DNA of 64,000 bases from Acidimicrobiia bacterium (GTDB taxonomy: Bacteria > Actinomycetota > Acidimicrobiia > IMCC26256 > DASPTH01). The notes beneath the pieces are model-generated. The model ran no database searches. It was not told the origin of the DNA and worked only from the letters and a program-made list of their open reading frames with translations. The position numbers and the translations under genes were made by a program. The number at the start of each line of letters is the position of its first letter. Positions within the stretch are counted from its first letter, which is position 1. The stretch spans positions 8,136 through 72,135 of the forward strand of contig JAXLRL010000019.1 of NCBI GenBank assembly GCA_046331125.1. Direction: 5' to 3'. This document shows, one piece after another, positions 1 to 64,000 of the stretch.

Positions 1-3
1 CAC

Positions 4-591
4 GTGCTCGGCGCCGGCGACGCGCAGGCCTCGGTGAAGGAATTCCTCCACCAGTTCATCAAGGGCATCCGGCTCAACAAGGAGCTTCCCGAGCACCACC
101 ACTGGGTCGACGGCATCAACGAGCTGCAGATCCGCGAACGCGAGCACCTGTCGAACGCCGAGCTGGTGGCGCAGCTCGAGACCGTCGGACCGAAGGCGGT
201 GAAGGGGCGCTGGGGCACTCCCCTGCCAATGCGTCACCTGCCCGTCGACTTCGGCCCGCCCGTCGGCTGGAAGCCGTTGAAGTACCTGCTCGACGTCGGC
301 TTCACCCGCGACGTGTTCGCGCACCGCGTCGACATCTGCGCGGCACTCGGCCGCGAGATGGAGGCGACCGCCGAGCACGACGGCCGCCTCGTCGCCGACA
401 TGGTCGGCGAGTGGGGCGACCTGCACTACCTCGCCTACGACCTCGTGCTCACCGGTCCCGCCGGCGGCACCTTCCGCCGCGGCGAGGACCAGCGTGAGCA
501 CGTCGAGATGGACGCCTTCGAATTCGTGCGCGTGATCTCCGGTCGCCTTCCCGACCACGGCATCGTGCGCTCGATGTCACTCCCCCTCTGA
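4..591 (+). CDS. mycothiol-dependent maleylpyruvate isomerase family / DinB-like protein, C-terminal part (5' end outside window)
   Basis: The ORF is open to the window start and translates cleanly (…FTRDVFAHRVDICAALGREMEATAEHDGRL…FEFVRVISGR…). From memory it resembles actinobacterial TIGR03083-type proteins. The next gene's AAGGAG RBS follows it. Confidence 0.5.
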   Translation: MLGAGDAQASVKEFLHQFIKGIRLNKELPEHHHWVDGINELQIREREHLSNAELVAQLETVGPKAVKGRWGTPLPMRHLPVDFGPPVGWKPLKYLLDVGFTRDVFAHRVDICAALGREMEATAEHDGRLVADMVGEWGDLHYLAYDLVLTGPAGGTFRRGEDQREHVEMDAFEFVRVISGRLPDHGIVRSMSLPL

Positions 592-623
592 ACCGTTCGG
601 GCACCACACCAAGGAGCATCACC

Positions 624-1353
624 ATGGACACTCGCGTCGACGAGATCAGCGACGGCATCTTCCGCCTCTCCACCCTCGTGCCCGACATCGGGCCCGACGG
701 CTTCACGTTCAACCAGTTCGTCGTGCGCGGCGAGCAGGAGTCGCTGTTGTTCCACACCGGACCGAAGGCGATGTTCCCGCTCGTGAGCGCGGCGGTGGAG
801 AAGGTCACCCCCCTCGACTCGCTGCGCTGGATCACGTTCGGCCACTTCGAGGCCGACGAGTGCGGCGCGATGAACGACTTCCTCGCCGTCGCGCCCAACG
901 CTCAGGTCGCGCACACCGGCATCGGCGTGATGACGAGCGTGAACGACCAGGCGTCGCGTGAGGCGCTGCCCATGGCGCCCGACACCGTGTTCGACCTCGG
1001 CGGGAAGCGCGTGCGCGGCATCGACACGCCGCACGTGCCCCACGGCTGGGACGCGCACGTGCTGTTCGAGGAGACCACCGGCACCCTGCTGTGCGGCGAC
1101 CTGTTCACGCACCTGGGTGACGGTCCTGCGCTCACCAGCAACAACGTGCTCGACGCCGCGGCCATGGCCGAGGACATCTTCGGCGCCACCGCGCTCACGC
1201 CCAACACCGCACCCACGATCCGCGCGCTCGCCGACCTGCAACCAACGACGCTGGCGATCATGCACGGCTCGTCCTACACCGGCGGCACGCCCCGGGGCGC
1301 TCCTCGCCCTCGCCGACCTCTACGAGCAGCGCCTCCTCTCCCCCGTCACCTGA
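624..1353 (+). pseudogene. MBL-fold metallo-hydrolase (di-iron/ODP-like), one frameshift near 1285-1295
   Basis: The sequence reads cleanly from MDTRVDEISDGIFRLSTLVPD… through HVPHGWDAHVLFEE… to MHGSSYTGG. The long ORF then turns Arg/Pro-rich, while another frame continues ALLALADLYEQRLLSPVT* with its stop at 1353. The shift sits in a CCCCGGGG run. Confidence 0.6.
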
Positions 1354-1844
1354 CGAGGGACGCGCGCAGCTACTTCTCGGCGGTCGCCTTGAAGCGCGGC
1401 GAGGGTGGCGTCGATGCCGTCGCGGGTGTTGTCGACGGTGCCGTCGAGGTAGGCGACGACGTCCATGTCGGGCGCGACGGAGTGCATGAACTCGCCGTAG
1501 CCGGGGAGCACCTGCCACGACTCGGTGATCTTGCAGCCGTCACCTTCCGCCGCGAACGTGTAGCTCCAGCGCACGAGCTCGTGCTGGCCGTCGGTGCCGC
1601 AGTTGATGAAGGTGAACTCCTCGCCGGGGATGTCGGCGACGACACGGCAGTGCGTGCTCCAGCTCATCTCGGGCGTCACGTTGTCGCCGATGAACGTGGT
1701 GCGGTCGTCGTCGGTCCAGTGCGCCGACTTCACGATGGGGCTGAACTCGCCGACGCGAGTCACGTCGGCGACGAGCTCGTACACCGCGTCGGGCGAGGCG
1801 TTGATCGAGATCGAGCCGGAGTGGTTGAACTTCGAGAGATCCAT
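1320..1844 (-). CDS. SRPBCC (cyclase/dehydrase-like) family protein; C-terminal about 15 codons possibly frameshifted
   Basis: MDLSKFNHSGSISINASPDAVYELVADVTRVGEFSPIVKSAHW… is typical of the SRPBCC fold. An alternative frame ends …LKATAEK* at 1370, which suggests a 1-nt indel near 1392. Confidence 0.55.
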   Translation of the reverse strand: MDLSKFNHSGSISINASPDAVYELVADVTRVGEFSPIVKSAHWTDDDRTTFIGDNVTPEMSWSTHCRVVADIPGEEFTFINCGTDGQHELVRWSYTFAAEGDGCKITESWQVLPGYGEFMHSVAPDMDVVAYLDGTVDNTRDGIDATLAALQGDRREVAARVPRQVTGERRRCS

Positions 1845-1873
1845 GGGCGGGGACCCTAGATCAAACGCGCGTG

Positions 1874-2683
1874 TCAACGGCGGGGTCGCTCACCACCGAT
1901 GGTCCCCCGATGCAGCGTGCGGGGCTCGCCGGGTGCGGCGTCGCCGACGGCGCAGTGCTGCGTCGCGATGTTGTCCCAGATGAGGAGGTCACCGACGGTC
2001 CAGTTGTGGCGCCACGTGATCTCGGGGCGGGAGGCCCGCGCGAACAGGTACTGCAGCAGCGGCGCGCTCTCCTCCTCGGTCCACCCCACGAAGCGAGTGG
2101 TGTAGTTGGCGTTCACGAAGAGCGCCTTGCGGCCGGTGCGGTGGTGCGTGACGACGACCGGGTGCTCGGTGGTGACCTGCTCGTGAGTGAGGCCCTGGCT
2201 GCTCGCGAGGGTGGTGCCCTCGTGCACCGCGTCGAGCGGGTCGAGCGTGGCCTTCAGCCCCTCGGACAGCCGCTCGTACGCCTCGTACTCGTTGGCCCAC
2301 ATCGTGTCGCCGCCGCGTGACGGGATCTCGCGGGCGAGCAGGATCGAGGCGAGGGGCGGGTCGGCCATGTGGGTGGTGTCCTCGTGCCACACGGTCGTGA
2401 GCTCGTTGGGGTCGTAGATGCGCATGATCCCCGGGTGCCCCTCGATCGACGGCACGTACGGGTGCACCCGGATCTCGCCCCACAGGCCCGCGAGCTCGAG
2501 CTGCTGCGCCGAGGTGAGGTCCTGCTGCCCGGGCAGGAAGATCACGAGGTGCTCGTCGAGCGCCTCCTTGAGCCGGTCGACCAGCGCCTGGTCGAAGCCG
2601 TCGGCGAGGCGGACCCCGTCGATGCGGGCGCCGAGGGTGCCGCCCAGCGGCGTGACCGTGAAACCGGTGGTCGTGGTCGTCAT
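1874..2683 (-). CDS. TauD/TfdA family Fe(II)/2-oxoglutarate dioxygenase
   Basis: The ORF is intact: MTTTTTGFTVTPLGGTLGARIDGVRL…, a WHEDTTH (HxD iron ligand context), and …LLIWDNIATQHCAV… . The length fits the family. Confidence 0.8.
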   Translation of the reverse strand: MTTTTTGFTVTPLGGTLGARIDGVRLADGFDQALVDRLKEALDEHLVIFLPGQQDLTSAQQLELAGLWGEIRVHPYVPSIEGHPGIMRIYDPNELTTVWHEDTTHMADPPLASILLAREIPSRGGDTMWANEYEAYERLSEGLKATLDPLDAVHEGTTLASSQGLTHEQVTTEHPVVVTHHRTGRKALFVNANYTTRFVGWTEEESAPLLQYLFARASRPEITWRHNWTVGDLLIWDNIATQHCAVGDAAPGEPRTLHRGTIGGERPRR

Positions 2684-2757
2684 GGGCGCCAGCCTCGCCG
2701 GGAGGCGCACATGACGGCCAGGGACCTAGGTCACTTCGTATACAAAATCAGCTGAGT

Positions 2758-3599
2758 TCAGCCGGGCAGCGGGAGGTTCTCCGCCCCGCCGACGATCATC
2801 GCCGCGAACTCGGTGAAGTCGGGGCCGGCGCGGAGGCTGTGGCCGCCGTCGACGTTGATGATCTGGCCGGTGATCCAGCGCGACTCGGCGCCGAGCAGGA
2901 AGCGCACGAGATCCGCGACATCCTCGGGCTCCCCCACGCCGTTCATGGGCGTGTTGCGGATGTAGCTGTTGTAGACGGAGCCGTCGCGCGGGACGTTCTC
3001 CATGATCTCGGTGGTGATGAAGCCGGGGCGCACCGCGTTGAAGCGCACACCGACCGCGCCGTACTCGTCGGCCGCGTTGCGGATGATCTGCTCGAGCGCA
3101 CCCTTGCCCGCGGTGTAGGCGCCGAACCAGCGGTGGGTCTGGTGGCCGGCGATCGACGACATGCCGACGAACGAGCCCTTCGACGCCTGCAGACCTGTAG
3201 CGCGATAGCCACGCACAGGAAGGTGTGCCGGCTCGGCGTTGAGCTCGAGCACGACGAGACTCGTCGGTGTCGGAAAGGGCGTAGGGCGCCATGCCGCCGC
3301 CACCGTTCGCGACCACACCGTCGAGCGTGCCGGTGGGCTCGGTGGCCGCGGCGACGGCGCGACGTCGTCCTCCTTCGTGACGTCGCCGACGACGTAGCGG
3401 ATGCTGCCGCCGTTGCCGCGAGCTTCTCGATCTTCTCCGCCGGCACGGCGAGGATGGCCTCGGTGCGGCCGCAGATCGTGACCGCAGCGCCGTCGGCCGC
3501 GGCCTGGGCCGCGCAGGCGGCGCCGATGCCCATACCGCCGCCGGTGACGAGCACCCCGGTCCCCTTGAGTCCGCCGGAGGCTTTCCTGGTCGCGGGCAT
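2758..3599 (-). pseudogene. SDR family oxidoreductase, at least 3 frameshifts
   Basis: The start MPATRKASGGLKGTGVLVTGGGMGIGAACA carries the TGxxxGIG motif. YTAGKGALEQIIRNAADEYG (YxxxK), NAVRPGFI and ITGQIINVDGG lie in other minus-strand frames. Confidence 0.65.
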
Positions 3600-3639
3600 C
3601 TTGCCTTCTCCTCTTCGATGTGCGTGGACGGGCAGTCCT

Positions 3640-4856
3640 GGCCATGTCGCGCGCCGTCGATCTTGAGCTGGAGGATCTGCTCCGCCGTGTAGCCGAACTC
3701 GGCGAGCACCTCGTCGGTGTGCTCCGAGAACTGCGGGGCCCGCGTGGTGGTGGCCGGGAGGTCTCGTCGAACTGCCGGATTTGGTGAGCAGCCCGCGGGA
3801 TGCCGTCGGCGTCGGTCTCCAGGGCGAAGTAGCCCATCTCCCGCAGCTGCGGGTCGTGAGCCACCTGCCGCTGTCCTGGATGACGGTCCGCTTGCCCTCG
3901 AAGGCGTCTGGAAGCAGTCGATCCACTCCTGGAGGGTCCGCTTGCGCATCTCGTCGGCGACGATGAGCGCGCCTTCCTGCGCGTTGGCGATGAGCTTCTC
4001 GGTGGTGTCGAAGCGCGGTCGTCGATCAGGTCCTCGCGACCGAGGTGGCGGCAGAGGTCGGCCCAGTAGCGACCGGGCTGCAACATCGCCAGGTAGATCC
4101 ACTGCTGTGCGTCCGGACGTCTCGAACGGGCCGACGACCGGGTTCACCAGCGCCGGGCAGCTCGTTAGGCGGCCACACCCAGGGCTCGCCGCTCATCAAC
4201 GAGATGTCGACCGACAGCTTGCCGCAGTAGGCGCCGACGCTCAGCAACGACACGTCGACGACCGACGCCTCGCCCGTCATCGCGCGCTTGAACAGCGCCG
4301 CGGCGATGCCACCCACCGTGGTGAGGCCTCCGAGGGTGTCGCCGTGCTCGGCGCGGGCATGTTGAGCGGCTTGCCCAACTCGGCGGCGCGTGACGCCGAG
4401 CGCCCCACCGCGGCACCAGTACGGCACCCGGAGTCGAAGCCGCCTTGCGCTTCATCGCCCTTGAAGCCGATGGCGCTCCCCGCGCGTAGATGATCGACGG
4501 GTTGACCGCACGGATGTGGTCGACGTCGATGCGCAGGCGTTCGCGCGTCGGGGAGGAAGTTGGTGAGGAACACGTCGCCTCCTCCACCATCCGGTACAGC
4601 ACGTCGAGTCCGCCAGGGTCGATGTCGAGCCCGATACCGCGCTTGCCGCGGTTGGCGTGTCCATGATCGGCGAGAACGAGCCCTCCGCGTAGCCCGCCGG
4701 GCCCACACCGACCATGCCCCGCTGGGCGTCGCCCATCGTGGAGTGCTCGATCTTGAAGACGGTGGCGCCCCAGTCGGCGAGGGTGGCCCCCGCTGACGGC
4801 ACGTAGGTGAACTGGGCGACCTCGACGACCTTGACGCCGGCCATGGGGAGAGACAT
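3640..4856 (-). pseudogene. family III CoA-transferase (CaiB/BaiF type), many frameshifts; 3' end approximate
   Basis: From the ATG at 4856 the sequence reads MSLPMAGVKVVEVAQFTYVPSAGATLADWGATVFKIEH. DHANRGKRGIGLDI, VDVSLLSVGAY and FSEHTDEVLAEFGYTAEQILQLKIDGA follow, scattered over all three minus frames. No clean stop could be identified. Confidence 0.55.
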
Positions 4857-4919
4857 CCGGCGGAAGGTAGCGTGCCCGCGGCCCGCACACCAGGTACGCA
4901 CCAGGGACGAGGAGCGCTC

Positions 4920-6612
4920 GTGTCCGAAGAAGTCACCCGCCAGCTGCCCGCTCTCGACGACCAGAACACCTTCTTCTGGACGTCGGGCGCCGACGGCAAG
5001 CTCCGCATCCAGCGATGCTCCGACTGCGGCGAGCTGCGCCACACGCCGGCGCCGGTGTGCCCCTACTGCCGGTCGTTCGAGTGGGCGCCGGCCGAGGTGG
5101 CGGGGACGGGCACCATCGTCGGCTTCACGGTCAACTACCACCAGTGGATGCCCGGCTTCCCGCCGCCGTTCGTGCTGGGCCTCGTCGCGCTCGACGAGGA
5201 CGACCGGGTGCGCCTCACCACCAACATCGTGAACGTGCCGCTCGACGACGTGTTCGTGGGCCAGCGCGTGCAGGTGCTGTTCGAACAGCAGGAGGACGTG
5301 TACTTCCCCGTCTTCGAGCCGACCGGCGAGACGGACTCGGCGGGGAAGGCGGTGGAGGGTCCGATCCCGCACGAGGACCCGCTCGTGCGCCAGGTGCGCG
5401 CCATGCCCAAGGCGGGCGACAAGTTCGAGGACAAGGTCGCGATCACCGGCATCGGGATCTCGGAGACCGGCCGGCGTCTCATGCGCGAGCCGATCACGTT
5501 GACGGTCGAGGCCGCGCTGCGGGCGATCGAGGACGCCGGGCTCACCATCGACGACATCGACGGCCTCGCCACCTACCCGGGCGGGCTGTCCGCGGCGAGC
5601 GGCATGTCGGAGGGTGGCGTGCAGGCGCTCGAGGAGGCGCTGCGCATCCGCCCCTCGTGGCACCACAGCGGCATGGAGACGCCGGGCCAGACCGGCTCGG
5701 TGGTTGCCGGAATGCTCGCGGTCGCGGGTGGCCTGTGCAACCACGTGCTGTGCTTCCGCACCGTCACCGAGGCCACCGCGTTGGCCAAGGCGCGCGCGCA
5801 GGCGCCCGGCACCGGAAGCGCGGCGGCTGCGATGTACACGAGCAAGCGCATCGAGGGCGACATGGCGTGGCGCCTCGTGTACGGCGCCGGTTCGGCCGCG
5901 AACTGGATCGGCATGATGGCCAACACGCACTTCAAGCTCTACGGCACCACGCGCGAGACGCTGGGGTGGATCGCGCTCAACGCCCGCAAGAACGCGGCGC
6001 TGAACCCGCTCGCCATCTACACCGACCCGCTCACGATGGACGACTACCTGAGCGCGCGCATGATCAGCACGCCGTTCGGTCTCTACGACTGCGACGTGCC
6101 GATGGACGGCGCGGTCGCGGTGATCGTGTCGCGCAAGGACATCGCCGGCGACCTGCGCCAGCCGCCGGTGCACGTCGAAGCCGTCGGCGCAGGTGACCGA
6201 GCGCATCTCCTGGGACCAGGGTGTGGTCGACCACGAACCGCTGGTGATCAGCAGCGCGCCACGTGTGGACCTGCGACCTACCCCGACGACATGCAGTTAA
6301 AACCGCGGCTACCACGACGGCTTCTCGTTCAACTGCCTCACCTGGCTCGAGGAGGCCTCGGGTTCTGCGGCACCGGTAGGGCGAGGACTTCCTCGAGGGC
6401 GGGAAGAACATCGCGCTCGACGGGAAGATCCCGCTCAACACCCACGGCGGCCAGCTGTCGGCCGGGCGTCTCCACGGCTACGGCTTCCTGCACGAGGCCG
6501 TGCTGGCCCGGCGATCCAGGCCAGCCGCGGCAGATCCGGCGCAGGTCGGCGTCGTGAGCAACGGCGGCGGCGCACGCCCGGCAGGGCGATGATCCTGAAG
6601 GCGGCGCGCTAG
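4920..6612 (+). pseudogene. fused DUF35 (Zn-ribbon/OB-fold) + thiolase-like (SCP-x/lipid-transfer type) protein; 3' third frameshifted
   Basis: An SD (GGACGAGGAG) precedes the GTG at 4920. The DUF35 segment reads RCSDCGELRHTPAPVCPYCRS…GTIVGFTVNY and the thiolase segment reads VAITGIGISETGRR…LYDCDVPMDGAVAVIV. After about 6190 the similarity continues in other frames (YHDGFSFNCLTWLEE, IPLNTHGGQLSAGR, HGYGFLHEAV) to the TAG at 6610-6612. Confidence 0.65.
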
Positions 6613-6616
6613 CGCG

Positions 6617-7650
6617 TCAAGGGCGCCAGTCCACCGGCGAAGAACGCCGACGAGAACTCGGCGAGCGGGTGGCGCGGCTGAAGCGGTGTCGTAGCCAGGC
6701 GCGTGGGTGGTCGTCGGCGGTGATGCCGACGGGAACGAGATGCGAACACCTTGTCGTCACCCGCCGAGCGATGCGTTGAGCGCGAGGCGGCCAGTTCCCC
6801 GTGCCGCGCAGCTGCGACGCCACGCCGACCTTGCCGTTGGCGCCCACGCAGCAACTGGTCGGCGCCCCGGAGCAGGTACAGGTCATGCAGGCGCGCGCCA
6901 CCACCGCGCCGCCGAGCGCACCGTCACCGGGTTGCAGCAGCACGATCCACCGGGTCGCCCTGCGCCGCGACGTCGACCCGGACCGCACGGGTGGTCGTGA
7001 CCACCCACAACGAAGCGGCCGTCGGCGGCGAGGTCGGTGAAGCTGTTCGGGTCGCCCGTGCCGAACGACGGCGCCGCGACCTTCCCCGTGGCCGGGTCGA
7101 CGACGTGCACCTGGATCACTCGGCCGCTGGCTGCCACGACCACACGACCACCGGCAACGACGACCATGTCGGCGACGTCGGGGTTGCTCGAGGTCGCTGT
7201 CGGTGTCGATGCGCCGCACCACGCGCTGCGAGCCCGGGTCGTACTGCACGAGCGTTCCCGGCGACGGGACCAGCCACAGGTCCCGCGCCAGGCGCCAGGA
7301 AGCAGGCGCTGCGTGGTCTGCGTGGTTGGAGCCACCGGGGCGCCGCGGAGGCGCACCACCTTGCTCGTCGCGGTGTCGTAGTACCCGACCTGGCGGGTGC
7401 CGGGCTCGTACATCCACACCTTGCCGGGCGCCCCGACGACGGAGCCGAAGGCCGTGCCCGCGACGGCGCGTGCCGACGAGCGACAGGGAAGCGGCGACGG
7501 TCTTCGAGCCGAAGACCACACCTCATCACGGGCGACCGGTTCGTCGCCGCCCGAGCCGCCGAGGTTCACGGCGACGATCAACGCCCCCACGAGGGCTGCA
7601 CCAGCTTGGCGCGAGGATCGTCTGGCGACGGTCGAGTCCCCACAGGCGGT
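6617..7650 (-). pseudogene. degraded hypothetical exported/anchored protein with repeated beta-strand-like segments; boundaries approximate
   Basis: Three fragments lie in different minus frames: VWMYEPGTRQVGYYDTATSKVVRLRG, LWLVPSPGTLVQYDPGSQRVVRRID and VVVAGGRVVVAASGRVIQVHVVDPATGKVAAPSFGTGDPNSFTDLAADGRFVVGG. A hydrophobic anchor (AGAALVGALIVAVNLGG) precedes them. Confidence 0.3.
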
Positions 7651-7729
7651 GGGTGAAGCGGCGGGCACCGGTCCAGTGTGCTCGCGGCGAGCGGCACCTC
7701 CCGGGCAACGGGCGTGCGTTGATCCGCCG

Positions 7730-8475
7730 ATGAGTGAACGGTTCGCAGGAAGGTCGTGATCGTCACCGGCGGGCACCGGCACTCGGTCTCGCCTACGCCG
7801 AGGGCTTCGCCGCGCGAGGGGCGTGAGCGTGGTGCTCGCCGACATCGACGGCGACGCCGCGCAGGCCGCGGCCGAGCGCATCGCGGCGACGGGTGCACGG
7901 GCGATCGGCACGGCCACCGACGTCGCCGACGAGGACTCCGTGCGCGCCATGATGCGCGGCGGCGGTCGGCGCGTTCGGCGTGGACGTCCTCGTGAACAGC
8001 GCGGGGCTCCACCTCGGCAAGTACAACTCGACGACTCGACCTGCCGATCGCCGACTGGCGCCGCATCTTCGACGTGAACGTGCTGAAGCGGTGATCTGCT
8101 CGCGCGAGGCGCGCGTCGATGGCGGCGCGGTGGCGGCGTGATCCTCAACCAGGCGTCGGTCGCGGCCTGGGTGCGCGGCCGGCTCGTACAGCGACGAAGC
8201 CGGCGCTCACGAAGGCGTGACGATGTCGCTCGCGAGCGAGCTCGCCGGCGACGGCATCCGGGTGCTGGCGGTGGCGCCGGAAGCGTTCATGTCGACGGTG
8301 CAGGCCGGCCTCGAGCCGCACAACAAGGAGCTGGTGCTCACCGGGTCAGCTCACGCAAGGAGTTGGGGACCCCCGACGACCTGTGCCGCGTTCGTGCTCT
8401 TCCTCTGCTCCGACGAGGGTCCTTCGCCGCGCGACCACCTGCGCGTTCGGCGCGGGCTTCTCGAAGCGCATCTAG
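7730..8475 (+). pseudogene. SDR family oxidoreductase, multiple frameshifts
   Basis: Recognisable segments are spread over three frames: MSERFAG.VVIVTGG, VVLADIDGDAAQAAAERIAATGARAIGTATDVADEDSVRAMM, VDVLVNSAGLHLGKY, MSLASELAGDGIRVLAVAP and FVLFLCSDEG. Confidence 0.55.
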
Positions 8476-8486
8476 TCTCCTCGCCG

Positions 8487-8890
8487 ATGCCCGAGCTGAA
8501 CTACACCTACGAGCCCGAGGACAGCGAGTTCGCCTTCATGGAGGGCGGCCGGGCCGAGGCGCGCTGGACGCCGTCGGCGAAGTGGGGCAACCCGGTGGGG
8601 AACGTGCACGGCGGCTACGTCGGCGTGATCGTACGACGTGGCCGAACCCAACGCTCTACTCGCTCGTCAACGTCGTCCCCGACGGTGTCGCTCCAGATCG
8701 ACTACGCCTGCGCATGATGCCGCTCGGCGTCACCTACACCGTGCGTGGTGGTGGTGCGCGGGCAAGGCCACCGCCATCGTCGACGTCGACGTGTTCGATC
8801 CCGACGACGTGCTGGTCGCCGCAGGAAGGCGTACTTCCAACTCCCCAGTTCGTGGCGCGAGAGGAACGAGAAGAAGGAGAGCCAGCGATG
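8487..8890 (+). pseudogene. PaaI/hotdog-fold thioesterase, frameshifted
   Basis: MPELNYTYEPEDSEFAFMEGGRAEARWTPSAKWGNPVGNVHGGYVGVIV carries the GNVHGG motif, after which the frame breaks. VSLQIDY and GKATAIVDVDVFDPDDVLVAAG lie in other frames. The TGA stop overlaps the next ATG (ATGA at 8887). Confidence 0.5.
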
Positions 8891-9374
8891 ACCGACCCGA
8901 ACCAGGAGCTCCTGGACCACATCGGCGTGACCCGCCTGCAGCAGGCCTACGCCGACCTGGCCAGCCGACGGGCGTGGGACGAGCTCGACCAGCTCTTCCT
9001 CCCCGACGCCGAGATCGTGATCGCGGTCGGTGGCGGCGACACCATCGAGTGCACCGGGCCCGAGCCGTTCGGCGCGTTCGTCGGCCCGTCGGTCGACCAG
9101 TTCGACTTCTTCGAGTTCGTGATCCTCAACACGCGCATCGAGATCGTTCGGCGGCGATCCCGACGCCCGCCGCCGCGCATGTGGTGTGCGAGCTGCGCCA
9201 GTGGGCCGACTCCGGCCGTTGGAGCGTCGCCTACGGCCTGTACCAGGACGCCTACCGCCGGGTCGACGGCCGTTGGTGGTTCGCGCGCCGCGACTACCAG
9301 TCGCTCGCCCGCACGTCGCTCGACGGGCCGCGGTCGCTCGAGAACTTCCCGTTCCGCAGCAGTACAAGTTCTAG
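8887..9374 (+). pseudogene. SnoaL/NTF2-like family protein, one or two frameshifts
   Basis: A GAAGAAGGAGAG RBS precedes the start. The sequence reads MTDPNQELLDHIGVTRLQQAYADLASRRAWDELDQLFLPDAEIVIAV…FDFFEFVILNTRIEI, then shifts to …WSVAYGLYQDAYRRVDGRWWFARRDYQSLART. Confidence 0.5.
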
Positions 9375-9384
9375 GAGCAGTCAC

Positions 9385-10160
9385 GTGGAGGACTTCACCG
9401 GCAAGGTCGCGATCGCCGGCACGCCAACCGCGCGCGGCATCGGCCTCGCCGTTGCCGCCGCCTGGCCCGGGAGGCGAGCGTGGTGCTCACCGACCTCGAC
9501 GGCGACGGTGCCTTGCGGAGGATGCGCGGGCGAGCTGCGTGCCGAGGCTACGACGCCGCCGCGTTCCAGGCCGACTTCGGCGACTACGCGTCGGTCCCGC
9601 TGCGCTCGCCGGCGGTGTACGCCCGCTACGGCAAGGTGCACGTGATCCACGTGGTCCCCATGGCGCCCACGGGCCTGCCGGGTCACGGCCTGCTCAACGC
9701 CCGCCGATCCCGGCGCAGTCGGGACGTCACGATCCGGGTGAACCTGCTCGCGGTCTACGGCATCAAGGCGTTCGTGCCCCTTGATCGCGGGCGGTGAGCA
9801 CGGGCACGTAGTCGTCGTCGATAGACGACACCGGCACGATGTACGGCAACGCCCCATGCCGTCAGCAAGTGCGCGCAGGTGAGCCTGATGGAGTCCTGCA
9901 CGGCCAGTTGCGCGACGCCAACGCCGACCTCGTCGCCACTGTCGTGTTCCCCAGCATCGGCCGCCAGCAATGCCACCGACGAATTCGCATAGGGCACCGA
10001 GTCCCTGATCCGCGCCACCGCCTTCGCCGGTGCCGTGTTGATGACGCCGCGGAACGTACTTCGTTGCACCACGGGCGATCCGCGGCGCGACGCTCGTTCT
10101 GCAGGCGCATCCGACGCTCGAGGACGACGAGCGGCTCACCGGCGCAGGCGCACCGCTCAG
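9385..10160 (+). pseudogene. SDR family oxidoreductase, heavily frameshifted; 3' end uncertain
   Basis: An AGGAG lies 8 nt before the GTG at 9385. FTGKVAIAG..ARGIGLAVAAA, ASVVLTDLDGDGA, AVSKCAQVSLMES (remnant of YxxxK) and LVATVVFPS are found in shifting frames. Confidence 0.4.
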
Positions 10161-10284
10161 TGAACGCGACATCTGGCGCACCCGTCTCGGCGCGATGGTC
10201 GCCCGCTCGGCCGTCGGCGTACTTGTGGGGCCCGCCGAGCAGCGTCCTGGGTCCGTCCTGACAGGGTGCTCTGGCCTCGCCGGC

Positions 10285-11917
10285 ATGACTCAGGCTGGCG
10301 ATCTCCTCATCCAGGGCGGCACCGTCGTCGACGGCGCCGGTGCCCCCGCCGCGCGGCCGACGTGCGCGTGCGCACCGGCAAGATCGTGGAGGTCGGCCCC
10401 GGCCTCACCCCCGACGGCGAGGAGGTGCTCGGCGTCAGGCGCGCTCGTCACCCCCGGCGGCTTCATCGACCAGCACACCTCGACCCATGCGCGTTCTTCG
10501 ACCCGCGTGCGACCCGCGGCCCCCAGCACGGCGTGACCACCGCGATGGTGGGCAACTGCTCGCTGTCGCTGTTCCCCGTGAACGACAGGCAGCGACGACA
10601 TCGCCGACGTGACCCGCGTTCGTGGAGGACGTCCACCGAGATCCTCACGGGATCCGTGCCGTGGACGTGGACCGACTGCGCGGGGTACCAGCGCGCTGCT
10701 CGACGGTGGACTCGGCCTCACTTCGCGCGCTCATGGGCCACTCGCCGCTGCGCGTCGTGGTGATGGGTGACGCCGCGTGGGAAGGCGCGCCCATAGCGCG
10801 GAGGAAGCGCCGCCGAGATGGCGGCGATCTCGCGGAGAGCGATGCGCCAGGGAGGCGTTCGGGCTGTCGACGTCGTTCTTCAGCAGGACGCCAGGGGCGG
10901 CCGGTGCCGTCGCGCAACGCCGATGTCGCGAGGAGTTCGCCGCGCTGTTCGACGTGATCCAGGCCGGCCGCGGCTTCGTGGAGTTCGTGCCCAGCCTCAC
11001 GGGCGAGGGACCCGCAGGTCGCCATGCGCATGCTCGCCGAGCTGGCGAGCGAACAGGGCATCCCGATCCCGCGTGGACCGGCCGCGGTGACCGCGGCCCG
11101 CCCACCGCCACCGACCGCTGGCTCGAGTTCCGCGAGCTCAGGCCGAGGGCATCGAGATGATCCGCAGCTCTCGCCGCACCGTCGACTTCCGCATCAACTG
11201 GGACAGCTCGATGATGTTCATGCCCTTCGTGCAGGGGTGGGCCAAAAGCTCATCCAGGCGCAGGGCGCCGGCGCGAAGCTCAACCCTGGTGAAGGACCCC
11301 GAGTGGCGCACGGCAGCCGCGAGGAGTGGGACCGTGTCGACAAGGCGATGTTCCCGAACTGCGCGTCTCGACGTCGTGAAGATCGTCGAGATCAGCAATC
11401 CGCCGACGAGCAGTGAGCAGGCCAGAGCCTCGCCGACGTCGTCGCCGCGCGGCGGTCACCGTCCGACGTGCTCGCCGACCTCGTGCGCGACAACGGCGGC
11501 TACCCGGGCGTGGTCGTGCAGGGCATCGCCAACAGCCCGAGCATGCGCCGACAAGGTCGCCGCGGTGCTCGCCGATCCGACGTGATCGTGCGTCTCGGCG
11601 CAGGCTTGCACGTGCAGATGCTGTGCGTCGGGCGACGCACGCTCGTGCTCACGCGCCACGTGCCGAAGCGCGGCGACTTCACACTCGAGCGTGCGATCCA
11701 CGAGCTCACCGGTCGCCAGGCCGACACGTTCGGGTTCCGCGACCGCGGCGCACGATCACCGAGGGCCTCGCCGCCGACCTCGTGGTGTTCGACCTCGACG
11801 AGCTGCACTGGGACGTCGAGGAGTTCGTCGCCGACCTCCCCGGCGCGCGCTGCGCTTCCGCCGCCCCGAGGGCGGCCTGCTGGCGGTGGTGACGGCGAAG
11901 TTCGTGCAGCGCGGTAG
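10285..11917 (+). pseudogene. D-aminoacylase / N-acyl-D-amino-acid deacylase-type amidohydrolase, heavily frameshifted
   Basis: Recognisable segments are distributed over three frames: MTQAGDLLIQGGTVVDGAGAPAAR, DVRVRTGKIVEVGPGLTPDGEEVL, HGVTTAMVGNCSLSLFPV, LTGSVPWTWTDCAGYQRA, ALMGHSPLRVVVMGDAAW, ERAIHELTGRQADTFGFRDRG and GLAADLVVFDLDELHWDV. Confidence 0.55.
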
Positions 11918-12231
11918 CCAGCTGCAGGCGTGCTGCCGGGCACCGTGTCGGCATCAACGTGGGGTGAAGCGGGACCAGTGCCGCTGGTGCCGCGGATGAG
12001 CAGAGCATCGTGGTGTCGCAGCACGCTTCGTAGGCCGCAACTCTTGCAGAAGGAGTCGCAGGTGACGGACGACACTCCGCCGGGTCATCGCCAGGCCGAT
12101 CAGCACAGCTGACGCCCACGAACCCTCGACCATGACGCGGCAACGCCACTGCGGCAGGCCGCGAAGAACGAGTTCACGGTGCGCCCCCGTTGGTCGGTGT
12201 GCACGCAGGAACATCCGAATCACCAGCGCGC

Positions 12232-12256
12232 GACGCCCCGGAGGGTCCGGGGCGTC
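12232..12256. terminator. perfect 11-bp stem / 3-nt loop hairpin at the 3' end of the DUF998 gene
   Basis: GACGCCCCGGA-ggg-TCCGGGGCGTC overlaps the minus-strand stop codon (12255-12257). There is no U-tract, which is common for actinobacterial terminators. Confidence 0.45.
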
Positions 12257-12871
12257 ATCGCGTCCGGGTCTGCTCCATGAGGGCGACGCCGAAGCCGACG
12301 AGCCACAGCACCGGATAGACGGCCAACGCTCGACGCCCCCCACGCCGAGCGCCGCGGGGCCGAAGTCGAAGACGTCGGTGCCGAGCACCATCGCGACGAC
12401 GAGACCGCGCCGAGGACGACGCCGAACCACCGGTAGGGCCGCGGACGACTTCAGGCGGAGATCGCCGCCACGCGCGGCCACGAGGCCGTAGGCGCAGAGG
12501 TGGTGCCCTGGCAGCACGTCACCCGGGAAGATCCCCATGCCCACCAGCCCGATCGCGGCGACCGCCAGCGCGGCGACCACGGTCCGGTGGCCCACCGCGA
12601 GCGCGAGGTGCGCGGCCCCGACCAGCAGGAGCAACCCGGCGCCGATGGTGAGGACCACGAACAGGGCCCGTGAGTCGGCGAAGACGACACTGTGGGGCGG
12701 ACGCGTGCCGCCCAGGTCGCTGATGGTGTTCTGCGCCGTCGTGAAGCGCCGGGGGTAGAGCGCCTCACCGGTGATGATGCCCATGAAGGTGGCGATGCCG
12801 GTGACGGTGAAGACGGCGCCGGCCACCCGTCTCGCCCGGGCCTTCCGGGTGACCGTGGTGACCGTGGTCAT
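12255..12871 (-). pseudogene. DUF998-like integral membrane protein, at least 2 frameshifts
   Basis: MTTVTTVTRKARARRVAGAVFTVTGIATFMGIITGEALYP…NTISDLGG…LFVVLTIGAGLLLLVGAAHLALAV… is followed by frame breaks. VVAMVLGTDVFDFGPAALGVGGVERW and LVGFGVALMEQTRTR* lie in other frames. Confidence 0.5.
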
Positions 12872-12951
12872 CGTGCCCACCTTCTCCGGCGGGCCACCCT
12901 CGGCGCTCTCCTCCCAGTGTGTGACCAACCGGGCAATCCGGCCAGGGCCGA

Positions 12952-13989
12952 TCAGCCCTTCGCGTACTGCTCCACGATCGGGGCGAGCTCGGTGGGGTTG
13001 GCGCCGTGCATGATCACACCGTCGCAGCCCAGGGCGAACTGGTTGCGGATCGCGGCGACGCACTGCTCGGGTGAGCCGGCGGCCATCGGCGCGAGCCACT
13101 CGTCGGGCACCAGCGTCTGGAAGTGCTCGAGCTGCTCCACCGTGGCCTTGCCGTCGATCGCCCCCTGGAAGTTGGCGAAGGTCTCGTCGGTGCGGAGCTT
13201 GTTCAGGTCGTCCATGCTCCAGCCGTTCACCTCGACGAGCAGTTGGCCGTAGCCCTGCATGTAGGTGACGAGGCGACCGACCGTCTTGTTGATGCGCAGC
13301 TCGTAGGGGATGTGGTCGCCCACGGTCGCGAAGCACGACCACACCTTCACCGCGTCGGGGTCGCGGCCGGCCTGCTCGGCCGAGTCCTTCACGATCTTCA
13401 CCGCCTTGGCGGTGTACTCGTCGCTGAAGAACGTGTGCAGCACGACCTGGTCGAACACCTTGCCGCCGAGCGCCAGCGACTTCGGGCCGATGGCGACGAA
13501 GCCCAGGTCGATCTCGGTGGGCGTGATGCCGCTCAGGCCGAGGTACGGGTACTTCCCCGCCGGGCCGTCGTGACCGAAGATCATCTCCCCCGCCCACAGG
13601 CGGCGCATGATGCCGGCGAAGTCCTCGAGCTGCGCGTTGGTGATGTGCGGCAGGCCCATACCGTCGAACATGCGGTCGAAGCCGCGACCGAGCCCGAGAG
13701 TGAAGCGACCCTGGGTGAGGCTGTCCATGGTGGTGGCGTAGGCGGCGGTGATCTGCGGGTGGCGCGTGTTGTGGTTGGTGGCGGCGGTGGCGATGCGGAT
13801 GTTCTCGCTCACCGCACCGGCGGCGCCCGACACCGTGGCCGCCTCCTTGTAGGCGAGGCGCTCGGAGATGAAGGCGAACCCGAGGCCCATCGCGTCTGCG
13901 GCCTTGACCTCGTCGATCACCGCGCGGGTCGACGGCGGCGCCCCCGCGAGGGTGTAGAAGGCGAGCTCGGGGAAGCGAGGTTCGGTCAC
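12952..13989 (-). CDS. luciferase-like monooxygenase (LLM) class, probably F420-dependent oxidoreductase
   Basis: The ORF is an intact 345 aa with an AGGAG SD before the GTG at 13989. Its sequence (…FAFISERLAYKEAATVSGAAGAVSENIRIATAATNHNTRHP…GRFTLGLGRGF…) is typical of the LLM family. Confidence 0.8.
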   Translation of the reverse strand: MTEPRFPELAFYTLAGAPPSTRAVIDEVKAADAMGLGFAFISERLAYKEAATVSGAAGAVSENIRIATAATNHNTRHPQITAAYATTMDSLTQGRFTLGLGRGFDRMFDGMGLPHITNAQLEDFAGIMRRLWAGEMIFGHDGPAGKYPYLGLSGITPTEIDLGFVAIGPKSLALGGKVFDQVVLHTFFSDEYTAKAVKIVKDSAEQAGRDPDAVKVWSCFATVGDHIPYELRINKTVGRLVTYMQGYGQLLVEVNGWSMDDLNKLRTDETFANFQGAIDGKATVEQLEHFQTLVPDEWLAPMAAGSPEQCVAAIRNQFALGCDGVIMHGANPTELAPIVEQYAKG

Positions 13990-14072
13990 GGGTGTGCTCC
14001 TGCGTCGGCGGTCGCCCGAGGCTAGGCGGTCGCCGGACGCGGTACGTTCCTCCCGTCGAAGGGGGAACGACG

Positions 14073-15473
14073 ATGACCGACGCGACCGATACCGCCGTGG
14101 AGTTGGACGAGGCCGCCCGCTACGAGCAGCAGGCCGCCGTGGTGCGGGCCTGGTTGGAGAGCAAGTTGGGCGAGGTCGTCGCCCTCGAGCGCCAGGCCCG
14201 GTGGCGGCCGGCGTGGTTCGCCACCGTGAAGCAGCCCGACGGCACCGAGCGGCAGCTCTACGTGCGCGGCGCGCGTGAGGGACTGAGCAACATGTCGACC
14301 CTCGACGAGGAGGCCGGGATGCTCCAGGTGCTCGAGCAGCACGGCATCCCCGTCCCCCACGTCTACGGGATGATCGACGAGCTCCCCGCGTTCGTGATGG
14401 ACGCGCTCCCCGGCCGGGCGAACCTCGGCACCGCGGAGAGCGAGGCCGAGCAGCGCGCCGTGCTCGACCACTACATCGAGATCCTCACGCAGGTGCACGC
14501 CATCGATCCCGAGGAGTTCACCGGAATCGGATTGCGCGTGCCCGAGGGCGCGGTCGACGTCGCGCTCAACATGTTCGACCGTTTCGAGCAGACCTACCGC
14601 AGTGAGAAGCAGCGGCCCGACCCCGCGATGGAGTTCGGCATCAAGTGGGTGCGCCGCAACGTGCTCACGCACCGCAACGAGCCCCGCTTCGTCACCTGCG
14701 ACTCCGCGCAGTTCATGTTCGACGACGGGCGCGTCACCGGACTGATCGACCTCGAGCTCGGCTACGTCGGCGACCCGATGCAGGACCTCGCCAGCTTCCG
14801 CATGCGCGACATGACCGAGCCGCTCGGCGACATCATCGCCGGCATGCTCCGCTACGAGGAGCTCACCGGCGAGCCGCTCGACATCGGCGCGATCGACTAC
14901 CACCTCGTGGAGTGGTCGTTGTGCACGCCGCTCACCTTGTGTGGCGCGGTGCAGGCCACGCCGCCGCTCCCCGAACTGATGCAGTACTTCGAGTGGTACC
15001 ACCAGTACACGCTCACCGCGTTCGAGGCGCTCGCGCACATCATCGGCGCCGAGGTCCCGTCGGTCACGCTGTCCGCACCGGTTGTCACGCGCGACTCCAC
15101 GTTGCACGCGGCGCTCGCCGACACGATCCGCTCGCTGACCGCCGACGACCCCGTCGACCAGTTCCGGCGCGACTCCACCGCGGCAACCGCGCAGTACCTG
15201 CACATGGTCGACCTCCACGGGCCGGGGGTCGAGGCCGCCGACCTCGACGACATCGCCGCGGTCATCGGCACTCGGCCCGCGAACTGGGCCGACGGCGACG
15301 CGGCGCTCGAGGAGTTCGTACTCGCGGCCGGCCCCGAGCACGACGTCGCGCTCACCCAGCTGTTCATCCGCCGCAGCCTGCGTCAGCGGCTGCTGATGGA
15401 GCCCGTCCTCACGATGGGGAAGATCTCACGCATCGAGCCGCTGGCCGACCTCATCGGCGCCCGGCGCGGCTGA
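14073..15473 (+). CDS. phosphotransferase (APH/choline-kinase-like) family protein
   Basis: The ORF is intact with an AAGGGGGA RBS. It reads MTDATDTAVELDEAARYEQQ…, with CDSAQFMFDDGRVTGLIDLELGYVGDPMQDL matching the APH catalytic/Brenner and D-x-E region. Confidence 0.7.
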   Translation: MTDATDTAVELDEAARYEQQAAVVRAWLESKLGEVVALERQARWRPAWFATVKQPDGTERQLYVRGAREGLSNMSTLDEEAGMLQVLEQHGIPVPHVYGMIDELPAFVMDALPGRANLGTAESEAEQRAVLDHYIEILTQVHAIDPEEFTGIGLRVPEGAVDVALNMFDRFEQTYRSEKQRPDPAMEFGIKWVRRNVLTHRNEPRFVTCDSAQFMFDDGRVTGLIDLELGYVGDPMQDLASFRMRDMTEPLGDIIAGMLRYEELTGEPLDIGAIDYHLVEWSLCTPLTLCGAVQATPPLPELMQYFEWYHQYTLTAFEALAHIIGAEVPSVTLSAPVVTRDSTLHAALADTIRSLTADDPVDQFRRDSTAATAQYLHMVDLHGPGVEAADLDDIAAVIGTRPANWADGDAALEEFVLAAGPEHDVALTQLFIRRSLRQRLLMEPVLTMGKISRIEPLADLIGARRG

Positions 15474-15488
15474 CGGCGGGACCGTCAG
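15470..15488. terminator. 7-bp hairpin spanning the two convergent stop codons
   Basis: CTGACGG-cggga-CCGTCAG contains the TGA of the + gene and the TCA (reverse complement TGA) of the - gene. The gap is only 11 nt. Confidence 0.25.
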
Positions 15489-15964
15489 GCGTACTCGCCG
15501 CCCCACGCGGGGCCACCGGGGATGTACTCGCACATCTCGATGCCCTGACCGTCGGGGTCGATGGCGAAGAACATCTTCACGCCGTGCACCTCGACCGGTG
15601 CACCCGACACGGGCACCCCGTGGGCGACGAGCGCGGCGTGGGCCGCGACCGCGTCCTCGACCTCCATCGAGAGCACGCGCAGGCCGAGACCGGTGCCGGG
15701 CGGGCCGTCGGGCAGGAAGTTGAAGTGCATGAGCTCCACGCGCAGGGAACCGATGCGCCCACCGCAGGCCTGGCCCGCGGCGCCGGGCGCGCCGGTGAGG
15801 CGCTCGAAGTTCTCGCCGCCCATCTGCTCGTCGAACACCTGCGTCCAGCCGAACACGTCGCGGTAGAAGGCGATCGAGCGCTCCATGTCGCTCACCGCGA
15901 TCGACACGTGCGACACGTCCTTCAGCGCGACACCCACCGGCGTCGTCGTCCCCGGCACGCTCAT
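15485..15964 (-). CDS. VOC (glyoxalase/bleomycin-resistance/dioxygenase) family protein
   Basis: A GAGGAGGA SD lies upstream of the ATG at 15964. The sequence reads MSVPGTTTPVGVALKDVSHVSIAVSDMERSIAFYRDVFGW…VHGVKMFFAIDPDGQGIEM. Confidence 0.75.
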   Translation of the reverse strand: MSVPGTTTPVGVALKDVSHVSIAVSDMERSIAFYRDVFGWTQVFDEQMGGENFERLTGAPGAAGQACGGRIGSLRVELMHFNFLPDGPPGTGLGLRVLSMEVEDAVAAHAALVAHGVPVSGAPVEVHGVKMFFAIDPDGQGIEMCEYIPGGPAWGGEYA

Positions 15965-15989
15965 CGGATCCTCCTCTACGATCCCGGCC

Positions 15990-16952
15990 ATGACCGATGC
16001 TCCCACATATCGATTCGACCCGGAGGTGGCCGAGATGGCCGCCCTGGTCGCCGGCCGCGGCGCGCCCACCGATGCGGTGCTGGCCCGCGAGGAGTCGGCC
16101 GCGATGTTCGCGGCGATCCCCCAGCCCGACGAGAGCGGGGTCGACATCGAGAACCGGGAGATCCCCGGGCGCGCCGGCGACCCCGACGTGACCGTGCGGA
16201 TCTACGTGCCGCAGCAGCGGGCCGCGACGCCCACGCCCGCCATCCTCTACATCCACGGCGGCGGGTTCTTCGTGGGGTCGATCGACACCGAGCACGGCGG
16301 CGCCGTCACCCTGGCGAAGGAGCTCGGGGTCGTGGTGGTCTCGGTCGAGTATCGGCTCGCACCCGAGCACCCGTATCCCGCGGGGCTCGAGGACTGCTAC
16401 GCGGCACTGCAGTGGTTGCACGGCGCAGCCGACGAGCTCGGCGTCGACACCTCCCGCATCGCGATCAACGGCGGCAGTGCGGGCGGCGGGCTGTCGGCCG
16501 CACTCGCGTTGCTCGCGAAGGATCGCGGCGGTCCCGCGATCTGCTTCCAGTACCTCGGCATCCCCGAGCTCGACGACCGCCTCGACACGCCGTCGATGCG
16601 GGCGTTCGTCGACACGCCGATGTGGTCGCGGCCCGCAGCCGAGAAGAGCTGGGAGTGGTACCTCGGCGACCTCTGGGGCTCGGCCGACGTGCCCTACACC
16701 GCATCGCCGTCGCGTGCGCGCGACGAGGACCTCGTGGGCCTGCCGCCCGCGTACGTCTCGGTGATGGAGTTCGACCCGCTGCGCGACGAAGGTCTCGACT
16801 ACGCGGTGCGCATGATCCGCGCCGGCGTGCCCGTCGAGCTGCACCACTTCCCCGGCACCTTCCACGGTTCGGCGATGGTGCAGACCGCGACGATCCACCG
16901 GCGCGAAGGCGTCGAGCGCCTCGCCGTGTGGCGCAAGGCGTTCGGGATCTGA
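15990..16952 (+). CDS. alpha/beta hydrolase, hormone-sensitive-lipase-like esterase
   Basis: The ORF is intact. It carries the oxyanion motif HGGGFFVG and the nucleophile elbow GGSAGGG. A TACGAT -10-like hexamer sits 7 nt before the ATG. Confidence 0.8.
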   Translation: MTDAPTYRFDPEVAEMAALVAGRGAPTDAVLAREESAAMFAAIPQPDESGVDIENREIPGRAGDPDVTVRIYVPQQRAATPTPAILYIHGGGFFVGSIDTEHGGAVTLAKELGVVVVSVEYRLAPEHPYPAGLEDCYAALQWLHGAADELGVDTSRIAINGGSAGGGLSAALALLAKDRGGPAICFQYLGIPELDDRLDTPSMRAFVDTPMWSRPAAEKSWEWYLGDLWGSADVPYTASPSRARDEDLVGLPPAYVSVMEFDPLRDEGLDYAVRMIRAGVPVELHHFPGTFHGSAMVQTATIHRREGVERLAVWRKAFGI

Positions 16953-16953
16953 C

Positions 16954-17701
16954 TCACTCGGGGAGCAGCAACGGCTTCCCGGCGTACTTCCGGTCGATCA
17001 CGTAGCTGTCGGAGAATCGGTCACCCAGTCGTTGATGACCATTCGTGCTGTTCGACAGCATCGCCCCGCAGATGAACGCGGTGAACGGTCCGTCGAGGAA
17101 CAACAGCAGCCATCGCGTCGAGGCGCGTCCGATGCTGATGCGCCGGCCCTGGAGGTCGGTGACCCGCAAGCCCGTGACCCACTTGCCGAGCGTCGTCCCG
17201 AGCGTTCCCTCGGCAACCGCCCAGTACGCGAACGTGAATGCGAGGAACGGCAGGCCCGGGTCCCACCAGGTCACCTCGTAGTTCGTGTCACCGATCCCGA
17301 CGACGGCGCGGGCTGGCTGCACGCTTCGTCGTTGCACCCGGGACCGAAATCGTCGGACGACGGCGCGAGCGTCGTGATCATGAGCACCAGCACTGCGAGG
17401 CAGACCGCCGAGTCGATGACGAACGCGACGACGCGGCGCGGCATGACGTCGGTGGGATCGGGGTCGACCTCGCGCGGCCAGCGCCGCATCGCAACGGGCT
17501 CGACGATGGGTTCGGGAGCGGCGAGCGTCGGTTGCGACACCGTCGTGGTCCACGTCGCCGGGCGCACCACCTGCGGCGGTGGGTCGGGGGCATCGACCGG
17601 GTCGACGGCACCGACACCGTTGTTCGCAACGTGATCGGTCCACGCGGTGCCGTCCCAGTAGCGGAACTGGTGACGCCCGCTCAGCGCGCGGGCGGCACCA
17701 T
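16954..17701 (-). pseudogene. DUF2510 + RDD family membrane protein, one frameshift near 17290
   Basis: GRHQFRYWDGTAWTDHV (DUF2510-like) is followed by VVAFVIDSAVCLAVLVLMITT. After a shift the sequence reads WAVAEGTLGTTLGKWVTGLRVTDLQGRRISIGRASTRWLLLFLD…RLGDRFSDSYVI, an RDD-type C-terminus. Confidence 0.6.
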
Positions 17702-18636
17702 CACCTGGTGGCCGAAGTTGTCCTTGCCGACGACGTAGCTGTCGGCGGCCATGTCACCGAGGCGACGGTGTCCGCGCGACACCGACGACGTGATGATCCC
17801 GCAGAGGAACAGCGTGATCGGTCCGTCGACCCAGAAGAGCAGCCAACGCAGCATCGATCGACCGATGCCGATGCGGCTGCCGTCGGGTCGTACGACGGTA
17901 CGCCCGTCATCAGCTTGCCGAGGGACGCGCCCGGCGAGCGCCTCGGGCAACATGAAGATGAGCAGGGTGAACAGCAGGAACCCGCCAAAGGTCGCGCCCA
18001 TGCTGCCCTCGTAGACGGTGTCGTTGATGCGGAACACCGCGCGGTTGTCGCACTCGATCTGGCGGTTGGAGTCGGACGCCGAGCTGTTCGACGCGAGTGG
18101 CAACCGGGGAGCGCCAGCGTCTCGGCGACCGTGCGCTGCGTCGCGAATGCCGTGAACAGGATGCCGAACGCCACGAGGCAGATCACGAGGTCGATGAAGA
18201 AACGCGCCGTAGCGGCGCCCGAGCACGGAGGTGGAGTCCTGGTTCGGCATCCAGAAGCCGGCCGGGGCGGTCGGGCTGGGCTGGAACTGCGGGACGGCCG
18301 CCGCCGCGCATGGGCCGCGTAGCCGGGCGCGCTCTCGCCGGGGGGGGCCCAGGTGGCAGGGGCCGGGGGCTCGGACCCGGGCGGCGGAGTGGGCGCGGCC
18401 GCCGCGGCCGGCGGGACCACGAGCCCGCCCGGGAAGGCCGGCGGCGTCTCGGGCGCAGGTGTCTGGGGCGCAGGTGTCTGGGGCGCCTGCGGGACCTGGG
18501 GTGACGCAACCGGCGGGTCGGTGGAGACCGCACCGTTGTCGGACACCTGGTCGGTCCAGGCCTGGCCGTCCCAGTAGCGGTACTGGTGGCGGCCGGTCGG
18601 GTCGGCCGCCCAGCGCGGCGGGTTGTTCGGGTCCAT
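17681..18636 (-). pseudogene. DUF2510 + RDD family membrane protein (tandem paralog), several frameshifts
   Basis: MDPNNPPRWAADPTGRHQYRYWDGQAWTDQVSDNG is followed by a Pro-rich linker (PQVPQAPQTPAPQTPAPETPP). FFIDLVICLVAFGILFT follows, and then in another frame ATFGGFLLFTLLIFMLPEA…RSMLRWLLFWVDGPITLFLCG…RLGDMAADSYVV. Confidence 0.55.
18451..18480. repeat. 15-bp perfect tandem duplication (GGGCGCAGGTGTCTG x2, plus a partial third copy)
   Basis: Read directly from the sequence. On the minus strand it encodes the PQTPAPQTPAP linker of the RDD gene. Confidence 0.9.
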
Positions 18637-18713
18637 GGCACGCTCCCTCGGGGTGACGAGGGGTAGCGTTGCAGGTCGCGGCGACCGGCGGGTGGATCCG
18701 CCGGCCGACGGAT

Positions 18714-20424
18714 CTAGCGGCGGACGAGGCTGCCGGGCCGGGCGCCGGTGTCGATGCCCTCACGCAGGGTCACCTGGCCGCCCACGATCGTCGCGACGTA
18801 GCCGTCGGCCCGCTGGATCACCCGGGGCGCACCGGTCGGCAGGTCGTGCACGACTTCGGGGAGTCGGAGGTGCAGGCGGGCCGGGTCGACGACGTTGAGG
18901 TCGGCCCGCTTGCCCACCGCGACGACACCACGGTCGTGGAAGCCGTAGAGCGCGGCGGGGCGACCCGTCATCTTGGCGACCGCGACCTCCAGCGGGACGC
19001 GCGGCCGCGGGTGCGCTCGTGCACGAACCAACCGAGCATCGACGTGTACACCGACGCGTCGCAGATGAGCGCGACGTGCGCGCCGCCGTCGGCCAGTCCG
19101 ATGACGGTGTCGGGGTGCAGCACCATGTCGTGCACGTGGTCGAGGTTGCGGTTGGCGTAGCCGCCGAGCGTGAACAGCAGGAGCTGCTTGCCGTCACGTG
19201 CGAGCAGCTGGTCGTAGAACACGTCGCCGATCGACGCACCGCTCGCCGCGGCGATGGCGGCGACGCTCGTGGACGGATCGGGCTCGTAGTCGGGCGTGTC
19301 ACCCATCACGAACGCCTTGTCGGGCATGCGGAACGCGAGGTAGCCCACGCCGGCCATCGTCGGGTCGTCGAGGATGCGACGACGGCGCTCGGGGTCGGCC
19401 ATCGCGGCGACCTTCTCGGCGAGCGGGAGGTGGTCGATCTCGTCGTACGCGGCGCGGCCCTGGAACACGTGCTTGGTGGTGAGGCCGAGCAGGATGCCGA
19501 GCGGACGACCGCGACCTGCGCGGAGACGTCGGCGCCGGCGGCGGTGTTCCTCGATCCAGCCGAGCACGTCGCGCCAGAGGTCGGGCGCGGTGTCGACCTG
19601 GCTGAGGCACAGGGACACGGGGAGACCGTGTGCGAGGAGAAGCGGGCGGCGAGGTCGACGTCGGCGTGGTAGCCGCCGGGCACCATGCCCATGCCCTCCG
19701 ACGACACGATCTCGAGCACACCACCACCGGCGCGCGCCATCGCCGCGCCGAGCGCGTCGAGCTCCGCGTCGTTGGCGAAGGTGCCGGGCACCGGACGACC
19801 GTCCTTCGCCGTGTGCGACGCGAGCCGGTTGGTGGAGAGGCCCACCGCGCCGGCCCGCACCGACTCCTCGACGATCGCGGCCATGCGCGCGAGCTCGTCG
19901 TCGGACGGCGGCACGTCCTCCGCGCCGCGCTCGTCCATCACGTAGGTGCGCAGCGCGCCGTGCGGCACCTGCGCGGCAATGTCGAGCGACCGGGGCATGC
20001 GGGCGAGCGCGTCGAGGTACTCGGGGAAGGTCTCCCACTCCCACGTGATGCCCTCGTGCAGCGCGGTGCCGGGGATGTCCTCGACGCCCTCCATGAGCTG
20101 CACCAGGTACTCGTGCCGGTCGCCCCGCACCGGCGCGAAACCCACGCCGCAATTGCCGAGCACCGCCGTGGTCACGCCGTGCCACGACGACGGCGTGAGC
20201 GTCTCGTCCCAGCTGGCCTGACCGTCGTAGTGCGTGTGCACGTCGACGAAGCCGGGCGTGACGAGAGCGCCGTCGGCGGCGATCTCCTCGCGGCCACGGC
20301 CGGCGACCTCGCCCACTTCGACGATCACGCCGTCGGCGATGGCGACGTCGGCGGCGAAGGCCGCGGCGCCGGTGCCGTCGACGACGGTGCCGCCCCGGAT
20401 CACGAGATCAGGCTGGCTCATCAC
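18714..20424 (-). pseudogene. D-aminoacylase-type amidohydrolase, about 3 frameshifts
   Basis: MMSQPDLVIRGGTVVDGTGAAAFAADVAIADGVIVEVG…[16 protein letters not shown]…[17 protein letters not shown] reads cleanly for 330 aa. Two further segments continue in two other frames: LSQVDTAPDLWRDVLGWIEEH…DGGAHVALICDASVYT and GRPAALYGFHDRGVVAVGKRADLNVVD. Confidence 0.65.
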
Positions 20425-20458
20425 TCCCCCTCGGAGATTTCCCTCACCGTTTGCCTGA

Positions 20459-21613
20459 CTAGTCAGCCGTACGGAGCAGGGCGCCCTGGCTGTTGAAGAA
20501 GAAGCCGCCCGGTGTGGCGAGGGCGGTCTTCGCGCCGGGGACCTGGCGCTCCCCGGCCTCGCCCCGCAACTGTACGACCGCTTCGCGGATGTGGCCGGTG
20601 CCCCGGGTGGCGCCCTCGCTGAGACCGCCGCCGTGCGGGTTCATCGGCACCTTGCCGTCGATCATCACGCGGTTCTCCGCGTCCACCCAGTGCTCGCGAG
20701 GAAGTCGCCGGCCGTACCGGGACGCGCAGTACCCGGTGTTCTCGATCCAGCCGGTCGTGATGATCGTGAAGCCGTCGTAGGGCAGGAACACGTCGACCTC
20801 GTCGATCCAGAAGTCGCCCTTGGCCTTGAGCTGGTCGACCACGACGTGCTGACCGTGGTGCTGCAGCGACACGAGCTGGTCCTCGGTGTTCTCCCCCACC
20901 ATGCCGGTGGCGGTCGCGTGCACCAGCACCGGCGTGTGCGGCAGCGACTTCGCCCGCTCCGCGGTGGTGAGCACGAACGCGTCGGCGCCGTCGGCGGGGA
21001 GGTCCATGTCGAGCATGCAGAGCGGGTCGCGGATCATCCGCGCCTCGTAGTAGTCGTCGATGGTGAGGGGCTTGTCGATCGCGGCGAGCGGGTTGCGCAG
21101 CGCGTTGGTGCGCCCGTTCACCGCGATGCGGGCCCACGCCTCGCGGGTCGCCCCGTACTCGTGGAGGTAGCGGCTGGCCCACGCGGTGTACCCGGTGGCC
21201 ATGGCGACGCTCTCGGGCTGTGTGGGCGTTCCCGACGGGACGCGGCGGCGGAACGGGTCGTTGGCCGCGCTGCGCGAGTTCCACGGGAGGCGGATCATCG
21301 CGGAGACGACGAGCACCGTGTCGGCCGAGCCGGAGTAGATGGCGTTCACCGCGTCGACCAGCGAGAACATCACCACGGGCGTGGGCTTGGTCCAGTGCGT
21401 CACGGTGTCGAGGCCGAGCGCGGACGCGAACTGGTGCGGGCCGGGCGCGCCGGGCTCGCCGATGGCGACGACACCGTCGATGTCCTTCGCGGTGAGGCCG
21501 GCATCGCGGATCGCGAGCGTGGCGGCCTCGAGCCCGAGAGCCAGCGGCGTGCGGGTGTCGGTGCGGGAGAAGCCGGTGCAGCCGACACCGACGATCGCGA
21601 CCTGGTCCTTCAC
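20459..21613 (-). CDS. thiolase-like (SCP-x / lipid-transfer, Ltp-type) protein
   Basis: The ORF is full length: MKDQVAIVGVGCTGFSR…LPYDGFTIITTGWIE…MNPHGGGLSEG…VVQLRGEAGERQV. See the findings for a possible compensated frame excursion at about 20695-20730. Confidence 0.75.
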   Translation of the reverse strand: MKDQVAIVGVGCTGFSRTDTRTPLALGLEAATLAIRDAGLTAKDIDGVVAIGEPGAPGPHQFASALGLDTVTHWTKPTPVVMFSLVDAVNAIYSGSADTVLVVSAMIRLPWNSRSAANDPFRRRVPSGTPTQPESVAMATGYTAWASRYLHEYGATREAWARIAVNGRTNALRNPLAAIDKPLTIDDYYEARMIRDPLCMLDMDLPADGADAFVLTTAERAKSLPHTPVLVHATATGMVGENTEDQLVSLQHHGQHVVVDQLKAKGDFWIDEVDVFLPYDGFTIITTGWIENTGYCASRYGRRLPREHWVDAENRVMIDGKVPMNPHGGGLSEGATRGTGHIREAVVQLRGEAGERQVPGAKTALATPGGFFFNSQGALLRTAD

Positions 21614-21625
21614 GGGGTTGCGCGC

Positions 21626-22083
21626 TCATCGGTTCCCTCCCGCCGCCGGGCGGAACACCGGGAACAGGGCACCCGAGCGTTCGATCCACGCGAGCTCCAC
21701 CGGCATGCCGATGTGGATGTCGTCGAGCGGGCAGTCGATCACCGTCGACGTGAACCGCAGCGCGGGCTGCTCGACCAGTTCGACAGTGACGACCGGGTGC
21801 GGACCGGCCGAGTAGTCGACGCCGTCGGCGGGCGGGCCCTGGTGCAGCGCGATGAACAGGTGCACGGTGCCGGTGCCACTCACCGCGGTGGGCGTGACGT
21901 TCCACGACCAGCACGACGGGCACATCGGGCGCATGGGCTGCATGTACCGGCCGCAGTCGTCGCAGCGGTTCATGACGAGCTCACGGCGCAGGTAGCCGCG
22001 GTAGTGCTCGGCGGTGTCGCGGTCGACCGGCAGGTGCGCGAGGCGCTCCACCAGCTCCGCGTCGGTCAGGGTCTCGGTCACGG
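21626..22083 (-). CDS. DUF35 Zn-ribbon/OB-fold protein (partner of thiolase-like protein)
   Basis: GTG at 22083 follows AAGGGA and sits just after the upstream stop at 22096. The sequence carries CDDCGRYMQPMRPMCPSCWS (4-Cys ribbon) and GTGTVHLFIALHQGP. Confidence 0.7.
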
Positions 22084-22095
22084 GTTCCCTTTCGA

Positions 22096-24554
22096 TCACT
22101 TCTTGCGCGGCGGCAACCACGAGTCGCCGATGATCTCGGACTCCCACAGCGCGGCGACCTCGTCGTCGGTGAGGCCGACGACGTCACGCAGCACCTCGTC
22201 GTTGTGCTGGCCGAGTGTGGGCGCGGGGCGCTGCACCCACTCCCAGTCGGGGCGGGTCAGCGGCTTCACCGGCATCCCCCAGAGGTTCACTTCACCTACG
22301 ACCGGGTGCTCGACCACCTGGAAGAAGCCCCGGTCGTTCGGTTGCGGGAGCGTGTCGTTGTTGCGCCCGGCGAACACCGGCGCCGCGGGAACGCCCGCGT
22401 CCCAGAGCATCGCGACCGCGTCGTCGAGGTGCTTCGACGCGGCCCAGCCCGAGAGCTCGGCGTCGATGGCATCGTGGGCCGCGCGCCGACCGGCCGCGGT
22501 CGCGAGCGCCGGGTCGGCAGCCCACGCAGGCTCGCCGAGCGCGCCGCGCAGCGCGGACCACTGCTCGTCGGTCGCCACCGCGACGCACAGCCACCGCTCC
22601 CCCTGGTCGGGGGCGTCGAGGCCGTGCACGTCGTCGAGGCAGCGGTACACGCCCTGCGGCGCGGCCACGGGACCGCGGTTGCCGTCGCGTTCGAGCGCCA
22701 CGCCGTAGGCCTGCTGCTCGAGCACCACCTCCGACGCGATGTTCAACGCCGCCTTCACCATCGCCACCTCGACGAGCTGCCCCTCGCCGGTGCGGCGCCG
22801 GTGCTCGAGCGCGGTCATCAGCCCGATCATGGCGTGCATGCCGGCGAGCGGGTCGCACGGCCCACGCGGGATGATCGGTGCGTCGGTGAAGCCGGTCATC
22901 CAGGCCATGCCCGACACCTGCTCCATGGTCTGCGCGAAGCCCACCCGGTCGCGCCACGGGCCGTCGAGCCCGAAGGCGGGCATGCGCACCATCACGAGCG
23001 ACGGGTTCACTGCGCGCAGCTCGTCCCAGCCGAGGCCGAACTGCTCCATGACGCGCGGCGAGAAGTTCTCGATGACGACGTCGCACTCCGCGACGAGTCG
23101 CTTCGCCAGCGCCCGACCCTCGTCACGCGTGAGGTCGAGGGTGACACCACGCTTGTTGGAGTTGGCGCCGTGGAACACCGAGCCCCACTCGTACCACTGG
23201 TCGCTGCCCGGCGGCTTCACCGACGCGGTGCGCATGCCGTCGGGCCGCTGCGCGGACTCGACGTGGATCACGTCGGCGCCCATCAGCGCGCACCAGTGCG
23301 CCGCGAACGGGCCCGCCCACCACGCGGTGAAGTCGGCGACGCGCAGACCGGCGAGCGGCTTCGCGGCGTCGGCGGACGCCCGCGCCCACGCGGCGGTGCC
23401 GGGGGCCACCGCGGGCGCCGCGGCCTCGACGGTGCCGGTGTGCTCGCCGAGCGTGGGCGCGGGGTCGAACGCGCGGGTGGTCGCGCCGTGCAGCCGGTAG
23501 GGCACGGTCGGCTGGAGGAATCCACCGCGCGGGTTGGGCACGTACGTGTCGGTGGCGACGAAGTGGTCGAAGAACGGGATGGTCGCACCCCGCCCGATCA
23601 GGGCGACGGGGATGCGCAGCTCGGCGCCGAGCTGGAGGATCTCCTCCACGGTGCGCGACGACGTCCACTCCGCGACCGCGGCGCGGAACTCGGCGCGCCG
23701 CTCCTGACGGCCGACCTGGCTCGTCCAGTCGGCGCTCTCCATCCACTCGAAGTGCTCGACCAGCACGCAGAAGTCGAGGAACTGCTGACCCGCGACCGTG
23801 CAGAAGCCGACCCAGCCGTCCTTGGCCGGCTCGATCGACGGCAGCTCGATGGTGCGCATGCCGGGGATGCCGCGGCGGCCGTCGAGCCAGCCGCCGATCG
23901 CGCCGTACGTGGTGTGGGTGACCATGATCGCCTCGAGCGCGGAGACGTCGAGGTGGTCGCCCCGCCCGGCGAGCACGGACTGCTGCAGGAAGGTGAGGGC
24001 GGAGAGGGCGGCGGCGGTGCCGGTGATCCACTCCCCTGTGCGGCCCCCGGCCTGGAGCGGTGCCCGCTCGATCGTGCCGCGGGTGGACATCGAGCCCGAC
24101 CAGCCCTGCAACGTGAACTCGGTGGCGGCCCGCTCGCTCCAGGGACCACCGCGGCCGAAGTCGGAGAGGGACAGCAACGTGACGCCGGGGGCGACGGCGC
24201 GCAGGTCGTCGATACCGAACCCGTGGGCCTCGGCGACGCCGGGCGCCCAGTTCTCCACCACGACTGCGGCCCCGCGCACGAGATCGAGGACGGTCGCCCG
24301 GCCTTCGGGGTGAACGGGTCGGCGACGACCGAGCGCTTCGAGGTGTGGAGGAAGCGGAACAGCGCGCCGTCGGGGTCGCCGTCGACGCCGACCGAGCCCG
24401 ACGCCGACCACCGGCGGAGCGGGTCGCCCTCGGGCGATTCCACCTTCACGACGTCGCAGCCGGCGTCGGCGAGGAGTTTGGTGCAGTAGCCGCCGGCGAT
24501 GCCGGTGGACAGATCGACCACACGGGTGCCGGTGAACGGGGGTTGAACGGTCAT
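22096..24554 (-). pseudogene. tandem two-module family III CoA-transferase (about 820 aa), single frameshift near 24310
   Basis: MTVQPPFTGTRVVDLSTGIAGGYCTKLLADAGCDVVKVESPEGDP… is in one frame. From HPEGRATVLDLVR… the 771-aa ORF continues and contains a second module (LAGLRVADFTAWWAGPFAAHWCALMGADVIHVES…). Confidence 0.7.
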
Positions 24555-24573
24555 CGACCGGAGGCTGGCACTT

Positions 24574-25755
24574 TCACTGGTAGCTCGGCCAACTGGGCAC
24601 GTGCACGTAGGAGTGGTCGAGGTCGTGCACGGACGGGCACCCCAGGAGCGCGAGGGTGCCGTCGATGCCGCGGCGCAACGACTGCAGCACGTCGTACACG
24701 CCCTCCTCCCCGGCGGCGGCGAGGCCCCATACGTAGGCCCGCCCGACGAGCACGGCGCGGGCGCCGAGCGCCATCGCCTTCACGACGTCACCGCCGCGAC
24801 GGATGCCGCTGTCGAAGAGCACCTCGGTGCGGTCGCCCACGGCGTCGACCACCGACGGCAACACGCGCAGCGCTGCTGGTGAGCTGTCGAGCGCGTTGCC
24901 GCCGTGGTTCGACACCACGATGGCGTCGGCACCGTGGTCGAGCGCGCGACGCGCGTCCTCCACCGACAGGATCCCCTTCACGATCAGGGGTCCGCCGAAC
25001 CGCTCCTTGATCCAGGCGCAGTCGTCCCAGGTGGGCGTGGCCTTGCGCATCGTGGCCGACGACTCGGCGGCGCTGAGGGGCGGACCGCCGCGCTGCGTCT
25101 GCACGTTGGGCGTGGCGAGGTCGAGACCGCCGCGCAGGAAGTCGAGGACCCACGCGGGCTTGGTGACCATCTCGGGTGCGTACTGCAGCGCGGTGCGGAG
25201 GTCGACCTGCCGAGGGATGCCGCCACCGCGCAAGGTCTCCTCGCGTCCGGCGGCCGCGGCGGTGTCGACGGTGACGATCACCGCGCGACAGCCCGCATCC
25301 CGCGCGCGGTCGATTGCGAGCTCGGCGCCGGTGCGCCCGCCCGCGAAGTACACCTGGTAGAAGACGGGGCCGTCGGTGGCCGCCGCGATGTCCTCGATCG
25401 GGTAGCTCGACAGGGTGGAGATGCCGATCGCGGTGCCGGCGCGGCCCGCGGCGCGCGCCGCGCCGACCTCACCGTCGGGGTGGACGATGCGGATCATCCC
25501 GGTGGGCGCCACGATGACGGGCGTCGACAGCTCGCAACCGACGACGGTGACCGTCTGCACGCGGTCGCGCGTCTCCACCGCGGCGTGGGGGCGGAACGCC
25601 ACCTCGGCGAACGCCGCGAGGTTGTCGTGTGCGGTGAGCTCGCCCTCGGTGCCACCGCGCACGAAGTCGTACACTCTGCGCGGCAGGCGTCGCTTCGCGA
25701 GTTGCTCCGCCAGGGCCACGTTGCGGACGCGTCGATGCCTCGGTCCCAGTCGCAC
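24574..25755 (-). CDS. FMN-dependent alpha-hydroxy-acid dehydrogenase (LldD/mandelate dehydrogenase family)
   Basis: The C-terminal 390 aa of a longer shadow ORF reads LAKRRLPRRVYDFVRGGTEGE…PVIVAPTGM…IVKGILSVEDA…VVSNHGGNALD…FDSGIRRGGDVVKAMALGA. The start is assigned to the GTG at 25755 and is uncertain. Confidence 0.7.
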   Translation of the reverse strand: MRLGPRHRRVRNVALAEQLAKRRLPRRVYDFVRGGTEGELTAHDNLAAFAEVAFRPHAAVETRDRVQTVTVVGCELSTPVIVAPTGMIRIVHPDGEVGAARAAGRAGTAIGISTLSSYPIEDIAAATDGPVFYQVYFAGGRTGAELAIDRARDAGCRAVIVTVDTAAAAGREETLRGGGIPRQVDLRTALQYAPEMVTKPAWVLDFLRGGLDLATPNVQTQRGGPPLSAAESSATMRKATPTWDDCAWIKERFGGPLIVKGILSVEDARRALDHGADAIVVSNHGGNALDSSPAALRVLPSVVDAVGDRTEVLFDSGIRRGGDVVKAMALGARAVLVGRAYVWGLAAAGEEGVYDVLQSLRRGIDGTLALLGCPSVHDLDHSYVHVPSWPSYQ

Positions 25756-25766
25756 GGCGGCGAGCC

Positions 25767-25772
25767 TAGGGT
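25767..25772 (+). promoter_or_regulatory. -10-like hexamer TAGGGT, 7 nt before ATG 25780 (leaderless-type start)
   Basis: TAGGGTGCGCGCCATG is 15/16 identical to TAGAGTGCGCGCCATG at 27605-27620. Confidence 0.3.
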
Positions 25773-25779
25773 GCGCGCC

Positions 25780-26647
25780 ATGACCAGCAGAATTGCGAGC
25801 GGGGGTCGTCGGACTGGGCCGCATGGGGCTGCCCATGACCCGCGGCATCGCCGAGGCCGGCATCCCGGTGACCGTCTTCGACCTGAAGCCGGAAGCCGTC
25901 GCCGCGGCCGTGGCGGTCGGCGGGGTGGGGGCGGAGTCGCCCGCGGCGGTGGCGGCGGCGTCCGACGTGGTGTGCATCGTGGTGCTCGACCTCGCCCAGG
26001 TGGAGGACGTGCTCTTGGCCCCGACGGGATCGTCGCGGGCGCGCACGACGGGCTGGTCGTGTGCATCTGCAGCACGATCCCCGACGACGCGGTGGCCGAG
26101 CTCGCGCCGCGTGGCGCCCCACGGTGTGGCGCTGCTCGACGCCGGGGTCGCGGTGGCCCGATCAACGCCGAGACCGCGAGTCTGGTGACGATGGTGGGGG
26201 CCGACGACGAGGTCCTCGCGCGCGCCCGCCCCGTCGTCGACGTTCTCGGCCGAGATCGTGCACGCCGGGCCACTCGGCGCGGGCATGCAGCTGAAGTTGG
26301 TCAAGAACCTCGGCAGCTACCTCGTGCTGTGCGCGGCCAACGAGGTGATGCGCCTCACCGAGACCCTCGGCATCCCCGTCGCCACGGTGAACCACGTCAA
26401 CGACGTCAGCAACATGTTGGGGCAGTTCTGGACGCTCACCGTCGAACGCCCGGGGAACCACCCGTTGCCGGCGGACGCACCCGAGGCCGACCTCGTGTTC
26501 GCGACCGAGCTCGCCGCGCTCTGCCGCAAGGACCTCGACGCGATCCTGGCCCTCGCCGCGCGGGTGGGCGAGGACCTGCCCGCATCCCGCACTGCGCACG
26601 AGCTGGCGCCGCGCTTCTTCCGCGTGCCGGACGCCCGCCCGTCGTAG
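25780..26647 (+). pseudogene. 3-hydroxyisobutyrate/6-phosphogluconate dehydrogenase-like NAD(P)-binding oxidoreductase, about 4 frameshifts
   Basis: MTSR, then a shift, then RAGVVGLGRMGLPMTRGIAEAGIPVTVFD (Rossmann fold). LVVCICSTIPDDAVAEL and ASLVTMVGADDEVLARARPVVDVLG follow. AGPLGAGMQLKLVKNLGSYLVLCAANEVMRL…* lies in other frames. Confidence 0.6.
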
Positions 26648-26666
26648 CCCGTCGTAGCCCGTCGCG

Positions 26667-27549
26667 TCAGGGGCGGCCGGCGTGCGGCACGTCGACGCAC
26701 GCTGACGATCGCGCCGCGACCCTTCGCCGACGCCGTGGGCGTGGCACCGGGGCGGTCGCGACGAAGAGGGTGCGGCCGTCGTCACCGCCGAGAGCGCACG
26801 CGCAGGCCCGCTGCGGCACCGCGACGCGGTGCGTGATCTCGCCGCCCTCGGCACGCGGAGCACGGCACCCCGCCGGAGCACCGGGTTCCAGCGGTGGCGA
26901 CGCCGGATCGAGCCGTGCCCGCGTCGGCCACCCAGATGGCACCGTCGGCGTCGAGTGTGCAGCCGTCGGGCTTCGACGCGCCGAGCTCGGCCCACACCCG
27001 ACGGTCGTGCAGGGTGCCGTCGTCGGCGATCGTGAGCACGCTGAAGCGACCGGCCATGGTCTCCCCGACGACCAGGGTCCGGCCGTCGGCCGTGATCACC
27101 GAACCGTTCGGGAAGTGCAGCCCGTCGGCCGCGGCGTACGCGGTGCCGTCGGGTGCGACCCGGGCGAGCGTCGCGGTGAGGTGCTCGTCGCGGCCCCACA
27201 CCTCGAAGCCGAAGTTGCCCACGTGCGCGGTGCCGTCGACGGCGACGACCATGTCGTTGACGAACCCGCCCGCGATCTCGGAGAGATCGGCGTGGGTGAC
27301 GAGCGTGCCGTCGGGCTCGCGCCGCAGCACCCGCCGGCCCTCCATCGACACGACGAGGAGCCGTCCGTCGGGCAACCAGCCCAACCCGCTCGGCTGGGTC
27401 TCGAGGGTGAGGACCCGCTCCTCCGCCCGCCCCGGCACGACGGCGAACACGCCGTGCCGGTAGAAGTCGGAGTACCAGAGGCGGCCGTCGTGCCACCGCA
27501 GTCCCTCGGCGAAGTCCAGCCCCCGCACCACCGTCGTCACGGCCTTCAC
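26667..27549 (-). pseudogene. SMP-30/gluconolactonase/LRE-like protein, C-terminal frameshifts
   Basis: MKAVTTVVRGLDFAEGLRWHDGRLWYSDFYRHGVF…PNGSVITADGRTLVVGETMAGR…KPDGCTLDADGAIWVADAG reads cleanly and then shifts. …ALGGDDGRTLFVATAP…VDVPHAGRP* is in another frame. Confidence 0.6.
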
Positions 27550-27604
27550 GGCGGCCGACGCTAGCTCTCCTCCCTCGCTCGCTCCGCTCGCTCCGTCCCT
27601 GCCG

Positions 27605-27610
27605 TAGAGT
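27605..27610 (+). promoter_or_regulatory. -10-like hexamer TAGAGT, 7 nt before ATG 27618 (leaderless-type start)
   Basis: A TANNNT hexamer followed by GCGCGCC and then ATG. The same 16-mer architecture occurs at 25767-25782. Confidence 0.3.
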
Positions 27611-27617
27611 GCGCGCC

Positions 27618-28604
27618 ATGCGTGCTGCAGTGCTCACCGACACCCACGGCTTCGAGGTCGCGGAGGTGCCCGACCCGTCACCCGGCGCCGGCGAGCTCGT
27701 CCTGCGCGTCGGCGCGTGCGGGATCTGCGGTTCCGACATCAAGGCCCGCCACCACATGCCCGGCGGCCTGGTGATGGGCCACGAGTTCGCCGGCGAGATC
27801 GTCGCGTGCGGCGCCGACACCGGTTCCTGGCGCGAGGGCCAGCAGGTGTCGGCACTGCCGATCATCGGGTGCGGGGTGTGCCCGCCGTGCGTCAACGGGG
27901 AGCCCGCACACTGCGTGCAGGCCGACCTCGTCGGTGTCGGCGGGAGCAGCGGCGGCTACGCCGAGTACGTGAAGGTCAGCGCGCGCGAGACGTTCGCGCT
28001 GCCCGAGGGCTTCGACTCCACGATGGGCGCACTCACCGAGCCGCTCGCGGTCGGGTTGCACGCGCTGGCGCGGGCGAAGATCGCCCCGGGGGCGCGCGTG
28101 CTCGTGGTGGGCGGCGGTCCCGTCGGCCTCGCGGTCACGGTGTGGGCGCGGCAGTTCGGGGCGAGCGAGCTCGTGGTCTCCGACCCGTCGAGCGAACGGC
28201 GCGAAGCAGCCGGCACGTTCGGCGCCACGCGCGTGGTCGACCCGACGGCCGAGGAGGTCGGCACCGGGTACGACGTCGTGTTCGAGTGCGTCGGCATCCC
28301 CGGCATGGTCGACGTCGCGGTCGGCGCCGCCGGCCTGCACGGCCGCGTCGTGATCGTGGGCGTGTGCGTGCAGCCCGACCCGTTCGTGCCGATCCGCGGG
28401 ATCCTCACCGAGATCACGATGGACTTCGTGATCTACTACACGCGCCGCGAGTTCGCGTACGTGATCGACGCGTTCGGCCACGGGGTGATCGACCCCCGCC
28501 CGTTCGTCACCGACCGCATCGGCCTCGAGGGTGTCGACGGCGCGTTCAAGGAGCTCGACGGCTCCCGCTCGCAGGTGAAGATCCTGGTCCTGCCCGGCAC
28601 CTAG
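27618..28604 (+). CDS. zinc-dependent alcohol dehydrogenase (MDR family)
   Basis: The ORF is intact: GACGICGSDIKARHH…GHEFAGEIV (catalytic Zn site), GCGVCPPCVNGEPAHC (structural Zn) and VVGGGPVGLAV (Rossmann fold). An alternative GTG start lies at 27609. Confidence 0.8.
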   Translation: MRAAVLTDTHGFEVAEVPDPSPGAGELVLRVGACGICGSDIKARHHMPGGLVMGHEFAGEIVACGADTGSWREGQQVSALPIIGCGVCPPCVNGEPAHCVQADLVGVGGSSGGYAEYVKVSARETFALPEGFDSTMGALTEPLAVGLHALARAKIAPGARVLVVGGGPVGLAVTVWARQFGASELVVSDPSSERREAAGTFGATRVVDPTAEEVGTGYDVVFECVGIPGMVDVAVGAAGLHGRVVIVGVCVQPDPFVPIRGILTEITMDFVIYYTRREFAYVIDAFGHGVIDPRPFVTDRIGLEGVDGAFKELDGSRSQVKILVLPGT

Positions 28605-29026
28605 GCGAGCGAGACCGTCGCCTTCCCGGGCGCCAGCACGGTGTCCGGGTGGTCGCGGTCGACCACGACCACGTCGAGCTCCACGATCGTCGCACCGCTC
28701 TCCTCGCGCACCCCGGTGACGGTGCCGCGAGCGGCGACCGTCTGCCCGCGCAGGTTCGGTGAACGGAACGACAGGTCCATCGACGCGATGCGCCCGTTGC
28801 CGTCGAACTCCGCCTCGATCCAGTCGCGCAGCATGTTGTGCAGGTACGACCACAGCAGGTTGCCCATGCCGAACGCGCCGGGGAAGCCCACGGCGCGCCC
28901 GGCCTCGTCGTCCATGTGGATGGGCACGAACTCGTCGTTCACCGCGGCGTAGCGGTTCCAGTTCGCGAGGTCGGTGGTGCGCACGTACTCGGGCACCTCG
29001 GTGCCGACGGTGGCGGTGGCGGTCAT
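28601..29026 (-). CDS. MaoC-like (R)-specific enoyl-CoA hydratase subunit (hotdog fold)
   Basis: An AAGGGGAC RBS precedes the start. The sequence reads MTATATVGTEVPEYVRTTDLANWNRYAAVNDEFVPIHMDDEAGRAVGFPGAFGMGN… . Its stop overlaps the convergent ADH stop (CTAG). Confidence 0.75.
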   Translation of the reverse strand: MTATATVGTEVPEYVRTTDLANWNRYAAVNDEFVPIHMDDEAGRAVGFPGAFGMGNLLWSYLHNMLRDWIEAEFDGNGRIASMDLSFRSPNLRGQTVAARGTVTGVREESGATIVELDVVVVDRDHPDTVLAPGKATVSLA

Positions 29027-29037
29027 CGCAGTCCCCT

Positions 29038-29550
29038 TCAGTACCGGATCAACGTGGTGACCTCGGTGCGCACCGTGTCGCCCCGCTGGTTGGTCCACGT
29101 GTCCGTGGTCAGCGTGAAGAGCATCAGACCCAGGCGGCCCTCCCGCTCGAAGTACTCGGTGAGGCGGTTGACCGACGTGACCACGTCGCCCGGGCGCAGC
29201 GGCTCGCCGTAGATGGCGACCCGCCCGCCGTTGATGATCGACGTCGTCCCCGGGCGCGGCAGGCCGAGGGTGGCCTCGGGACCGGCGAAGCCACCCCGTC
29301 CGAGGAAGGGATCCTCGCCGGGCGCCGGGACCGTCATCCACGCGAACGGGTTGAACTCCTCCGGTGCGCGCAGGTCGGCGTCGGGCCCGTCCCAGAAGCG
29401 TCGGGGAGGGGTCTCCGGGTACCAGGTCGCGATGGCCCAGCGCCGGATGTCGGACGCGCTCACGGGGAACGAGACCTTGCGGCCCAGCTCGCTCCCCAGT
29501 GCGGCGCGCATGTCGTCGGTGACCCAGCTTGCGCTCACGGGGGCTGACAA
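29038..29550 (-). CDS. MaoC_dehydrat_N-like hotdog protein (second hydratase subunit)
   Basis: The ORF is intact and sits directly upstream of the MaoC gene. It reads SFPVSASDIRRWAIATWYPETPPRRFWD…GRLGLMLFTLTTDTW… . Its start is TTG 29550 or GTG 29538. Confidence 0.65.
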   Translation of the reverse strand: MSAPVSASWVTDDMRAALGSELGRKVSFPVSASDIRRWAIATWYPETPPRRFWDGPDADLRAPEEFNPFAWMTVPAPGEDPFLGRGGFAGPEATLGLPRPGTTSIINGGRVAIYGEPLRPGDVVTSVNRLTEYFEREGRLGLMLFTLTTDTWTNQRGDTVRTEVTTLIRY

Positions 29551-29564
29551 TAGGCTCCCCCGCC

Positions 29565-30344
29565 ATGGACCAGTCCCTGATCGACCTCTTCAGCCTCGAC
29601 GGCCGCGTCGCGATCGTCACCGGATCCACCAAGGGCCTCGGCTACGACATGGCCCTCGGCCTCGCGCAGGCCGGCGCCAACGTGGTGGTGTCGAGTCGCA
29701 ACCAGGACGCGTGCGAGGCGGTGGCCGCCGAGATCACCGAGCGCACCGGCAACGAGGCGTTCGCCGCCGCGCTGCACATGGGTGACTGGGACGCCGCCGA
29801 GCCCTTCGTCGAGAAGGTGATGGACCGCTTCGGACGCATCGACGTGCTCGTGAACAACGCAGGGATCCACCCGGGCCCGATGCCGGTCATCGGGATCCAG
29901 CAGGGCTACTTCGACAAGCTCTACGAGGTGAACCTGCGCGGGCCGGTGCGCCTCGCCGGCCTGGTCGCGCCGCACATGGCGGAGCTGGGCAAGGGCTCGA
30001 TCGTGAACATCGCGACGGTCGGCGCCTTCCAGAGCGGCGTCGGCGTGGGGGTGTACACGTCACTCAAGGCCGCCCTCATCACGTTCACCCGTTCGATGGC
30101 TTCGCGAGTTCGCGCCGATGAACATCCGGGTGAACGCCATCTGCCCCGGTCCGTTCGACTCCGAGATGATGCGCGGCGCCGATCGCATGGACGACGGGTT
30201 CGCCGACCGTTCCGCGGCGGCCACCATGCTCAAGCGGGTGGCCGACTGCCCGAGATCGTCGGCGCCACGCTCTACCTGGCGTCCGGCGCGTCGTCCTACA
30301 CCACCGGCGAGGACCACATCGTCAGCGGCGGCATGGTCCGCTGA
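29565..30344 (+). pseudogene. SDR family oxidoreductase with two compensating frameshifts (about 30098 and about 30248)
   Basis: MDQSLIDLFSLDGRVAIVTGSTKGLGYDMA…YTSLKAALITFTRSMA reads in frame. About 50 codons are then out of frame, while the canonical NIRVNAICPGPFDSEMM…MLKRVA lies in the alternative frame (ORF 30118..). The frame is regained at EIVGATLYLASGASSYTTGEDHIVSGG. Confidence 0.65.
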
Positions 30345-30412
30345 CCGTCGAGTACCGAACTTGCGTCGCTCGTCCCGGGTCTATCGGGACTGACGACGCA
30401 AGTTCGGTCGCG

Positions 30413-31189
30413 TCAAAGGCGGTAGCCGCCGTCGACGGCGATGGACTGACCGGTGATGCCGCGGCCGTCGGCGGCGGCGAGCAACGTGGCCATCCCGCTG
30501 AGCTCCTCGGCCTCGAGGATGCGGTGCTGCGCGGAGTCGGCGAATGCGGACTCCTGCGCCTCCGCGACGGAGACGCCCCGGCGCTTCGCGATGTTGTCCC
30601 AGTCGACGAGCGAGGTGTTGGTCCACCCCGGGCAGAGCAGGTTCACGGTGATGCCGTAGGGCGCCGCGGCGGCCGCGAGCTGCTTGGTGAGCCCGACCAG
30701 CCCGTGCTTCGCCGCGGTGTAGGCGACCGTGCCGCTCGCGTGACGCGACGCGCCCGACCCGATGCTGATCACGCTGCCACTCCCCTGCTCGCGCATCGCG
30801 GGGAACGCGGCCTGGGTGGTCCAGTAGATCGAGGTGAGGCAGAACTGCAGCGTGCGCTCGAACGAGCCGTCGGGGTCGTCGGCGAACGGGTCGTGGTGAC
30901 GGCCGATGGTGCCGCCCACGTTGTTCACCAGCACGTCGACCCGGCCGAAGCGCTCGAGCGCCACCCGCACCGGCTCCTGCGCGCTCTCCTTCACGGTCGC
31001 GTCGGCGACCACGGCGACGCCCGTGCGCCCGAGCGCCGCCATCGACTCCACCACCGCGTCGAGGTCGGACTGCGTGCGCGACGAGATCACGACGTCGGCG
31101 CCCTCCTCGGCGTAGCGCTTCGCGATGGCCCGGCCGATGCCGCGCCCGCCGCCCGTGACGACCGCGATCTTCCCTTCGAGTTGACCCAT
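30413..31189 (-). CDS. SDR family oxidoreductase
   Basis: The ORF is intact: MGQLEGKIAVVTGGGRGIGRAIA…VLVNNVGG…YTAAKHGLVGLTK…VNLLCPGW…ITGQSIAVDGG. Confidence 0.8.
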   Translation of the reverse strand: MGQLEGKIAVVTGGGRGIGRAIAKRYAEEGADVVISSRTQSDLDAVVESMAALGRTGVAVVADATVKESAQEPVRVALERFGRVDVLVNNVGGTIGRHHDPFADDPDGSFERTLQFCLTSIYWTTQAAFPAMREQGSGSVISIGSGASRHASGTVAYTAAKHGLVGLTKQLAAAAAPYGITVNLLCPGWTNTSLVDWDNIAKRRGVSVAEAQESAFADSAQHRILEAEELSGMATLLAAADGRGITGQSIAVDGGYRL

Positions 31190-31259
31190 TGCAGACTCCC
31201 TGCACGTCGACCGGTCGCCGGATGGTGACGACCGGGCGGACCCTATAGCGTTCGCCGCC

Positions 31260-32300
31260 ATGGCAGAGCAGACCAACCCCGTCGACGTCGAGGAAGCCGT
31301 CCCCTCCGGCCCGCTCGGCGCGTGGATCGCCGCCAACGTGGCGAGCGCGCAGGGCCCGGTGCAGGTCACGCAGCTCGCGGGCGGGTCGTCGAACCTCACC
31401 TTCCGGGTGCGCGACGACGCCAACGACTGGGTGCTGCGCCGCCCACCGCTGCGTCACGTGCTGGCCACCGCACACGACATGACGCGGGAGCACACGGTGC
31501 AGGCCGCGCTGCAGGGCACCGACGTGCCCGTCGCGCCGCAGGTCGGGATCTGCGAGGACGAGTCGGTGATCGGCGCGCCCTTCTACCTGATGCAGCGGCT
31601 CGACGGCGTGGTGTACGACGACGTCGATGCCGTCGCCGGCATCACCGAGGCGCAGGCGCTCGGCGCCACCCACGAGCTCGCCGACGTGCTCGCCCACCTG
31701 CACACCACCGACTACGAGAAGGTCGGCCTCGGCGAGTTCGGCCGACCCGCCGGCTTCATGGAACGGCAGCTTCGCCGCTGGAAGAAGCAATGGGACGCCT
31801 CGGTGCTCGAGCCGATCGCCGAGATCGACGCGGTCGCCACCCGCCTCGAGGCGATGCTCCCGCCCGACGGCCGCCACGGCATCGTGCACGGCGACTACAG
31901 CTTCAACAACACGATGTTCCGCGCCGACGACCCCACGAAGATGCTCGCCCTCCTCGACTGGGAGATGTCGACGCTCGGCGACCCGCTCTCCGACGTCGGC
32001 ACGCTGCTCGTCTACTGGGGCGAGGTCGGCGAGCGCATGTGGCGCAGCCGGCAGCCGCAGGCCCACCGGGCGAACGCCGGCTTCCCCGACGCCGACACGC
32101 TCCTCGCCCGCTACCAGGACACGAGCGGCATCGACGTCGGCCACATCGACTTCTACAAGTCGTTCGCGGTGTACAAGCTCGCGGTGATCTCGCAGGGCGC
32201 GGCCAAGCGCATCTCGCTCACCGATCCCGAGCGCGCCGCGGGCACGGTCGAGTCGGTGCGCTGGCTCGCCGAGACCGCGCTCCGTTACGCCGGCGGCTGA
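31260..32300 (+). CDS. phosphotransferase (APH-like) family protein
   Basis: The ORF is intact: GGSSNLTFRVRD…WVLRRPP…IVHGDYSFNNTMF…LLDWEMSTLGDPLSDV. This type is often found next to acyl-CoA-metabolism genes. Confidence 0.75.
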   Translation: MAEQTNPVDVEEAVPSGPLGAWIAANVASAQGPVQVTQLAGGSSNLTFRVRDDANDWVLRRPPLRHVLATAHDMTREHTVQAALQGTDVPVAPQVGICEDESVIGAPFYLMQRLDGVVYDDVDAVAGITEAQALGATHELADVLAHLHTTDYEKVGLGEFGRPAGFMERQLRRWKKQWDASVLEPIAEIDAVATRLEAMLPPDGRHGIVHGDYSFNNTMFRADDPTKMLALLDWEMSTLGDPLSDVGTLLVYWGEVGERMWRSRQPQAHRANAGFPDADTLLARYQDTSGIDVGHIDFYKSFAVYKLAVISQGAAKRISLTDPERAAGTVESVRWLAETALRYAGG

Positions 32301-33139
32301 TCGCGCAACGACAACTGTTCGGCGCGCACCGCGTCGATGCGCTCACCGAGGTGCGGCTGGTGGGCGTCGAGCCCGCCGTTGCAGCCGATGTACTGCCCGG
32401 TCACGTAGGCCGACTCGTCGGACGCGAAGTACAGCACCAGGTGCGCGATGTCGTCGGGCTCCCCGAGGCGCGGCGTCAGCACGTTGCGCGAGATCACGTT
32501 GGCGACGTCGGGCGGGATGTTGTCGCGCAGCGCCGGCGTGAAGATCGGCCCGGGCGAGATCGTGTTGCAGCGGATGCCGTCGAGGCCGTACTGCGTGGCC
32601 ACGTAGTTGGTGAGCGCGTTCACCGCCGCCTTCGACACGCCGTACGCGGTGCGCGTGTGGTCGCCGAGGCGCGACGACGTGGACGACATGTTCACGATCG
32701 AACCGCCACCGCGCTCGATCATCCGCGGCACCGCGTGCTTGCAGCCGAGCATCGGGCCGCGCACGTTCACCGCCATGGTGAGGTCCCACGTGTCGACCGG
32801 CATCTCGGTGACGCGCTGGTCGGGCGCGAAGAGCACCGGGTCGGTGAGGGCCGCGTTGTTGTGCAGGAAGTCGAGGCCACCGAACGCGTCGACCGCCGCC
32901 GCGACCATCGCGATCACGTCGGCCTCGTCGCTCACGTCGGCGGCGACACCGATGGCGCGCCCACCCGCGGCGGCGATCTCCGCCGCGACCGCCTCGGCCC
33001 GCTCGCCGATCAGGTCGGCGACGCACACCGCCGCACCCTCCGACGCGAGGAGCCGGCTCGTGGCGGCGCCGATGCCCGAGCCGCCGCCCGTGACCAGCGC
33101 GACCTTGCCCTCCACGCGCCCCGGTCGCGGCCCGGTCAT
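32285..33139 (-). CDS. SDR family oxidoreductase
   Basis: The ORF is intact: GKVALVTGGGSGIGAAT…NNAA…YGVSKAAVNALT…NTISPGPI…VTGQYIGCNGG. Its ATG overlaps the upstream stop (ATGA). Confidence 0.8.
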   Translation of the reverse strand: MTGPRPGRVEGKVALVTGGGSGIGAATSRLLASEGAAVCVADLIGERAEAVAAEIAAAGGRAIGVAADVSDEADVIAMVAAAVDAFGGLDFLHNNAALTDPVLFAPDQRVTEMPVDTWDLTMAVNVRGPMLGCKHAVPRMIERGGGSIVNMSSTSSRLGDHTRTAYGVSKAAVNALTNYVATQYGLDGIRCNTISPGPIFTPALRDNIPPDVANVISRNVLTPRLGEPDDIAHLVLYFASDESAYVTGQYIGCNGGLDAHQPHLGERIDAVRAEQLSLRDQPPA

Positions 33140-33954
33140 CAGAGCCCGACGCCCATGGCGTGGATCGCGCCGGTGACCCCGCCGTCGACCCGCAGGTCGC
33201 AGCCGCTGACGAACGACGCCTCCGGGCCGCAGAGCCACTGCACCGCGGCGCCGATGTCCTCGGCGGTCCCGATGCGCGGCACCGGCGACAGGTCGAGCAT
33301 GCCCTGCATCTGCTCGCCCGAGCCCTCGGTGATCTCCTTCTGACCCATGGGCGTGGAGATGATGCCGGGGCTGATGCTCACGACGCGACCGCCCTTCGGG
33401 CCCCAGATGCCGGCGAAGCGCTCGACCCGCAGGTGGTTCACCCGCTTGGCGATGCTGTAGGTCGCGCCGAAGTCCATGCCGTCGACCGGGCCGATGATGC
33501 CCAGCAGGTCGTCGGTCTCCGCGGTGATGAGCGCGGCCTGCTGCTCCGAGGTGAGGGTGGCCATGTAGCCCGCCATCGACGCGATGCACACGGCGACGGT
33601 GCCCTCGGTGACGATCTCGGTGAACGCCTCGAGCACGTACTCCGTGCCGAGCAGGTCGACCTGCAGCACGCGCTCGCCGCTCGCCATCGTGGGCGACAGG
33701 CCCGCGGTGTGCACGAGCGCGCGCAGCGTGCCGAGCGCGGCGGCCGCGTCGACGAGTCGCTTCACCGAACCGCGGTCCGACACGTCGACCTCGACGGTGG
33801 TGACCGCGAATCCGTCGGCCCGCAGCTTGTCACCCTCGGCGGCGAGCTTGGCGCCGTCGAAGTCGGCGATGACGAGCTGACGCCCGTTGCCGAGGCGACG
33901 CGCCGCCACCACTCCCATGCCCCCGATACCGGTGACGACGACGACTTCGCTCAT
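33139..33954 (-). CDS. SDR family oxidoreductase (atypical)
   Basis: The ORF is intact: MSEVVVVTGIGGMGVVAARRL…VHTAGLSP…YSIAKRVNHL…VSISPGIISTPM…VSGCDLRVDGG. Confidence 0.7.
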   Translation of the reverse strand: MSEVVVVTGIGGMGVVAARRLGNGRQLVIADFDGAKLAAEGDKLRADGFAVTTVEVDVSDRGSVKRLVDAAAALGTLRALVHTAGLSPTMASGERVLQVDLLGTEYVLEAFTEIVTEGTVAVCIASMAGYMATLTSEQQAALITAETDDLLGIIGPVDGMDFGATYSIAKRVNHLRVERFAGIWGPKGGRVVSISPGIISTPMGQKEITEGSGEQMQGMLDLSPVPRIGTAEDIGAAVQWLCGPEASFVSGCDLRVDGGVTGAIHAMGVGL

Positions 33955-33968
33955 GGTGGTGCTCCTGT

Positions 33969-34805
33969 TCAGTCGAAATTCGGGCTGCGCGGCACGCGGC
34001 GCGCGACGAGGTCCTCGGCGCGGCCCTCGAGCTGCTCGGCGTAGCTGTCACGGGTGGGCACCAGGAAGTCGCCGCCGCGGATCGCGTCGACGACCAGGCC
34101 GGCGACCTCGTCGGGATGACGGCCGTGCGCGGCCGCCGAGTCGCGCAGCGCCTGCTCGACGAAGCCGCCCGCCGCGGTCTGTTCCGACGCGAGGCCGTCG
34201 GGCCGGTTCCGGCGCGAGTGGGCGATGCCGGTGGCGACGAGGCCGGGGCAGAGCGCCGAGACCCCGATGCGGGCGCCGGTGGCGGCGAGGTCGTGGGCGA
34301 GGCACTCGGTGGCGGCCATCGCCGCGAACTTCGAGACGTTGTAGGGACCGCTGTAGGGCGTCGTCGCGATGCCCGCCATCGACACCGTGTTCACCACGTG
34401 ACCGTCGGTGCCCTGGGCCACCATGCGCGGCACGAACGCGGCGACGCCGTGGAGGATGCCCCACAGGTTCACGCCGAGCGTCCACTCGAAGTCGGCCGGC
34501 GTGCACTCCCAGAGCAGGCCGCCCTGGAACACGCCGGCGTTGTTGCACAGCACGTCGACCGCGCCGCACTCCCCGAAGGCGACGTCGGCCAGCGCGAACA
34601 CGTCGTCGCGGTTCGCCACGTCGGTCACACACGTGACCGCGTCGGCGGGCAGCAGCGCGGCCGTCTCCGCGAGTGCGACTGCCTCGACGTCGGCGGCGAC
34701 GACGCGCATGCCCTCGGCCGCGAAGCGCGTCGCGAGCGAACGCCCGATGCCACTTCCCGCGCCGGTGACCACGGCGACGTGTCCGGCGAGACTCTCCAGT
34801 GCCAT
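33969..34805 (-). CDS. SDR family oxidoreductase
   Basis: The ORF is intact: GHVAVVTGAGSGIGRSLA…LCNNAGV…YNVSKFAAMAATE…SALCPGLV. Confidence 0.8.
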   Translation of the reverse strand: MALESLAGHVAVVTGAGSGIGRSLATRFAAEGMRVVAADVEAVALAETAALLPADAVTCVTDVANRDDVFALADVAFGECGAVDVLCNNAGVFQGGLLWECTPADFEWTLGVNLWGILHGVAAFVPRMVAQGTDGHVVNTVSMAGIATTPYSGPYNVSKFAAMAATECLAHDLAATGARIGVSALCPGLVATGIAHSRRNRPDGLASEQTAAGGFVEQALRDSAAAHGRHPDEVAGLVVDAIRGGDFLVPTRDSYAEQLEGRAEDLVARRVPRSPNFD

Positions 34806-34816
34806 GGCGCGGGAGC

Positions 34817-35629
34817 CTACGCCGGGGGGAGCACGGAGATGCGGTGCATCACCCGGCGCTCGGTGAAGTCGAACGCCGCGTGGTGCATCACCGAGCGGTT
34901 GTCCCAGATCAGGAGGTCGCCCGGCTCCCACCGGTGCCGGTACCCGAATTCGGGGCGCTGCAGGTGTCCGGTGAGGTACTCGAGGATGGCCCGGCTCTCG
35001 GTCAGCGCCACGCCCTCGAGGAAGCGGGTGTACGTGGGCGACACGTACAGGGCCCGCCGCCCGCTCACCGGGTGCACGAGCACCACCGGGTGCGACGCGC
35101 ACTTGCCCTTCTGCAACTCGGCGATCAGGAGGTCGGGCCCGGCCGAGCCGCCCTGCCAGCGCATCTCGGCGATCAGCGCGAGGTCGTGCACGGCGGTGAG
35201 GCCGTCGAGGTATGCCTGCATGCGCGCCGACAGGCCGTCGTACGCGGCGTGCAACGAGATGAACGACGTGTCGCCACCGAACGACGGCAGCTGGATCGCA
35301 TGGGTCATGGTGACCATCGGCGGGCGTTCGAGGAACTGCTCGTCGACGTGCCACATGCTCGCCCGGTCGCCGCGGGCGGAGTCGAGCACGGTGATGTGCT
35401 CGAGCCCCTCGCCCTGGTTCTCGAAGAACTCGTGGTGCTCGAGCTCGCCGAAGTGGCGGGCGAGCTGCACGTGCTGCTCCGGGCGCATCCCGGCGGCCGC
35501 GACTGCGAGCACCCCGAACTCCGTGAGCGCCTTCTCGATCCCCGCGAGGTCTCCCTCGGTGAGGCCGCCGTCCCAATCGATGCCGGCCACCCGCGCGCCG
35601 AGTGCGCCGTTCAGTCGTGCGATGTCCAT
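34817..35629 (-). CDS. TauD/TfdA family Fe(II)/2-oxoglutarate dioxygenase
   Basis: The ORF is intact: MDIARLNGALGARVAGIDW…MWHVDEQF (HxD)…LLIWDNRSVMHHA. Confidence 0.8.
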   Translation of the reverse strand: MDIARLNGALGARVAGIDWDGGLTEGDLAGIEKALTEFGVLAVAAAGMRPEQHVQLARHFGELEHHEFFENQGEGLEHITVLDSARGDRASMWHVDEQFLERPPMVTMTHAIQLPSFGGDTSFISLHAAYDGLSARMQAYLDGLTAVHDLALIAEMRWQGGSAGPDLLIAELQKGKCASHPVVLVHPVSGRRALYVSPTYTRFLEGVALTESRAILEYLTGHLQRPEFGYRHRWEPGDLLIWDNRSVMHHAAFDFTERRVMHRISVLPPA

Positions 35630-35655
35630 CGCGCAACTCTGCCAGACTCCGGCCC

Positions 35656-36486
35656 ATGACGGGACTGACGCTCACGGGACTCGAGGGCAAGGTGGCGGTG
35701 GTGACGGGCGCCGGGCGCATGCGCTCCATCGGCCGCCCCATCGCCGTGGAGCTGGCGCGCGCCGGGTGCGACATCGTGCTCACCGGCACCGGCCGTGCAC
35801 CGGAGCGGTATCCCGACGACGAGAAGGAGGCGGGCTGGCGCGACATCGAATCCGTCGCCGACGAGGTCCGGGCCCTCGGCCGGCGGGCGCTCCCCGTCGT
35901 GAGCAACGTGGCCGACGCCGACGCGGTCGACGCGCTGGTCACACGCACGCTCGACGAGTTCGGCCGCGTCGACATCGTCGTGAACAACGCAGGTGCGGCG
36001 CGCGGCGAGGACCGCGTGCCGGTGGTCGACCTCGCGCTCGACGCGTGGCGCACCGTGATCGACGTGAACCTCAATGGCACCTTCTACATGAGCCGCGCGT
36101 TCGGGCGCGCGCTCGTGGAGCAGGGCCAGGGTGGATCCATCGTGAACATCTCGTCGATCGGCGGGAAGATGATGGCAGCGAACACCGCGGCGTACGCGGC
36201 GTCGAAGGCCGGCATCCACGCGCTCACCTCCGCGATGTCGGGTGAGATGGGCCGTCACCGCGTGCGGGTGAACGCGGTGTGCCCCGGCATCATCGACACC
36301 TACCGCATGGACGACGTGCCGCGTGGCGAGGTGTGGGACGCGCTCATCGCCAAGCAGGTGCCGCTCGGGCGCCACGGCACCGGCGAGGACATCGCCTACA
36401 TGGTGGTGTACCTGTGCTCCGACCAGGGCTCCTGGATCACCGGCCAGCTCTACACGGTCGACGGCGGCACCGTCCCCAACCGCTGA
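35656..36486 (+). CDS. SDR family oxidoreductase
   Basis: The ORF is intact: GKVAVVTGAGRMRSIGRPIA…VVNNAG…YAASKAGIHALT…NAVCPGIIDT…ITGQLYTVDGG. It lies only 26 bp from the divergent TauD start. Confidence 0.8.
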   Translation: MTGLTLTGLEGKVAVVTGAGRMRSIGRPIAVELARAGCDIVLTGTGRAPERYPDDEKEAGWRDIESVADEVRALGRRALPVVSNVADADAVDALVTRTLDEFGRVDIVVNNAGAARGEDRVPVVDLALDAWRTVIDVNLNGTFYMSRAFGRALVEQGQGGSIVNISSIGGKMMAANTAAYAASKAGIHALTSAMSGEMGRHRVRVNAVCPGIIDTYRMDDVPRGEVWDALIAKQVPLGRHGTGEDIAYMVVYLCSDQGSWITGQLYTVDGGTVPNR

Positions 36487-36494
36487 TCCCTACA

Positions 36495-36533
36495 TGCGTC
36501 GATCGTGCGCCCATATCCGCGCCGATTGACGCA
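36495..36533. terminator. imperfect hairpin between convergent SDR and GH1 genes
   Basis: TGCGTCGATCG … CGATTGACGCA forms an 11-bp stem with 1 mismatch and a 17-nt loop, inside a 59-bp convergent gap. Confidence 0.3.
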
Positions 36534-36545
36534 CGAACAGGAGAG

Positions 36546-37745
36546 TCAGCGCGCGTTGGCGCGGATGATCTCGGCGTAGTGGTCGAACGACGGTTTGGGC
36601 GTGCGGGCGAACGTGGCGCGGTCGACGGCGACGAGGCCGAACTTCGGGCGGTACCCGAACGCCCACTCGAAGTTGTCGAGCAGCGACCAGTACGTGTAGC
36701 CGCGCACGTCGATGCCCTCGTCGAGGCAGTCGAGCACGCCGTCGAGCGCGGCGTCGACGTAGGCGATGCGTTGTGCGTCGTCGTCGGTGCCGATGCCGTT
36801 CTCGGTCACGTACAACGGCACCTTCCCACCGGTGACCTCCCACGCCCGCCGGATCGTGTTGCCGAGTGACGCCGGGTAGTACTCGTAGCCCATCGCCAGC
36901 ACCGGCACGCCGTCCTCGGGGCCGTCGAGACCGTTCGCGTCCACCCGGAAGCGTGAGTAGGTCTGCACACCGAAGAAGTCGTCGTCGGGCTGCACGCAGG
37001 CGAAGAACGCGTCCTCCGACATGGCCCGCATCTCGTCACGCGCCGCCTCACCACCGGGAAGCGCCTGGTAGTCGGTCATGGACAACGTGAGGCCCACGGG
37101 CACACCGGGGGCGTTCGCCCGGATGGCCGCGACCGCCTTGCGGTGCGCGTCGTTGAACACCTCGGTGACGCGCGTGAACTCGTCGGGGTCGGCGTGACCG
37201 GGGGGAAACACCCCGAGCAGGTGACCCATCAGGGCGACGATGTTGGGCTCGTTGATCGTGCAGGCCCGCCGGACGAACGGCCCGAGCTCGGCGGCCGCGC
37301 GCGCACAGAACGCGCCGAACGCATCGGCGGTCGCGGGATCGAGCCAGCCTCCGCGGGCCGCGATCCAGCGCGGCGACGAGAAGTGGTGGAACGTCACCAC
37401 GGGGTCGATGCCGCGCGCGAGCAGCGCCGCGCACTGACGGCGGTAGTGGTCGACGGCCGCGTGCGACCACACTCCCGGCTCCGGCTCGATGCGGCTCCAC
37501 TCGATCGAGAAGCGATAGCTCGTGAGACCGAGGCGCGCACACAGGTCGACGTCGTCGGCCCAGCGGTTCCACGAGTCGCACGCGTCGCCGCTCGGGTCCT
37601 CGGTGCGCGCGCTCCCGTCGTCCCGGGGAGTGTGCTCGAACGCCCACCAGTCGTTGTTGGTGTTGCCACCCTCGATCTGGTGCGCGGCGGTGGCACTGCC
37701 CCAGTCGAAGCCGTCGGGGAAGGAACGGGTCATGGCGGCATTCAT
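36546..37745 (-). CDS. glycoside hydrolase family 1 beta-glucosidase
   Basis: The ORF is intact: FPDGFDWGSATAAHQIEGG, TINEPN (acid/base Glu), YVTENGIG (nucleophile Glu) and YTYWSLLDNFEW. Its ATG overlaps the upstream stop (ATGA). An alternative start lies at 37733. Confidence 0.85.
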   Translation of the reverse strand: MNAAMTRSFPDGFDWGSATAAHQIEGGNTNNDWWAFEHTPRDDGSARTEDPSGDACDSWNRWADDVDLCARLGLTSYRFSIEWSRIEPEPGVWSHAAVDHYRRQCAALLARGIDPVVTFHHFSSPRWIAARGGWLDPATADAFGAFCARAAAELGPFVRRACTINEPNIVALMGHLLGVFPPGHADPDEFTRVTEVFNDAHRKAVAAIRANAPGVPVGLTLSMTDYQALPGGEAARDEMRAMSEDAFFACVQPDDDFFGVQTYSRFRVDANGLDGPEDGVPVLAMGYEYYPASLGNTIRRAWEVTGGKVPLYVTENGIGTDDDAQRIAYVDAALDGVLDCLDEGIDVRGYTYWSLLDNFEWAFGYRPKFGLVAVDRATFARTPKPSFDHYAEIIRANAR

Positions 37746-38959
37746 CCGGCTGGTCTCCAGTCCATGAGATCGGGAGTGAGTGACGCGAGGTCGGGTGCAC
37801 CGAGCAGCGCCATGACCCGGCGCATGTCGGCGAGGAAGAGGTCGAGCACGAAGTCGACGCCGCGCTCCCCCGCCGCGCCGAGCCCGTAGAGGTACGCGCG
37901 CCCGGCCATGCACGCGTTCGCACCGAGGGCGACGGCCTTCACGATGTCGCTGCCGCGCCGCACCCCGCCGTCGCAGATGATCTCGACGCGCCCACCCACC
38001 GCGTCGGCGACCGGCGGCACGAGGTCGAGGATCGCGGGCGCGCCGTCGAGCTGACGGCCGCCGTGGTTGGAGAGTGCGACCGCCTCGATGCCGGCGTCGG
38101 CGGCGAGCACCGCGTCGGCGACCGTCTGCACGCCCTTCATGACGATCGGGCCGTCCCACACGGACCGGATCCACTCGACGTCGGCCCACGAGAGCCCGCC
38201 GTCGAGCGCGTGGTGCATGTAGTCGGCGAGGTCGATCGGGGTGCTGCCGTCGCCCACGTGGCTGCCGGCGACGTTGGCGAAGCGGATCGGCTCGGCGCGG
38301 GCGAACGCCCAGGTCCAGGAGGGGTGGAGCGCGCCGTCGAGCAGCGTGCCGGGACCGAGCGCCGGCGGCAGGGTGAAGCCGTTGCGCACGTCGCGCTCGC
38401 GGCGCCCGTGCACCACGAGGTCGACGGTGAACACCAGCGCCTCGAACCCCGAGGCCTTCGCGCGCGCCAGCATGTCGACGACGAGGCCGCGGTCCTTGAA
38501 CATGTAGAGCTGGAACCACTTGCGGCCGTCGCTGACCGCGGCGACCTCTTCCATCGAACGGGTGCCCAGGGTGGAGAGCGCGTACGGCAGGCCGGCGCGC
38601 GCCGCGGCGCGGGCGACGGCCAACTCGCCCTGCGGGTCGGCGATGCGGGTGAACCCGGTGGGCGCGAGCACCAGCGGGTACGCAAGCGGCCGCCCGAGCA
38701 GGGTGGTCGCGGTGTCGATGCTCCCCACACCGCGCAGGACCCGCGGGCGGTAGGTCACCCGGGCGAAGGCGTCGGCGTTGGCCGCCAGGGTGCGCTCGTC
38801 CTCCGCAGCGCAGTCGATGTAGTCGAACACCCCGCGCGGGAGGCGCCGCCGGGCGATGGCCCGCAGGTCGGCCACGCTCGCCACCCGCTCCAGGCGCCGG
38901 GCCACCGGGTCGGCCTCGAAGCGGCGGAACCGCATCACGGAGCGGAGCGTCTCGAGCAC
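37742..38959 (-). CDS. FMN-dependent alpha-hydroxy-acid dehydrogenase (second copy)
   Basis: The ORF is an intact 405 aa: ARRRLPRGVFDYIDCAAEDE…LVLAPTGF…WFQLYMFKDR…IVMKGVQTVADA…ALSNHGGRQLDG…CDGGVRRGSDIVKAVALGA. Confidence 0.8.
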   Translation of the reverse strand: MLETLRSVMRFRRFEADPVARRLERVASVADLRAIARRRLPRGVFDYIDCAAEDERTLAANADAFARVTYRPRVLRGVGSIDTATTLLGRPLAYPLVLAPTGFTRIADPQGELAVARAAARAGLPYALSTLGTRSMEEVAAVSDGRKWFQLYMFKDRGLVVDMLARAKASGFEALVFTVDLVVHGRRERDVRNGFTLPPALGPGTLLDGALHPSWTWAFARAEPIRFANVAGSHVGDGSTPIDLADYMHHALDGGLSWADVEWIRSVWDGPIVMKGVQTVADAVLAADAGIEAVALSNHGGRQLDGAPAILDLVPPVADAVGGRVEIICDGGVRRGSDIVKAVALGANACMAGRAYLYGLGAAGERGVDFVLDLFLADMRRVMALLGAPDLASLTPDLMDWRPAG

Positions 38960-38965
38960 GGCCGC

Positions 38966-38992
38966 ACGCTACCGCCGCCCGGGTTCTAGGCT
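38966..38992. promoter_or_regulatory. back-to-back -10-like hexamers in a 42-bp divergent gap
   Basis: The minus-strand TAGCGT (38966-38971) lies 6 nt before GTG 38959. The plus-strand TAGGCT (38987-38992) lies 9 nt before ATG 39002. TAGGCTCCCCGCCCCATGGA resembles TAGGCTCCCCCGCCATGGA at 29551. Confidence 0.3.
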
Positions 38993-39001
38993 CCCCGCCC
39001 C

Positions 39002-39781
39002 ATGGAACGCTTTGCATCTCGTCGCATCATCGTCACCGGCGCCGCCTCGGGCATCGGCCGCGCCACCGTGCTCCGCCTGCTCGAGGAGGGTGGAACCGTC
39101 CACGGCGTCGACGTCGTCGCCGACGGCCTCGCCGAGACCGCGTCGCTCGCGGCCGACGCAGGCGGCAGCGGCACCTTCACCTCGGGCGTGGTCGACGTAT
39201 CCGACGAGCAGTCCGTGCGCGACGGCATCGGCGGGGCGATCGGCGAGCTCGGCGGCCTCGACGTGCTCGTCAACGCGGCCGGCATCCTGCGCGCCGCGCA
39301 CACCCACGAGTGCACGCTCGACATGTGGAAGCAGGTGATCGACATCAACCTCACCGGCACCTTCCTCGTGACGCGTGAGGCGATCCCCGCACTGCTCGAG
39401 AGCGACAAGGCCGTCATCGTGAACTTCTCGTCCACGTCGGCCGCGTTCGGCCACCCGTACATGGGCGCCTACTCCGCGAGCAAGGGTGGCATCGACGCGT
39501 TCACCCACGCGCTCGCGCTCGAGTACGGCAAGCGCGGCATCCGCGCCGTCGCCGTCGCGCCGGGCGGCATCGAGAGCGGCATCACCTTCTCCACGCCGGG
39601 CATGCTCCCCGCCGACGCCGACTGGGGCCTCTTCACCGGTCTCCAGCCGCAACTGCAGCCGAACGAGTCGGGCTTCGCCGGTTCCGAGGTGATCGCCGAC
39701 GCGATCGCGATGCTCGCGTCCGACGACGGCAAGTGGGTCACCGGCACCACGCTGCGGATCGACGGCGGCGCGCACTGCTGA
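39002..39781 (+). CDS. SDR family oxidoreductase
   Basis: The ORF is intact: RRIIVTGAASGIGRAT…LVNAAGI…YSASKGGIDAFT…VAVAPGGI…VTGTTLRIDGG. Confidence 0.8.
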   Translation: MERFASRRIIVTGAASGIGRATVLRLLEEGGTVHGVDVVADGLAETASLAADAGGSGTFTSGVVDVSDEQSVRDGIGGAIGELGGLDVLVNAAGILRAAHTHECTLDMWKQVIDINLTGTFLVTREAIPALLESDKAVIVNFSSTSAAFGHPYMGAYSASKGGIDAFTHALALEYGKRGIRAVAVAPGGIESGITFSTPGMLPADADWGLFTGLQPQLQPNESGFAGSEVIADAIAMLASDDGKWVTGTTLRIDGGAHC

Positions 39782-39782
39782 C

Positions 39783-40660
39783 GTGCGCATGACCGAGCGC
39801 TTGCCGGAGGGGTACTCGATCGGGGCGATGCGCGCCGACGAGATCCCCACGCTGTGGCACTGGGTCGAGGCCGAGGGGTGGAACCCCGGGCGGCACGACC
39901 TCCGGGCCGCGTTCGCGGTCGATCCCGACGCGTTCATCGCGTTGCGGTACGGGGACGAGCTAGTCGGCACCGGCACGGTGATGTCGTACGACGGTGCCTT
40001 CGGGTTCATGGGGTGCTTCGTCGTGGTGCCCGAGCACCGTGGCAACGGCGTGGGCGGCATCCTCTGGCGCCACCGTCACCGCCTCGTGCACCACCGGGTG
40101 CAGCCCGGCGCGACCGTCGGGATGGACGGCGTGCTCCCGATGGTCCCCTTCTACGCGAAGGGCGGCTTCGTCACCGAGTACGAGGACGTCCGCTGGTCGG
40201 GCATCGCCCAGGCCCGCGCCGGGCGAGGCCGACGGCCGTCGTCGATCTCGCGAGCGTGCCGTTCGACCAGGTCGTGGCCTACGACGACGCGGTCGCCCGC
40301 GCCGCGGGCGGCCTTCCTCCGGGACTGGCTGGCCATCGAGGGCTGCCACGGCGCCGCACCGTCGACGACGGCAAGCTGCGCGGCTACGCCCTGCTGCGCC
40401 CGGCGGCCGACGGCTGGCGCTTCGGCCCCTTCCACGCCGACGACCCCGCCACCGCCGAGCGCATCGCTGCCGCCCTCCTCGGCCGGATCGCCGGCGACCC
40501 GGTGGCGCTCGACGTGCCCACGCCCAACAGCGCGGCGGTCGCCCTGGCCGAGCGCCACGGCCTCACGCCGGGCTTCGTGTGCGCCCGCATGTACGACGGG
40601 CCGCCGCCCGCCGTCGACGTCGGCCGCTGCTACGGCGTCACCTCCCTCGAATTCGGCTGA
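39783..40660 (+). pseudogene. GNAT N-acetyltransferase with YitH-like C-terminal domain, about 3 frameshifts
   Basis: YSIGAMRADEIPTLWHWVEAEGWNPG…FVVVPEHRGNGVGGILW… (GNAT motif A) reads cleanly and then shifts. VVDLASVPFDQVVAYDDAV, AAFLRDWLAIEG and DGKLRGYALLRPAADGWRFGPF…YGVTSLEFG* lie in other frames. Confidence 0.55.
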
Positions 40661-40732
40661 GCGGCGAGTTCCCCTCCCCGCCTCGGATCTGCCACGATGG
40701 CGGCTCCATTCAGAGGTCCAGGAGAACCACGC

Positions 40733-41545
40733 ATGAGCAACCCGTTCAGCTACGCAGGCAAGAAGGTCGTCGTCACCGGTGCCGCCACCGGTGTGGGGGC
40801 GGGTCTCCTCGACGTGCTCGCCGAAGCCGGCGCCACCGACGTGACCGTGCTCGACATCAAGGCCCCCACCGGCCCGCACGCCACCTACCTCGAGACCAAC
40901 CTCTCGGAGGAGGCCGCGGTCGACGCCGCCATCGCCGCCATCGACGGCAAGGTCGACGTGCTGTTCAACAACGCGGGTGTCGCCGACACGATGCCTCCCC
41001 GCACCGTGATCGCGGTGAACTGGCTCGCGCTGCGCAAGCTCTCCGAGGGCCTGCTCCCCAAGATCGCGGTGGGCGGCGCCATCGCCAACACCGCGTCGAC
41101 CGCGGGTGGCATGTGGAGCTCGCACGTCCCGCAGATCACCGAGATGCTCGGTGTGGCGGGCTGGGACGAGTCGCTCGACAAGTACGAGTCGCTCGACCTC
41201 GAGGGTGTCGCGCCGTACTTCTTCTCGAAGGAGCTCGTGCAGTACTACACGATGCAGTCGGCGAAGACGACGATGGCGTCGGGTGTGCGCACCAACTCGG
41301 TGTGCCCCTCGCCGATCGACACGCCGCTGCTCAAGGACTTCCGCGAGACGATGAGCGACAAGCTCATCGACTGGAACATCGAGCAGGGCATGGGCCGCCC
41401 GGTCACCGGTCGTGAGGTGGGCATGGTGCTCGCGTTCCTGGGCAGCGACGCCGCCGCCTACGTGAACGGCGTGAACATGCTCGTCGACGGTGGGTTCACC
41501 GCGGCCATGACCACCGGTCAGGTCGACTTCGCGGCCATCAGCTGA
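40733..41545 (+). CDS. SDR family oxidoreductase (coniferyl-alcohol-dehydrogenase-like)
   Basis: The ORF is intact with an AGGAGAA RBS: MSNPFSYAGKKVVVTGAATGVGAG…LFNNAGV…YFFSKELVQYYT…NSVCPSPIDTP. A degraded paralog lies at 44637. Confidence 0.75.
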   Translation: MSNPFSYAGKKVVVTGAATGVGAGLLDVLAEAGATDVTVLDIKAPTGPHATYLETNLSEEAAVDAAIAAIDGKVDVLFNNAGVADTMPPRTVIAVNWLALRKLSEGLLPKIAVGGAIANTASTAGGMWSSHVPQITEMLGVAGWDESLDKYESLDLEGVAPYFFSKELVQYYTMQSAKTTMASGVRTNSVCPSPIDTPLLKDFRETMSDKLIDWNIEQGMGRPVTGREVGMVLAFLGSDAAAYVNGVNMLVDGGFTAAMTTGQVDFAAIS

Positions 41546-42339
41546 TGGCCGGCACGGTGCTGCTGGAGGACGCGGGCGAGCACGTCCGCGTCCTTCGGCT
41601 CAACCGGCCCGAGCAGCTCAACGCGATCAGCTTCGAGCTGGTCTCGGATCTGCACGACGCCCTCGACGAGCTCGGGTCGGACGCCGACGCCAAGGTCGCG
41701 ATCCTCACCGGCACCGGCCGCGGCTTCTGCGCGGGCCTCGACCTCGCCAACTTCGGGCAGCCGCCCGCGCCCGGCGGCCACCGGTACCTCAACGCGAACC
41801 AGAGTGGCCAGTCGTTCCTCGCCGATCTCACGCAGCACATCCGTGCGACGCCGCAGATCATGGTGGCGGCGGTGAACGGTCCCGCCTTCGGCGGTGGCCT
41901 GTCGCTCTCGCTGGCGTGCGACCTCCGCGTTGCGGCGCGCAGCGCGAGCTTCTGCTCGGCGTTCATCCGCACCGGACTCACCGGCACCGACGCGGGCGTG
42001 AGCTACCTGCTCCCCCGCCTCATCGGCGTGTCGCGCGGCTTCGACATGATCGTCACCGGGCGCAAGATCGACGCCGAGCAGGCCGAGCGGTGGGGCCTGG
42101 TCACGCAGTTGTTCGACGACGACGGCTTCTTCGACGCCGCACTCGGGGTCGCCCGCGGCATCGCGGAGTACACCGGCGTGGGCCTGCGATGGACCAAGGA
42201 AGCCATGTGGCTCAACATCGACAACGACGACATGGCCGGCTGCATCGCGATCGAGAACCGCAACCAGATGATGGCGGGCGCCACCGACGAGGTGCGCGAC
42301 TACATGGCCGCCTACTCGCAGCGCATCACGAAGAAGTAG
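41545..42339 (+). CDS. enoyl-CoA hydratase/isomerase (crotonase) family protein
   Basis: The ORF is intact: VRVLRLNRPEQLNAIS…GTGRGFCAGLDL…VAAVNGPAFGGGLSLSLACDLRVA… . Its start overlaps the previous stop. Confidence 0.85.
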   Translation: MAGTVLLEDAGEHVRVLRLNRPEQLNAISFELVSDLHDALDELGSDADAKVAILTGTGRGFCAGLDLANFGQPPAPGGHRYLNANQSGQSFLADLTQHIRATPQIMVAAVNGPAFGGGLSLSLACDLRVAARSASFCSAFIRTGLTGTDAGVSYLLPRLIGVSRGFDMIVTGRKIDAEQAERWGLVTQLFDDDGFFDAALGVARGIAEYTGVGLRWTKEAMWLNIDNDDMAGCIAIENRNQMMAGATDEVRDYMAAYSQRITKK

Positions 42340-42349
42340 GGAACCTCGG

Positions 42350-42720
42350 ATGGGTGACGTCCGGGTCAGCAGCTTCGGCCTCGAGGTGAGCGACCAGTGC
42401 CTGGCGCCTTCTACACGGAGGCGGCCGGGCTCACCGTCGTCTTCACGATCGACAACGACCACCTCGAGGAGATCGCGGTCGGCGACGGCGAGGGCGGCGG
42501 CGCAGATCCTCCTCATGCGCATGAAGGTCACCCGGCCCCTGGCCCGGAGCCGAAGACCGGCAAGGTCGTGCTCATCGCCGGCGATGTCGTCGCGCCAGAC
42601 GCCGCGGCGCGGCAGCCGGCGCCACCGAACGGGAACCCACGCAGTACCTGGGCACGAGCTACACCATCGGCATGGTGCGCGACGACGGCAACCTTCGTGG
42701 AGATGATCCAGACGAGCTGA
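42350..42720 (+). pseudogene. small hypothetical protein, apparently frameshifted
   Basis: MGDVRVSSFGLEVSDQ, then a shift, then GAFYTEAAGLTVVFTIDNDHLEEIAVGDG… . I recognised no family. Confidence 0.25.
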
Positions 42721-42728
42721 GTTCGTCT

Positions 42729-44565
42729 TCAGGCCGGCGGTTCGTGGGCGAGCAGGCGCGAGCCGCGGCGTCGATCAGCGACAGGTGCGTGAACGCCTGC
42801 GGGAAGTTGCCCAGGTGGTAGCCGGTTGTGGACGTCGATCTCCTCGGCGTAGAGGAGCAGCGGGCCGGCGAACGAGAGCAGCTTCTCGAACAGCGCCCGC
42901 GCTCGGTGCACCTCGCCGATCATCGCCAGCGCCGACACCAGCCAGAACGAGCAGATGGTGAACGTGCCCTCCTCGCCGGAGAGCCCGTCGTCGGTGGTCG
43001 CGACCTTGTAGCGGAGCATGCAGGCCGTCCTGGGTGAGCCTCGTCGGCGATGGCGAGCACGGTGGTGCGCACCCGTTCGTCGTCGGGCGGCAGGAACCCC
43101 ATGATCGATGAGCAGCAGCGACGCGCCGAGCGCGCCGGTGCCGTAGTACTGCGTGAACGAACCGCGGGCGTCGAGCCCTTCGCGATGATCTCGTCCTTCA
43201 GCGCGCCGGCGGCCTGCTGCCAGCGAGTCGCGCGCTCGACGTCGTCGCGGCCCTGCGCCAGCCGGATGCCGCGGTCGATCGCCACCCAGCACATCACCTT
43301 CGACGCGACGAAGGCCAGGAGGCGGCCGCGCATCTCCCAGATGCCCTGTCCGGTTCGGGTGCACGGGAGATCGCGCAGGTGTCGACCATGCGGCGATGAC
43401 CTCCCACATGTCGTGGGGCACCTCATCGCCGCGGCGTTGGTGGCACAACGAAGTCGAGGAGCATCCCCCACACGTCGTGCTGGTGCTGGTCGAACGCACC
43501 GTTGCCGATGCGCACCGGCTTCGAGTGGAGGTAGCCCGACAGGTGGTCGAGGGTGTGCTCGGTGAGGTCGGTCTCGCCCTGGATCCCGTACATGATCTGC
43601 AGTTGCAGTCGTCACCTGCGAGCACGTCGCCGCCGACCGCGCCGACAGAACGCGGCACTCTCGTAGGCCTCCCAGTCGAAGCCGAGGTCGTGCAGGGCGC
43701 AGCATGAACGCGCTGTCGCGGATCCACGTGTAGCGGTAGTCCCAGTTGCGCTCACCGGGCGTCTCGGGGAGCGACGGTGGCTGCGGCCATGATCGCCCCG
43801 GTGGGCGGCGCAGCTCAGCCCCTTGAGCGCGTAGGCGCGCTGCGCTCGATGTAGGGGCGCCAGCGGTGGTCGGCGACCGGCCAGGCTGAGCCGAACAAAG
43901 CCAGAACTTCTCGGTGGAGGTAGCTGGTCCATCGCCTCGCCGAGGTCGGCGGGCAACTGCCACGACAACGCACACCACGCGCTCGCCATGCTCCAGCGTG
44001 GTGCGGCCGTAGGGTGCGCGCCCACGAAGCCGAGCCGCATGCTGCTCGCCATCGTGGTTCGAGCCCCGTGCTGCACCCGCACGCAGCCGCCGCCGTCGCC
44101 GTACTCCCACTTCGACGCGCCCGTAGTCGAACTGCGGGAGGCACCTCGACCTGCAGCTCGACGCGTCGGGTTGAAGCACTCGGCGATGCGCAGCGTGCCC
44201 TGCGGCGACGTCGTCACCTGGCGCACGGCGGTACTCGGGCCGCCGTTCGTCGGTCGGCGCGGGCCCGATCACCAGCACGTCGTAGACGGTCATCCAGCCG
44301 GTGGGCGTGCGCCACGTGGTCTCGAGCACGTTGGTGCCTGGCACGTAGCGGCGCTGGTCGGGCACCTCCGGGCTCGACGGCCCGAAGCGGAAGTGGCCGG
44401 CGCCGTAGTCGAGCAGCGCACCGAAGACGCTCGGCGAGTCGGGGCGGGGCAGGCACAGCCACCCACCGAGCCGTCGGGCGCGATCAGCGTGCTGGCCTCG
44501 CAGTCGGACACGAACCGTAGTGCGCGACGGCGGAAACCGTCCCGCGTGCCGAACAGTCTGGACAC
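42729..44565 (-). pseudogene. glycoside hydrolase family 15 (glucoamylase/trehalase-like), heavily frameshifted
   Basis: The N-terminus reads MSRLFGTRDGFRRRALRFVSDCEASTLIAPDGSVG… followed by LCLPRPDSPSVFGALLDYGAGHFRFGP. Further fragments are NWDYRYTWIRDSAFML and FTICSFWLVSALAMIGEVHRARALFEKLLSFAGPLLLYAEEID. The C-terminus matches the family's FPQAFTHLSLI type. The pieces are spread over all minus frames. Confidence 0.6.
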
Positions 44566-44636
44566 TTCTCCGGCGGTCCCGATAGTCTGCGCGCCGATCC
44601 GGTCCGTGGAGCAGCGAGAGAGGCGAGAGGCGACAC

Positions 44637-45476
44637 ATGGCGAACCTGTTCAGCTACGAGGGCAAGCGAGTGGTGGTCAGCGGTGGCGGCGGTGCCGGCA
44701 TGGGCGCGGCGTGTCGCCGAGGGCCTGCCGGTTCCTCGGCGCCGAGATCCACGTGATCGACCTGAAGGAGCCGCCGGTGCCGGTGGCCAGCCACCAGGTG
44801 GTCGACCTCCGCGACTTCGCCGCGGCCACCGCCGCGATCGACAACATCGGCGGCACGATCAACTCGCTGTTCAACTGCGCGGGCCTGCCCGGGCCACCGA
44901 AGACCGATGACGTCAACACCTTCCTCGTGAATTGCAAGCTGCGCCACTCGCCGTTGCGCAGTGGCGATGCTGGCGGTGCTCTTCTTCTTCTTCTTCCTCT
45001 CGGCGCGATCGCGAGCATCTCGTCGACTGCGGCGCGTCGTACCCCGCAACATCGCGGCGGATGCCGCTCGTGACCACCCCGACTTCGGTGCCGGCGAAGG
45101 AGTGATCGAGTCGCACCCCGCCGAGATCGAGGGCGGCACAGCCGTCGAAGGAGGCGCTCATCGTGTGGACGATGTGGGCGGCGAAGGCGTACGCCGAGCG
45201 CGGCATCCGCCTCAACCGCATCTCCCCGGCCCCACCGACACGCCGATGATGTCCGACTTCGAGCGTGCACGAGACCATGCCCGGCATGGAGGGGACTGGG
45301 ACGCGATGGCGCAGGGTCTCGGGCGGCCACCCACTCCTGCCGAGCAGGGCTGGCCGCTGATCTTCCTCAACAGCGACGCTGCGCCCTACATCTCGGGCGA
45401 GAACGTCAACACCGACGGCGGCACCATGTCGGGGATCATGACCGGCACGATCACCGTCGAGATGCCGGAGATGTAG
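44637..45476 (+). pseudogene. SDR family oxidoreductase, degraded paralog of 40733..41545
   Basis: MANLFSYEGKRVVVSGGGGAGMGAA is followed by shifts. AEIHVIDLKEPPVPVASHQVVDLRDFAAATAAIDNIGGTINSLFNCAGLPGPP, GAIASISSTA and PYISGENVNTDGGTMSGIMTG…* lie in other frames. Confidence 0.55.
44981..44995. repeat. (CTT)5 trinucleotide microsatellite inside the degraded SDR gene
   Basis: Read directly from the sequence: cttcttcttcttctt. It translates as LLLLL, in frame with the following PLGAIASISSTA. Confidence 0.9.
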
Positions 45477-45503
45477 CTCCGGTCGCTCGCGGATCCGCGT
45501 TGG

Positions 45504-46403
45504 TCAGCGGACGATGCTGAATCGGGCCCGGTGCGCGGCCACCGGCCCGGACCACCCCACGCGCCCTTGCGCAGCGCGCCGGTGGCGGCGGTCATCGGTT
45601 CGAGCGCATGAACGGCTTGCCCGGCGGCACCCACACCTGCGCGTAGTGGTAGCCACCGTCGGGACGCACCTCCACCGCGCGGCCGTCGGGCGTCCTCGAG
45701 CGCGAGCACGCCGAGTGCCCAGCGCGTAGAGGTGCGTCGTCGTAGGCGACGCGCGATCGGCGCCGAGTGTGCGGTCTCGACGCGCCGCCCGTGGGGATGC
45801 CGTGCGCGCCGAGGAGCAGGTGCTCACGCCGGGCAGGCGCAGGTTCCAGGTGTGGCGCCGATCCCGGCAGGCAGGTAGCACCTGAACGCGGCATCGGCAC
45901 CGAGCGCCGCCCGGTCGCCACGTGACCGTGGTGGACACGTGAGCCGGTCCTCGTGCACGCGGGCGTCGACCTCGATGCGGTGCCGGAACGGGAACGCGGG
46001 CTCGTCGACGTCGAGGGTGGCGAGCACCGACGAGGTACCGCGCCGGCGCAGCTCGCGCACCCCACCCCGGGCGCCCGACCAGGAGCCCGTGGATCGGCAA
46101 CCCGTTGCCGTCGGCGTGCACGCCCATGCCGGTGAGGTCGACGGCGTGCGAGCCGACCTTGTAGTGCATGGCACCCAGGCGGCTAGCCCACGGCGCGAGC
46201 AGCGGAGCCCACCCGCAGGTACCCCTTGCGGATGGCATCGAGCCCACCGGGGAGCGCGAGGTACTCACCGCGCCGGTAGCGCAGCGACACGCCGGTCATG
46301 CCGAGACCGGGAGGAACACCGCGCGCAGGTCGCCGTTGGTGAGCACCACCGCGGGCTCACCGCGAAGCGCCTCCTCCTCGGCACGGAGGATCGGGAGCGG
46401 CAT
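45504..46403 (-). pseudogene. aldose 1-epimerase (galactose mutarotase-like) family, heavily frameshifted
   Basis: Fragments lie in shifting frames: MPLPILRAEEEALRGEPAVVLTNGDLRAVFLP, GMTGVSLRYRRGEYLALPGG, MHYKVGSHAVDLTGMGVHADGNGLPIHGLLVGRPGW, AFPFRHRIEVDARVHEDRLT and GGYHYAQVWVPPGKPFM. Confidence 0.5.
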
Positions 46404-46410
46404 CCTGGGC

Positions 46411-47264
46411 CTACGAACCCGTGGGGCGCTGACGGCGACCTGGCCATGTCGCGCGTCTCCGGCAGGTAGTCGGCCACCGCGAAGTGCTGCGTGGCCCACT
46501 CGTCCCAGATCGCGAAATCGCCGACCTTCCACGAGTGCCGAGCTGGAGGTTGGGGTGTTCGGCGTGCGCAGAGCAGGTCGAGGAGCATCTCGGCTCTCGT
46601 CGGCGTGCAGCTCCACGACGTGGCTGGTGAACTCGCGGTTCACGTTGAGGTAGCGACGGCCGGTGCGCGGGTGCACGCCCACGACGGGGTGCTCCGTACC
46701 GGGAACGCTCAGGGTGCGGGCGACCACCTCGGCGCCGGCCTTGTCGACGAACGACTGCATGCTGCCCATGGTGTGCACGGCGACGAGGCCGTCGAGCCGG
46801 TCGCGCAGCGTGGGCGAGAGCGACTCGTAGGCGGCGTACATGCTCGCCCAGATGGTGTCGCCACCGCGCGACGGCGTCGCGCAGGCCCGCAGCGTGCCGT
46901 AGGTGGGATGGTCGGGATCCCAGCTTGACGTCGGTGTGCCACTTGTCCTGGTAGGGCGGGTGCTCGACGGAGTCGATGATGTGCTCGACCCGCACGTCGG
47001 CGGCGGTGCGGCCGTGCATGCGCCCGATCGGGTGGGCGTAGGGCTGCCGAAGCGGGAGGCGAAGGCGTGCTGCTGCTCGTCGGTCACGCCGTCGGTACCG
47101 GGCGGCGGAGCGAAGAACAGGACCAGGTACCTGTCGAGGAGGGCGTGGAGCTCGGCGACGGTCTCGTCGGAGAGATCCCGGGTGAGGTCGACCCCGTCGA
47201 CCGCGGCCCCGAGTGCCCCCGCGAGCGGTCGCACGGCCAGGCTGGAACCGATGTGCGTGCTCAT
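46411..47264 (-). pseudogene. TauD/TfdA family dioxygenase (third copy), frameshifted
   Basis: Fragments lie in several frames: MSTHIGSSLAVRPLAGALGAAVDGVDLTRDLSDETVAELHALLDRYLVLFF, KWHTDV, GGDTIWASMYAAYESLSPTLRDRLDGLVAVHT and WKVGDFAIWDEWATQHFAV. Confidence 0.6.
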
Positions 47265-47299
47265 GGCGCGGGATCGTATCGCCGTCGTACCCTGCCGGG

Positions 47300-47930
47300 A
47301 TGCGTTGCTGGGACGAAGAGGTCGTACCCCGGATGACCGATAAGCTCCTCGGCAACGCCGAGGTGCAGGCCCACCGGGCCCGGGTCATGGGCGGGCTCCC
47401 CCACGGCACCGTCGTGGAGATCGGCTTCGGTTCTGGCCTGGAACGTGCCCGTGTACCTGCCGGAGATCGACACTGTGCTCGCGATCGAGCCGTCGGAGGT
47501 GGCGCGGCGCCTCGCCCAGCCGCGGTGGCCAAGTCGCCCGTGCACGTGGAGTACTGCGGCCTCGACGGTCAACGCCTGCCCCTCGCCGACTCCTCCGTCG
47601 ACGGCGCGCCTTCAGCACCTTCACGCTGTGCACCATCCCGACGCGGCGCTCGCCCTGCAGGTGGTTCGCCATGCGGGTGCTGAAGCCGGGCGCGACAACC
47701 ACTTCCTCGAGCACGGCCTCTCCCCGAGACCTGAAGGTCGAACGCTGGCAGCACCGCCTCAACGGCATGCAGCGCGCGCGGGCGGTTGCAACTCGACTGG
47801 CCATCGACCTGCTGATCCTCGACGCCGGCTTCGCCTCCCGAACTGCACCACGACGCGATGAAGGGCCCGAAGTTCATGGCGCCGTGGAGCCACCTCTACA
47901 CGGCCAGATCGCCGGCCGCGGAACTGGCTG
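47300..47930 (+). pseudogene. class I SAM-dependent methyltransferase, frameshifted; 3' end approximate
   Basis: Fragments lie in different frames: GTVVEIGFGSGL (motif I), LAIEPSEVARRLA, VEYCGLDGQRLPLADSSVDGA, VLKPG and HFLEHGLSP. A TACCCT hexamer sits 6 nt before ATG 47300. Confidence 0.5.
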
Positions 47931-49101
47931 GGGGGCCACCGGAGCCTCATCCCCTACTGCATCGTGTCGGGCGTGATGTCGCTCGGCTACGGCTCGGTGT
48001 ACACGCTGCTCGCCGACCTGCGCGACGAGTACGGCTTCACCGGCACCCAGCTCGGCCTATCGTCGGCCGCCGGCTTCTTCGCCGGCTTCGGCGCGCAACT
48101 CGGTCTGGCCCGGCCTTCGCCGACCAGGGCCACATCTCCTGGCTCGTGCGCGGCGGCGCGATCGCCGCCACCGGCGCGATGATCGGCGCGGCCATCGGCG
48201 GCACGTTCTGGGTGTTCCTTGATCGCACGTGTGCTGCTCGGCATGGGCAGCGGCGCCGCGAGTCCTATGATCCGCCGAATCGTGATCGTGCGCGATCCTT
48301 GAGCAGGTCGGTCACAACCTCGGTCGGTTGTCGTCGTTCGAGTTCGCCGGCTTCGTGCTCGGCCTGCTCATCGCCGCTGCGGCGGCCGAGGCGTTCGGCA
48401 TCCACGCCGTTCGTGCTGCTCAAGGTGCTGATGTTCGCGGGCGTGTTCGTGCTCACCCTGCGCCTCGACCTGAGCGCGGCCGCCGAGAAGCAGCACCGGG
48501 TGCTGCGACCTTCGTTGCGCTCGCGCCCGATCGTGTCGACGCTCGTCATCTGCGTCGGCTTCACGTCACCATCGGCATGTTCGAGGCGGTCTGCGCAGCT
48601 GCTGCTGCGCGACGAGGGCGCGGAGACGTGGCTCATCGGCCTCACGCTCCGCTCTTCACGGTGCCGATGATCTTCCTCGCCCCGATCGGCGGCCGCACCG
48701 GCAGCAGCGCGGCTGCCAGGCGTGGTGACGGTCAGCTCGCGGTCGCGCGGCGTGCACCTTCTCCTACGGCTTCCTGCCGAAGCCTGTGGCTGCTGCCGGG
48801 TGTCGGTGATCCACGCCTGTGCCGACTCCTTCACCATGCCGGGCAACCAGGTGTCGATCGCATGGCGGCTCGCCGTCGCACCTCTCGTCGGCGCAGGGCC
48901 TCCCTCGGCGCCACCGGGCTCGCGACCGCCGGGCTCACCGGACTGCTCGCCGGCGCGGCCTACGAGGCGAGCGGCCGTTTTCTCGTGTGCACCACCACGG
49001 CGGTCGTGATGGTGGTGTCGATCGTGGTCGCCCGGAGCCTGGCCGGCGCCCGCCCGGAACCCGGGTCTGCCGACGAGCAGTTGACCGGGTCAAGCACCTG
49101 A
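47930..49101 (+). pseudogene. MFS-type transporter, frameshifted; 5' end approximate
   Basis: Hydrophobic segments lie in shifting frames, ending at the stop at 49101: VMSLGYGSVYTLLADLRDEYGFTGTQLGLSSAAGFFAGFGAQLGLA, GGAIAATGAMIGAAIGGTFWVF, FEFAGFVLGLLIAAAAAEAFG and LGATGLATAGLTGLLAGAAYE. Confidence 0.45.
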
Positions 49102-49192
49102 CAGAGTCCAGATGAGAGGGCACCGAGCGCCGACCCGGAGAGTGTGATAACACCACCGGACCACAAACGTTCAGGATTCTGGGGGGAAACCT

Positions 49193-50527
49193 GTGAGACG
49201 TCTCGGTTCACTGACAGCCGTCGTGCTCGTCACACTCGGCCTCGTGGTCGCCGGCGGCATCGCCGGCGCGTCCACCCGGGCCGCGTCGGGCGAGAAGCCG
49301 ACCGCCACTGAGATCGGGGTCAGCGACTCCGAGATCCGCATCGCCGTCATCGCCGACGTCGACAACCCGTTCGCACCGGGTCTGTTCCAGGGCTCGGTCG
49401 ACGCGGTGAACGGCGCGGCGAAGACGATCAACCAGCAGGGCGGCATCGGTGGCCGCAAGGTCGTGGTCGACTTCATCGACTCGAAGCTCAACCCGAACGA
49501 GTCGCGCAATGCGGTCAGCGAGGCGTGCCAGAACGACTTCGCCATGGTCGGCGGCGCGTCACTCTTCCTCAGCAGCGTCGACGACGAGATCAACTGCAAG
49601 GACAAGGCCGGCAACACCACCGGTCTGCCCGACATCGGCGGCATCGTCACCGGTGTGCCGCAGCAGTGCTCGCCGGTGTCGTTCCCTGCGAACCCACCGC
49701 AACTCCTCTGTGACACGAAGGACAGCAACCCGCAGACCTACCAGGGCCAGCAGGGTGCGGCGAAGTGGTTCCTGAAGAACATCAACAAGAACCTGAAGGG
49801 GCCGTCGATCCAGCCGAACGACACCAAGGACGCCTACCGGGGCGACAAGGTGCAGGCGCTGATCAACGTGCAGGCCGGCATCAAGGAGACCCAGGAGGTC
49901 ACGCACTCGGGCCGTGACCCGCAGAGCGCGTACACCGCAGTCGTGCAGCAGATGAAGAACGACGGCGCCAACTACGTGTTCGACGGTCTCGCCTACCCGA
50001 ACATGATCCTCGTGCAGAAGGAGGCGGAGCTCCAGAGCGTCGACATGAAGTCCGTCACCTGGCAGTGCACCACCGCGTGCTACGACCCGAAGTACATCTC
50101 CGAAGGCGGTTCGACCGTCGAGGGCACCTACATGTGGGCCGCGTTCCTGCCGTTCCAGGAGGCCAAGTACAACAAGGCCCTGGCCACGATGGTGAAGAAC
50201 ATCGGGTCGACGAAGACGACCGGTCTCGGCGTGTACTCGTACGTCGCCGGCATGGCCTTCCAGCAGGTGATGAACGACGTGGTCAAGGAGCAGGGCGTGA
50301 ACGCGGTCACCCGCGCCAACCTGCTCGCCGGCCTCAAGAAGCTCACGAGCTTCGACGCCGGCGGCATCATCGGCACCGTCGACACGGCGAACAAGGTGGC
50401 GTCGCCGTGCTTCGTGCTCCTGCAGGTGAAGAACGCGAAGTTCGTGCGGGCGTGGCCGAAGAAGCCCGGCACCTTCGACTGCACCAAGTCGAACTACGCC
50501 ACGGTGAAGGACAACCTGATCGGCTGA
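49193..50527 (+). CDS. ABC-transporter substrate-binding protein (branched-chain amino-acid/Peripla_BP_6-like), with signal peptide
   Basis: The ORF is an intact 444 aa with a GTG start after GGGGGAAAC. It carries the signal peptide MRRLGSLTAVVLVTLGLVVAGGIAGAS, GVSDSEIRIAVIADVDNP… and AKTINQQGGIGGRKV. The Lys/Asn-rich composition contrasts with the neighbouring genes. Confidence 0.75.
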   Translation: MRRLGSLTAVVLVTLGLVVAGGIAGASTRAASGEKPTATEIGVSDSEIRIAVIADVDNPFAPGLFQGSVDAVNGAAKTINQQGGIGGRKVVVDFIDSKLNPNESRNAVSEACQNDFAMVGGASLFLSSVDDEINCKDKAGNTTGLPDIGGIVTGVPQQCSPVSFPANPPQLLCDTKDSNPQTYQGQQGAAKWFLKNINKNLKGPSIQPNDTKDAYRGDKVQALINVQAGIKETQEVTHSGRDPQSAYTAVVQQMKNDGANYVFDGLAYPNMILVQKEAELQSVDMKSVTWQCTTACYDPKYISEGGSTVEGTYMWAAFLPFQEAKYNKALATMVKNIGSTKTTGLGVYSYVAGMAFQQVMNDVVKEQGVNAVTRANLLAGLKKLTSFDAGGIIGTVDTANKVASPCFVLLQVKNAKFVRAWPKKPGTFDCTKSNYATVKDNLIG

Positions 50528-50623
50528 TCCGCATCCGCCGATCAACGGGCCGGGTTCCCCCCGGACGACCGTGACCGGTGCCCGTCACCCGACAGGGTGG
50601 CGGGCGCCGGCGCGGCAACCCGT

Positions 50624-51626
50624 TCAGACGCCGAAGGCCTCGTCGTGCCCGTCGGTGCGCGGCACCACGTGGTACTCCTCGCGGATCTCCACGAGCGGTC
50701 GGTGCGCGATCGCCAGATGGTCGATCTGGCTGAAGTCGCCCCGCACCTGACCACCCCGCACGAGCGCCTCGGCGAGCTCGTCGGCGGCGCCGGGCAGGTG
50801 GAGCGCACCCTCGCCGTCGGCGTCGGCGTAGATCGCCGCCCCGTTGGGCACGAACTGCGCGTGCTCGTCGTGGCCGTGCTTGATCATCCCGGCCTCGTGG
50901 ATCATCAGGTTCGCCATGAACGCCATCCAGTTGGCGTCGGTGTCGCCCATCGCGAGCTTGAACGCACCGAGTGCGATCTCGCCGGGACCGGTGGGTTCGT
51001 AGCCCGCGATCACGTGGTTCATGTCGTGGCTCACGTAGTACGCAGGCTCGGGCGTGTGGCGGCCGGGCAGCGGGAAGCCGTGCCGCGCGTAGAACTGCAG
51101 GTACGACCAGCCGAGCGTGCCCTCGGGGAGGTCGGCGAGCGCGGCCACCTGCGGGAGCACCTCGCCCCACGACGGGTCGTCACGCGGCGGGATCGGTGAC
51201 GTCGGGGTCGGAGGCCGGGCAGGAACGTCTGGTAGTGGCGCACGAAGTCGGCGGATGCGTGCTGCGCGTCCTCGCTCACCCACGCGCGGATCGCGTCGAG
51301 CTGCGGGCCGTCGATCCCGAGCGCGGCGGCGTGACCCGTCGAGCTGTTGCACCTGCGCGGCCGACGCGGGATGGCGGCACACCTCGAGCACGAGCGCGAC
51401 CTGCACGAAGCGACGCCGCGTCGCGTCGTCGGCGAGCGCCGCCGCGACCGCATCAGGTGCACACGGCGCAGGGCGTCCCAGCCGGCGTCGTCGAGGCCCC
51501 AGAGGTGGGTGGCGATCGCGCGCGGCCACTCGTCTGCTCCACGGTGGCGCCGTCGTCGACGCTGCACACGCCCCGCAGCCCACCGACGAAGGCCGGGACG
51601 TGTTCGGGGTCGAGGTGCAGGGTCAT
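50624..51626 (-). pseudogene. Coq4-like (HDxxH-x11-E motif) family protein, N-terminal half frameshifted
   Basis: The C-terminal part reads cleanly: LPEGTLGWSYLQFYARHGFPLPGRHTPEPAYYVSHDMNHVIAGYEPTGPGEIALGAF… . The N-terminus MTLHLDPEHVPAFVGGLRGV… lies in another frame. The start overlaps the upstream stop (TGATG). Confidence 0.5.
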
Positions 51627-52852
51627 CAGTTGTCCCAGTCGCCGCGCACCTCGCGCAGGAGCGCGAAGCGGCCGGCCGCGTCGGCGGATTCGTAGCGTTC
51701 GAGGCGGTCGACCATACGCCGCACCATCTCGAAGGTGGAGTCGATGGTGACGTACTTGTACATCCCGAGCCGACCGAGCGGGATGATGCCGGCCCGTCGG
51801 GTGGCGAGCTCCAGATAGCGCAGGAACTTCTCGTCCTCCCACCACACCGGGTACATGCGCACCGAGTCGTCGACGATCTCGCGCACCACCACCGACGGTT
51901 GACGACCCGCGGCCTCGGGTCCGTGGTGGATGACCCCGAAGTCGGTGGTGCGGTTGACGGGCGTCTGCGGCCACGGCGTGTACACCCACGCGAACGGCAC
52001 GCCGTCGGGGGCCCGGCCGAGCCGTTCGGGATCGGAGCCGTCGACCACCTCGGTCTCGATCCGGTAGCCGCGCCACTCGAGCGGCCCGAACGCGAAGTCG
52101 AGCATCTCGTCGATGGGCCCGGTCGCGAGCACGAGGTCGCCGCGGAACGCGCCACGCTCGGTGTGCACGACCGGCCCGTCGTCGTCACGCTCGATCCGTT
52201 GTGCGGCGACCCCGGTGTGCACCTCGGCCCCCTCGAGCAGCGCCGCAAGCAAGGGGTTGAACCCGCCGACCGGGTAGTGGTGGGGCGCGACGCTCGGCAG
52301 GCGGAAGTCGCCGTGCTCGGCGACCCGCTCGAGCCGCCGCAGCTTGCCCCATTCGGCGGGCATGTCCTCCAGGCGCCGACCCCAGAACTTCTCGTTGAAC
52401 CCGGCGAACGCGAGCTCCGTGAGCGTGGGCCCGACGCTCGTGACCAGGTAGTCACGGAGGCTGCCCTCCGCGGGTGGGCGACCGGCGGCGCGGATCGCCT
52501 CGAGCTCGGCGCGCACCTGCGGACCGCACGGCAGGCGATCGACGCTCTCGAGGTCGACGGGGAACGGCACGACCGGGTAGTCGGGCAGCAGGCGCGTGCC
52601 CTGGTAGACGGTGCGTTCCTCCAACGTGACGAACCGGCGGACGAAGTCGAGCGCGTCGGGCGTGCCGCGGAACACGCTCACGATGCGCGGGCCGTACTCG
52701 TAGGGCACGCCATCGGGCGTGTACATCGTGCGCAACATGCCGCCCGTGGACTCGCTCGCCTCGAGCACGACCACTTCGGCGTCGAGGCGGTCGCGCAGCA
52801 TCCACGCAGCACACGCACCGGCGAAGCCCGCGCCGACGATCACCACCCGCAT
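51626..52852 (-). CDS. UDP-galactopyranose mutase-like FAD-dependent enzyme
   Basis: The ORF is an intact 408 aa: MRVVIVGAGFAGACAAWML (GxGxxG), FNEKFWGRR and GRLGMYKYVTIDSTFEMV. From memory these resemble the Glf YxxKxWG and GRLxxYxYxxMD motifs. Confidence 0.6.
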   Translation of the reverse strand: MRVVIVGAGFAGACAAWMLRDRLDAEVVVLEASESTGGMLRTMYTPDGVPYEYGPRIVSVFRGTPDALDFVRRFVTLEERTVYQGTRLLPDYPVVPFPVDLESVDRLPCGPQVRAELEAIRAAGRPPAEGSLRDYLVTSVGPTLTELAFAGFNEKFWGRRLEDMPAEWGKLRRLERVAEHGDFRLPSVAPHHYPVGGFNPLLAALLEGAEVHTGVAAQRIERDDDGPVVHTERGAFRGDLVLATGPIDEMLDFAFGPLEWRGYRIETEVVDGSDPERLGRAPDGVPFAWVYTPWPQTPVNRTTDFGVIHHGPEAAGRQPSVVVREIVDDSVRMYPVWWEDEKFLRYLELATRRAGIIPLGRLGMYKYVTIDSTFEMVRRMVDRLERYESADAAGRFALLREVRGDWDN

Positions 52853-52920
52853 CGATCACGCTCCCCTCGGGAGCCACCTAGGCTACGGGCCTTGCGAGCC
52901 GTGCGGCGGGAACTCGATCG

Positions 52921-54126
52921 ATGAGGATCGCCGTCATCGAACGCTTCACCGGACTGTCGCGTCGGTGCACGGTCGAGAAGATCACCGGGCCCGATGACGA
53001 CACGGTCGTCTGGCAGCTCGACGGTCCGGCTGCGTTGTCGCCGGCGGTCGCGTGGCGCGCGGTGGTGGCGTGGTGCGTCGTCCCGGTCGGGCTGCGGCGG
53101 CGGTGGTCGCTGCTGCGCGCCTGCCTCGCCATGCGGAACTGGCGCCGCAACGCGTTGCTGCGAGTCCCCGCGTGGGCGACCGAGATCGCGAAGGGCCGGA
53201 TCGACGAGGTCGTGTGCTTCTCGGACGCGCAGTTCCCGGTCGCGGTGCTGCTCGCGTCGTGGACCGGTCGCCCGCTGCGCCGGCAACTCGACGTGGCGAC
53301 GAAGTACCTCGGCGAGTTCGCGTTCGAGCACCTCGCGGTGATCCCGTACGCCTACTGGCTGCACACGCAGGGAAGGCTGCAGTTCACCGAAGCGAGCGCC
53401 GACACCCGCTGCTTCTACCCCTTCTCCCCCGACCACACCGAGCACCCCGGCGCGCGGCACTACATCGGGATCACCGAGTACCCCGTCGCCGTCCGCAGTC
53501 CCCGCGAGTTCGACGTCCCGCACTTCCCGCGCACCCTCGACGTCTCACAGTGGGTCCCTCCCCCCTACCGCGAGCTGTACGGCGACGACGCGCGCTTCGT
53601 GTGGCCGAAGCCGGCGATCGTCGTGTGCAACAAGACGAACGAGGAGCCCTTCCTCGACGACTTGACGAAGCCGAACACCATCGACTTGCCCACGCTGCTC
53701 GAGCTGGTGAGACGACTGCGCGGCCGGTACACGGTGATCTACAACCGCCCCACGGCGCACGACATCGTGCCCGACCACGCGGCGATCGCCGAGCCCGGCG
53801 ATCTCGAGGCCCTGCGCGCCCACTTCCCCGACGTGCACCTGATCCAGGACCTGCACGCCGCGCACCCCGAGCTCACGTTCAACGAGCTGCAGCTGCGCGT
53901 GTTCGCGTCGGCGACGCGGTTCGTGTCGGTCCTCGGCGGATCGTCGTACCTCGCCAGCTACTTCGGCGGCACGAACGTCGTGCTCGCCAAAGAAGGCTGG
54001 GAAGTTCGCTGCGGCGCCTACGACGGCTGGTTCCGGCTGTTCTCCGGCGCCCGGCTGGTGCGCGTCGCCGACGAGGCGGAGCTGCTCCGCACCGTCGCCG
54101 ACGAATGGCTCACGCCGGAGCCGTGA
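52921..54126 (+). CDS. hypothetical protein (possible glycosyltransferase-like), divergent from the mutase-like gene
   Basis: The ORF is an intact 401 aa with protein-like composition. I recognised no motif with confidence. The C-terminal FVSVLGGSSYLASYFGGTNVVL is faintly reminiscent of a nucleotide-sugar GT. Confidence 0.5.
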   Translation: MRIAVIERFTGLSRRCTVEKITGPDDDTVVWQLDGPAALSPAVAWRAVVAWCVVPVGLRRRWSLLRACLAMRNWRRNALLRVPAWATEIAKGRIDEVVCFSDAQFPVAVLLASWTGRPLRRQLDVATKYLGEFAFEHLAVIPYAYWLHTQGRLQFTEASADTRCFYPFSPDHTEHPGARHYIGITEYPVAVRSPREFDVPHFPRTLDVSQWVPPPYRELYGDDARFVWPKPAIVVCNKTNEEPFLDDLTKPNTIDLPTLLELVRRLRGRYTVIYNRPTAHDIVPDHAAIAEPGDLEALRAHFPDVHLIQDLHAAHPELTFNELQLRVFASATRFVSVLGGSSYLASYFGGTNVVLAKEGWEVRCGAYDGWFRLFSGARLVRVADEAELLRTVADEWLTPEP

Positions 54127-54781
54127 CCGTGGGGGTCGGCGTGGGGAACGTGTAGGTGATCTTCACCGGCACGCTCTGCCCGTTCACCTTCGTTGCGTAG
54201 CTCAGCTGGGTGATGCGGCCGTTGGCGATCTTGGCGCGGCCCTTGACCTTGCCGGTGGCCTGGGCGCCCACCAACGACGCGGCGGCCTTCGGTGCCAGCG
54301 TGAAGGTGACGACCTTGCCCGACTGCTTCACCCCGCTCGCCTGCTGCAACGCGGCGAAGGTGGTGCGGAGGTCCGACGTGGTGGTGCCCGTGGGCTGCGC
54401 CTTCTGCCAGGCCCCCGCGGCGTTCTTCGCGTACACGTCGGTGCCGACCATCACGACCTCCGACGGCGCCTGGGTGCCGATCTGCACGGTCTCGTGGATC
54501 CGGTCGGGCGCCTGGTACTCGCCGGTGATCTTCACCTTGCCGGCGCCGTTCCCCACCGCGGCGGTGAACGTGTAGCCGGGGACCTGTTGCATCGCGGCAA
54601 CTGCCGTCTGCAATTGCGACTTGGCCGAGCCGCCGGCAGCCCCGGCCGGCGCGAAGGAGGCGGTGAGGGCCATGCCGACGGTCGCGGCCACGGAGGCCAC
54701 GACCATCGACAGAGCGCGGACGCGGGGACGCCGGTGGCTGGATGCCACCGGCGCGATCCCCTTGGTGCTGCGTTCAGTCAT
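54110..54781 (-). CDS. exported hypothetical protein (signal peptide)
   Basis: The ATG at 54781 (MTERSTKG…) overlaps the upstream stop by 8 nt. It carries a hydrophobic signal (LSMVVASVAATVGMALTASFAPAGAAGG) and a mature part rich in beta-strand-like T/K/V segments. Confidence 0.55.
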   Translation of the reverse strand: MTERSTKGIAPVASSHRRPRVRALSMVVASVAATVGMALTASFAPAGAAGGSAKSQLQTAVAAMQQVPGYTFTAAVGNGAGKVKITGEYQAPDRIHETVQIGTQAPSEVVMVGTDVYAKNAAGAWQKAQPTGTTTSDLRTTFAALQQASGVKQSGKVVTFTLAPKAAASLVGAQATGKVKGRAKIANGRITQLSYATKVNGQSVPVKITYTFPTPTPTVTAPA

Positions 54782-55340
54782 CGCTGCCGTGACCACCGGA
54801 GTTGCCGCCACCCGAGTTGCTGCCACCCGAGTTCCCGGAGTTGCCACCCGAGTTGTCGGAGCCGGAGTCGTCACTGCCGGAGTTGCCCGAGTTGTCGTCA
54901 CCGTTCGGGTGCTCGACCTCGCTCTCGCCGCTGTGCTCCGACTCGTTCTCGTTCTCGACCTCGGTGCCGTGCTCGACCTCGGCCTCGACCTCGGTGCCAC
55001 CGTCTTCCGCGTGGCTCGTGACGTTGACCTGCTGCTCGGTGCCGTCGGCCAGGGTCACCGTGAGGTGGGCGCCGGTTGCGTCAACCACCACTGCGCCGGG
55101 GGTGACACCGTCGAGAGCGTCGAGGCTCAGGCCGGTGATCGCACCGGTGTCGTCGAGGGTCACCGTCACGTCACCGATGCCGGCGAGGGTCAGGGTGACC
55201 GAGCCGGCGCCGGCCGGCGCGGTGGCCTCGGTCTCGGTCTCCGTGGCCGGGCTGGCCATGGCCGGGGCCGCGAGACCGGCGACGGTGCCGAATCCGAGGG
55301 CTGCCCCGAAGGCCAGTGCTGCGATCTTGGTCCGCTTCAT
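54774..55340 (-). CDS. exported acidic protein with E/H-rich block and GNSG/SD low-complexity tail
   Basis: It carries the signal peptide MKRTKIAALAFGAALGFGTVAGLAAPAMA. The sequence continues …EVEAEVEHGTEVENENESEHSGESEVEHPNGDDNSGNSGSDDSGSDNSGGNSGNSGGSNSGGGNSGGHGSDD. Confidence 0.6.
   Translation of the reverse strand: MKRTKIAALAFGAALGFGTVAGLAAPAMASPATETETEATAPAGAGSVTLTLAGIGDVTVTLDDTGAITGLSLDALDGVTPGAVVVDATGAHLTVTLADGTEQQVNVTSHAEDGGTEVEAEVEHGTEVENENESEHSGESEVEHPNGDDNSGNSGSDDSGSDNSGGNSGNSGGSNSGGGNSGGHGSDD
54785..54900. repeat. degenerate short tandem repeats (CCACCCGAGTTGC-like units) encoding the GNSG tail
   Basis: Read directly from the sequence: repeated ccaccggagttgcc / ccacccgagttgc / ccggagttgcc units. 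This is a coding low-complexity region, not a CRISPR array. Confidence 0.8.
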
Positions 55341-55492
55341 GGGTGTGGTCCTCCTGAAGGGCGTGACTATGGTCCGAATCGCTTCCGAGACCCGGGTGTC
55401 ACACCCGCCTTCGTGCTCAGTGCCCGTGGGGACCGGTCGGGTATGGCACGCCCGGCCGGGGCAGTTGGTTTGGCGAACGAGGAGATTTCGTC

Positions 55493-56170
55493 GTGGACGG
55501 GCAGGAGATCGAGGCGAATTCTGGGGATCGGCCCCTCCACGTCGACGTGTGGTCGGACCTGGCGTGCCCCTGGTGCTACGTGGGCCGGCGCCGCTTCGCC
55601 GAGGGCCTCGAGCGCTACCGGGCCGCCGGTGGCACCCGCCCGGTGGAGGTCGAGTACCACTCGTTCGAGCTCGCCCCCGACACCCCGGTCGACTTCGACG
55701 GCACGGAGGTCGACTTCCTCGTCGGCTTCAAGGGGCTGCCCGAGGCGCAGGCCCGCCAGATGCTCGACCGCATGACCGAGACCGCGGCGGCCGAGGGCCT
55801 CGCGTTCGACTTCGGGTCGCTCCAGCACACCAACACGCTGCTCGCCCACGAGGTGCTGCACCTCGCGAAGGCGCACGGCGTGCAGGAGGAGATGAAGGAG
55901 CGGCTGCAGTCGGCGTACTTCGTGGAGGGTCGCCACACCGGTCGTGTCGAGGACCTCGCCGACCTCGCCGTCGACGTGGGACTCGACCGCGACGAAGTGG
56001 TCGCCGCGCTCACCGACCACCGCTATGCCGATGCGGTGCGCGCCGACATCGAGCAGGCGCACGAGTACCAGATCCGCGGTGTGCCCTTCTTCGTGTTCGA
56101 CGGTCAGCTCGGTGTGTCCGGCGCCGCCGACCCCACGACCTTCGCGCAAGCGCTCACCGAAGTGAGTTGA
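55493..56170 (+). CDS. DsbA family oxidoreductase (FrnE-like thiol:disulfide oxidoreductase/isomerase)
   Basis: The ORF is intact with a GAGGAG RBS. It carries LHVDVWSDLACPWCYVGRRRF (CPWC active site) and …VRGVPFFVFDG… . Confidence 0.8.
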   Translation: MDGQEIEANSGDRPLHVDVWSDLACPWCYVGRRRFAEGLERYRAAGGTRPVEVEYHSFELAPDTPVDFDGTEVDFLVGFKGLPEAQARQMLDRMTETAAAEGLAFDFGSLQHTNTLLAHEVLHLAKAHGVQEEMKERLQSAYFVEGRHTGRVEDLADLAVDVGLDRDEVVAALTDHRYADAVRADIEQAHEYQIRGVPFFVFDGQLGVSGAADPTTFAQALTEVS

Positions 56171-56234
56171 TCAACCCGTCACGGCAGGCCGCTACCGTCG
56201 TGCGACACGCCGGGACATCACTGCGGAGGTCACG

Positions 56235-57162
56235 ATGGGGCGGGTCATCGACGAGGTACACGTCGAACTGACGGTGCAGGCGTTGCTCGGCGCGATCGAC
56301 ACCGGTGACGGCGGCACCGACGAGCAGCGCGCCGTGCTGCGGGCGCTCGTCGACGGCTACTGGCAACGCCCCGAGCTCGACCTCGGCGCGTTGGCGGCGT
56401 TGCGCCGGAGGCCGCGGCCACCGCGATCACCGACCCGACGAGTGCGCGTCCGCGTGCGCGAGCTCATGGTCGTCCTCGAACTGGCCGCCACCCGTTGACT
56501 GCCGAGCAGGTGAAGCAGGTCGGCAAGTGCGACGGCGCTGGACGAGGACGGGTGCCGGCCTCCACCGCGCGTGACCTGGTGCGCGAGACGATGGCGCAAA
56601 CCGCCCTCGGCTTCGACGCGCAACGAAGTGCGCATCGAATGGTCCGGAGCGTCGCTCGTGGAGCAGTACCTCACCACGTTGCCCGCCTGACGCCGCGCTA
56701 CAGCACCGGCTCCTGCGCCTTCTGGGACCTCCCCGAGGGCACGCTCGGGCGAGTACGTCGAGTTCTACGACGCAACGGGTTCCCGAGCTGCCGGGCGAGC
56801 GTCGCCAACCCCGCGTTCTTCGTCGCGCACGACATGACGCACGTGATCGCCGGCTACGGCACCACCGGTCCGGAGGAAGATGCGCGCTGTCCGCGCTGAT
56901 CCTCACGATGCACGACACGCCGGCGCACTGGGTGCTCCTGCTGGCCAGCCTCGCGTCGTACGAGGCGGGCGTGCCGACCGGCAGCGGGTTCGAGGAGAAG
57001 ACCGGGGTGTTCGCCCGGCCCGGCGCGGCCGACCTCTTCGCCGAGGCACTCGCTCGCGGCGCGGCATGCACCGGCGACTTCGCGTCGATGGACCACCTCG
57101 CCGCGGCGGCGCGGCCAGTCGCCGAGATCCGCGAGGAGTTCGGGGTACCGCCGCGAGGGTGA
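56235..57162 (+). pseudogene. Coq4-like (HDxxH-x11-E) family protein, second copy, frameshifted
   Basis: Segments lie in three frames: MGRVIDEVHVELTVQALLGAIDTGDGGTDEQRAVLRALVDGYWQRPELD…, LPEGTLG…PAFFVAHDMTHVIAGYGTTGPEE and MHDTPAHWVLLLASLASYEAG…DFASMDHLAAAARPVAEIREEFGVPPRG. Confidence 0.5.
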
Positions 57163-57166
57163 CGCG

Positions 57167-58084
57167 CTATTGCTTGTCGACGGCCCCACGTTCCAGCGCG
57201 GCGATGCGGTTCGAGAACTCGGCGGGATCCTGACCGGGGTACTCGAGCCACAACGGCGCGTCGTCGGCGCACAACGTGGCCGGAACGCCGGTGTCGTCGG
57301 CCACCGCGCGCAACGCCGCCGCGAGCGACTGCGGATCGCGCGTCATGCTCAACGCCGCGACGTCGCGGCGGCGGGCGAACCCGGCCAGCGCCCAGCTGCG
57401 CAGCCAGCGACCGACACGCCCCGTCCCCGCGGCCGACGTCACCGAGTCGTTCGCCACGTCGCCCTTGGTGCCCTCGGCGCCCGTGAGCGCGAGCACCCAG
57501 GTGACGAGCGACACCTCACCGCGGGCCATCAACGTCATCTCGTACGCGATGATCGCCTCCACGGGGCGGCGGCCCGTCGCCAGCAACCCGCGCGTGAGCA
57601 CGAGCGTGGCCTCACCGCGCGCCTGCGACACGGCCATCGCGTTGCACGCCGGCGAGTCGATCACGCGCACGACCGGTGACGTGATCCCGGCCGCGATGCC
57701 GAGTGCCGAACAGATCCCGTCGAGGTACTCGCGCTCCTCGGCGGTCGTGGCGTCGTCACCCGAGCGGGCGATCGCGGCCGCTGCGTAGGAGCGACGCCGA
57801 CGCGGGAGCCGGCGCATCGCGATCAACGAACCGATGACCGCCGCGATCGCCAGCACGACACCGAAGCCCTCGAACACCCACCCCGGTGAGTCGGTGATCC
57901 CGAAGTCGGCCTCCCCCAGCACCCGGAGCCCCACGAGGAAGGTGACGAACACCGCCGAGAGCATGGCGAGGAGGATGAAGCGGAGCCCGGCGACGATCCC
58001 GACGAACCACAGCTGCACGAGGCGGGCGGCGCGCTCCGTGCGGCTCGGGAGGTACGACTCCGAGATCGCGGCCGTCTCCGTCAT
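57167..58084 (-). CDS. membrane-anchored M48 (HtpX/Ste24)-like protein with degenerate active site (YEMTL instead of HExxH)
   Basis: The ORF is an intact 305 aa with two N-terminal TM helices. VVRVIDSPACNAMAVSQARGEATLVLTRGLLATGRRPVEAIIAYEMTLMARGEV aligns from memory to the M48 block xNAFAxG…VTxGLL…E…HExxH. The motif codons at 57530-57544 read TAC GAG ATG ACG TTG. Confidence 0.55.
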   Translation of the reverse strand: MTETAAISESYLPSRTERAARLVQLWFVGIVAGLRFILLAMLSAVFVTFLVGLRVLGEADFGITDSPGWVFEGFGVVLAIAAVIGSLIAMRRLPRRRRSYAAAAIARSGDDATTAEEREYLDGICSALGIAAGITSPVVRVIDSPACNAMAVSQARGEATLVLTRGLLATGRRPVEAIIAYEMTLMARGEVSLVTWVLALTGAEGTKGDVANDSVTSAAGTGRVGRWLRSWALAGFARRRDVAALSMTRDPQSLAAALRAVADDTGVPATLCADDAPLWLEYPGQDPAEFSNRIAALERGAVDKQ

Positions 58085-58173
58085 GCGGTGAACGTAGCTG
58101 CATCCGAATCCCGTCGTGAGGGCGAAGAGACGGCAACGGGCAGGACCACACCGACACGATCAGGAGGCCCTGA

Positions 58174-58431
58174 ATGAAGATCCGCAAGCAACTCGCAGTC
58201 GTCGCCGCCGGAGCGGTTGCCGCCGTCGCGCTCGCCGCCGGTCCGGCCGCGGCCGCCGGGAACGGCAACGGCGTCGTCGCGAAGGATTGCTTCGGCGCCC
58301 CGTATGGCAAGACCGGACTGCAGTACGGCCAGTTCAAGGCCAGCGGCCACCCGGGCGGCCCCTACGGCCTCCCGCAGGTGCTCGCCGCCCACGGTCCCGA
58401 CGGCGCCATCCCACTCTGCGCCGCCGGCTGA
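58174..58431 (+). CDS. small secreted protein (85 aa)
   Basis: An AGGAGG RBS precedes the start. It carries the signal peptide MKIRKQLAVVAAGAVAAVALAAGPAAAAG and two Cys in the mature part. Confidence 0.5.
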   Translation: MKIRKQLAVVAAGAVAAVALAAGPAAAAGNGNGVVAKDCFGAPYGKTGLQYGQFKASGHPGGPYGLPQVLAAHGPDGAIPLCAAG

Positions 58432-58503
58432 CCGGTCGATCCGCCCTCTCGACCGGTCACCGCACGGTGGCCCCGGCACCCCCACGCTGGTGTCGGGGCC
58501 ACC
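58432..58503. terminator. two strong hairpins in the convergent gap
   Basis: The first is CCGGTCGA-tccgccctc-TCGACCGG (58432-58456, an 8-bp perfect stem). The second is GGTGGCCCCG…CGGGGCCACC (58466-58503, a 10-bp perfect stem extendable by GCACC/GGTGT). Confidence 0.45.
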
Positions 58504-58522
58504 GCAGCGTCAGGGGCCGCAC

Positions 58523-58939
58523 TCATCGCGGCGACCGTAACCGGGCATGCACCAACACTCCGCTCCCGATCCCCGCGGCGAACGCGAGCAGCAACCCGAG
58601 GGTGTCGAGCGACTCGGCGGCTATCCCGACGAGGGTGAACACCACCAGGCCGACGAACACACCGAGGACGGCACTCACGGTGCCCCGACGGAACGTCCGC
58701 ACGCCGGCGCGCCGGTTGCGGACCATCACGTAGGCCACCCGGCCGGCCAGCATCGCCACCGCGAGGCCGATCGCGCACCAGCCGGCGGCGATCTCCCAGT
58801 AGCTCGGCTCGGGGTACCGGTAGGCGTTGCCGATCGCAACCATGCCGGTGCCGATCAGCAGCAGGACCGCCGCGAGCGCGGCCACGAGTGCGCTCGCATT
58901 GCCGGAGACCAGTGGCCGCTGCCCCGCACGGGACGTCAT
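58523..58939 (-). CDS. hypothetical integral membrane protein (about 4 TM helices)
   Basis: 138 aa, with hydrophobic helices ALVAALAAVLLLIGTGMVAIG, WEIAAGWCAIGLAVAMLAG, VSAVLGVFVGLVVFTLVGIAA and LGLLLAFAAGIGSGVLV. Confidence 0.5.
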   Translation of the reverse strand: MTSRAGQRPLVSGNASALVAALAAVLLLIGTGMVAIGNAYRYPEPSYWEIAAGWCAIGLAVAMLAGRVAYVMVRNRRAGVRTFRRGTVSAVLGVFVGLVVFTLVGIAAESLDTLGLLLAFAAGIGSGVLVHARLRSPR

Positions 58940-59280
58940 GTGGACATCGTGGGCGGTTCGGGCTCCGCCGACGAGGGGCCGACGTCATGAACCGGTGCAC
59001 CGGATCCGCTTCCACGCGTCCGGCCCGGAGAATTGGAGAGCACTTAGCGAGTTGAGCGGACTGCTTCAGGCACAAGGCATGCAGGGACCCGGAGCGGTGG
59101 CAGTGCGACGCAGATTCCCACGGATTCTGAGCTCTTTTCCCACGCCTCCGCCCAGGCTTTCCCACGACCAGACCGCCGTGCGGTCTGGGGCGCACGGACC
59201 GTCAGCACGGCCTCGTTGGGCGGTGAGGAACCAGGCTTGCCCCTGACCTGCGGGCGCTTGGTCGCCGATACGCTTCGTTC

Positions 59281-59451
59281 ATGACATTGCGACAGGGTCA
59301 TGGCCCGTACACGCGCCCAATGCGGTGTGAGGCGTGCGATGAACGCTTCTCGGCACCGGGCGACGGGGCCGGCGCAGCGTACGACGAGGTCCATTGCCCG
59401 GCGTGCGGATCGGCACAGTGCGTCTGGATCTGGGAGAACGAGGACCGTTAG
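59281..59451 (+). CDS. possible 56-aa zinc-ribbon protein (below the 60-aa cutoff of the supplied ORF track)
   Basis: My own translation: MTLRQGHGPYTRPMRCEACDERFSAPGDGAGAAYDEVHCPACGSAQCVWIWENEDR*. It has two CxxC pairs 25 residues apart. No convincing SD is present, and the start could be the internal Met. Confidence 0.3.
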   Translation: MTLRQGHGPYTRPMRCEACDERFSAPGDGAGAAYDEVHCPACGSAQCVWIWENEDR

Positions 59452-59547
59452 CACAATCCCATTAGCTCGCAATGCCCAGGAGCAGCGAAACCCTCGCCGG
59501 CAATCGGACGCGTGTCCCTACCCTGAGAGGCGGACGAGGAGGCGAGG

Positions 59548-61233
59548 GTGGAAGCGGAACGGGCAGCTGAAGTCGCACGGCTCTTGGACGAAGCCGCACT
59601 TCAGGAATGGGACGACAACGTCGCCGTGGCAATCGAACGATTGCTTCCCGATGATGACGGCGCCGCGCTCGGACTGGCCTTCCGCTTCTACGTCTCGCAG
59701 GAGGACGGCAGCCGCCATCGCTGGCGTCCGCTCTTGCGCGTTGACCCGAACGGCAATCAGGTCGAGACCGGTCTGGCCGACCTCGACGAACCCGTCATCC
59801 GCACTTGGGAAGCGGTCGTCAGTCTCGCCGTGCACCCGCGCGTCCGCGCACGCCTTCATGATCTTCTGTTCGAACGACGCTCTGGTGACGTCGGGGCGCA
59901 CGCACGCGAGGCGATCAACAGCTATCTCACGGTCGCTCTCACGCCGAGCTCGACCGTCGCGGAAGTAGACGCGATCACGCGAGCCTTCGACTTGATCGCA
60001 CTCACCCGCCAGCCGGACTTCCTTCCCGAGGCCACCAACGCTGCCATCACAGCCGTCGATGGCGCCTTGGCGTCCACGGACGCCAAGCCGGGCGTGTCCT
60101 TACGAATCCTGGAAGTCCTCGTCGATGCCCGCATCGCGGACGGGCGTGTCGACGACCGACTCCTGCGCTGTCGCACCGCTTATCCCGACCAGTGGAACAC
60201 CGAGCACACGATCGGCCTACAGCTCCGCAGAGAAAGCGACGAGGGCGCTCGAGCGGAGCTGCAACGAGAACGGGTGCTGGCTCTATTCACCGAAGCCGAC
60301 GCTTCAGAGCCCATGGTTGCCGTGTCTCATCTCGCGCGCGCCGCGGCGTTGGCGAGAGAGCTCGCAATCTCGGACCTGCACGAGGAAGCGGTCAGGAGAT
60401 TGCAGGGCGTCGATCCGACCAGCCTTTCCATGCACCGCATCGAAACGCCGATCGAGATCCCGCGAGCCGAAATCGAGGCCTACCTCGACCAGTTGCTTGC
60501 AGCACCAACCTGGCTCGAGGCGGTCGTCAGCCATGTCCTCGCGGGACCACCAAGCGGCAACGTGCACCGCAACCGTGCCACCGTTCAGGAGCTCACGTCC
60601 GAGTTCCCCTTGCAGAACTTGTTCCCCACCGTGCGAGTCGGCGCTGATGGGCTGCCCCGATCCACCGCCGAAACTCCGGAGGAGCGCGCCGAAGCGAGTC
60701 TCGCTAACCATGAGGTAATGGCGATGCAACTCAGCGCGATGGTGCTCGTCGAACTGCTCGAGCGCGCAGGGGTGAAGTTCGGAGAACCGCGGCCCGAAGA
60801 TCTCGCCCCAATGACAGAGCACGCAAGCCACGTCGACCAGGCGACTGGCGATGCCATCGCTCGGGTGATCCGACGCTTCTACCAAGCCGATCCCGAGGCT
60901 GCGGCGTACACGGGCATCCCGCTCATCGAGCGACTCACCCGCAACCTCCTGCTCCAGCTGCGGGTCCCCTTGTTCCGTGTCGAGCGGGACAACAAGCCCG
61001 GCCAGTACCCCGGGATGGGTGCGCTGCTCCACGAGCTCGGCCGTTCCGGTCTGGATCCCTCCTGGCATCGGTACCTGTACGTGCTCCTGGTGGCACCGCA
61101 CGGCTTGAATCTCCGCAATGAAGCGATGCACGGCTTCGCTCCCGAGCTTGGCGCTGGCCATGCGGCGCTGGTGATCGCCGGGTTGCTGTACCTCGCAGTC
61201 CAGACCGTTGGCCCGGTAGGTCACGATGGGTGA
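59548..61233 (+). CDS. 561-aa alpha-helical protein of unknown function with C-terminal HEPN-like R-N-x3-H-G motif (resembles DUF4209-type proteins from memory)
   Basis: A strong SD (GAGGAGG) lies 6-8 nt before the GTG at 59548. The ORF is uninterrupted in a lower-GC region with less GC3-biased codons. The motif LNLRNEAMHGF (R523…H528, DNA 61114-61131) is followed by a hydrophobic helix. No P-loop is present. Confidence 0.65.
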   Translation: MEAERAAEVARLLDEAALQEWDDNVAVAIERLLPDDDGAALGLAFRFYVSQEDGSRHRWRPLLRVDPNGNQVETGLADLDEPVIRTWEAVVSLAVHPRVRARLHDLLFERRSGDVGAHAREAINSYLTVALTPSSTVAEVDAITRAFDLIALTRQPDFLPEATNAAITAVDGALASTDAKPGVSLRILEVLVDARIADGRVDDRLLRCRTAYPDQWNTEHTIGLQLRRESDEGARAELQRERVLALFTEADASEPMVAVSHLARAAALARELAISDLHEEAVRRLQGVDPTSLSMHRIETPIEIPRAEIEAYLDQLLAAPTWLEAVVSHVLAGPPSGNVHRNRATVQELTSEFPLQNLFPTVRVGADGLPRSTAETPEERAEASLANHEVMAMQLSAMVLVELLERAGVKFGEPRPEDLAPMTEHASHVDQATGDAIARVIRRFYQADPEAAAYTGIPLIERLTRNLLLQLRVPLFRVERDNKPGQYPGMGALLHELGRSGLDPSWHRYLYVLLVAPHGLNLRNEAMHGFAPELGAGHAALVIAGLLYLAVQTVGPVGHDG

Positions 61234-62344
61234 CGCCCCGGAGCTGCCCTGGATCTGTGCGCTTCCGTACTTGCCGGTTCGCGAGCCGGTGGAGTTCGCG
61301 GGCTGGTGGCTTGGGCCGGTCACAGCATTCGCAGGACCGTGGCGTGACCCACAGTTTCACGATGCCGTTGGCGAGTTCCTCGACAGCTTCCGCACCGCCA
61401 GCGGCCAACCGGTCAAGAAGCCTGCGTTGCTCGTTCGCCGAGAGACGGGGGCGAATGGCGTTGCGCCGACCCTCGCAGAGTTCCACGCGCTCGAGCTTGC
61501 GATCGGCTTGGCCACCATCGACGCGAATGCGTTCTGGAGCCCCGAGAACGAGCAGGACGGCTACCGCATCGCGACCGCCGATAACGCGGACCTGTGGGTG
61601 CAAAGCATCGACGTGGAACACCGGCGCATCACGCTCGAGCGGGGACTTCGGGTTCGAACCATTGCGGGCGGCCACCGGATCGGGACCGACGACTTCTTCA
61701 TCCCTGCACCGCTCGAGTTGCACCTGCCATCCGGTGTTGGACTGGATGCCGACGTCCTCGAAGCCGTCTACCGCACCGCACTCGAGCAGGGAGACGAGCC
61801 TCGTGCCGAGGCTGTTCTGGTCGCCATCCGCTGGTTGTTGAAGACGTGGCTCAACTCGACGAGCGTGTCGATCGAGGATCGCATCGTGCTGCTGAAGATC
61901 GCGTCCGAAGCGCTCACCGGCAAGGACAAGACCCATGAAGGTGGCGCGCAGCTGGTCGCACTGTTCGCCTCAGCTGGGGAGCAACCGGGTGAGGGCATCG
62001 GCACCGACGGGCTGCTGTGGCAACCGGACGAGCGGCGGCTCAAGCGGGTCTGGTCCAATCGCAGCGGCGAGAAGAGTCACTCCGAGCTCACGCTGCTCGA
62101 ACACTGGTACGGCGCACTGGGAGATGCCCGCAACAAGATCGTGCACGAAGGCGGAGCCTCGTCACTCGTCTACGAGGAAGACTCGCCGTACGCGGGGCCG
62201 TTCGTCGAGATCGGTGATCGCGTCATCCGGGAAGCGATCACCGTGGAGCTCGGGAACTTGGGCTACCCCGCCGTCTGGCGGCGTGGACTGACGCGGGCGT
62301 CGTTCCGCATGTGGGAGCGGCTCTCTGCAGGAGACGTCGAGTAG
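61226..62344 (+). CDS. 372-aa protein of unknown function with HEPN-like R-N-x3-H-E-G motif
   Basis: The ATG overlaps the upstream stop by 8 nt (ATGGGTGA). The ORF is uninterrupted. The motif reads LGDARNKIVHEGG (R302…H307, DNA 62129-62146). I did not recognise the N-terminal about 280 aa. Confidence 0.65.
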   Translation: MGDAPELPWICALPYLPVREPVEFAGWWLGPVTAFAGPWRDPQFHDAVGEFLDSFRTASGQPVKKPALLVRRETGANGVAPTLAEFHALELAIGLATIDANAFWSPENEQDGYRIATADNADLWVQSIDVEHRRITLERGLRVRTIAGGHRIGTDDFFIPAPLELHLPSGVGLDADVLEAVYRTALEQGDEPRAEAVLVAIRWLLKTWLNSTSVSIEDRIVLLKIASEALTGKDKTHEGGAQLVALFASAGEQPGEGIGTDGLLWQPDERRLKRVWSNRSGEKSHSELTLLEHWYGALGDARNKIVHEGGASSLVYEEDSPYAGPFVEIGDRVIREAITVELGNLGYPAVWRRGLTRASFRMWERLSAGDVE

Positions 62345-62541
62345 CCCATCATGGGGTGGTCACAGTGCGCGCGCAACGTGCAGCCCACCCGGACTTGACG
62401 AAAGATCCATTCGCGGCACGCCCGCTCCCCCGCTGCCGTGCCGGCCACGCTGCGTGAGCAGCAGCGCCCGGCGGGCCGTGTCGACCGTGGCGGGACGGTG
62501 GCCAGGGTGAGGCTGTCGCAGCCCTGTCGTAATGTCCAGTC

Positions 62542-63384
62542 GTGGCCGCTATGGGAACGTTACGCATCGCTACCTGGAACCTCAGATGGAGTGGCGGCGC
62601 TGCGACCGTGGAGCGAGAGGCCGACTTGCTCGCGTCGAGCGACTGGGATGTCGCGCTGCTCCAGGAAGTGAATTCGAAGGCGTGGGCTGCTGTGTCCAAC
62701 CTCGAGCGCGTCAGTGGAGCAGTCAGTGCCTTTGACGACGGGTTCCCAACGTTGGACGGAAAACGGCCTCATGGCGTCGCCCTGCTCGTCCGCGATGGAC
62801 TCGCCCTGACCGATCCCGAACCGCTCACGGGCTTGCCGCGCCCTGGCCGTGGCATGGGTGCGACCGTCGAGGGCTGGGATGTGCCGATCAGCGTCTGCAG
62901 TTGGCATGCACCGAACGCCGCGGCCAGCGGACCAGCGATCAAGATGCAGGGCTACCTCGCCTTCCTCGGCTGGATTGCCCGTCAACGAGCGGCGACCGTT
63001 GTCGGGTTCGATTCGAATCACTGGGAGACGAGCACCGAACTCGACCTGACCTGGCCGAGCGATCCAGCCCACGGCTGGTATCTCGAGCAGCGATTCTTCG
63101 GCGCCACTCCGCCTCACGGTCTCCGCGACGCGTACCGCGATTACTTGCGATCGAACGACGCCGAGTACCGACGGCTTCGTGAGACGCTGCCTCCAAACGG
63201 TCCCCTCGCGATCACCTACACCCGAGGGTCGAAACAGCGACCGACACCAGACCGTTTTGACTACGTGTTCATCTCCGAGGATTTCAAGTGCGCTGGCGTC
63301 GATCATCGATACGACGCATCTCTCGACGCGGGAAGTGACCATGCACTCGTGATCGCCGAGCTGGCCCTCGCCGGGTCCAAGTGA
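62542..63384 (+). CDS. endonuclease/exonuclease/phosphatase (EEP) family protein
   Basis: LRIATWNLRW (N), ALLQEVN (E), GFDSNHW and the C-terminal GSDHALVIAEL (D-H) match the EEP catalytic blocks. The start is GTG 62542 or ATG 62551. A TAATGT hexamer lies 6 nt upstream of the GTG. Confidence 0.8.
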   Translation: MAAMGTLRIATWNLRWSGGAATVEREADLLASSDWDVALLQEVNSKAWAAVSNLERVSGAVSAFDDGFPTLDGKRPHGVALLVRDGLALTDPEPLTGLPRPGRGMGATVEGWDVPISVCSWHAPNAAASGPAIKMQGYLAFLGWIARQRAATVVGFDSNHWETSTELDLTWPSDPAHGWYLEQRFFGATPPHGLRDAYRDYLRSNDAEYRRLRETLPPNGPLAITYTRGSKQRPTPDRFDYVFISEDFKCAGVDHRYDASLDAGSDHALVIAELALAGSK

Positions 63385-63436
63385 TCGCTGCCGCATGCGC
63401 ACCGACGAGTCCTCACAGCACGGTTAGGGTCCCGAC

Positions 63437-64000
63437 GTGATCGAGTACACGGAAGGGATGGCCGTCGACGATCAGTTCGAGCTCGTGGACCGGCTTGGAG
63501 CTGGTGGCTTCGGCACCGTCTTCCGAGCTCGGAACCGCCTCGACGGACGCGACTACGCGATCAAGTTCGTCAAGAGCGACGATCCAGATGCAGTGCGACG
63601 AGAGTTCGCACCGCTGCGAGCGATCGATCATCCGAACATCGTCAAGGCGCACTGGGCAGCTCGCACGAAGGACGGCGTGTGGTACATCGCCTTCGACCTG
63701 GTCGAAGGCACGCGGCTGCGCGAAGAGATCGAGGTTGCGGGGCCGATGCCGACTCTGAGGGTCGCCGAAATCGGCGATCAGCTGCTCGATGCGTTGGCGG
63801 CGCTGCACCCTGACGAGGAGCGACTTGCCGCACTTCACAAAGGCACCATGACCGATGGCGAGTACGAGGAGCGTCAACGCATTGAAGCAGCGGGTCTCGT
63901 CCACCGCGATTTGAAGCCCGAGAACCTCATCCTCTGCGAGGACAACACCCTCGTACTCGTTGACTTCGGCATCGCGTCACGCGCCGGCACACGTCGCGTC
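63437..64000 (+). CDS. Hanks-type Ser/Thr protein kinase, N-terminal catalytic domain (3' end outside window)
   Basis: This ORF is not in the supplied track because it runs off the window end; I translated it myself. It carries GAGGFGTVF (G-loop, 63497-63514), YAIKF (Lys codon 63563-63565), HRDLKPEN (63902-) and VDFG (DFG, 63962-63970). An in-frame TAG lies at 63425-63427. The start is GTG 63437 or ATG 63458. Confidence 0.85.
   Translation, partial: MIEYTEGMAVDDQFELVDRLGAGGFGTVFRARNRLDGRDYAIKFVKSDDPDAVRREFAPLRAIDHPNIVKAHWAARTKDGVWYIAFDLVEGTRLREEIEVAGPMPTLRVAEIGDQLLDALAALHPDEERLAALHKGTMTDGEYEERQRIEAAGLVHRDLKPENLILCEDNTLVLVDFGIASRAGTRRV

Follow-up and report, generated by a model that had tools for sequence, protein, structure and literature searches.

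The low-GC stretch at the end of the 64,000-nt window is very probably the leftmost ~5 kb of a defence island of ~18.7 kb, which would have been acquired horizontally and lies next to a tRNA-Cys(GCA) gene. The window, by which we mean the whole stretch of DNA analysed here, is part of contig C19 of a MAG (71% GC) from an uncultured actinobacterium of Acidimicrobiia type. The source assembly is 74% complete and comprises 3.87 Mb in 68 contigs, with a noisy consensus. Only about a quarter to a third of the island is held by the window; the rest lies at the end of C19 and on C25.

Composition and borders of the low-GC segment

The GC content of window positions 58950-64000 was 0.6525, compared with 0.7091 in positions 1-58949. 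This corresponds to z = -3.4, and 0.9% of 7151 genome windows of equal length were as low. An initial annotation of this DNA had described a drop of about 10 points from ~58.95 kb. The drop itself, its location and its rarity were borne out, but its size is ~5.7 points; the larger estimate was exaggerated because it came from spot counts of single 60-nt lines, the GC of which has a standard deviation of ~0.05. Across 17,356 bp of the island, GC was 0.6505 versus a genome mean of 0.709 (z -3.4 to -3.9), and in 8-kb windows the island was among only five segments below 0.665 GC in the assembly. The tetranucleotide usage of the segment ranked in the top ~1% of 1117 windows, both before and after normalisation for GC. 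GC3 was 0.72-0.80 for all 12 island genes on both contigs versus 0.87-0.92 for four flank genes, in agreement with the earlier remark that codons ending in A or T become commoner in the segment. These results indicate that the shift is significant in the sliding-window GC, GC3 and tetranucleotide statistics that had been proposed as a check.

We determined the left border by maximum likelihood. The GC change point was at window position 59029, which coincides with the left copy of an 11-bp direct repeat, GAGAATTGGAG (59028..59038, plus strand), a candidate att site with an identical 11-mer at C25:11085-11095. The border had been set previously at the start of the membrane-protein gene (58939), following two strong hairpins. 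This position was not upheld, as the gene (58523..58939, minus strand; 138 aa) has native composition (GC 0.715, GC3 0.90) and is located outside the island. Its product had no Pfam, PADLOC or NCBIfam match and no tblastn match in the corresponding locus of the same-genus genomes G001 or G002. The two hairpins (58429..58509) were confirmed, with an MFE of -59.6 kcal/mol (z = -6.99) that none of 200 shuffles equalled, but the border lies ~520 nt to their right. Situated between convergent genes, they are not the island border but probably a bidirectional terminator. In the left flank, a gene for a small secreted protein of 85 aa (58174..58431, plus strand; GC3 0.87) was the last gene syntenic with G001. 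Its region showed 80% DNA identity to G001:C9:229159-229440, and tblastn gave 73% over 84 aa in the same genome.

The far border had been expected beyond position 64000, and this was the case. Low GC runs on in C19 and then for 11 kb from the start of C25 up to tRNA-Cys(GCA) (C25:11091-11165, minus strand), whose 3' end faces the island and where GC recovers. The right change point was at C25:11160, within ~70 nt of the right copy of GAGAATTGGAG (C25:11085-11095), which consists of the last 5 nt of the tRNA plus 6 nt. An exact 11-bp repeat at both borders had P ~0.003 in 20000 random 200-nt genome samples, although the repeat is short. Eleven bp is short for a tRNA att site, and no recombination product at GAGAATTGGAG has been observed. 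We searched all six frames of C19:67-73.5 kb and C25:1-11 kb with PF00589 and PF00239 and found neither a tyrosine nor a serine recombinase; the sole recombination enzyme of the island is the DDE transposase of a secondary IS. The initial annotation saw no integrase, tRNA or direct repeat in the window, and this applies to the window only, since an IS3 transposase, the tRNA-Cys and the partner copy of the 11-bp repeat are located outside it.

tRNA-associated islands have atypical GC and codon use, lie at the 3' end of a tRNA, are bounded by a short direct repeat and are absent from relatives that keep the flanks. The present segment is similar in its atypical GC and codons, its location at a tRNA 3' end and the candidate att repeat that takes in the end of the tRNA; it also carries clustered genes of anti-phage type along with an IS and remnants of genes. 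It differs in that integrase, excisionase and conjugation genes were not found, the repeat is only 11 bp, and the relatives lack a clean empty site. The island lies between the conserved small secreted-protein/membrane-protein locus and the 3' end of tRNA-Cys(GCA), with one copy of the 11-bp repeat, which takes in the final 5 nt of the tRNA, at each end. Given the short repeat and the failure to find a recombinase in the island, site-specific integration at the tRNA is an inference; it would probably have been carried out by an integrase that has since been lost or acts in trans.

Comparison of the locus with relatives

Neither half of the island DNA had a match in 40 relatives, while the flanks matched in nearly all of them. 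A comparison of synteny had also been suggested, and it showed a segment that is not conserved between conserved flanks. Homologues of a 561-aa island protein were absent from 31 other genomes of the family. The left flank of G001 runs up to C9:229440, and its tRNA-Cys and right flank begin at C9:236402, in the same orientation. G002 carries the left flank and the right flank with tRNA-Cys together on C33. Between the same flanks, these two genomes carry different, ordinary genes of normal GC, and the inter-flank length in three same-genus genomes was 18.7 kb, 7 kb and ~3.2 kb. An empty site, with the left flank joined directly to the tRNA, was not found, as G001 and G002 hold other genes there. 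The initial annotation had proposed an acquired accessory segment, and this reading is supported by the significant composition, the absence from 40 relatives and the retention of the flanks around other genes. As the relatives are distant (flanks 70-86% identical), "recent" can mean only after the split from the relatives searched.

Vertical inheritance of genes that were kept at lower GC, perhaps through selection or their level of expression, and lost in relatives is very unlikely to account for these data. It would fit with a donor not being identified, the best homologues being 42-55% identical and from Actinomycetota MAGs. However, it needs independent loss in all 40 relatives even though both flanks were kept, the borders are sharp and coincide with the tRNA and the direct repeat, and the genes are of the kinds that typify the mobile defence pool.

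A hotspot next to tRNA-Cys that accreted stepwise by small gains, losses and replacements, with the 11-bp repeat being coincidental, is a possible but less favoured explanation. It is consistent with the differing content of the three same-genus genomes between the same flanks, with cargo modules that occur separately in other genomes, with remnants (half an AAA_5 domain and an HsdM_N fragment) that indicate turnover, and with the failure to find an integrase in the island. On the other hand, GC and GC3 are strikingly uniform over all 12 genes in both halves, the GC change points fall at the left repeat and within ~70 nt of the right one, and the 3' end of the tRNA is contained in the repeat, which is what one site-specific event predicts. 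Horizontal origin is common to stepwise accretion and single insertion, and only the mechanism differs. Because G001 and G002 hold other genes at the site, replacement or stepwise accretion is inseparable from a single insertion, and the acquired island may have arrived in one or several events.

Continuity of the island through an IS3 element

An IS3 element is located at C19:73475-74818 (11340-12683 of locus L001), 1.3 kb past the window end and inside a DUF6308 gene. It matched NF033516 (E 6e-89, 299 bits against a cut-off of 160) and the ALIL pseudoknot (112 bits against a gathering score of 50), has 28-nt inverted repeats, and its GC of 0.651 equals that of the island. It is an ordinary member of the IS3 family, with the orfA/orfB layout, an ALIL -1 frameshift pseudoknot, a DDE (rve) transposase, TG...CA inverted repeats and 3-bp target duplications. 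The assembly holds only two copies: the island copy and one that interrupts a TPP-enzyme gene of C2. The C2 copy is flanked by CAG on both sides. The C19 copy differs in its mismatched flanks, GGC and CAG, which point to recombination between copies or to misassembly. The matching GGC was found on C25, which starts with the IS end (1-26) and GGC (27-29), followed in frame by the 3' part of DUF6308 (C25:30-282); the target duplication is thus GGC/GGC across C19 and C25. The 5' part of DUF6308 (L001 ~10870-11339) is cut at codon ~157 by the IS border, and homology to DUF6308 spans the C19-IS-C25 join. The tail of C19 behind the IS (L001 12684-15726, ~3 kb) is 97.6% identical to C2 and not part of the island; it is a duplicate of C2 joined via the IS. 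By the logic of these junctions and by synteny, C19 and C25 appear to belong together via the IS3 copy. The island is split over the two contigs, and C19 bears a copy of the C2 flank, because the same IS sits in C2. C19 and C25 of this MAG should therefore be joined through the IS3 copy.

These findings bear on two further explanations. A chimera of assembly or binning, in which low-GC DNA of another organism was wrongly joined into C19, might be suspected in a 74%-complete MAG of 68 contigs with a noisy consensus, and the C19 end does hold a hybrid junction through the IS. Yet the island is anchored in host DNA at either end, its left flank and its right flank with tRNA-Cys being neighbours in G001 and G002 as well. 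Moreover, the IS in the island is the same element that occurs, with a separate target duplication, in a C2 host gene, and the two halves agree in frame and composition. We consider a chimera highly improbable. The lowest probability of all is given to mobilisation by the IS3, as a composite transposon or by one-ended transposition. An rve/IS3 transposase inside the low-GC stretch and the identical GC of 0.651 are in line with it, whereas the island has a single IS copy, within a gene and with a clean 3-bp duplication, which indicates a later simple insertion. Neither border has a second copy or a terminal-repeat remnant, and the only other copy is in a host gene of normal GC. A composite transposon requires two bracketing IS copies; none was present at the island borders, the copies being in DUF6308 and the C2 TPP gene. 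In the favoured reading of an acquired island, the IS3 would have transposed later into the DUF6308 gene, leaving the GGC duplication.

Island genes and their predicted roles

The island enters with a small zinc-ribbon ORF read from the sequence (59281..59451, plus strand), which has two CxxC pairs and a weak Zn_ribbon_8 match (E 9e-4) below the Pfam cut-off. The next gene (59548..61233, plus strand) encodes the 561-aa protein, with DUF7380 and DUF4209/PF13910 by Pfam, a predicted C6orf70-type HEPN. Residues 71-538 matched PDC-S39 (E 8e-19), a PADLOC candidate single-gene defence family. The protein shares with PDC-S39 and C6orf70-type HEPN proteins the model coverage, both domains and an RNEAMH motif near the C-terminus (residues 523-528). 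DUF4209 is listed among the HEPN families in PMC3710099, where it is predicted to have active RNase function and is noted in R-M-related operons. In the two homologue neighbourhoods examined, both of defence type, the gene stands alone; here, in contrast, it is followed with an 8-nt overlap by a second RNxxxH gene, and PDC-S39 itself is a candidate family. This second gene (61226..62344, plus strand) encodes a 372-aa protein with a C-terminal RNKIVH motif and no Pfam, PADLOC or NCBIfam match. Its family has only 35 homologous database clusters, with identity up to 55%, and homologues elsewhere adjoin SIR2_2, an integrase, McrBC or RES-Xre, with no 561-aa protein beside them.

A 280-aa protein of the endonuclease/exonuclease/phosphatase (EEP) family follows (62542..63384, plus strand; PF03372 E 9e-11, full-length 1-225/225). 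The last gene of the window (63437..64000, plus strand) comprises the first 188 codons of a Hanks-type Ser/Thr kinase of 478 aa that continues past the window end; in full, it spans C19:71572-73008 (L001 9437-10873, plus strand; Pkinase E 4e-32). Among PADLOC models, the kinase domain is similar to mad6 and PD-T4-6 (E ~3e-41), and in NCBIfam to MAD6; the best domain scores were with PD-T4-6, MAD6 of MADS and PglW of BREX (E ~1e-41 to 1e-46). The similarity is confined to the kinase domain, the scores are far below the curated MAD6 and PglW cut-offs (for MAD6, 158 against 460 bits), and partner genes of MADS or BREX are absent.

The initial annotation had contrasted these intact genes with a decaying backbone. 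The genes in the window are indeed intact, but beyond it the IS cuts DUF6308 and the far half of the island holds gene remnants. The contrast does not hold as biology, as a 4.4-kb stretch present twice in the assembly shows an indel-error pattern: its copies differ by 46 indel events and 39 substitutions, and 39/46 indel events are deletions in one copy. Frame breaks are patchy across the whole genome. Consensus (indel) error of long reads is most likely the cause of the apparent decay, and for this reason an intact island in a broken backbone is no evidence of recent arrival. Reading "pseudogene decay" as indel error affects every other finding on this genome.

On C25, the DUF6308 3' part is followed by a PD-(D/E)XK nuclease (295-1641) with a PD-(D/E)XK/REase-ARP domain, a fragment with half an AAA_5 domain (3391-3798, minus strand), an Mrr_N protein similar to PADLOC PDC-S02/mREase_IV (4035-5033, minus strand), a DUF6508 protein (5108-5929, minus strand) and an HsdM_N fragment (5903-6292). 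Then come LeoBC (6295-8424; PADLOC E 2e-48, model 17-567/601) and LeoA (8421-10085; PADLOC E 8e-64, model 54-547/559), and an unassigned ORF (10445-11032, minus strand). The LeoBC and LeoA genes, predicted dynamin-like GTPases, are adjacent with a 4-nt overlap, and like Eleos (formerly "Dynamins") they form a pair covering nearly full models, although LeoA reached only 50 bits against a cut-off of 325 with the NCBIfam model. Two-gene Eleos is found in Actinobacteria and beside defence systems in ~60% of cases (10.1101/2022.05.11.491447). Protection has been shown for an Eleos system of Bacillus, and against jumbo phages only; the C25 pair is a candidate.

Several known or candidate defence families are thus clustered (PDC-S39, PD-T4-6/mad6 by kinase domain, PDC-S02/mREase_IV, LeoBC and LeoA), together with EEP, PD-(D/E)XK/REase-ARP and Mrr_N domains and the AAA_5 and HsdM_N fragments. 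Cargo homologues in other genomes occupy defence-island neighbourhoods, and defence systems are known to cluster in islands (bioRxiv 10.1101/2022.05.11.491447). Most of the assignments are to candidate families (PDC-S39, PDC-S02) or generic domains, and the cargo is probably a mosaic of independent anti-phage-type modules. The closest homologues, the best of which come from Actinomycetota MAGs, are only 42-55% identical and thus do not point to a donor.

At the left end, five genes run in one direction and are tightly packed (PDC-S39-like HEPN, RNxxxH protein, EEP, kinase and DUF6308). It is unlikely that they constitute one new multi-component defence system and are more than single-gene modules brought together by chance; if they did, infection would be sensed by the kinase, which would control a nuclease and the two HEPN RNases. 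In genomic terms the island is of an ordinary kind, namely a defence island at a tRNA hotspot. It brings the PDC-S39/DUF4209 HEPN, the RNxxxH family, DUF6308 and DUF6508 together in a single, clearly mobile setting within an uncultured lineage of Acidimicrobiia, and this context strengthens the case for testing these poorly characterised candidate defence genes.

Composition, left border and genes of the segment

The assembly of this genome comprises 3.87 Mb in 68 contigs and is 73.9% complete. Positions beyond 64000 are extrapolated along the contig of the window, JAXLRL010000019.1 (C19). In 1-kb windows, GC content was 0.68-0.75 in the backbone; from 59 kb onward, up to the end of the window, it was 0.627-0.670. 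The initial annotation had described a drop of roughly 10 points from 58950; the drop exists (0.6525 at 58950-64000 versus 0.7091 in the remainder), but its size is 5.7 points. Compared with 7151 equal-length windows of the genome, the stretch 58950-64000 had a z of -3.4, with 0.9% of windows equally low. It was also among only five genome segments below 0.665 GC in 8-kb windows, and its tetranucleotide usage ranked about 10th of 1117 windows, whether GC-normalised or not. GC3 was 0.72-0.80 in island genes and 0.87-0.92 in flank genes. The compositional shift was significant by GC and tetranucleotide analysis. On C19 the low GC extends to about 66.9 kb. Further segments with low GC or deviant tetranucleotide usage were seen at C9:20.5-36 kb, C17:1-15.5 kb, C29:1-15.5 kb and C48:1-6.4 kb, and these are probably further islands. 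The most deviant in the genome was C9:22-32 kb (GC down to 0.626), and a Phage_integrase match was present at C29:5291-5854.

A two-segment likelihood change point placed the left boundary at 59029. It had been assigned to the start of a membrane-protein gene, but that gene (58523-58939, minus strand) has native composition. It encodes 138 amino acids with a GC3 of 0.90 and lies between the island border and the last gene syntenic with G001, a same-genus relative. It had no family match and was not found at the locus in either G001 or a second same-genus relative, G002. The two hairpins noted earlier are present (58429-58509, z = -7.0), but they separate a convergent gene pair and lie some 520 nt left of the border. 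A stretch of about 72 nt, conserved even across orders, was considered as a tRNA at this border (positions 4198-4272 of L001, the locus C19:62136-77861). ARAGORN and Rfam found no RNA gene in it, and it corresponds to the GC-rich signal-peptide region of a secreted-protein gene.

All island genes on C19 are on the plus strand. The first encodes a 561-aa DUF7380 and DUF4209 protein (59548-61233) with a PADLOC PDC-S39 match (E 8e-19) and an RNEAMH motif. It overlaps by 8 nt the gene for a 372-aa protein without assigned family, which carries an RNKIVH motif (61226-62344). In a collection of 5.8 billion proteins, the 561-aa protein had only 21 further clusters (identity 45% or less) and the 372-aa protein only 34 (55% or less), mostly from actinobacterial MAGs. 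These homologues were singly placed, with SIR2_2, Mrr_cat, SLFN/AlbA_2, PIN, NERD, RES-Xre, McrBC or integrase genes as neighbours, and none of the three neighbourhoods inspected contained the two as a conserved pair. An EEP nuclease/phosphatase gene (62542-63384) and a Hanks Ser/Thr kinase gene (63437-64873) follow. The top matches of the kinase were PD-T4-6, MAD6 and PglW kinase domains, far under curated cut-offs. The 5' part of a DUF6308 gene begins at about 64870. A conserved module of EEP, kinase and DUF6308 genes was not borne out in three DUF6308 neighbourhoods, few as these cases are: a kinase lay 2-4 kb away in two and adjacent in none, and no EEP gene was found. In two of the three (L106 3225-6657 and L108 3074-6627), the DUF6308 homologue was the last of three co-oriented genes, after an SMC_N/AAA_23 ATPase gene and a small ORF. 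Such an arrangement may be a conserved three-gene module, unlike the context here.

IS3 insertion and the island half on a second contig

The DUF6308 gene is followed by a textbook IS3-family element (65340-66683, plus strand), with an NF033516 transposase (299 bits), an ALIL pseudoknot for -1 frameshifting (112 bits) and terminal inverted repeats of 28 nt (TG...CA). The element, a C-terminal piece of a TPP-enzyme gene and the final 3 kb of the contig (L001 11340-15726, C19:73475-77861) are duplicated at C2:104893-100560 with 97.6% identity. On contig C2 the IS interrupts a pyruvate dehydrogenase/oxidase-like TPP-enzyme gene (about 103550-106250, minus strand), with TPP_enzyme_N directly upstream and a CAG target duplication (CAG|IS|CAG). 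The G001 TPP gene is uninterrupted and has a single CAG (locus L014, about 7210). On C19 the flanks are GGC|IS|CAG without target duplication. The TPP-enzyme fragment was therefore rejected as right border or insertion target of the island, since the insertion in C2 is genuine and the C19 junction is hybrid. A stretch of about 1.2 kb with a glycosyltransferase family 8 gene, at C19:76585-77861 (L001 14450-15726) and C2:100560-101817, was missing at the syntenic site on G001 contig C4.

Homology to DUF6308 breaks off precisely where the IS begins, at residue ~156 (...TTSKLMAAKRP). Contig C25 opens with the final 26 nt of the IS, followed by GGC and the in-frame remainder of DUF6308 (ALIPIEDQHV...LRIIDIVVWM), alignable with homologues. 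These results indicate that the IS has inserted into DUF6308, duplicating GGC, and that the true path runs from C19 through the IS to C25. Judged from the junction sequences, the right-hand neighbour on C19 is not the true neighbour of the island. The C19 tail is either an assembler join through the IS repeat or a genuine IS-IS recombinant subpopulation.

From position 27 to about 11,090 of C25, GC was 0.64-0.667, and it then returned above 0.70. This half encodes a PD-(D/E)XK nuclease (PDDEXK_13/REase-ARP, 295-1641), a fragment with half an AAA_5 domain (3391-3798, minus), an Mrr_N/PDC-S02-like protein (4035-5033, minus), a DUF6508 protein (5108-5929, minus) and an HsdM_N fragment (5903-6292). 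These are followed by dynamin-like GTPases resembling LeoBC (6295-8424, E 2e-48) and LeoA (8421-10085, E 8e-64), and by a 195-aa ORF without assigned family (10445-11032, minus). By homology, the GTPase pair is identified as an Eleos, or "Dynamins", system. Eleos has been described as a two-gene operon, with defence systems alongside it in ~60% of its occurrences (10.1101/2022.05.11.491447).

A tRNA-Cys(GCA) gene (C25:11091-11165, minus strand) bounds this half, its 3' end toward the island. The 11-mer GAGAATTGGAG at C25:11085-11095 comprises the final 5 nt of the tRNA gene and 6 further nt, and is repeated at window 59028-59038. Among 200-nt samples drawn at random from the genome, only 0.26% had an equally long word in common with the tRNA-end zone. 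Of the two GC change points, the left falls on the 11-bp repeat and the right (C25:11160) lies within 70 nt of it. Excluding the IS, the island measures 17,356 bp (GC 0.6505); including it, about 18.7 kb. The initial annotation had seen no integrase, tRNA or direct repeat in the window. No tyrosine or serine recombinase (integrase, resolvase) was found in the whole island; the tRNA-Cys and the repeat partner lie on C25, beyond the window.

Probable consensus errors in the assembly

Between the two 4.4-kb copies on C19 and C2 (C2:100560-104893), 46 indel events and 39 substitutions were counted. Among the indels, 39 are 1-4-nt deletions in the C2 copy, many just before CGCG, and many of the substitutions are ACGCG<->GCGCG. 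The C19 copy has long ORFs (563, 491 and 398 codons); in the C2 copy the ORFs are broken into pieces. True divergence was rejected because indel events outnumber substitutions and because xCGCG contexts are affected repeatedly, a signature of consensus error and not of evolution. The CGCG context may represent an error motif of Nanopore basecalling linked to methylation. Microflora Danica project MAGs are Nanopore-only assemblies made with Flye/Medaka (PMC12313526). The closest named relatives are MAGs of that project (the G002 contig is CAWAKX010000033.1), and we infer that the present genome has the same origin.

The difference between the copies suggests that many "pseudogenes" of this MAG are artefacts. 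One backbone gene at 56370-57291 (C19:64370-65291), 1.7 kb from the left edge of the island, is orthologous to a G001 gene for a 314-aa protein but is spread over three frames, a frameshift of the type that the initial annotation had described. The contrast between an intact island and a decaying backbone, as first described, exists in the sequence, but given this consensus-error pattern it is uninformative on the age of the island.

Comparison with relatives and origin of the island

In G001 the left flank extends to C9:229440; the tRNA-Cys and right flank follow from C9:236402 onward in the same orientation (86% identity). The intervening 7 kb is of normal GC, with genes for an enoyl-CoA hydratase, a GH65 hydrolase and a PAS-GGDEF protein; these genes have no clear orthologue in the 74%-complete MAG studied here. 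In G002 both flanks are on contig C33, about 3.2 kb apart, and enclose a PAP2 gene and ORFs without known family. With other genes between the flanks, neither relative offers a clean empty site. The synteny in these relatives is independent confirmation that the left flank on C19 belongs with the right flank on C25. G002 has two copies of the tRNA-Cys right flank (C33:201548-208478 and C35:859-7773), each ~80% identical to ours, which may reflect a duplicated contig or a strain haplotig in that MAG.

The right flank was matched in 40 of 40 relatives. The island halves had no DNA match in these relatives, except one weak 230-bp match to the AAA_5 fragment, and no homologue of the 561-aa protein was found in 31 other genomes of the family. 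The segment is not conserved in synteny, and its absence together with the differing content of G001 and G002 indicates that it is accessory and that the locus varies within the genus. A plasmid or phage origin was not supported for the left half: blastn gave one 79-bp match in 72,556 plasmid records and none in 50,697 phage records.

The best explanation, which we consider probable, is that a defence island was acquired horizontally at a tRNA-Cys hotspot, and that an IS3 element would then have transposed into DUF6308 with duplication of GGC. Arrival in one step, mediated by an integrase acting on the 11-bp core, has, in our view, close to an even chance, and stepwise accretion is somewhat less likely. 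One event is favoured by the uniform GC3 of all 12 genes and by borders that coincide with the 11-bp repeat; turnover is favoured by the lack of an integrase, by the gene remnants and by contents that differ from one relative to the next. An assembly or binning chimera, a native region and an IS-mobilised unit are each highly improbable. The island is of a well-known kind, and its value lies mainly in the candidate defence genes gathered in it and in the assembly corrections that it implies.

Follow-up and report, generated by a model that had tools for sequence, protein, structure and literature searches.

The window analysed here is a stretch of 64,000 nt from an Acidimicrobiia bacterium. 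Two open reading frames in it, referred to as gene A and gene B, lie on the + strand and overlap by 8 nt. A preliminary description of this DNA had already given the two ORFs, their positions and the overlap, all of which were confirmed in the sequence. The features of the locus are as follows.

59536..59542, + strand: Shine-Dalgarno-like GAGGAGG, 5 nt 5' of the GTG of gene A, read from the sequence
59548..61233, + strand: ORF of gene A, GTG start, 561 aa
59773..60015, + strand: DUF7380 match in A, residues 76-156, by Pfam
61042..61146, + strand: DUF4209 (HEPN core) match in A, residues 499-533, by Pfam, with the HEPN assignment following PMC3710099
61114..61131, + strand: R523-N-E-A-M-H528, predicted catalytic HEPN motif of A, from its position and homolog conservation
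61226..61233, + strand: A/B overlap, 8 nt, ATGGGTGA, made up of the B start codon and the A stop codon
61226..62344, + strand: ORF of gene B, ATG start, 372 aa
61226..61735, + strand: N-terminal alpha/beta domain of B, residues ~1-170, from AF2 secondary structure, with a putative sensor or regulatory role
61748..62326, + strand: C-terminal helical HEPN-like domain of B, residues ~175-367, from AF2 helix order and a weak HEPN_Apea profile match
62129..62146, + strand: R302-N-K-I-V-H307, predicted catalytic HEPN-like motif of B, from its position and family conservation

The N-terminus of B aligns with the N-termini of its homologs from the first residues on; therefore, the B start at 61226, and hence the overlap, is credible. 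Scanning of the region 58,800-63,500 revealed neither a sigma-70-type promoter nor a terminator on the + strand, so the operon structure of A and B is read from the overlap alone. The sole terminator-like site of this region lies within gene A on the minus strand, against a chance expectation of 1.9. The overlap had been taken to imply stoichiometric co-expression. It does point to co-transcription of the two genes and possibly to translational coupling, but it is no proof that the proteins associate physically; overlapping stop and start codons are common between co-directional genes and imply no complex. In this genome the overlap is also compatible with a lineage-specific functional link between A and B. 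The GC content drops from about 0.71 to about 0.65, the lower value extending from about 59,000 to the end of the window. No element boundaries were found by a repeat search, and there is no tRNA gene in the window. A small zinc-ribbon ORF is located upstream of the A/B pair; it was considered as a conserved third component and rejected, because it is missing from every other locus.

Each of the two proteins contains exactly one R-N-x3-H motif; in A it is RNEAMH (residues 523-528) and in B RNKIVH (residues 302-307), in agreement with the positions described previously. The HEPN definition is an Rx4-6H motif with a polar residue (N, D or H) after the R (PMC3710099), and both motifs have this form and are conserved among homologs. 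R523, N524, H528 and G529 of A are invariant in 21 sequences, the homologs being 32-44% identical. The motif of B is conserved in 153 of 154 sequences for R302, in 150 of 154 for N303 and in all 154 for H307, and in an alignment of 97 B-family sequences (22-54% identity) R302 and H307 are the sole invariant columns. The conservation of the R and H residues in homolog alignments, on which the proposal of HEPN-like motifs had been made to depend, was thus observed in both families. The loose pattern R-x4-6-H is uninformative by itself, because about 8 occurrences are expected per 372 aa. When the ORFs of 150 aa or more were taken from all six frames of the window (56,273 residues), the R-N-x3-H form was seen only 4 times, and about 0.03-0.04 occurrences are expected per protein. 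Judged from the sequences, the R-N-x3-H motifs of A and B are not there by chance.

On its profile matches, A is a bona fide protein of the DUF7380 and DUF4209 type. It scores 27.3 bits against Pfam DUF4209 (PF13910; cut-off 22.3, E = 3.8e-6) and 32.7 bits against DUF7380 (cut-off 27, E = 8e-8), so that the resemblance to DUF4209-type proteins noticed in the preliminary description is borne out, and the HEPN profile search suggested there gave, for A, a match above the Pfam cut-off. DUF4209 represents the C6orf70 family of the HEPN superfamily, which is predicted to be catalytically active and whose bacterial members are found in R-M-related operons and fused to TPR (PMC3710099). A also matches the PADLOC model PDC-S39 (PDLC05012) with an E value of 8.2e-19, residues 71-538 aligning to positions 85-582 of the 615-position profile; this match spans almost all of A, and PDC-S39 is a computational single-gene phage-defence candidate of PADLOC. 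A protein identical to A is named 'DUF4209 domain-containing protein' at NCBI, and the closest relatives of A share 33-45% identity with it. A direct sequence search with A against PDB chains gave nothing useful. The AF2 model of A (pLDDT 85.8) is all helical, and its helices 490-499, 504-514, 522-527 (which bears the motif) and 536-551 follow an order compatible with a HEPN four-helix bundle; a Foldseek search of PDB returned only generic, weak similarity to TPR or solenoid proteins. The probable architecture of A, as predicted from its sequence, is a DUF7380 region, a TPR- or solenoid-like helical middle and a C-terminal DUF4209 HEPN domain. The C-terminal helix 539-557 is strongly hydrophobic (Kyte-Doolittle mean 1.88) and could either span a membrane or represent the fourth, buried helix of the HEPN domain; the earlier statement that neither protein has a TM segment is therefore doubtful for A. 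In the literature, no paper was found on DUF7380, DUF4209 was found discussed only in the 2013 HEPN survey, and PDC-S39 was found mentioned in inventories only, with no experimental test.

Protein B gave no match in Pfam, NCBIfam or PADLOC (E<=1), and a direct sequence search against PDB chains gave none either. However, several lines of evidence suggest that B very probably carries a HEPN-like domain. In the HEPN topology (PMC3710099), helices 2 and 3 of the four are separated by an insert, and helix 3 ends with the motif. The AF2 model of B (pLDDT 92.2, pTM 0.92) matches this description in its helix order: helices 216-231 and 236-252 are followed by an insert with a beta-hairpin (271-289), then by helix 290-308, whose C-terminal end holds the motif, and then by helix 326-344. 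An acidic residue in an upstream helix, E228, is E in 156 and D in 9 of 166 sequences. When the consensus of the B family was compared with Pfam, the top match was HEPN_Apea, with an E value of 0.0033 and 18.3 bits, below the gathering cut-off of 24.4; this match spans the region from the helix with the conserved Glu through the motif. HEPN_Apea was also the top Pfam match, below threshold, of 10 of 97 B-family members at E<=1. Among 10 weak PADLOC matches of B members, 5 were to HEPN-containing models, namely CARF_HEPN_CSX20 and RTasHEPN (2 members each, the two highest member counts) and CARF_HEPN (1 member). The most likely reading of these matches is that the C-terminal domain of B is distantly related to Apea-like HEPN domains. 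The earlier suggestion that B is HEPN-like is supported by the conserved motif, the helix order and the recurrent weak profile matches, but these matches are all sub-threshold and Foldseek with the whole model gave no match in PDB or BFVD.

Given the lack of an above-threshold profile or fold match, and given that the functions of both families are predicted ones, we considered whether B might not be a HEPN RNase, its Arg and His serving another chemistry or binding, and/or whether the genes might have a role outside defence, for example a toxin-like one or housekeeping RNA processing on mobile DNA. We think this unlikely, because the motif of B has the exact HEPN form (R, polar N, x3, H) and lies where the HEPN helix order would place it, HEPN_Apea and HEPN-containing PADLOC models stand out among the weak matches, and the loci are consistently of the defence or mobile-element kind.

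The B family is large. B has 35 close homologs, and an exhaustive HMM search at E<=1e-3 yielded 612 representatives (50% identity clusters), nearly all of them from uncultured organisms. The conserved residues of the N-terminal domain are P14, L16, W27, W39, N101, T117, N120 and G140, and the consensus of this domain had no match in Pfam. With the whole B model, Foldseek searches of PDB and BFVD gave no match at E<=0.001, the best E value in PDB being 0.69. Searching PDB with the 97-sequence B profile produced a lone 45-residue match to an erythronolide synthase docking domain, which was judged spurious. That the N-terminal alpha/beta domain is novel is the most likely reading of these searches. 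No B relatives were found on plasmids and no relatives of A or B among the viral contigs of IMG/VR, and no functional test of the B family was found in the literature.

Both genes sit in defence-type surroundings. Elsewhere, the neighbours of A include SIR2_2, GmrSD/HNH and R-M genes, a Swt1-HEPN protein, IS elements and an integrase, and its PDC-S39-type relatives are solitary in defence or mobile contexts (7 loci). B is found beside a PDC-S65 SIR2 protein, a TIR-effector-like protein, PDC-M36A, a PLD+SNF2 helicase, RES-Xre, NERD, McrBC and an integrase, and also beside Tn7-like genes and beside relaxase and T4SS genes. The co-occurrence of the two genes was surveyed at about 17 loci by tblastn and gene tables. 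B is carried by 0 of the 7 distinct loci with A relatives (L004, L006, L007, L018, L019, L020 and L021), none of which has a conserved partner, and A by 0 of the 10 distinct loci with B relatives. An all-versus-all BLAST comparison of the ORFs within 4.5 kb of B revealed no conserved neighbour. None of the remote B relatives has an A-like domain fused to it, and B as a fusion partner of such domains was therefore rejected. A full-length profile-profile comparison of the A family with the B family showed no relationship, and comparison of the two HEPN domains gave an 11-column motif match only, with a pairwise E value of 0.052.

The preliminary description had interpreted A and B as an obligate heterodimeric pair forming one system, that is, as a heteromeric RNase with a composite site of R523/H528 and R302/H307 and with the overlap serving to match expression. 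It is true that the start/stop overlap is real, that R-N-x3-H is conserved in both proteins and that HEPN sites are normally composite across the dimer interface (PMC3710099; bioRxiv 10.64898/2026.01.26.701840). Nevertheless, the two genes do not co-occur at any other locus examined, whether approached from the A or the B side, which is the very result that the description itself had named as speaking against such a pair. Moreover, PADLOC models the A family as a single-gene candidate, the B family lies beside many different genes or alone, and a shared A-B dimer interface is not expected, since the HEPN regions have only the 11-column match in common. An obligate heteromer is thus highly improbable. 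Because A and B are from unrelated families and are separate at all other loci examined, they are better regarded as neighbouring single-gene systems than as one obligate heterodimer.

The arrangement of genes next to B allows another interpretation, in which the B family is a conserved partner (a sensor or a second effector) that works with interchangeable neighbouring effectors, as in modular defence systems. A different defence-type gene lies directly upstream of B on the same strand at several loci: A in the present genome, a PDC-M36A-like gene with a 4-nt overlap (L001), a TIR-like gene with a 146-nt gap (L009) and a SIR2 protein (PDC-S65) with a 190-nt gap (L008). At a further locus (L014) an unannotated ORF of 334 aa overlaps B by 4 nt. 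However, at L016 and on the P0021 contig the neighbours of B are divergent or convergent, so that no co-directional neighbour is present; at L010 the gap beside B is 800 nt, and at L012 a transposase is near B. In addition, the partners PDC-S39 and PDC-S65 both count as single-gene candidates and are found alone elsewhere, clustering of unrelated defence genes is normal in defence islands, and B keeps an invariant catalytic-type motif, which argues that B itself acts as an effector. We consider a system of swappable partners quite unlikely.

On balance, A and B are probably two separate single-protein HEPN-type RNase modules that are co-transcribed in a defence island of lower GC content. By analogy with ApeA, PrrC and RnlA, each protein would homodimerise via its HEPN domain, and the two R-N-x3-H motifs would form one metal-independent RNase site. 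The non-HEPN part, helical repeats in A and the alpha/beta domain in B, may hold the enzyme off until a cue derived from infection appears. The active enzyme would then cut tRNA or mRNA of the cell or the phage, leading to translation arrest and abortive infection. What the analysis itself shows is the structure of the genes, the family to which A belongs, the conservation of the motifs, the helix order of B, the absence of co-occurrence and the setting in a defence island; the RNase activity, the homodimerisation, the trigger and the anti-phage phenotype are all inferred by analogy.

A more far-reaching idea is that in this lineage two HEPN proteins of unrelated families have come under one translationally coupled operon and cooperate. 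They might build a hetero-oligomer whose active site is mixed, or one RNase might license the other within a two-layer module; in either case a new two-HEPN system would be seen at its origin. The chance of this seems to us very small. More likely is a weaker version, in which the B family would be a new anti-phage HEPN nuclease that acts on its own, has a putative sensor domain for which no fold match was found, and is missing from the defence catalogues searched.

Under the preferred reading of two separate modules, B is the moderately novel part of the locus. Nucleases made of a single HEPN protein recur in abortive-infection immunity, and in ApeA the non-HEPN part can sense small molecules made by infection. 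The B family, which is not modelled in Pfam, NCBIfam or PADLOC 2.0, comprises at least 612 clusters at 50% identity and recurs beside SIR2, TIR, PLD-SNF2, R-M and toxin-antitoxin genes. If B protects against phage, it would represent a new HEPN defence family, probably with a new sensing domain, and would close a gap in the tools that annotate defence genes in Actinomycetota and Acidimicrobiia. For the candidate PDC-S39, and likewise for the bacterial proteins related to human ERMARD, A would lend itself well to testing. If true, a heterodimeric HEPN RNase would be noteworthy, but the comparative evidence is not in its favour.

Among the known systems, ApeA (PF18739) offers a close comparison for B. 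This anti-phage anticodon nuclease consists of one protein, in which an N-terminal region precedes a C-terminal HEPN domain that mediates dimerisation; ligand binding switches it on, and its targets are tRNA anticodon loops (bioRxiv 10.64898/2026.01.26.701840). B resembles ApeA in that one polypeptide combines an N-terminal part outside HEPN with a C-terminal domain, probably of HEPN type, that carries R-N-x3-H; both are found in defence islands. In contrast to ApeA, B has only 372 aa and an alpha/beta N-terminal domain; Ec2ApeA is predominantly alpha-helical, with an N-terminal domain at 1-198, a Mid domain at 199-309 and a HEPN domain, which together run past residue 550 (bioRxiv 10.64898/2026.01.26.701840). 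The 18.3 bits of the B family against HEPN_Apea fall short of the cut-off, and B has neither a PADLOC match, although PADLOC holds models of known and candidate defence systems, nor a PDB match by Foldseek. B as a member of the ApeA system was therefore rejected on its sub-threshold Pfam match, the lack of a PADLOC match at E<=1 and its different architecture.

With the HEPN toxins of toxin-antitoxin and Abi systems (HepT-MntA, AbiD/F, RnlA/LsoA and PrrC), A and B share the Rx4-6H motif, a defence or mobile context and the expected HEPN dimerisation with a composite site, but they match none of the profiles of those families. No MNT nucleotidyltransferase, antitoxin-sized partner, or ABC-ATPase or Type Ic R-M partner adjoins A or B. 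A HEPN-MNT or other toxin-antitoxin pairing was rejected, as there is no antitoxin-like partner; a minimal nucleotidyltransferase domain was found neither in A or B nor in the flanking ORFs scanned. In Cas13, two non-identical HEPN domains complete one active site. There, both domains are in one polypeptide and are inherited together, whereas the A and B families are inherited independently.

The closest likeness for A is to the C6orf70/ERMARD-type HEPN proteins (PF13910, DUF4209, renamed EMARD_N). Both Pfam domains of A are above threshold, and A shares with these proteins L/F-R-N-E-A-L/M-H-G near the C-terminus and a body of helical repeats. The bacterial members of the C6orf70 family are, like A, found among defence and R-M-type genes (PMC3710099). 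A is a structurally ordinary member of the C6orf70/PDC-S39 group, and the sole difference is the second HEPN-like gene that overlaps its stop codon.

The genes under study and their immediate neighbours, all on the forward strand of the window, are as follows:

59281-59451, +, small ORF (43-56 aa) that precedes gene A by about 100 nt
59548..61233, +, gene A, ORF of 561 aa with a GTG start
61226-61233, +, overlap of genes A and B, 8 nt, ATGGGTGA
61226..62344, +, gene B, ORF of 372 aa with an ATG start
62542-63384, +, Endonuclease/Exonuclease/phosphatase-family protein, 280 aa (Pfam Exo_endo_phos, 8.9e-11)

A Shine-Dalgarno sequence, GAGGAGG, can be read 5 nt before the start of A. Since the N-terminus of B aligns from its first residues with the N-termini of its homologs, the start of B and the 8-nt overlap are credible. 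Each protein contains a single R-N-x3-H motif, RNEAMH at residues 523-528 of A and RNKIVH at residues 302-307 of B; the two ORFs, their overlap and both motifs lie where the preliminary description had placed them. For the loose Rx4-6H pattern of HEPN proteins, which by itself is meaningless, about 8 occurrences are expected in each protein; the strict R-N-x3-H form was found 4 times in the 56,273 residues of the six-frame ORFs of the window, and about 0.03-0.04 occurrences are expected per protein. Proteins identical to A and B are recorded from an NCBI MAG labelled Acidimicrobiia bacterium.

Protein A was matched above the gathering scores of Pfam by DUF7380 (residues 76-156, E 8e-8) and DUF4209 (residues 499-533, E 3.8e-6), the latter in agreement with the resemblance to DUF4209-type proteins given in the preliminary description. 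In PADLOC it matched PDC-S39, a single-gene phage-defence candidate, over residues 71-538 (E 8e-19). The DUF4209 family was named after human C6orf70 (ERMARD) by Anantharaman et al. 2013 and placed in the HEPN superfamily with a prediction of catalytic activity; its bacterial members show TPR fusions and occur in R-M-related operons (PMC3710099). Among 21 homologs of A with 32-44% identity, R523, N524, H528 and G529 are invariant. The AF2 model of A (pLDDT 85.8) is helical throughout, and a Foldseek search with it returned a weak TPR/solenoid resemblance and nothing else. We concluded that A is an ordinary new member of a known candidate family.

The last helix of A, AALVIAGLLYLAVQTVGPV (residues 539-557, window 61162-61218), starts about 10 residues after the R-N-x3-H motif. 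Averaged over its 19 residues, the Kyte-Doolittle value is 1.88, which exceeds the classical transmembrane threshold of 1.6; the hydrophobic stretch is conserved in homologs. The preliminary description had recognised no TM segment. This helix may anchor the C-terminus in the membrane, or it may be helix 4 of the HEPN fold, buried inside the protein. Membrane proteins are predicted for the relatives in eukaryotes, C6orf70/ERMARD (PMC3710099).

Protein B had no match in Pfam, PADLOC, NCBIfam or the PDB sequences. A word-indexed search yielded 35 relatives, and an exhaustive HMM search reached 612 cluster representatives (clustering at 50% identity) with E<=1e-3, 392 of them at E<=1e-10; those looked up are unnamed metagenome proteins. 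Conservation in this family points at the R-N-x3-H motif: R302 is kept in 153, N303 in 150 and H307 in all of 154 sequences, and R302 and H307 are the sole invariant columns of a 97-sequence alignment (22-54% identity). Other strongly conserved residues are W203, N210, R219, K224, E228, W265, W294, G324 and R335. Two remote relatives, P0164 (740 aa) and P0202 (569 aa), share an N-terminal extension of about 270 aa (FEDQLQ..TRRQFL.EAFK.DLDKV..GE.FR.RN..LW...) that has no Pfam match, and a group of members of 450-530 aa carries about 120 additional C-terminal residues. Such additional regions may represent fused domains and thereby offer a clue to function.

The AF2 model of B is confident (pLDDT 92.2, pTM 0.92) and comprises an alpha/beta domain (about residues 1-170) and a helical domain (about 175-367). 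In the latter, helix 216-231, which contains E228, and helix 236-252 are followed by an insert that includes a beta-hairpin (271-289); after the insert come helix 290-308, whose C-terminal end bears the R-N-x3-H motif, and helix 326-344. HEPN domains have been described as four-helix bundles in which helix 3 ends in the motif, helices 2 and 3 are often separated by an insert, and an acidic residue further upstream is conserved (PMC3710099); the predicted helix order of B fits this description. The weak profile signals of the family appear to point the same way. At E<=1, PF18739 HEPN_Apea was matched by 10 of the 97 aligned members and was by far the most frequent family, with one match each to HEPN_Cthe2314 and HEPN_RiboL-PSP. 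HEPN_Apea was also the top match of the family consensus (E 0.019 at full length), in which it runs from the E228 helix to the motif; for the C-terminal domain of the consensus it reached E 0.0033 and 18.3 bits, below the Pfam cut-off of 24.4 bits. Eight PADLOC models were matched by any member at E<=1, of which 3 contain HEPN: CARF_HEPN_CSX20 and RTasHEPN, the top two by member count with 2 members each, and CARF_HEPN with 1. On the other side, a Foldseek search with the complete model gave no match in PDB or BFVD. B probably has a divergent HEPN domain, a distant ally of the Apea-like family. Membership in the ApeA family itself was rejected, since the HEPN_Apea match lies below the Pfam cut-off. 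The label HEPN-like fits A and very probably B, and that of DUF4209 is right for A. The N-terminal domain of B is a fold without a recognised match, and no relatives of it were detectable in PDB, BFVD or Pfam.

The preliminary description had further proposed that A and B form an obligate heterodimeric RNase, and had set co-occurrence of their homologs elsewhere as one test; about 17 loci were inspected, and from neither side was co-occurrence found. Homologs of A are solitary in the loci inspected. One, in a 5-Mb genome, lies between SIR2_2 upstream and penicillin amidase downstream; two further contigs carry GmrSD/HNH in one case and integrase, relaxase and R-M genes in the other; and the homologs carried by plasmids of Rhodococcus, Arthrobacter and Streptomyces have IS elements, R-M genes and a Swt1-family HEPN gene around them. 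For the closest homolog, 327 nt of downstream sequence contain nothing of B. On the B side, no A-like sequence was found by tblastn or gene table at 10 distinct loci (L001, L002/3, L008, L009, L010/11, L012/15, L013, L014, L016 and L017) or, by gene table, on the contig of a further homolog, P0021, and the A-like domain is absent from all remote relatives of B. When all ORFs of 120 aa or more lying up to 4.5 kb from B were compared by all-versus-all BLAST, no family was common to distinct loci, apart from B itself and ORFs overlapping it in another frame or antisense to it. The profiles of the two families gave no match to each other at full length; with the HEPN regions only, they align over the 11-column motif alone (pairwise E 0.052). 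The HEPN domains of A and B thus belong to different families, and nothing here points to a dimer surface common to both. Neither the obligate heterodimeric pair nor an undescribed system of this composition is supported.

On the Arthrobacter plasmid pJ340-69 (L020), the A-family (DUF4209-like) gene at 7574-8632 is at most 1.1 kb from a gene annotated as a Swt1-family HEPN protein; a TIGR02391-family gene and a pair of type II R-M genes are also next to it. This is another case of differing HEPN genes that are clustered but form no fixed pair.

The neighbours of B elsewhere differ from locus to locus. They include a SIR2 protein matching the PADLOC defence candidate PDC-S65, a TIR-effector-like protein, a protein like the candidate PDC-M36A, a PLD+SNF2 helicase, RES-Xre, NERD, McrBC, an integrase, Tn7-like transposition genes, relaxase and T4SS genes with another SIR2 protein, and a DDE transposase. 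Such variety is the signature of a resident of defence islands or mobile elements. It also raises the reading that B works with interchangeable neighbouring effectors, which we consider improbable, as B lacks a co-directional neighbour at several loci, two of the supposed partners are in their own right candidates for stand-alone action, and B keeps its own catalytic-type motif.

In L001 (62-3823) the B homolog closes an apparent three-gene operon, following an HTH + Peptidase_M78 (ImmA/IrrE-like) regulator and a 497-aa PDC-M36A-like protein (PADLOC 7e-17), which it overlaps by 4 nt; this tight coupling differs from that of A and B in the window. Two marine-metagenome contigs of identical sequence (L002 6827-8281, L003 1804-3258) carry a split B homolog, whose ORF stops at 7981 in L002 while the tblastn match extends to 8281, suggesting a frameshift, either in a pseudogene or by assembly error.

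In the window, GC content drops at about 59,000, from about 0.71 (0.70-0.73) to about 0.65 (0.63-0.67), and stays low until the window end, which suggests acquired DNA. The stretch from about 59,000 to 64,000 would fit an island gained by horizontal transfer that extends past the window end; searches of the window for tRNA genes, an integrase and flanking repeats found none. Scans of 58,800-63,500 for sigma-70 promoters and intrinsic terminators gave no promoter-like site and one terminator-like site, on the minus strand inside gene A, where 1.9 would be expected by chance. The small ORF upstream of A encodes ...YTRPMRCEACDERF...(x19)...CPACGSAQC, with two CxxC pairs; its best Pfam match, Zn_ribbon_8 (FmdB-like), is sub-threshold (E 9e-4), and the ORF is missing from the surroundings of A and B homologs at other loci. 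The Exo_endo_phos gene follows B on the same strand after a gap of 197 nt, in the same lower-GC stretch, and its product has no PADLOC match. The P0021 contig also has a weakly matching Exo_endo_phos gene, about 3.4 kb away from its B homolog.

Of the two proteins B is the more interesting, being a fairly large unannotated family with a divergent HEPN-like domain and defence contexts. HEPN proteins typically dimerise, and their two Rx4-6H motifs build a composite metal-independent RNase site (PMC3710099; bioRxiv 10.64898/2026.01.26.701840). By analogy, A and B would each form homodimers, held inactive by the non-HEPN part; in A the helical repeats would have this role, in B the alpha/beta domain. 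An infection cue would switch on each of them, and the activated proteins might then each cleave RNA and abort the infection, in which case co-transcription would merely stack two defences. The analogy is with ApeA, a single protein in which a C-terminal HEPN domain follows an N-terminal part of other kind. ApeA dimerises via HEPN, assembles further and cuts tRNA anticodon loops, and it is activated by a ligand in a pocket between its N-terminal and HEPN domains (bioRxiv 10.64898/2026.01.26.701840).

Follow-up and report, generated by a model that had tools for sequence, protein, structure and literature searches.

Four genes lie contiguously on the forward strand at the end of the window, the whole 64-kb stretch of DNA that was analysed: two HEPN-motif genes, a gene encoding an EEP-fold putative metal-dependent phosphodiesterase/nuclease (62542..63384) and the first 188 codons of a Hanks-type Ser/Thr kinase gene (63437..64000), which runs off the window. 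The first HEPN-motif gene (59548..61233, 561 aa) encodes a protein with DUF7380 and DUF4209 domains that carries the motif R-N-E-A-M-H and matches the PADLOC candidate PDC-S39, which PADLOC models as stand-alone and whose "S" we take to mean single-gene. Upstream of it are a TACCCT hexamer (59519) and a Shine-Dalgarno sequence, GGAGG. The second (61226..62344, 372 aa), identified from the ORF list and its homologs, belongs to an unnamed family with 35 homologs found and presents R302-N-x3-H307, with the R302 and H307 columns invariant in 28 sequences. DUF4209 has been placed in the HEPN superfamily (PMC3710099), and both this and the invariant R-N-x3-H motifs bear out the initial annotation, made from the window alone, in calling the pair HEPN-like. 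The two genes share 8 nt, an overlap suggestive of translational coupling, and the pair is a neighbouring unit, apart from the EEP and kinase genes.

The EEP gene starts with GTG and encodes 280 aa. Its product satisfies both parts of the definition of the EEP superfamily, namely a four-layer alpha/beta sandwich and the catalytic set N, E, D-x-N, D, D-H: a PF03372 match spans the whole protein (Pfam, E 8.9e-11), and a fold search with its AlphaFold2 model (pLDDT 95.9) returned TDP2, LINE-1 endonuclease and APE1 (TM about 0.65). The enzyme had been described as intact from its WNL, QEV, SNHW and SDH blocks, and all catalytic residues are indeed present (W12-N13-L14, Q41-E42-V43, S158-N159-H160-W161 and S265-D266-H267). 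Across 51 family members no variation is seen at N13, Q41, D157, N159, D240, D266 or H267, and E42 is almost invariant. The start annotated at NCBI (P0001, 258 aa) is probably wrong and cuts off catalytic N13. The fold and catalytic residues are those of ExoIII/APE1 and TDP2, and the WHAPNA motif corresponds in the alignment to Y-x-P-N of ExoIII-type enzymes, but identity to these proteins is only 14-22%. By sequence the protein is nearest ExoIII/APE1, which are also the best matches of its profile among PDB sequences, yet it is not a member of the Xth equivalog TIGR00633 (20 bits vs a curated cut-off of 99.05). The family is rare and patchy, with 55 matches in 5.8 billion clusters, and the protein matched nothing in PADLOC or among PLSDB plasmids.

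The kinase gene also begins with GTG, and its fragment in the window matches Pkinase (E 2.3e-25) and carries GxGxxG, AIK, HRDLKPEN and DFG, which agrees with its previous identification as a Hanks-type kinase. The full protein (P0211, MFN8027352.1) has 478 aa, with a predicted end near 64873, beyond the window, and scores 112 bits against Pkinase. All the features that define PF00069 are found (Gly-rich loop, VAIK lysine, alpha-C glutamate, HRDxKxxN and DFG): the subfamily alignment shows no variation at G23, K43, E56, H156-R157-D158, K160, N163 or D176-F177 and almost none at G26 and G178. A two-helix insert precedes the HRD loop. Judged by its sequence, the kinase appears to be cytoplasmic and active. 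Its C-terminus, which the initial annotation could only place outside the window, forms a conserved domain, winged-helix-like by predicted secondary structure, besides a helical tail. This domain has no match in Pfam or among PDB sequences, and fold comparison of the full-length kinase model gave matches for the catalytic domain only, which superposes best on PknB.

A word-index search with the kinase fragment returned only generic kinases (identity <=39%), whereas exhaustive HMMER recovered the subfamily, with 10 representatives, P0211 included, among the 150 best matches from 1.84 billion. No subfamily member was found in the viral contigs scanned, and PLSDB plasmids yielded only generic kinases that left the C-terminal domain uncovered. 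Among named families the kinase domain scores best against MAD6 (157.9 bits in one search, 140 bits in another) and PD-T4-6 (140 bits), followed by PknB-PASTA (109 bits). PknB/Stk1 PASTA kinases are defined by a transmembrane segment, extracellular PASTA repeats and at least 450 bits against NF033483. The window kinase has neither PASTA nor a transmembrane region and reaches its 109 bits through the kinase domain only, so that at 478 aa and far under the cut-off it is not the housekeeping PknB-type kinase that had been held out as the ordinary explanation.

A spacer of 197 nt separates the second HEPN-motif gene from the EEP gene, and it is here that the 197-bp gap of the initial annotation belongs; the EEP and kinase genes, on the same strand, are separated by 52 nt in which no terminator-like site was found. 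A motif scan of the forward strand places a -10-type hexamer before each of these two genes: TAATGT (62530..62535) ends 6 nt before the GTG of the EEP gene, and TAGGGT (63425..63430) ends 6 nt before that of the kinase gene. TANNNT is rare: the forward strand of the 64-kb window has 26 copies (a frequency of 0.0004 for each position), and of the 48 counted over both strands about 20 precede the start codon of a long ORF by 5-8 nt. This genome makes wide use of a leaderless-promoter signature consisting of TANNNT, 6-8 nt and a start codon. TAATGT predicts a leaderless transcript from about 62542, and TAGGGT a separate one for the kinase gene; since so rare a motif stands exactly 6 nt before each GTG, we read the two genes as separately transcribed. 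Read-through and co-expression are nevertheless possible across 52 nt with no terminator-like site. The TAATGT hexamer had previously been noted together with a TTGACG. It is meaningful alone: TTGACG lies at 62395, not 62393, and cannot form one -35/-10 pair with TAATGT because the two are 129 nt apart. A scan for consensus promoters found nothing, and a single sigma-70 promoter made of both hexamers was rejected.

The low-GC island proposed earlier is borne out by composition. GC is 65.2% for positions 59001-64000 against 70.9% for 1-59000, and third-codon-position GC is lower too, 0.72-0.80 in the patch and about 0.88-0.95 in most genes that flank it. By both measures the patch looks foreign, and it would seem to be a horizontally acquired, defence-island-like region. 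Between 58 and 64 kb there are no tRNA genes, Rfam matches, meaningful repeats or att-like sites.

Recurrent co-localisation in unrelated genomes is what would mark a conserved multi-gene defence module, whether of EEP and kinase only or with the HEPN-motif pair. We examined 28 loci with relatives of the EEP protein, taking in as much as 10 kb to either side. Relatives of the two HEPN-motif genes and of the window kinase are absent from all of them, none contains any kinase domain (145-sequence kinase HMM, E<=1), no neighbour is conserved between loci, and none is syntenic with the window. The family is a rare solitary subfamily in changing neighbourhoods. A DsbA-family neighbour common to the window and one of these loci (L001) was rejected as synteny; outside the EEP gene, the sole match of window ORFs to this locus is a short-chain-dehydrogenase-type ORF (33% identity) at a distance of 21 kb. 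An apparent PD-T4-6 match near an EEP relative was likewise discarded, as the kinase-domain HMM finds no kinase in those loci. Among the likely sources checked, ORFs neighbouring EEP relatives match kinase-containing proteins only through non-kinase parts (repeat regions, NERD and a PglW-type C-terminal domain).

For the kinase subfamily the sample is small, five sites including the window, and their contexts are all unlike. No EEP gene is annotated at any of the four other sites, and those three for which DNA is available contain no relatives of the EEP or HEPN-motif genes. At the closest relative (P0213, 52% identity) a DUF726 gene lies upstream in divergent orientation, and a type I HsdM and an HsdR remnant lie downstream. 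The kinase of one locus (L033) follows an uncharacterised ORF of 529 aa after 28 nt; that of the P0217 contig is preceded on its own strand, at 198 nt, by a pP_pnuc_1 nuclease gene and followed by a TrwC relaxase; in L034 an Xre helix-turn-helix fragment lies 392 nt upstream. Taken together, in three of the five sites a same-strand gene precedes the kinase by 28-198 nt. Two of these three genes encode nucleases, the EEP protein in the window and pP_pnuc_1 on the P0217 contig. For the second HEPN-motif gene, sites with relatives are likewise few (three), and no kinase is found in them. One has an EEP gene 3.3 kb off, across four genes, and the gene upstream of the relatives varies: on the same strand are SIR2_2 in L029 and an uncharacterised 537-aa gene in L030. 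The adjacent EEP/kinase/HEPN set is absent from all 35 other sites examined. Homologs that never co-localise had been named in advance as the outcome that would speak against a joint system, and this is what every sample drawn returned (28 EEP, 4 kinase and 3 second-HEPN sites).

The defence flavour suggested for the locus, on the other hand, is supported: EEP relatives reside in defence islands, the kinase domain most resembles kinases of defence systems, and the upstream pair contributes its R-N-x3-H motifs and the DUF4209 and PDC-S39 matches of its first gene. Neighbours of EEP relatives gave 93 PADLOC family matches among 101 ORFs, as compared with one match among 57 core ORFs of the window used as a control, and the families include mREase_II, AbiEi/AbiEii, ThsA, PDC-S01, PDC-S11, PDC-S48 and RT-NERD-helicase. 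By guilt by association the EEP family is a defence-island resident. Defence neighbours of the kinase subfamily are anecdotal (type I R-M and toxin-antitoxin in L031, relaxase and nuclease in the P0217 contig).

Comparison with known systems places the kinase near MAD6 of MADS (NF047741, PADLOC mad6), its best-scoring named family. Two proteins that pass as MAD6 (P0219 and P0232) are the nearest relatives outside its subfamily and match the window fragment in one stretch spanning the helical insert before the HRD loop. MAD6 is however defined by NERD, two kinase domains, at least 460 bits against NF047741 and accompanying mad genes, whereas the window kinase corresponds to the second kinase domain only, without NERD and the first kinase domain, matches the model at positions 487-608 only and stays far below the cut-off. 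Its C-terminal domain has no match to P0219 or P0232, and no other mad genes occur within the 64-kb window, that is, upstream of the kinase. PglW of BREX type 2 (Pgl), a defence-linked kinase that adjoins a methyltransferase in its own system, contains a kinase region matched at 94.7 bits, far under the cut-off of 990; the window kinase has 478 aa against 1391 positions of the PglW model, and no pglX, pglY or pglZ genes were seen alongside it.

Staphylococcal Stk2 and PD-T4-6 are single-gene Ser/Thr-kinase anti-phage systems. Like them, the window kinase is a single cytoplasmic Hanks kinase in the size range of about 450-500 aa whose C-terminal part is no kinase domain, and all three are stand-alone with varying neighbours. 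Several PADLOC models of PD-T4-6 match it at <=140 bits over the catalytic domain only; generic kinases would be expected to hit these models as well. The matches end near residue 300 and leave the C-terminal domain outside the similarity. Unlike Stk2 and PD-T4-6, the family comes from Actinomycetota-type metagenomes and is known from sequence alone.

We consider it probable that the EEP and kinase genes are two independent, individually transcribed genes beside the HEPN-motif unit, in a horizontally acquired, defence-island-like patch; a defence island with three independent units is, with the same confidence, our best reading. The initial annotation had instead favoured a possible four-component sensor-effector module made of the two HEPN-motif proteins, the EEP enzyme and the kinase. 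Contiguity, common strand and similar low GC would fit such a module, as would the EEP gene 3.3 kb from a second-HEPN-motif relative in one island, but the combination recurs in none of the 35 other sites, the EEP gene is set off by 197 nt with a promoter-like hexamer and the kinase gene by another hexamer, PADLOC models PDC-S39 alone, and relatives of the second HEPN-motif gene follow other genes (SIR2_2 and the 537-aa gene). That all four genes work as one is thus highly improbable. Its two-component version fares poorly for the same reasons of absent co-localisation and separate leaderless-type promoters, and we regard as unlikely a pair made of a conserved sensor, the kinase with its C-terminal domain, and an interchangeable nuclease effector that is encoded by the upstream gene and activated or licensed by phosphorylation. 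The effectors would be the EEP protein here, the restriction-fold pP_pnuc_1 in the P0217 contig and the 529-aa protein in L033, and the short same-strand distances at these three sites (52, 198 and 28 nt), the lack of a terminator-like site between EEP and kinase genes and their similar GC and third-position GC are compatible with it. The pattern is drawn, however, from five visible kinase contexts and breaks down at the divergent DUF726 gene of P0213 and at L034, where only the distant Xre fragment is found; furthermore, the 28 EEP-family loci contain no kinase domain and the kinase gene has its own -10 hexamer at leaderless distance. One could speculate, with slightly less conviction still, that the kinase is the constant sensor of an undescribed class of two-gene defence systems, in which detection of phage nucleic acid or protein leads it to switch a swappable nuclease on by phosphorylation.

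It is also rather doubtful that neither gene has a role in defence, the EEP protein being a repair-type AP endonuclease/phosphatase and the kinase an ordinary regulator, both in a variable region. The resemblance of the EEP profile to the repair enzymes ExoIII/APE1, the superposition of the kinase catalytic domain on PknB and the mostly metabolic neighbours in two EEP-relative loci (L001 and L003) point that way. Against this stand the score far below the Xth cut-off, the rarity and patchiness of both families with no synteny, the strong defence enrichment around EEP relatives, a kinase with no PASTA or transmembrane region that is closest to MAD6, and the lower GC of the patch. ExoIII and APE1, moreover, are conserved repair genes, while the EEP family is solitary, patchy and located in defence islands.

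Under the preferred reading of independent genes, the EEP protein is probably a cytoplasmic Mg2+-dependent phosphodiesterase, most likely cutting or trimming nucleic acid, and because its family is solitary in ever-changing, defence-rich neighbourhoods we regard the gene as a candidate defence or conflict gene of the nuclease type that stands alone. The kinase could be a single-protein sensor-kinase of the Stk2 and PD-T4-6 kind, whose C-terminal domain would sense an invader-derived cue; once triggered, it would phosphorylate cellular or phage proteins and so halt infection. With the four-gene system dropped, two testable candidates remain: the solitary EEP family, nuclease-like and not in PADLOC though its relatives sit among defence genes, and a small MAD6-related kinase family with an undescribed C-terminal domain. 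Should either gene alone protect against phage, it would represent a new single-gene system from the poorly explored Actinomycetota/Acidimicrobiia, and a kinase protective on its own would offer a compact model of infection sensing by defence kinases. The arrangement of TANNNT, 6-8 nt and a start codon also helps to correct start codons and to delimit transcription units in this genome.

Four genes, all on the + strand, occupy a patch of lower GC content at the end of the window, whose DNA is GC-rich (about 71%). GC content is 65.2% from about 59 kb to the window end versus 70.9% in the first 59 kb, and third-position GC is 0.72–0.80 in the patch versus about 0.88–0.95 in most flanking genes. 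According to the ORF list, the first HEPN-motif gene (59548–61233, 561 aa) overlaps the second (61226–62344, 372 aa) by 8 nt; after a 197-nt spacer comes the EEP gene (62542–63384, 280 aa) and, 52 nt past it, the kinase gene, which starts at GTG 63437 and is open to the window end. Both this layout and the low-GC island agree with the initial annotation, save for small details of the hexamers. Upstream of 59 kb the window contains ordinary or unknown genes (e.g., those for a DsbA-family protein, a flavoenzyme and a periplasmic binding protein), with no integrase and no tRNA gene. We consider the region to be probably a small defence island with at least three independent units, in which the EEP gene would be a candidate stand-alone nuclease-type gene and the kinase, a relative of MAD6 that recalls PD-T4-6 and Stk2, a candidate sensor-kinase acting as a single protein; for these two genes we infer the defence roles, triggers and substrates.

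Scans found neither a consensus sigma-70 promoter nor a terminator between the genes. Two hexamers had been pointed out upstream of the EEP gene: TAATGT does precede the start, TTGACG lies at 62395 rather than 62393, and their pairing as a single promoter was ruled out by too great a spacing. The motif TANNNT is very rare in the 64 kb, with 48 copies in all, 26 of them on the + strand. Leaderless transcripts are common in Actinobacteria and, since about 20 of these 48 copies have the start codon of an ORF longer than 120 aa 5–8 nt later, a sequence pattern that is the signature of such transcripts, leaderless transcription seems to prevail in this genome, and gene starts can be set with the help of the motif. 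TAATGT (62530, +) and TAGGGT (63425, +) end exactly 6 nt before the GTG of the EEP gene and that of the kinase gene, respectively, and TACCCT (59519, +) is found 23 nt upstream of the first HEPN-motif gene, whose ribosome-binding site is GGAGG. Read most simply, the pair of HEPN-motif genes, the EEP gene and the kinase gene each have a predicted promoter of their own, with possible transcription through the EEP gene into that of the kinase. Upstream of the pair, a 56-codon ORF (59281–59451, +) with two CxxC pairs weakly resembles a zinc ribbon (Zn_ribbon_8, E 9e-4); with TACGCT (59269, +) ending 6 nt ahead of the ATG, it is probably a genuine small gene transcribed without a leader.

The EEP protein matches PF03372 from end to end (E 8.9e-11). 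Alignment of 51 relatives shows N13, D157, N159, D240, D266 and H267 to be invariant and E42 nearly so, along with a conserved family signature, SWHAPNA, whose WHAPN aligns with the Y-x-P-N motif of ExoIII/APE1, also the best PDB sequence matches of the family profile (E 2e-11 to 1e-6). An AlphaFold2 model (pLDDT 95.9) superposes on TDP2, LINE-1 endonuclease, APE1 and ANGEL2 with a TM-score of about 0.65 at 14–22% identity. The protein has no PADLOC match, its Xth equivalog score is only 20 bits (cut-off 99) and its relatives number just 55 in 5.8 billion protein clusters, nearly all metagenomic. Judged by the full-length match, the retained catalytic residues and the confident fold model, it is a genuine, intact EEP phosphodiesterase, as originally described, which we place outside every named subfamily; its nearest characterised relatives by sequence and modelled fold act on nucleic acid. 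The NCBI version (P0001, 258 aa) begins 22 codons after GTG 62542 and the deposited start is probably wrong, because it leaves out the invariant, catalytic W12-N13. Five relatives (P0015, P0017, P0019, P0023 and P0027) are extended at the N-terminus by about 90 residues that include a conserved LTWxxxGxxLGxLLG motif (alignment A1, columns 1–110), an extension absent from the window protein. A metagenomic contig (L008) harbors two diverged paralogs of the family, at 344–1300 (−) and 6509–7441 (+), and in a Solirubrobacteraceae genome (L007, 9941–10799) the relative is broken into two overlapping ORFs, suggestive of a frameshift or a pseudogene.

A PADLOC scan (E ≤ 1e-5) gave 93 family hits for the 101 ORFs that surround EEP relatives in 15 loci, versus one generic match for 57 control ORFs from the first 59 kb of the window, and on this count the EEP family is a frequent defence-island resident. 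The families include methyl-directed restriction enzymes, AbiEi/AbiEii, ThsA, HmaC, RT-NERD-helicase, DEDDh and mad3, in addition to the candidates PDC-S01, PDC-S11 and PDC-S48; two GmrSD_N proteins were also identified with Pfam. The genes upstream in the window itself fit this picture: the first HEPN-motif protein consists of DUF7380 and DUF4209 and also matches the PADLOC candidate PDC-S39, and R302-N-x3-H307 of the second is invariant in 28 relatives. DUF4209 has been classed as a HEPN superfamily member, with occurrences in R-M-related operons (PMC3710099).

The 188-codon kinase fragment contains all Hanks motifs, in line with the initial annotation. A word-index search with it returned distant kinases only; an exhaustive search, over 1.84 billion representatives, yielded the complete protein (P0211, 478 aa, MFN8027352.1), which is 100% identical over residues 1–188 and is encoded on the EEP protein's contig, with the next accession. 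Because of this recovery the gene is taken as intact, with a predicted end near 64873, beyond the window, and the C-terminal domain that had been sought past 64000 became available at the protein level. Nine other subfamily representatives, from among the best 150 matches, show 37–44% whole-protein identity (45–52% within the fragment) and share with P0211 an insert, helical and about 25 residues long, that separates the ‘HPD’-ending helix from the HRD loop, as well as invariant C-terminal motifs (GP-x-x-C, LN and Q-x-E-x-x-G-x-GQ-x-x-KTV). In the structure model (pLDDT 81 overall), residues 330–397 form three helices and a beta hairpin at pLDDT above 90, a winged-helix-like pattern as modelled, followed by a helical tail; neither Pfam nor PDB sequences gave a match to this domain. 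As expected for any Hanks kinase, the catalytic domain matches PknB, Stk1 and CHK1 in structural superposition.

By family scores the kinase domain is closest to MAD6 (157.9 bits, cut-off 460), ahead of PknB-PASTA (109, cut-off 450) and PglW (94.7, cut-off 990), all from NCBIfam; the best of the PADLOC models for PD-T4-6 reaches up to 140 bits, with no cut-off shown. Scores below all those cut-offs rule out membership in MAD6 or PglW, as well as the housekeeping PknB-type kinase envisaged earlier as the alternative. The next-nearest representatives, P0219 and P0232, are MAD6-type proteins above that cut-off, with a NERD domain and two kinase domains, the second of which aligns with the window kinase. 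The latter is thus best described, from sequence comparison, as a compact kinase related to those of defence systems and bearing a C-terminal domain of its own. Three subfamily members are longer: P0221 has a C-terminal extension matching DUF6416 (Pfam), that of P0222 aligns with it, and that of P0223 does not align.

That the HEPN-motif pair, EEP gene and kinase gene form one four-gene module, as first proposed, is very improbable, since their homologs were not found together in any sample available, whether from the EEP, kinase or HEPN side. The 28 loci of EEP relatives that we covered, each with flanks of at most 10 kb, came from exact look-ups (three loci), GTDB species genomes (four) and metagenomes (21). 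In phmmer searches with the four window proteins only EEP relatives were matched, no synteny with the window was seen, and an all-against-all comparison of neighbouring ORFs returned no conserved neighbour, apart from items shared by near-duplicate contigs or arising as antisense shadows of the EEP gene. A two-gene system formed by the kinase and a swappable upstream nuclease seems rather unlikely, keeping a minority probability because of the short EEP–kinase spacer and of one kinase relative (P0217) with a pP_pnuc_1 nuclease 198 nt upstream. Against it, none of the 28 EEP loci contains a kinase domain according to an HMM made from 145 kinase-domain representatives (E ≤ 1); the same HMM did detect the window kinase and its relatives in L031–L033.

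The kinase-side sample is small, comprising the window, read to 64000, and four other sites. Besides its upstream nuclease, P0217 has an HTH_17 gene and a TrwC relaxase downstream. P0213, the closest relative (52% identity to the window kinase; L031, 8001–12732), has a divergent DUF726 gene upstream; 14 nt downstream comes a complete type I HsdM and then a truncated HsdR (a 344-aa remnant), with toxin–antitoxin genes, MazE/PIN and PemK nearby, which gives the impression of an R-M system decaying within a defence island. P0214 is preceded by a 529-aa ORF without known identity ending 28 nt upstream, and P0220 by an Xre helix-turn-helix fragment 392 nt upstream.

At three sites, relatives of the second HEPN-motif gene have different neighbours. 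The upstream same-strand gene is a DUF4209 HEPN gene in the window, SIR2_2 in L029 (325–3467) and a 537-aa gene without known identity in L030 (6241–9176), where Tn7-like transposition genes (Mu-type transposase, TniB and TniQ) follow downstream. The third relative, in the P0196 island, sits amid NERD, RES-Xre, integrase and McrBC genes, with an EEP gene 3.3 kb off and four genes between. From these arrangements, the family with the invariant R-N-x3-H looks like a constant partner of swappable effectors. Beside one EEP relative, a partial ORF running off the contig (L011, 1–432, −) matches residues 1345–1405 of P0254, a 1406-aa protein with the same kind of kinase domain, and thus only its extreme C-terminal domain.
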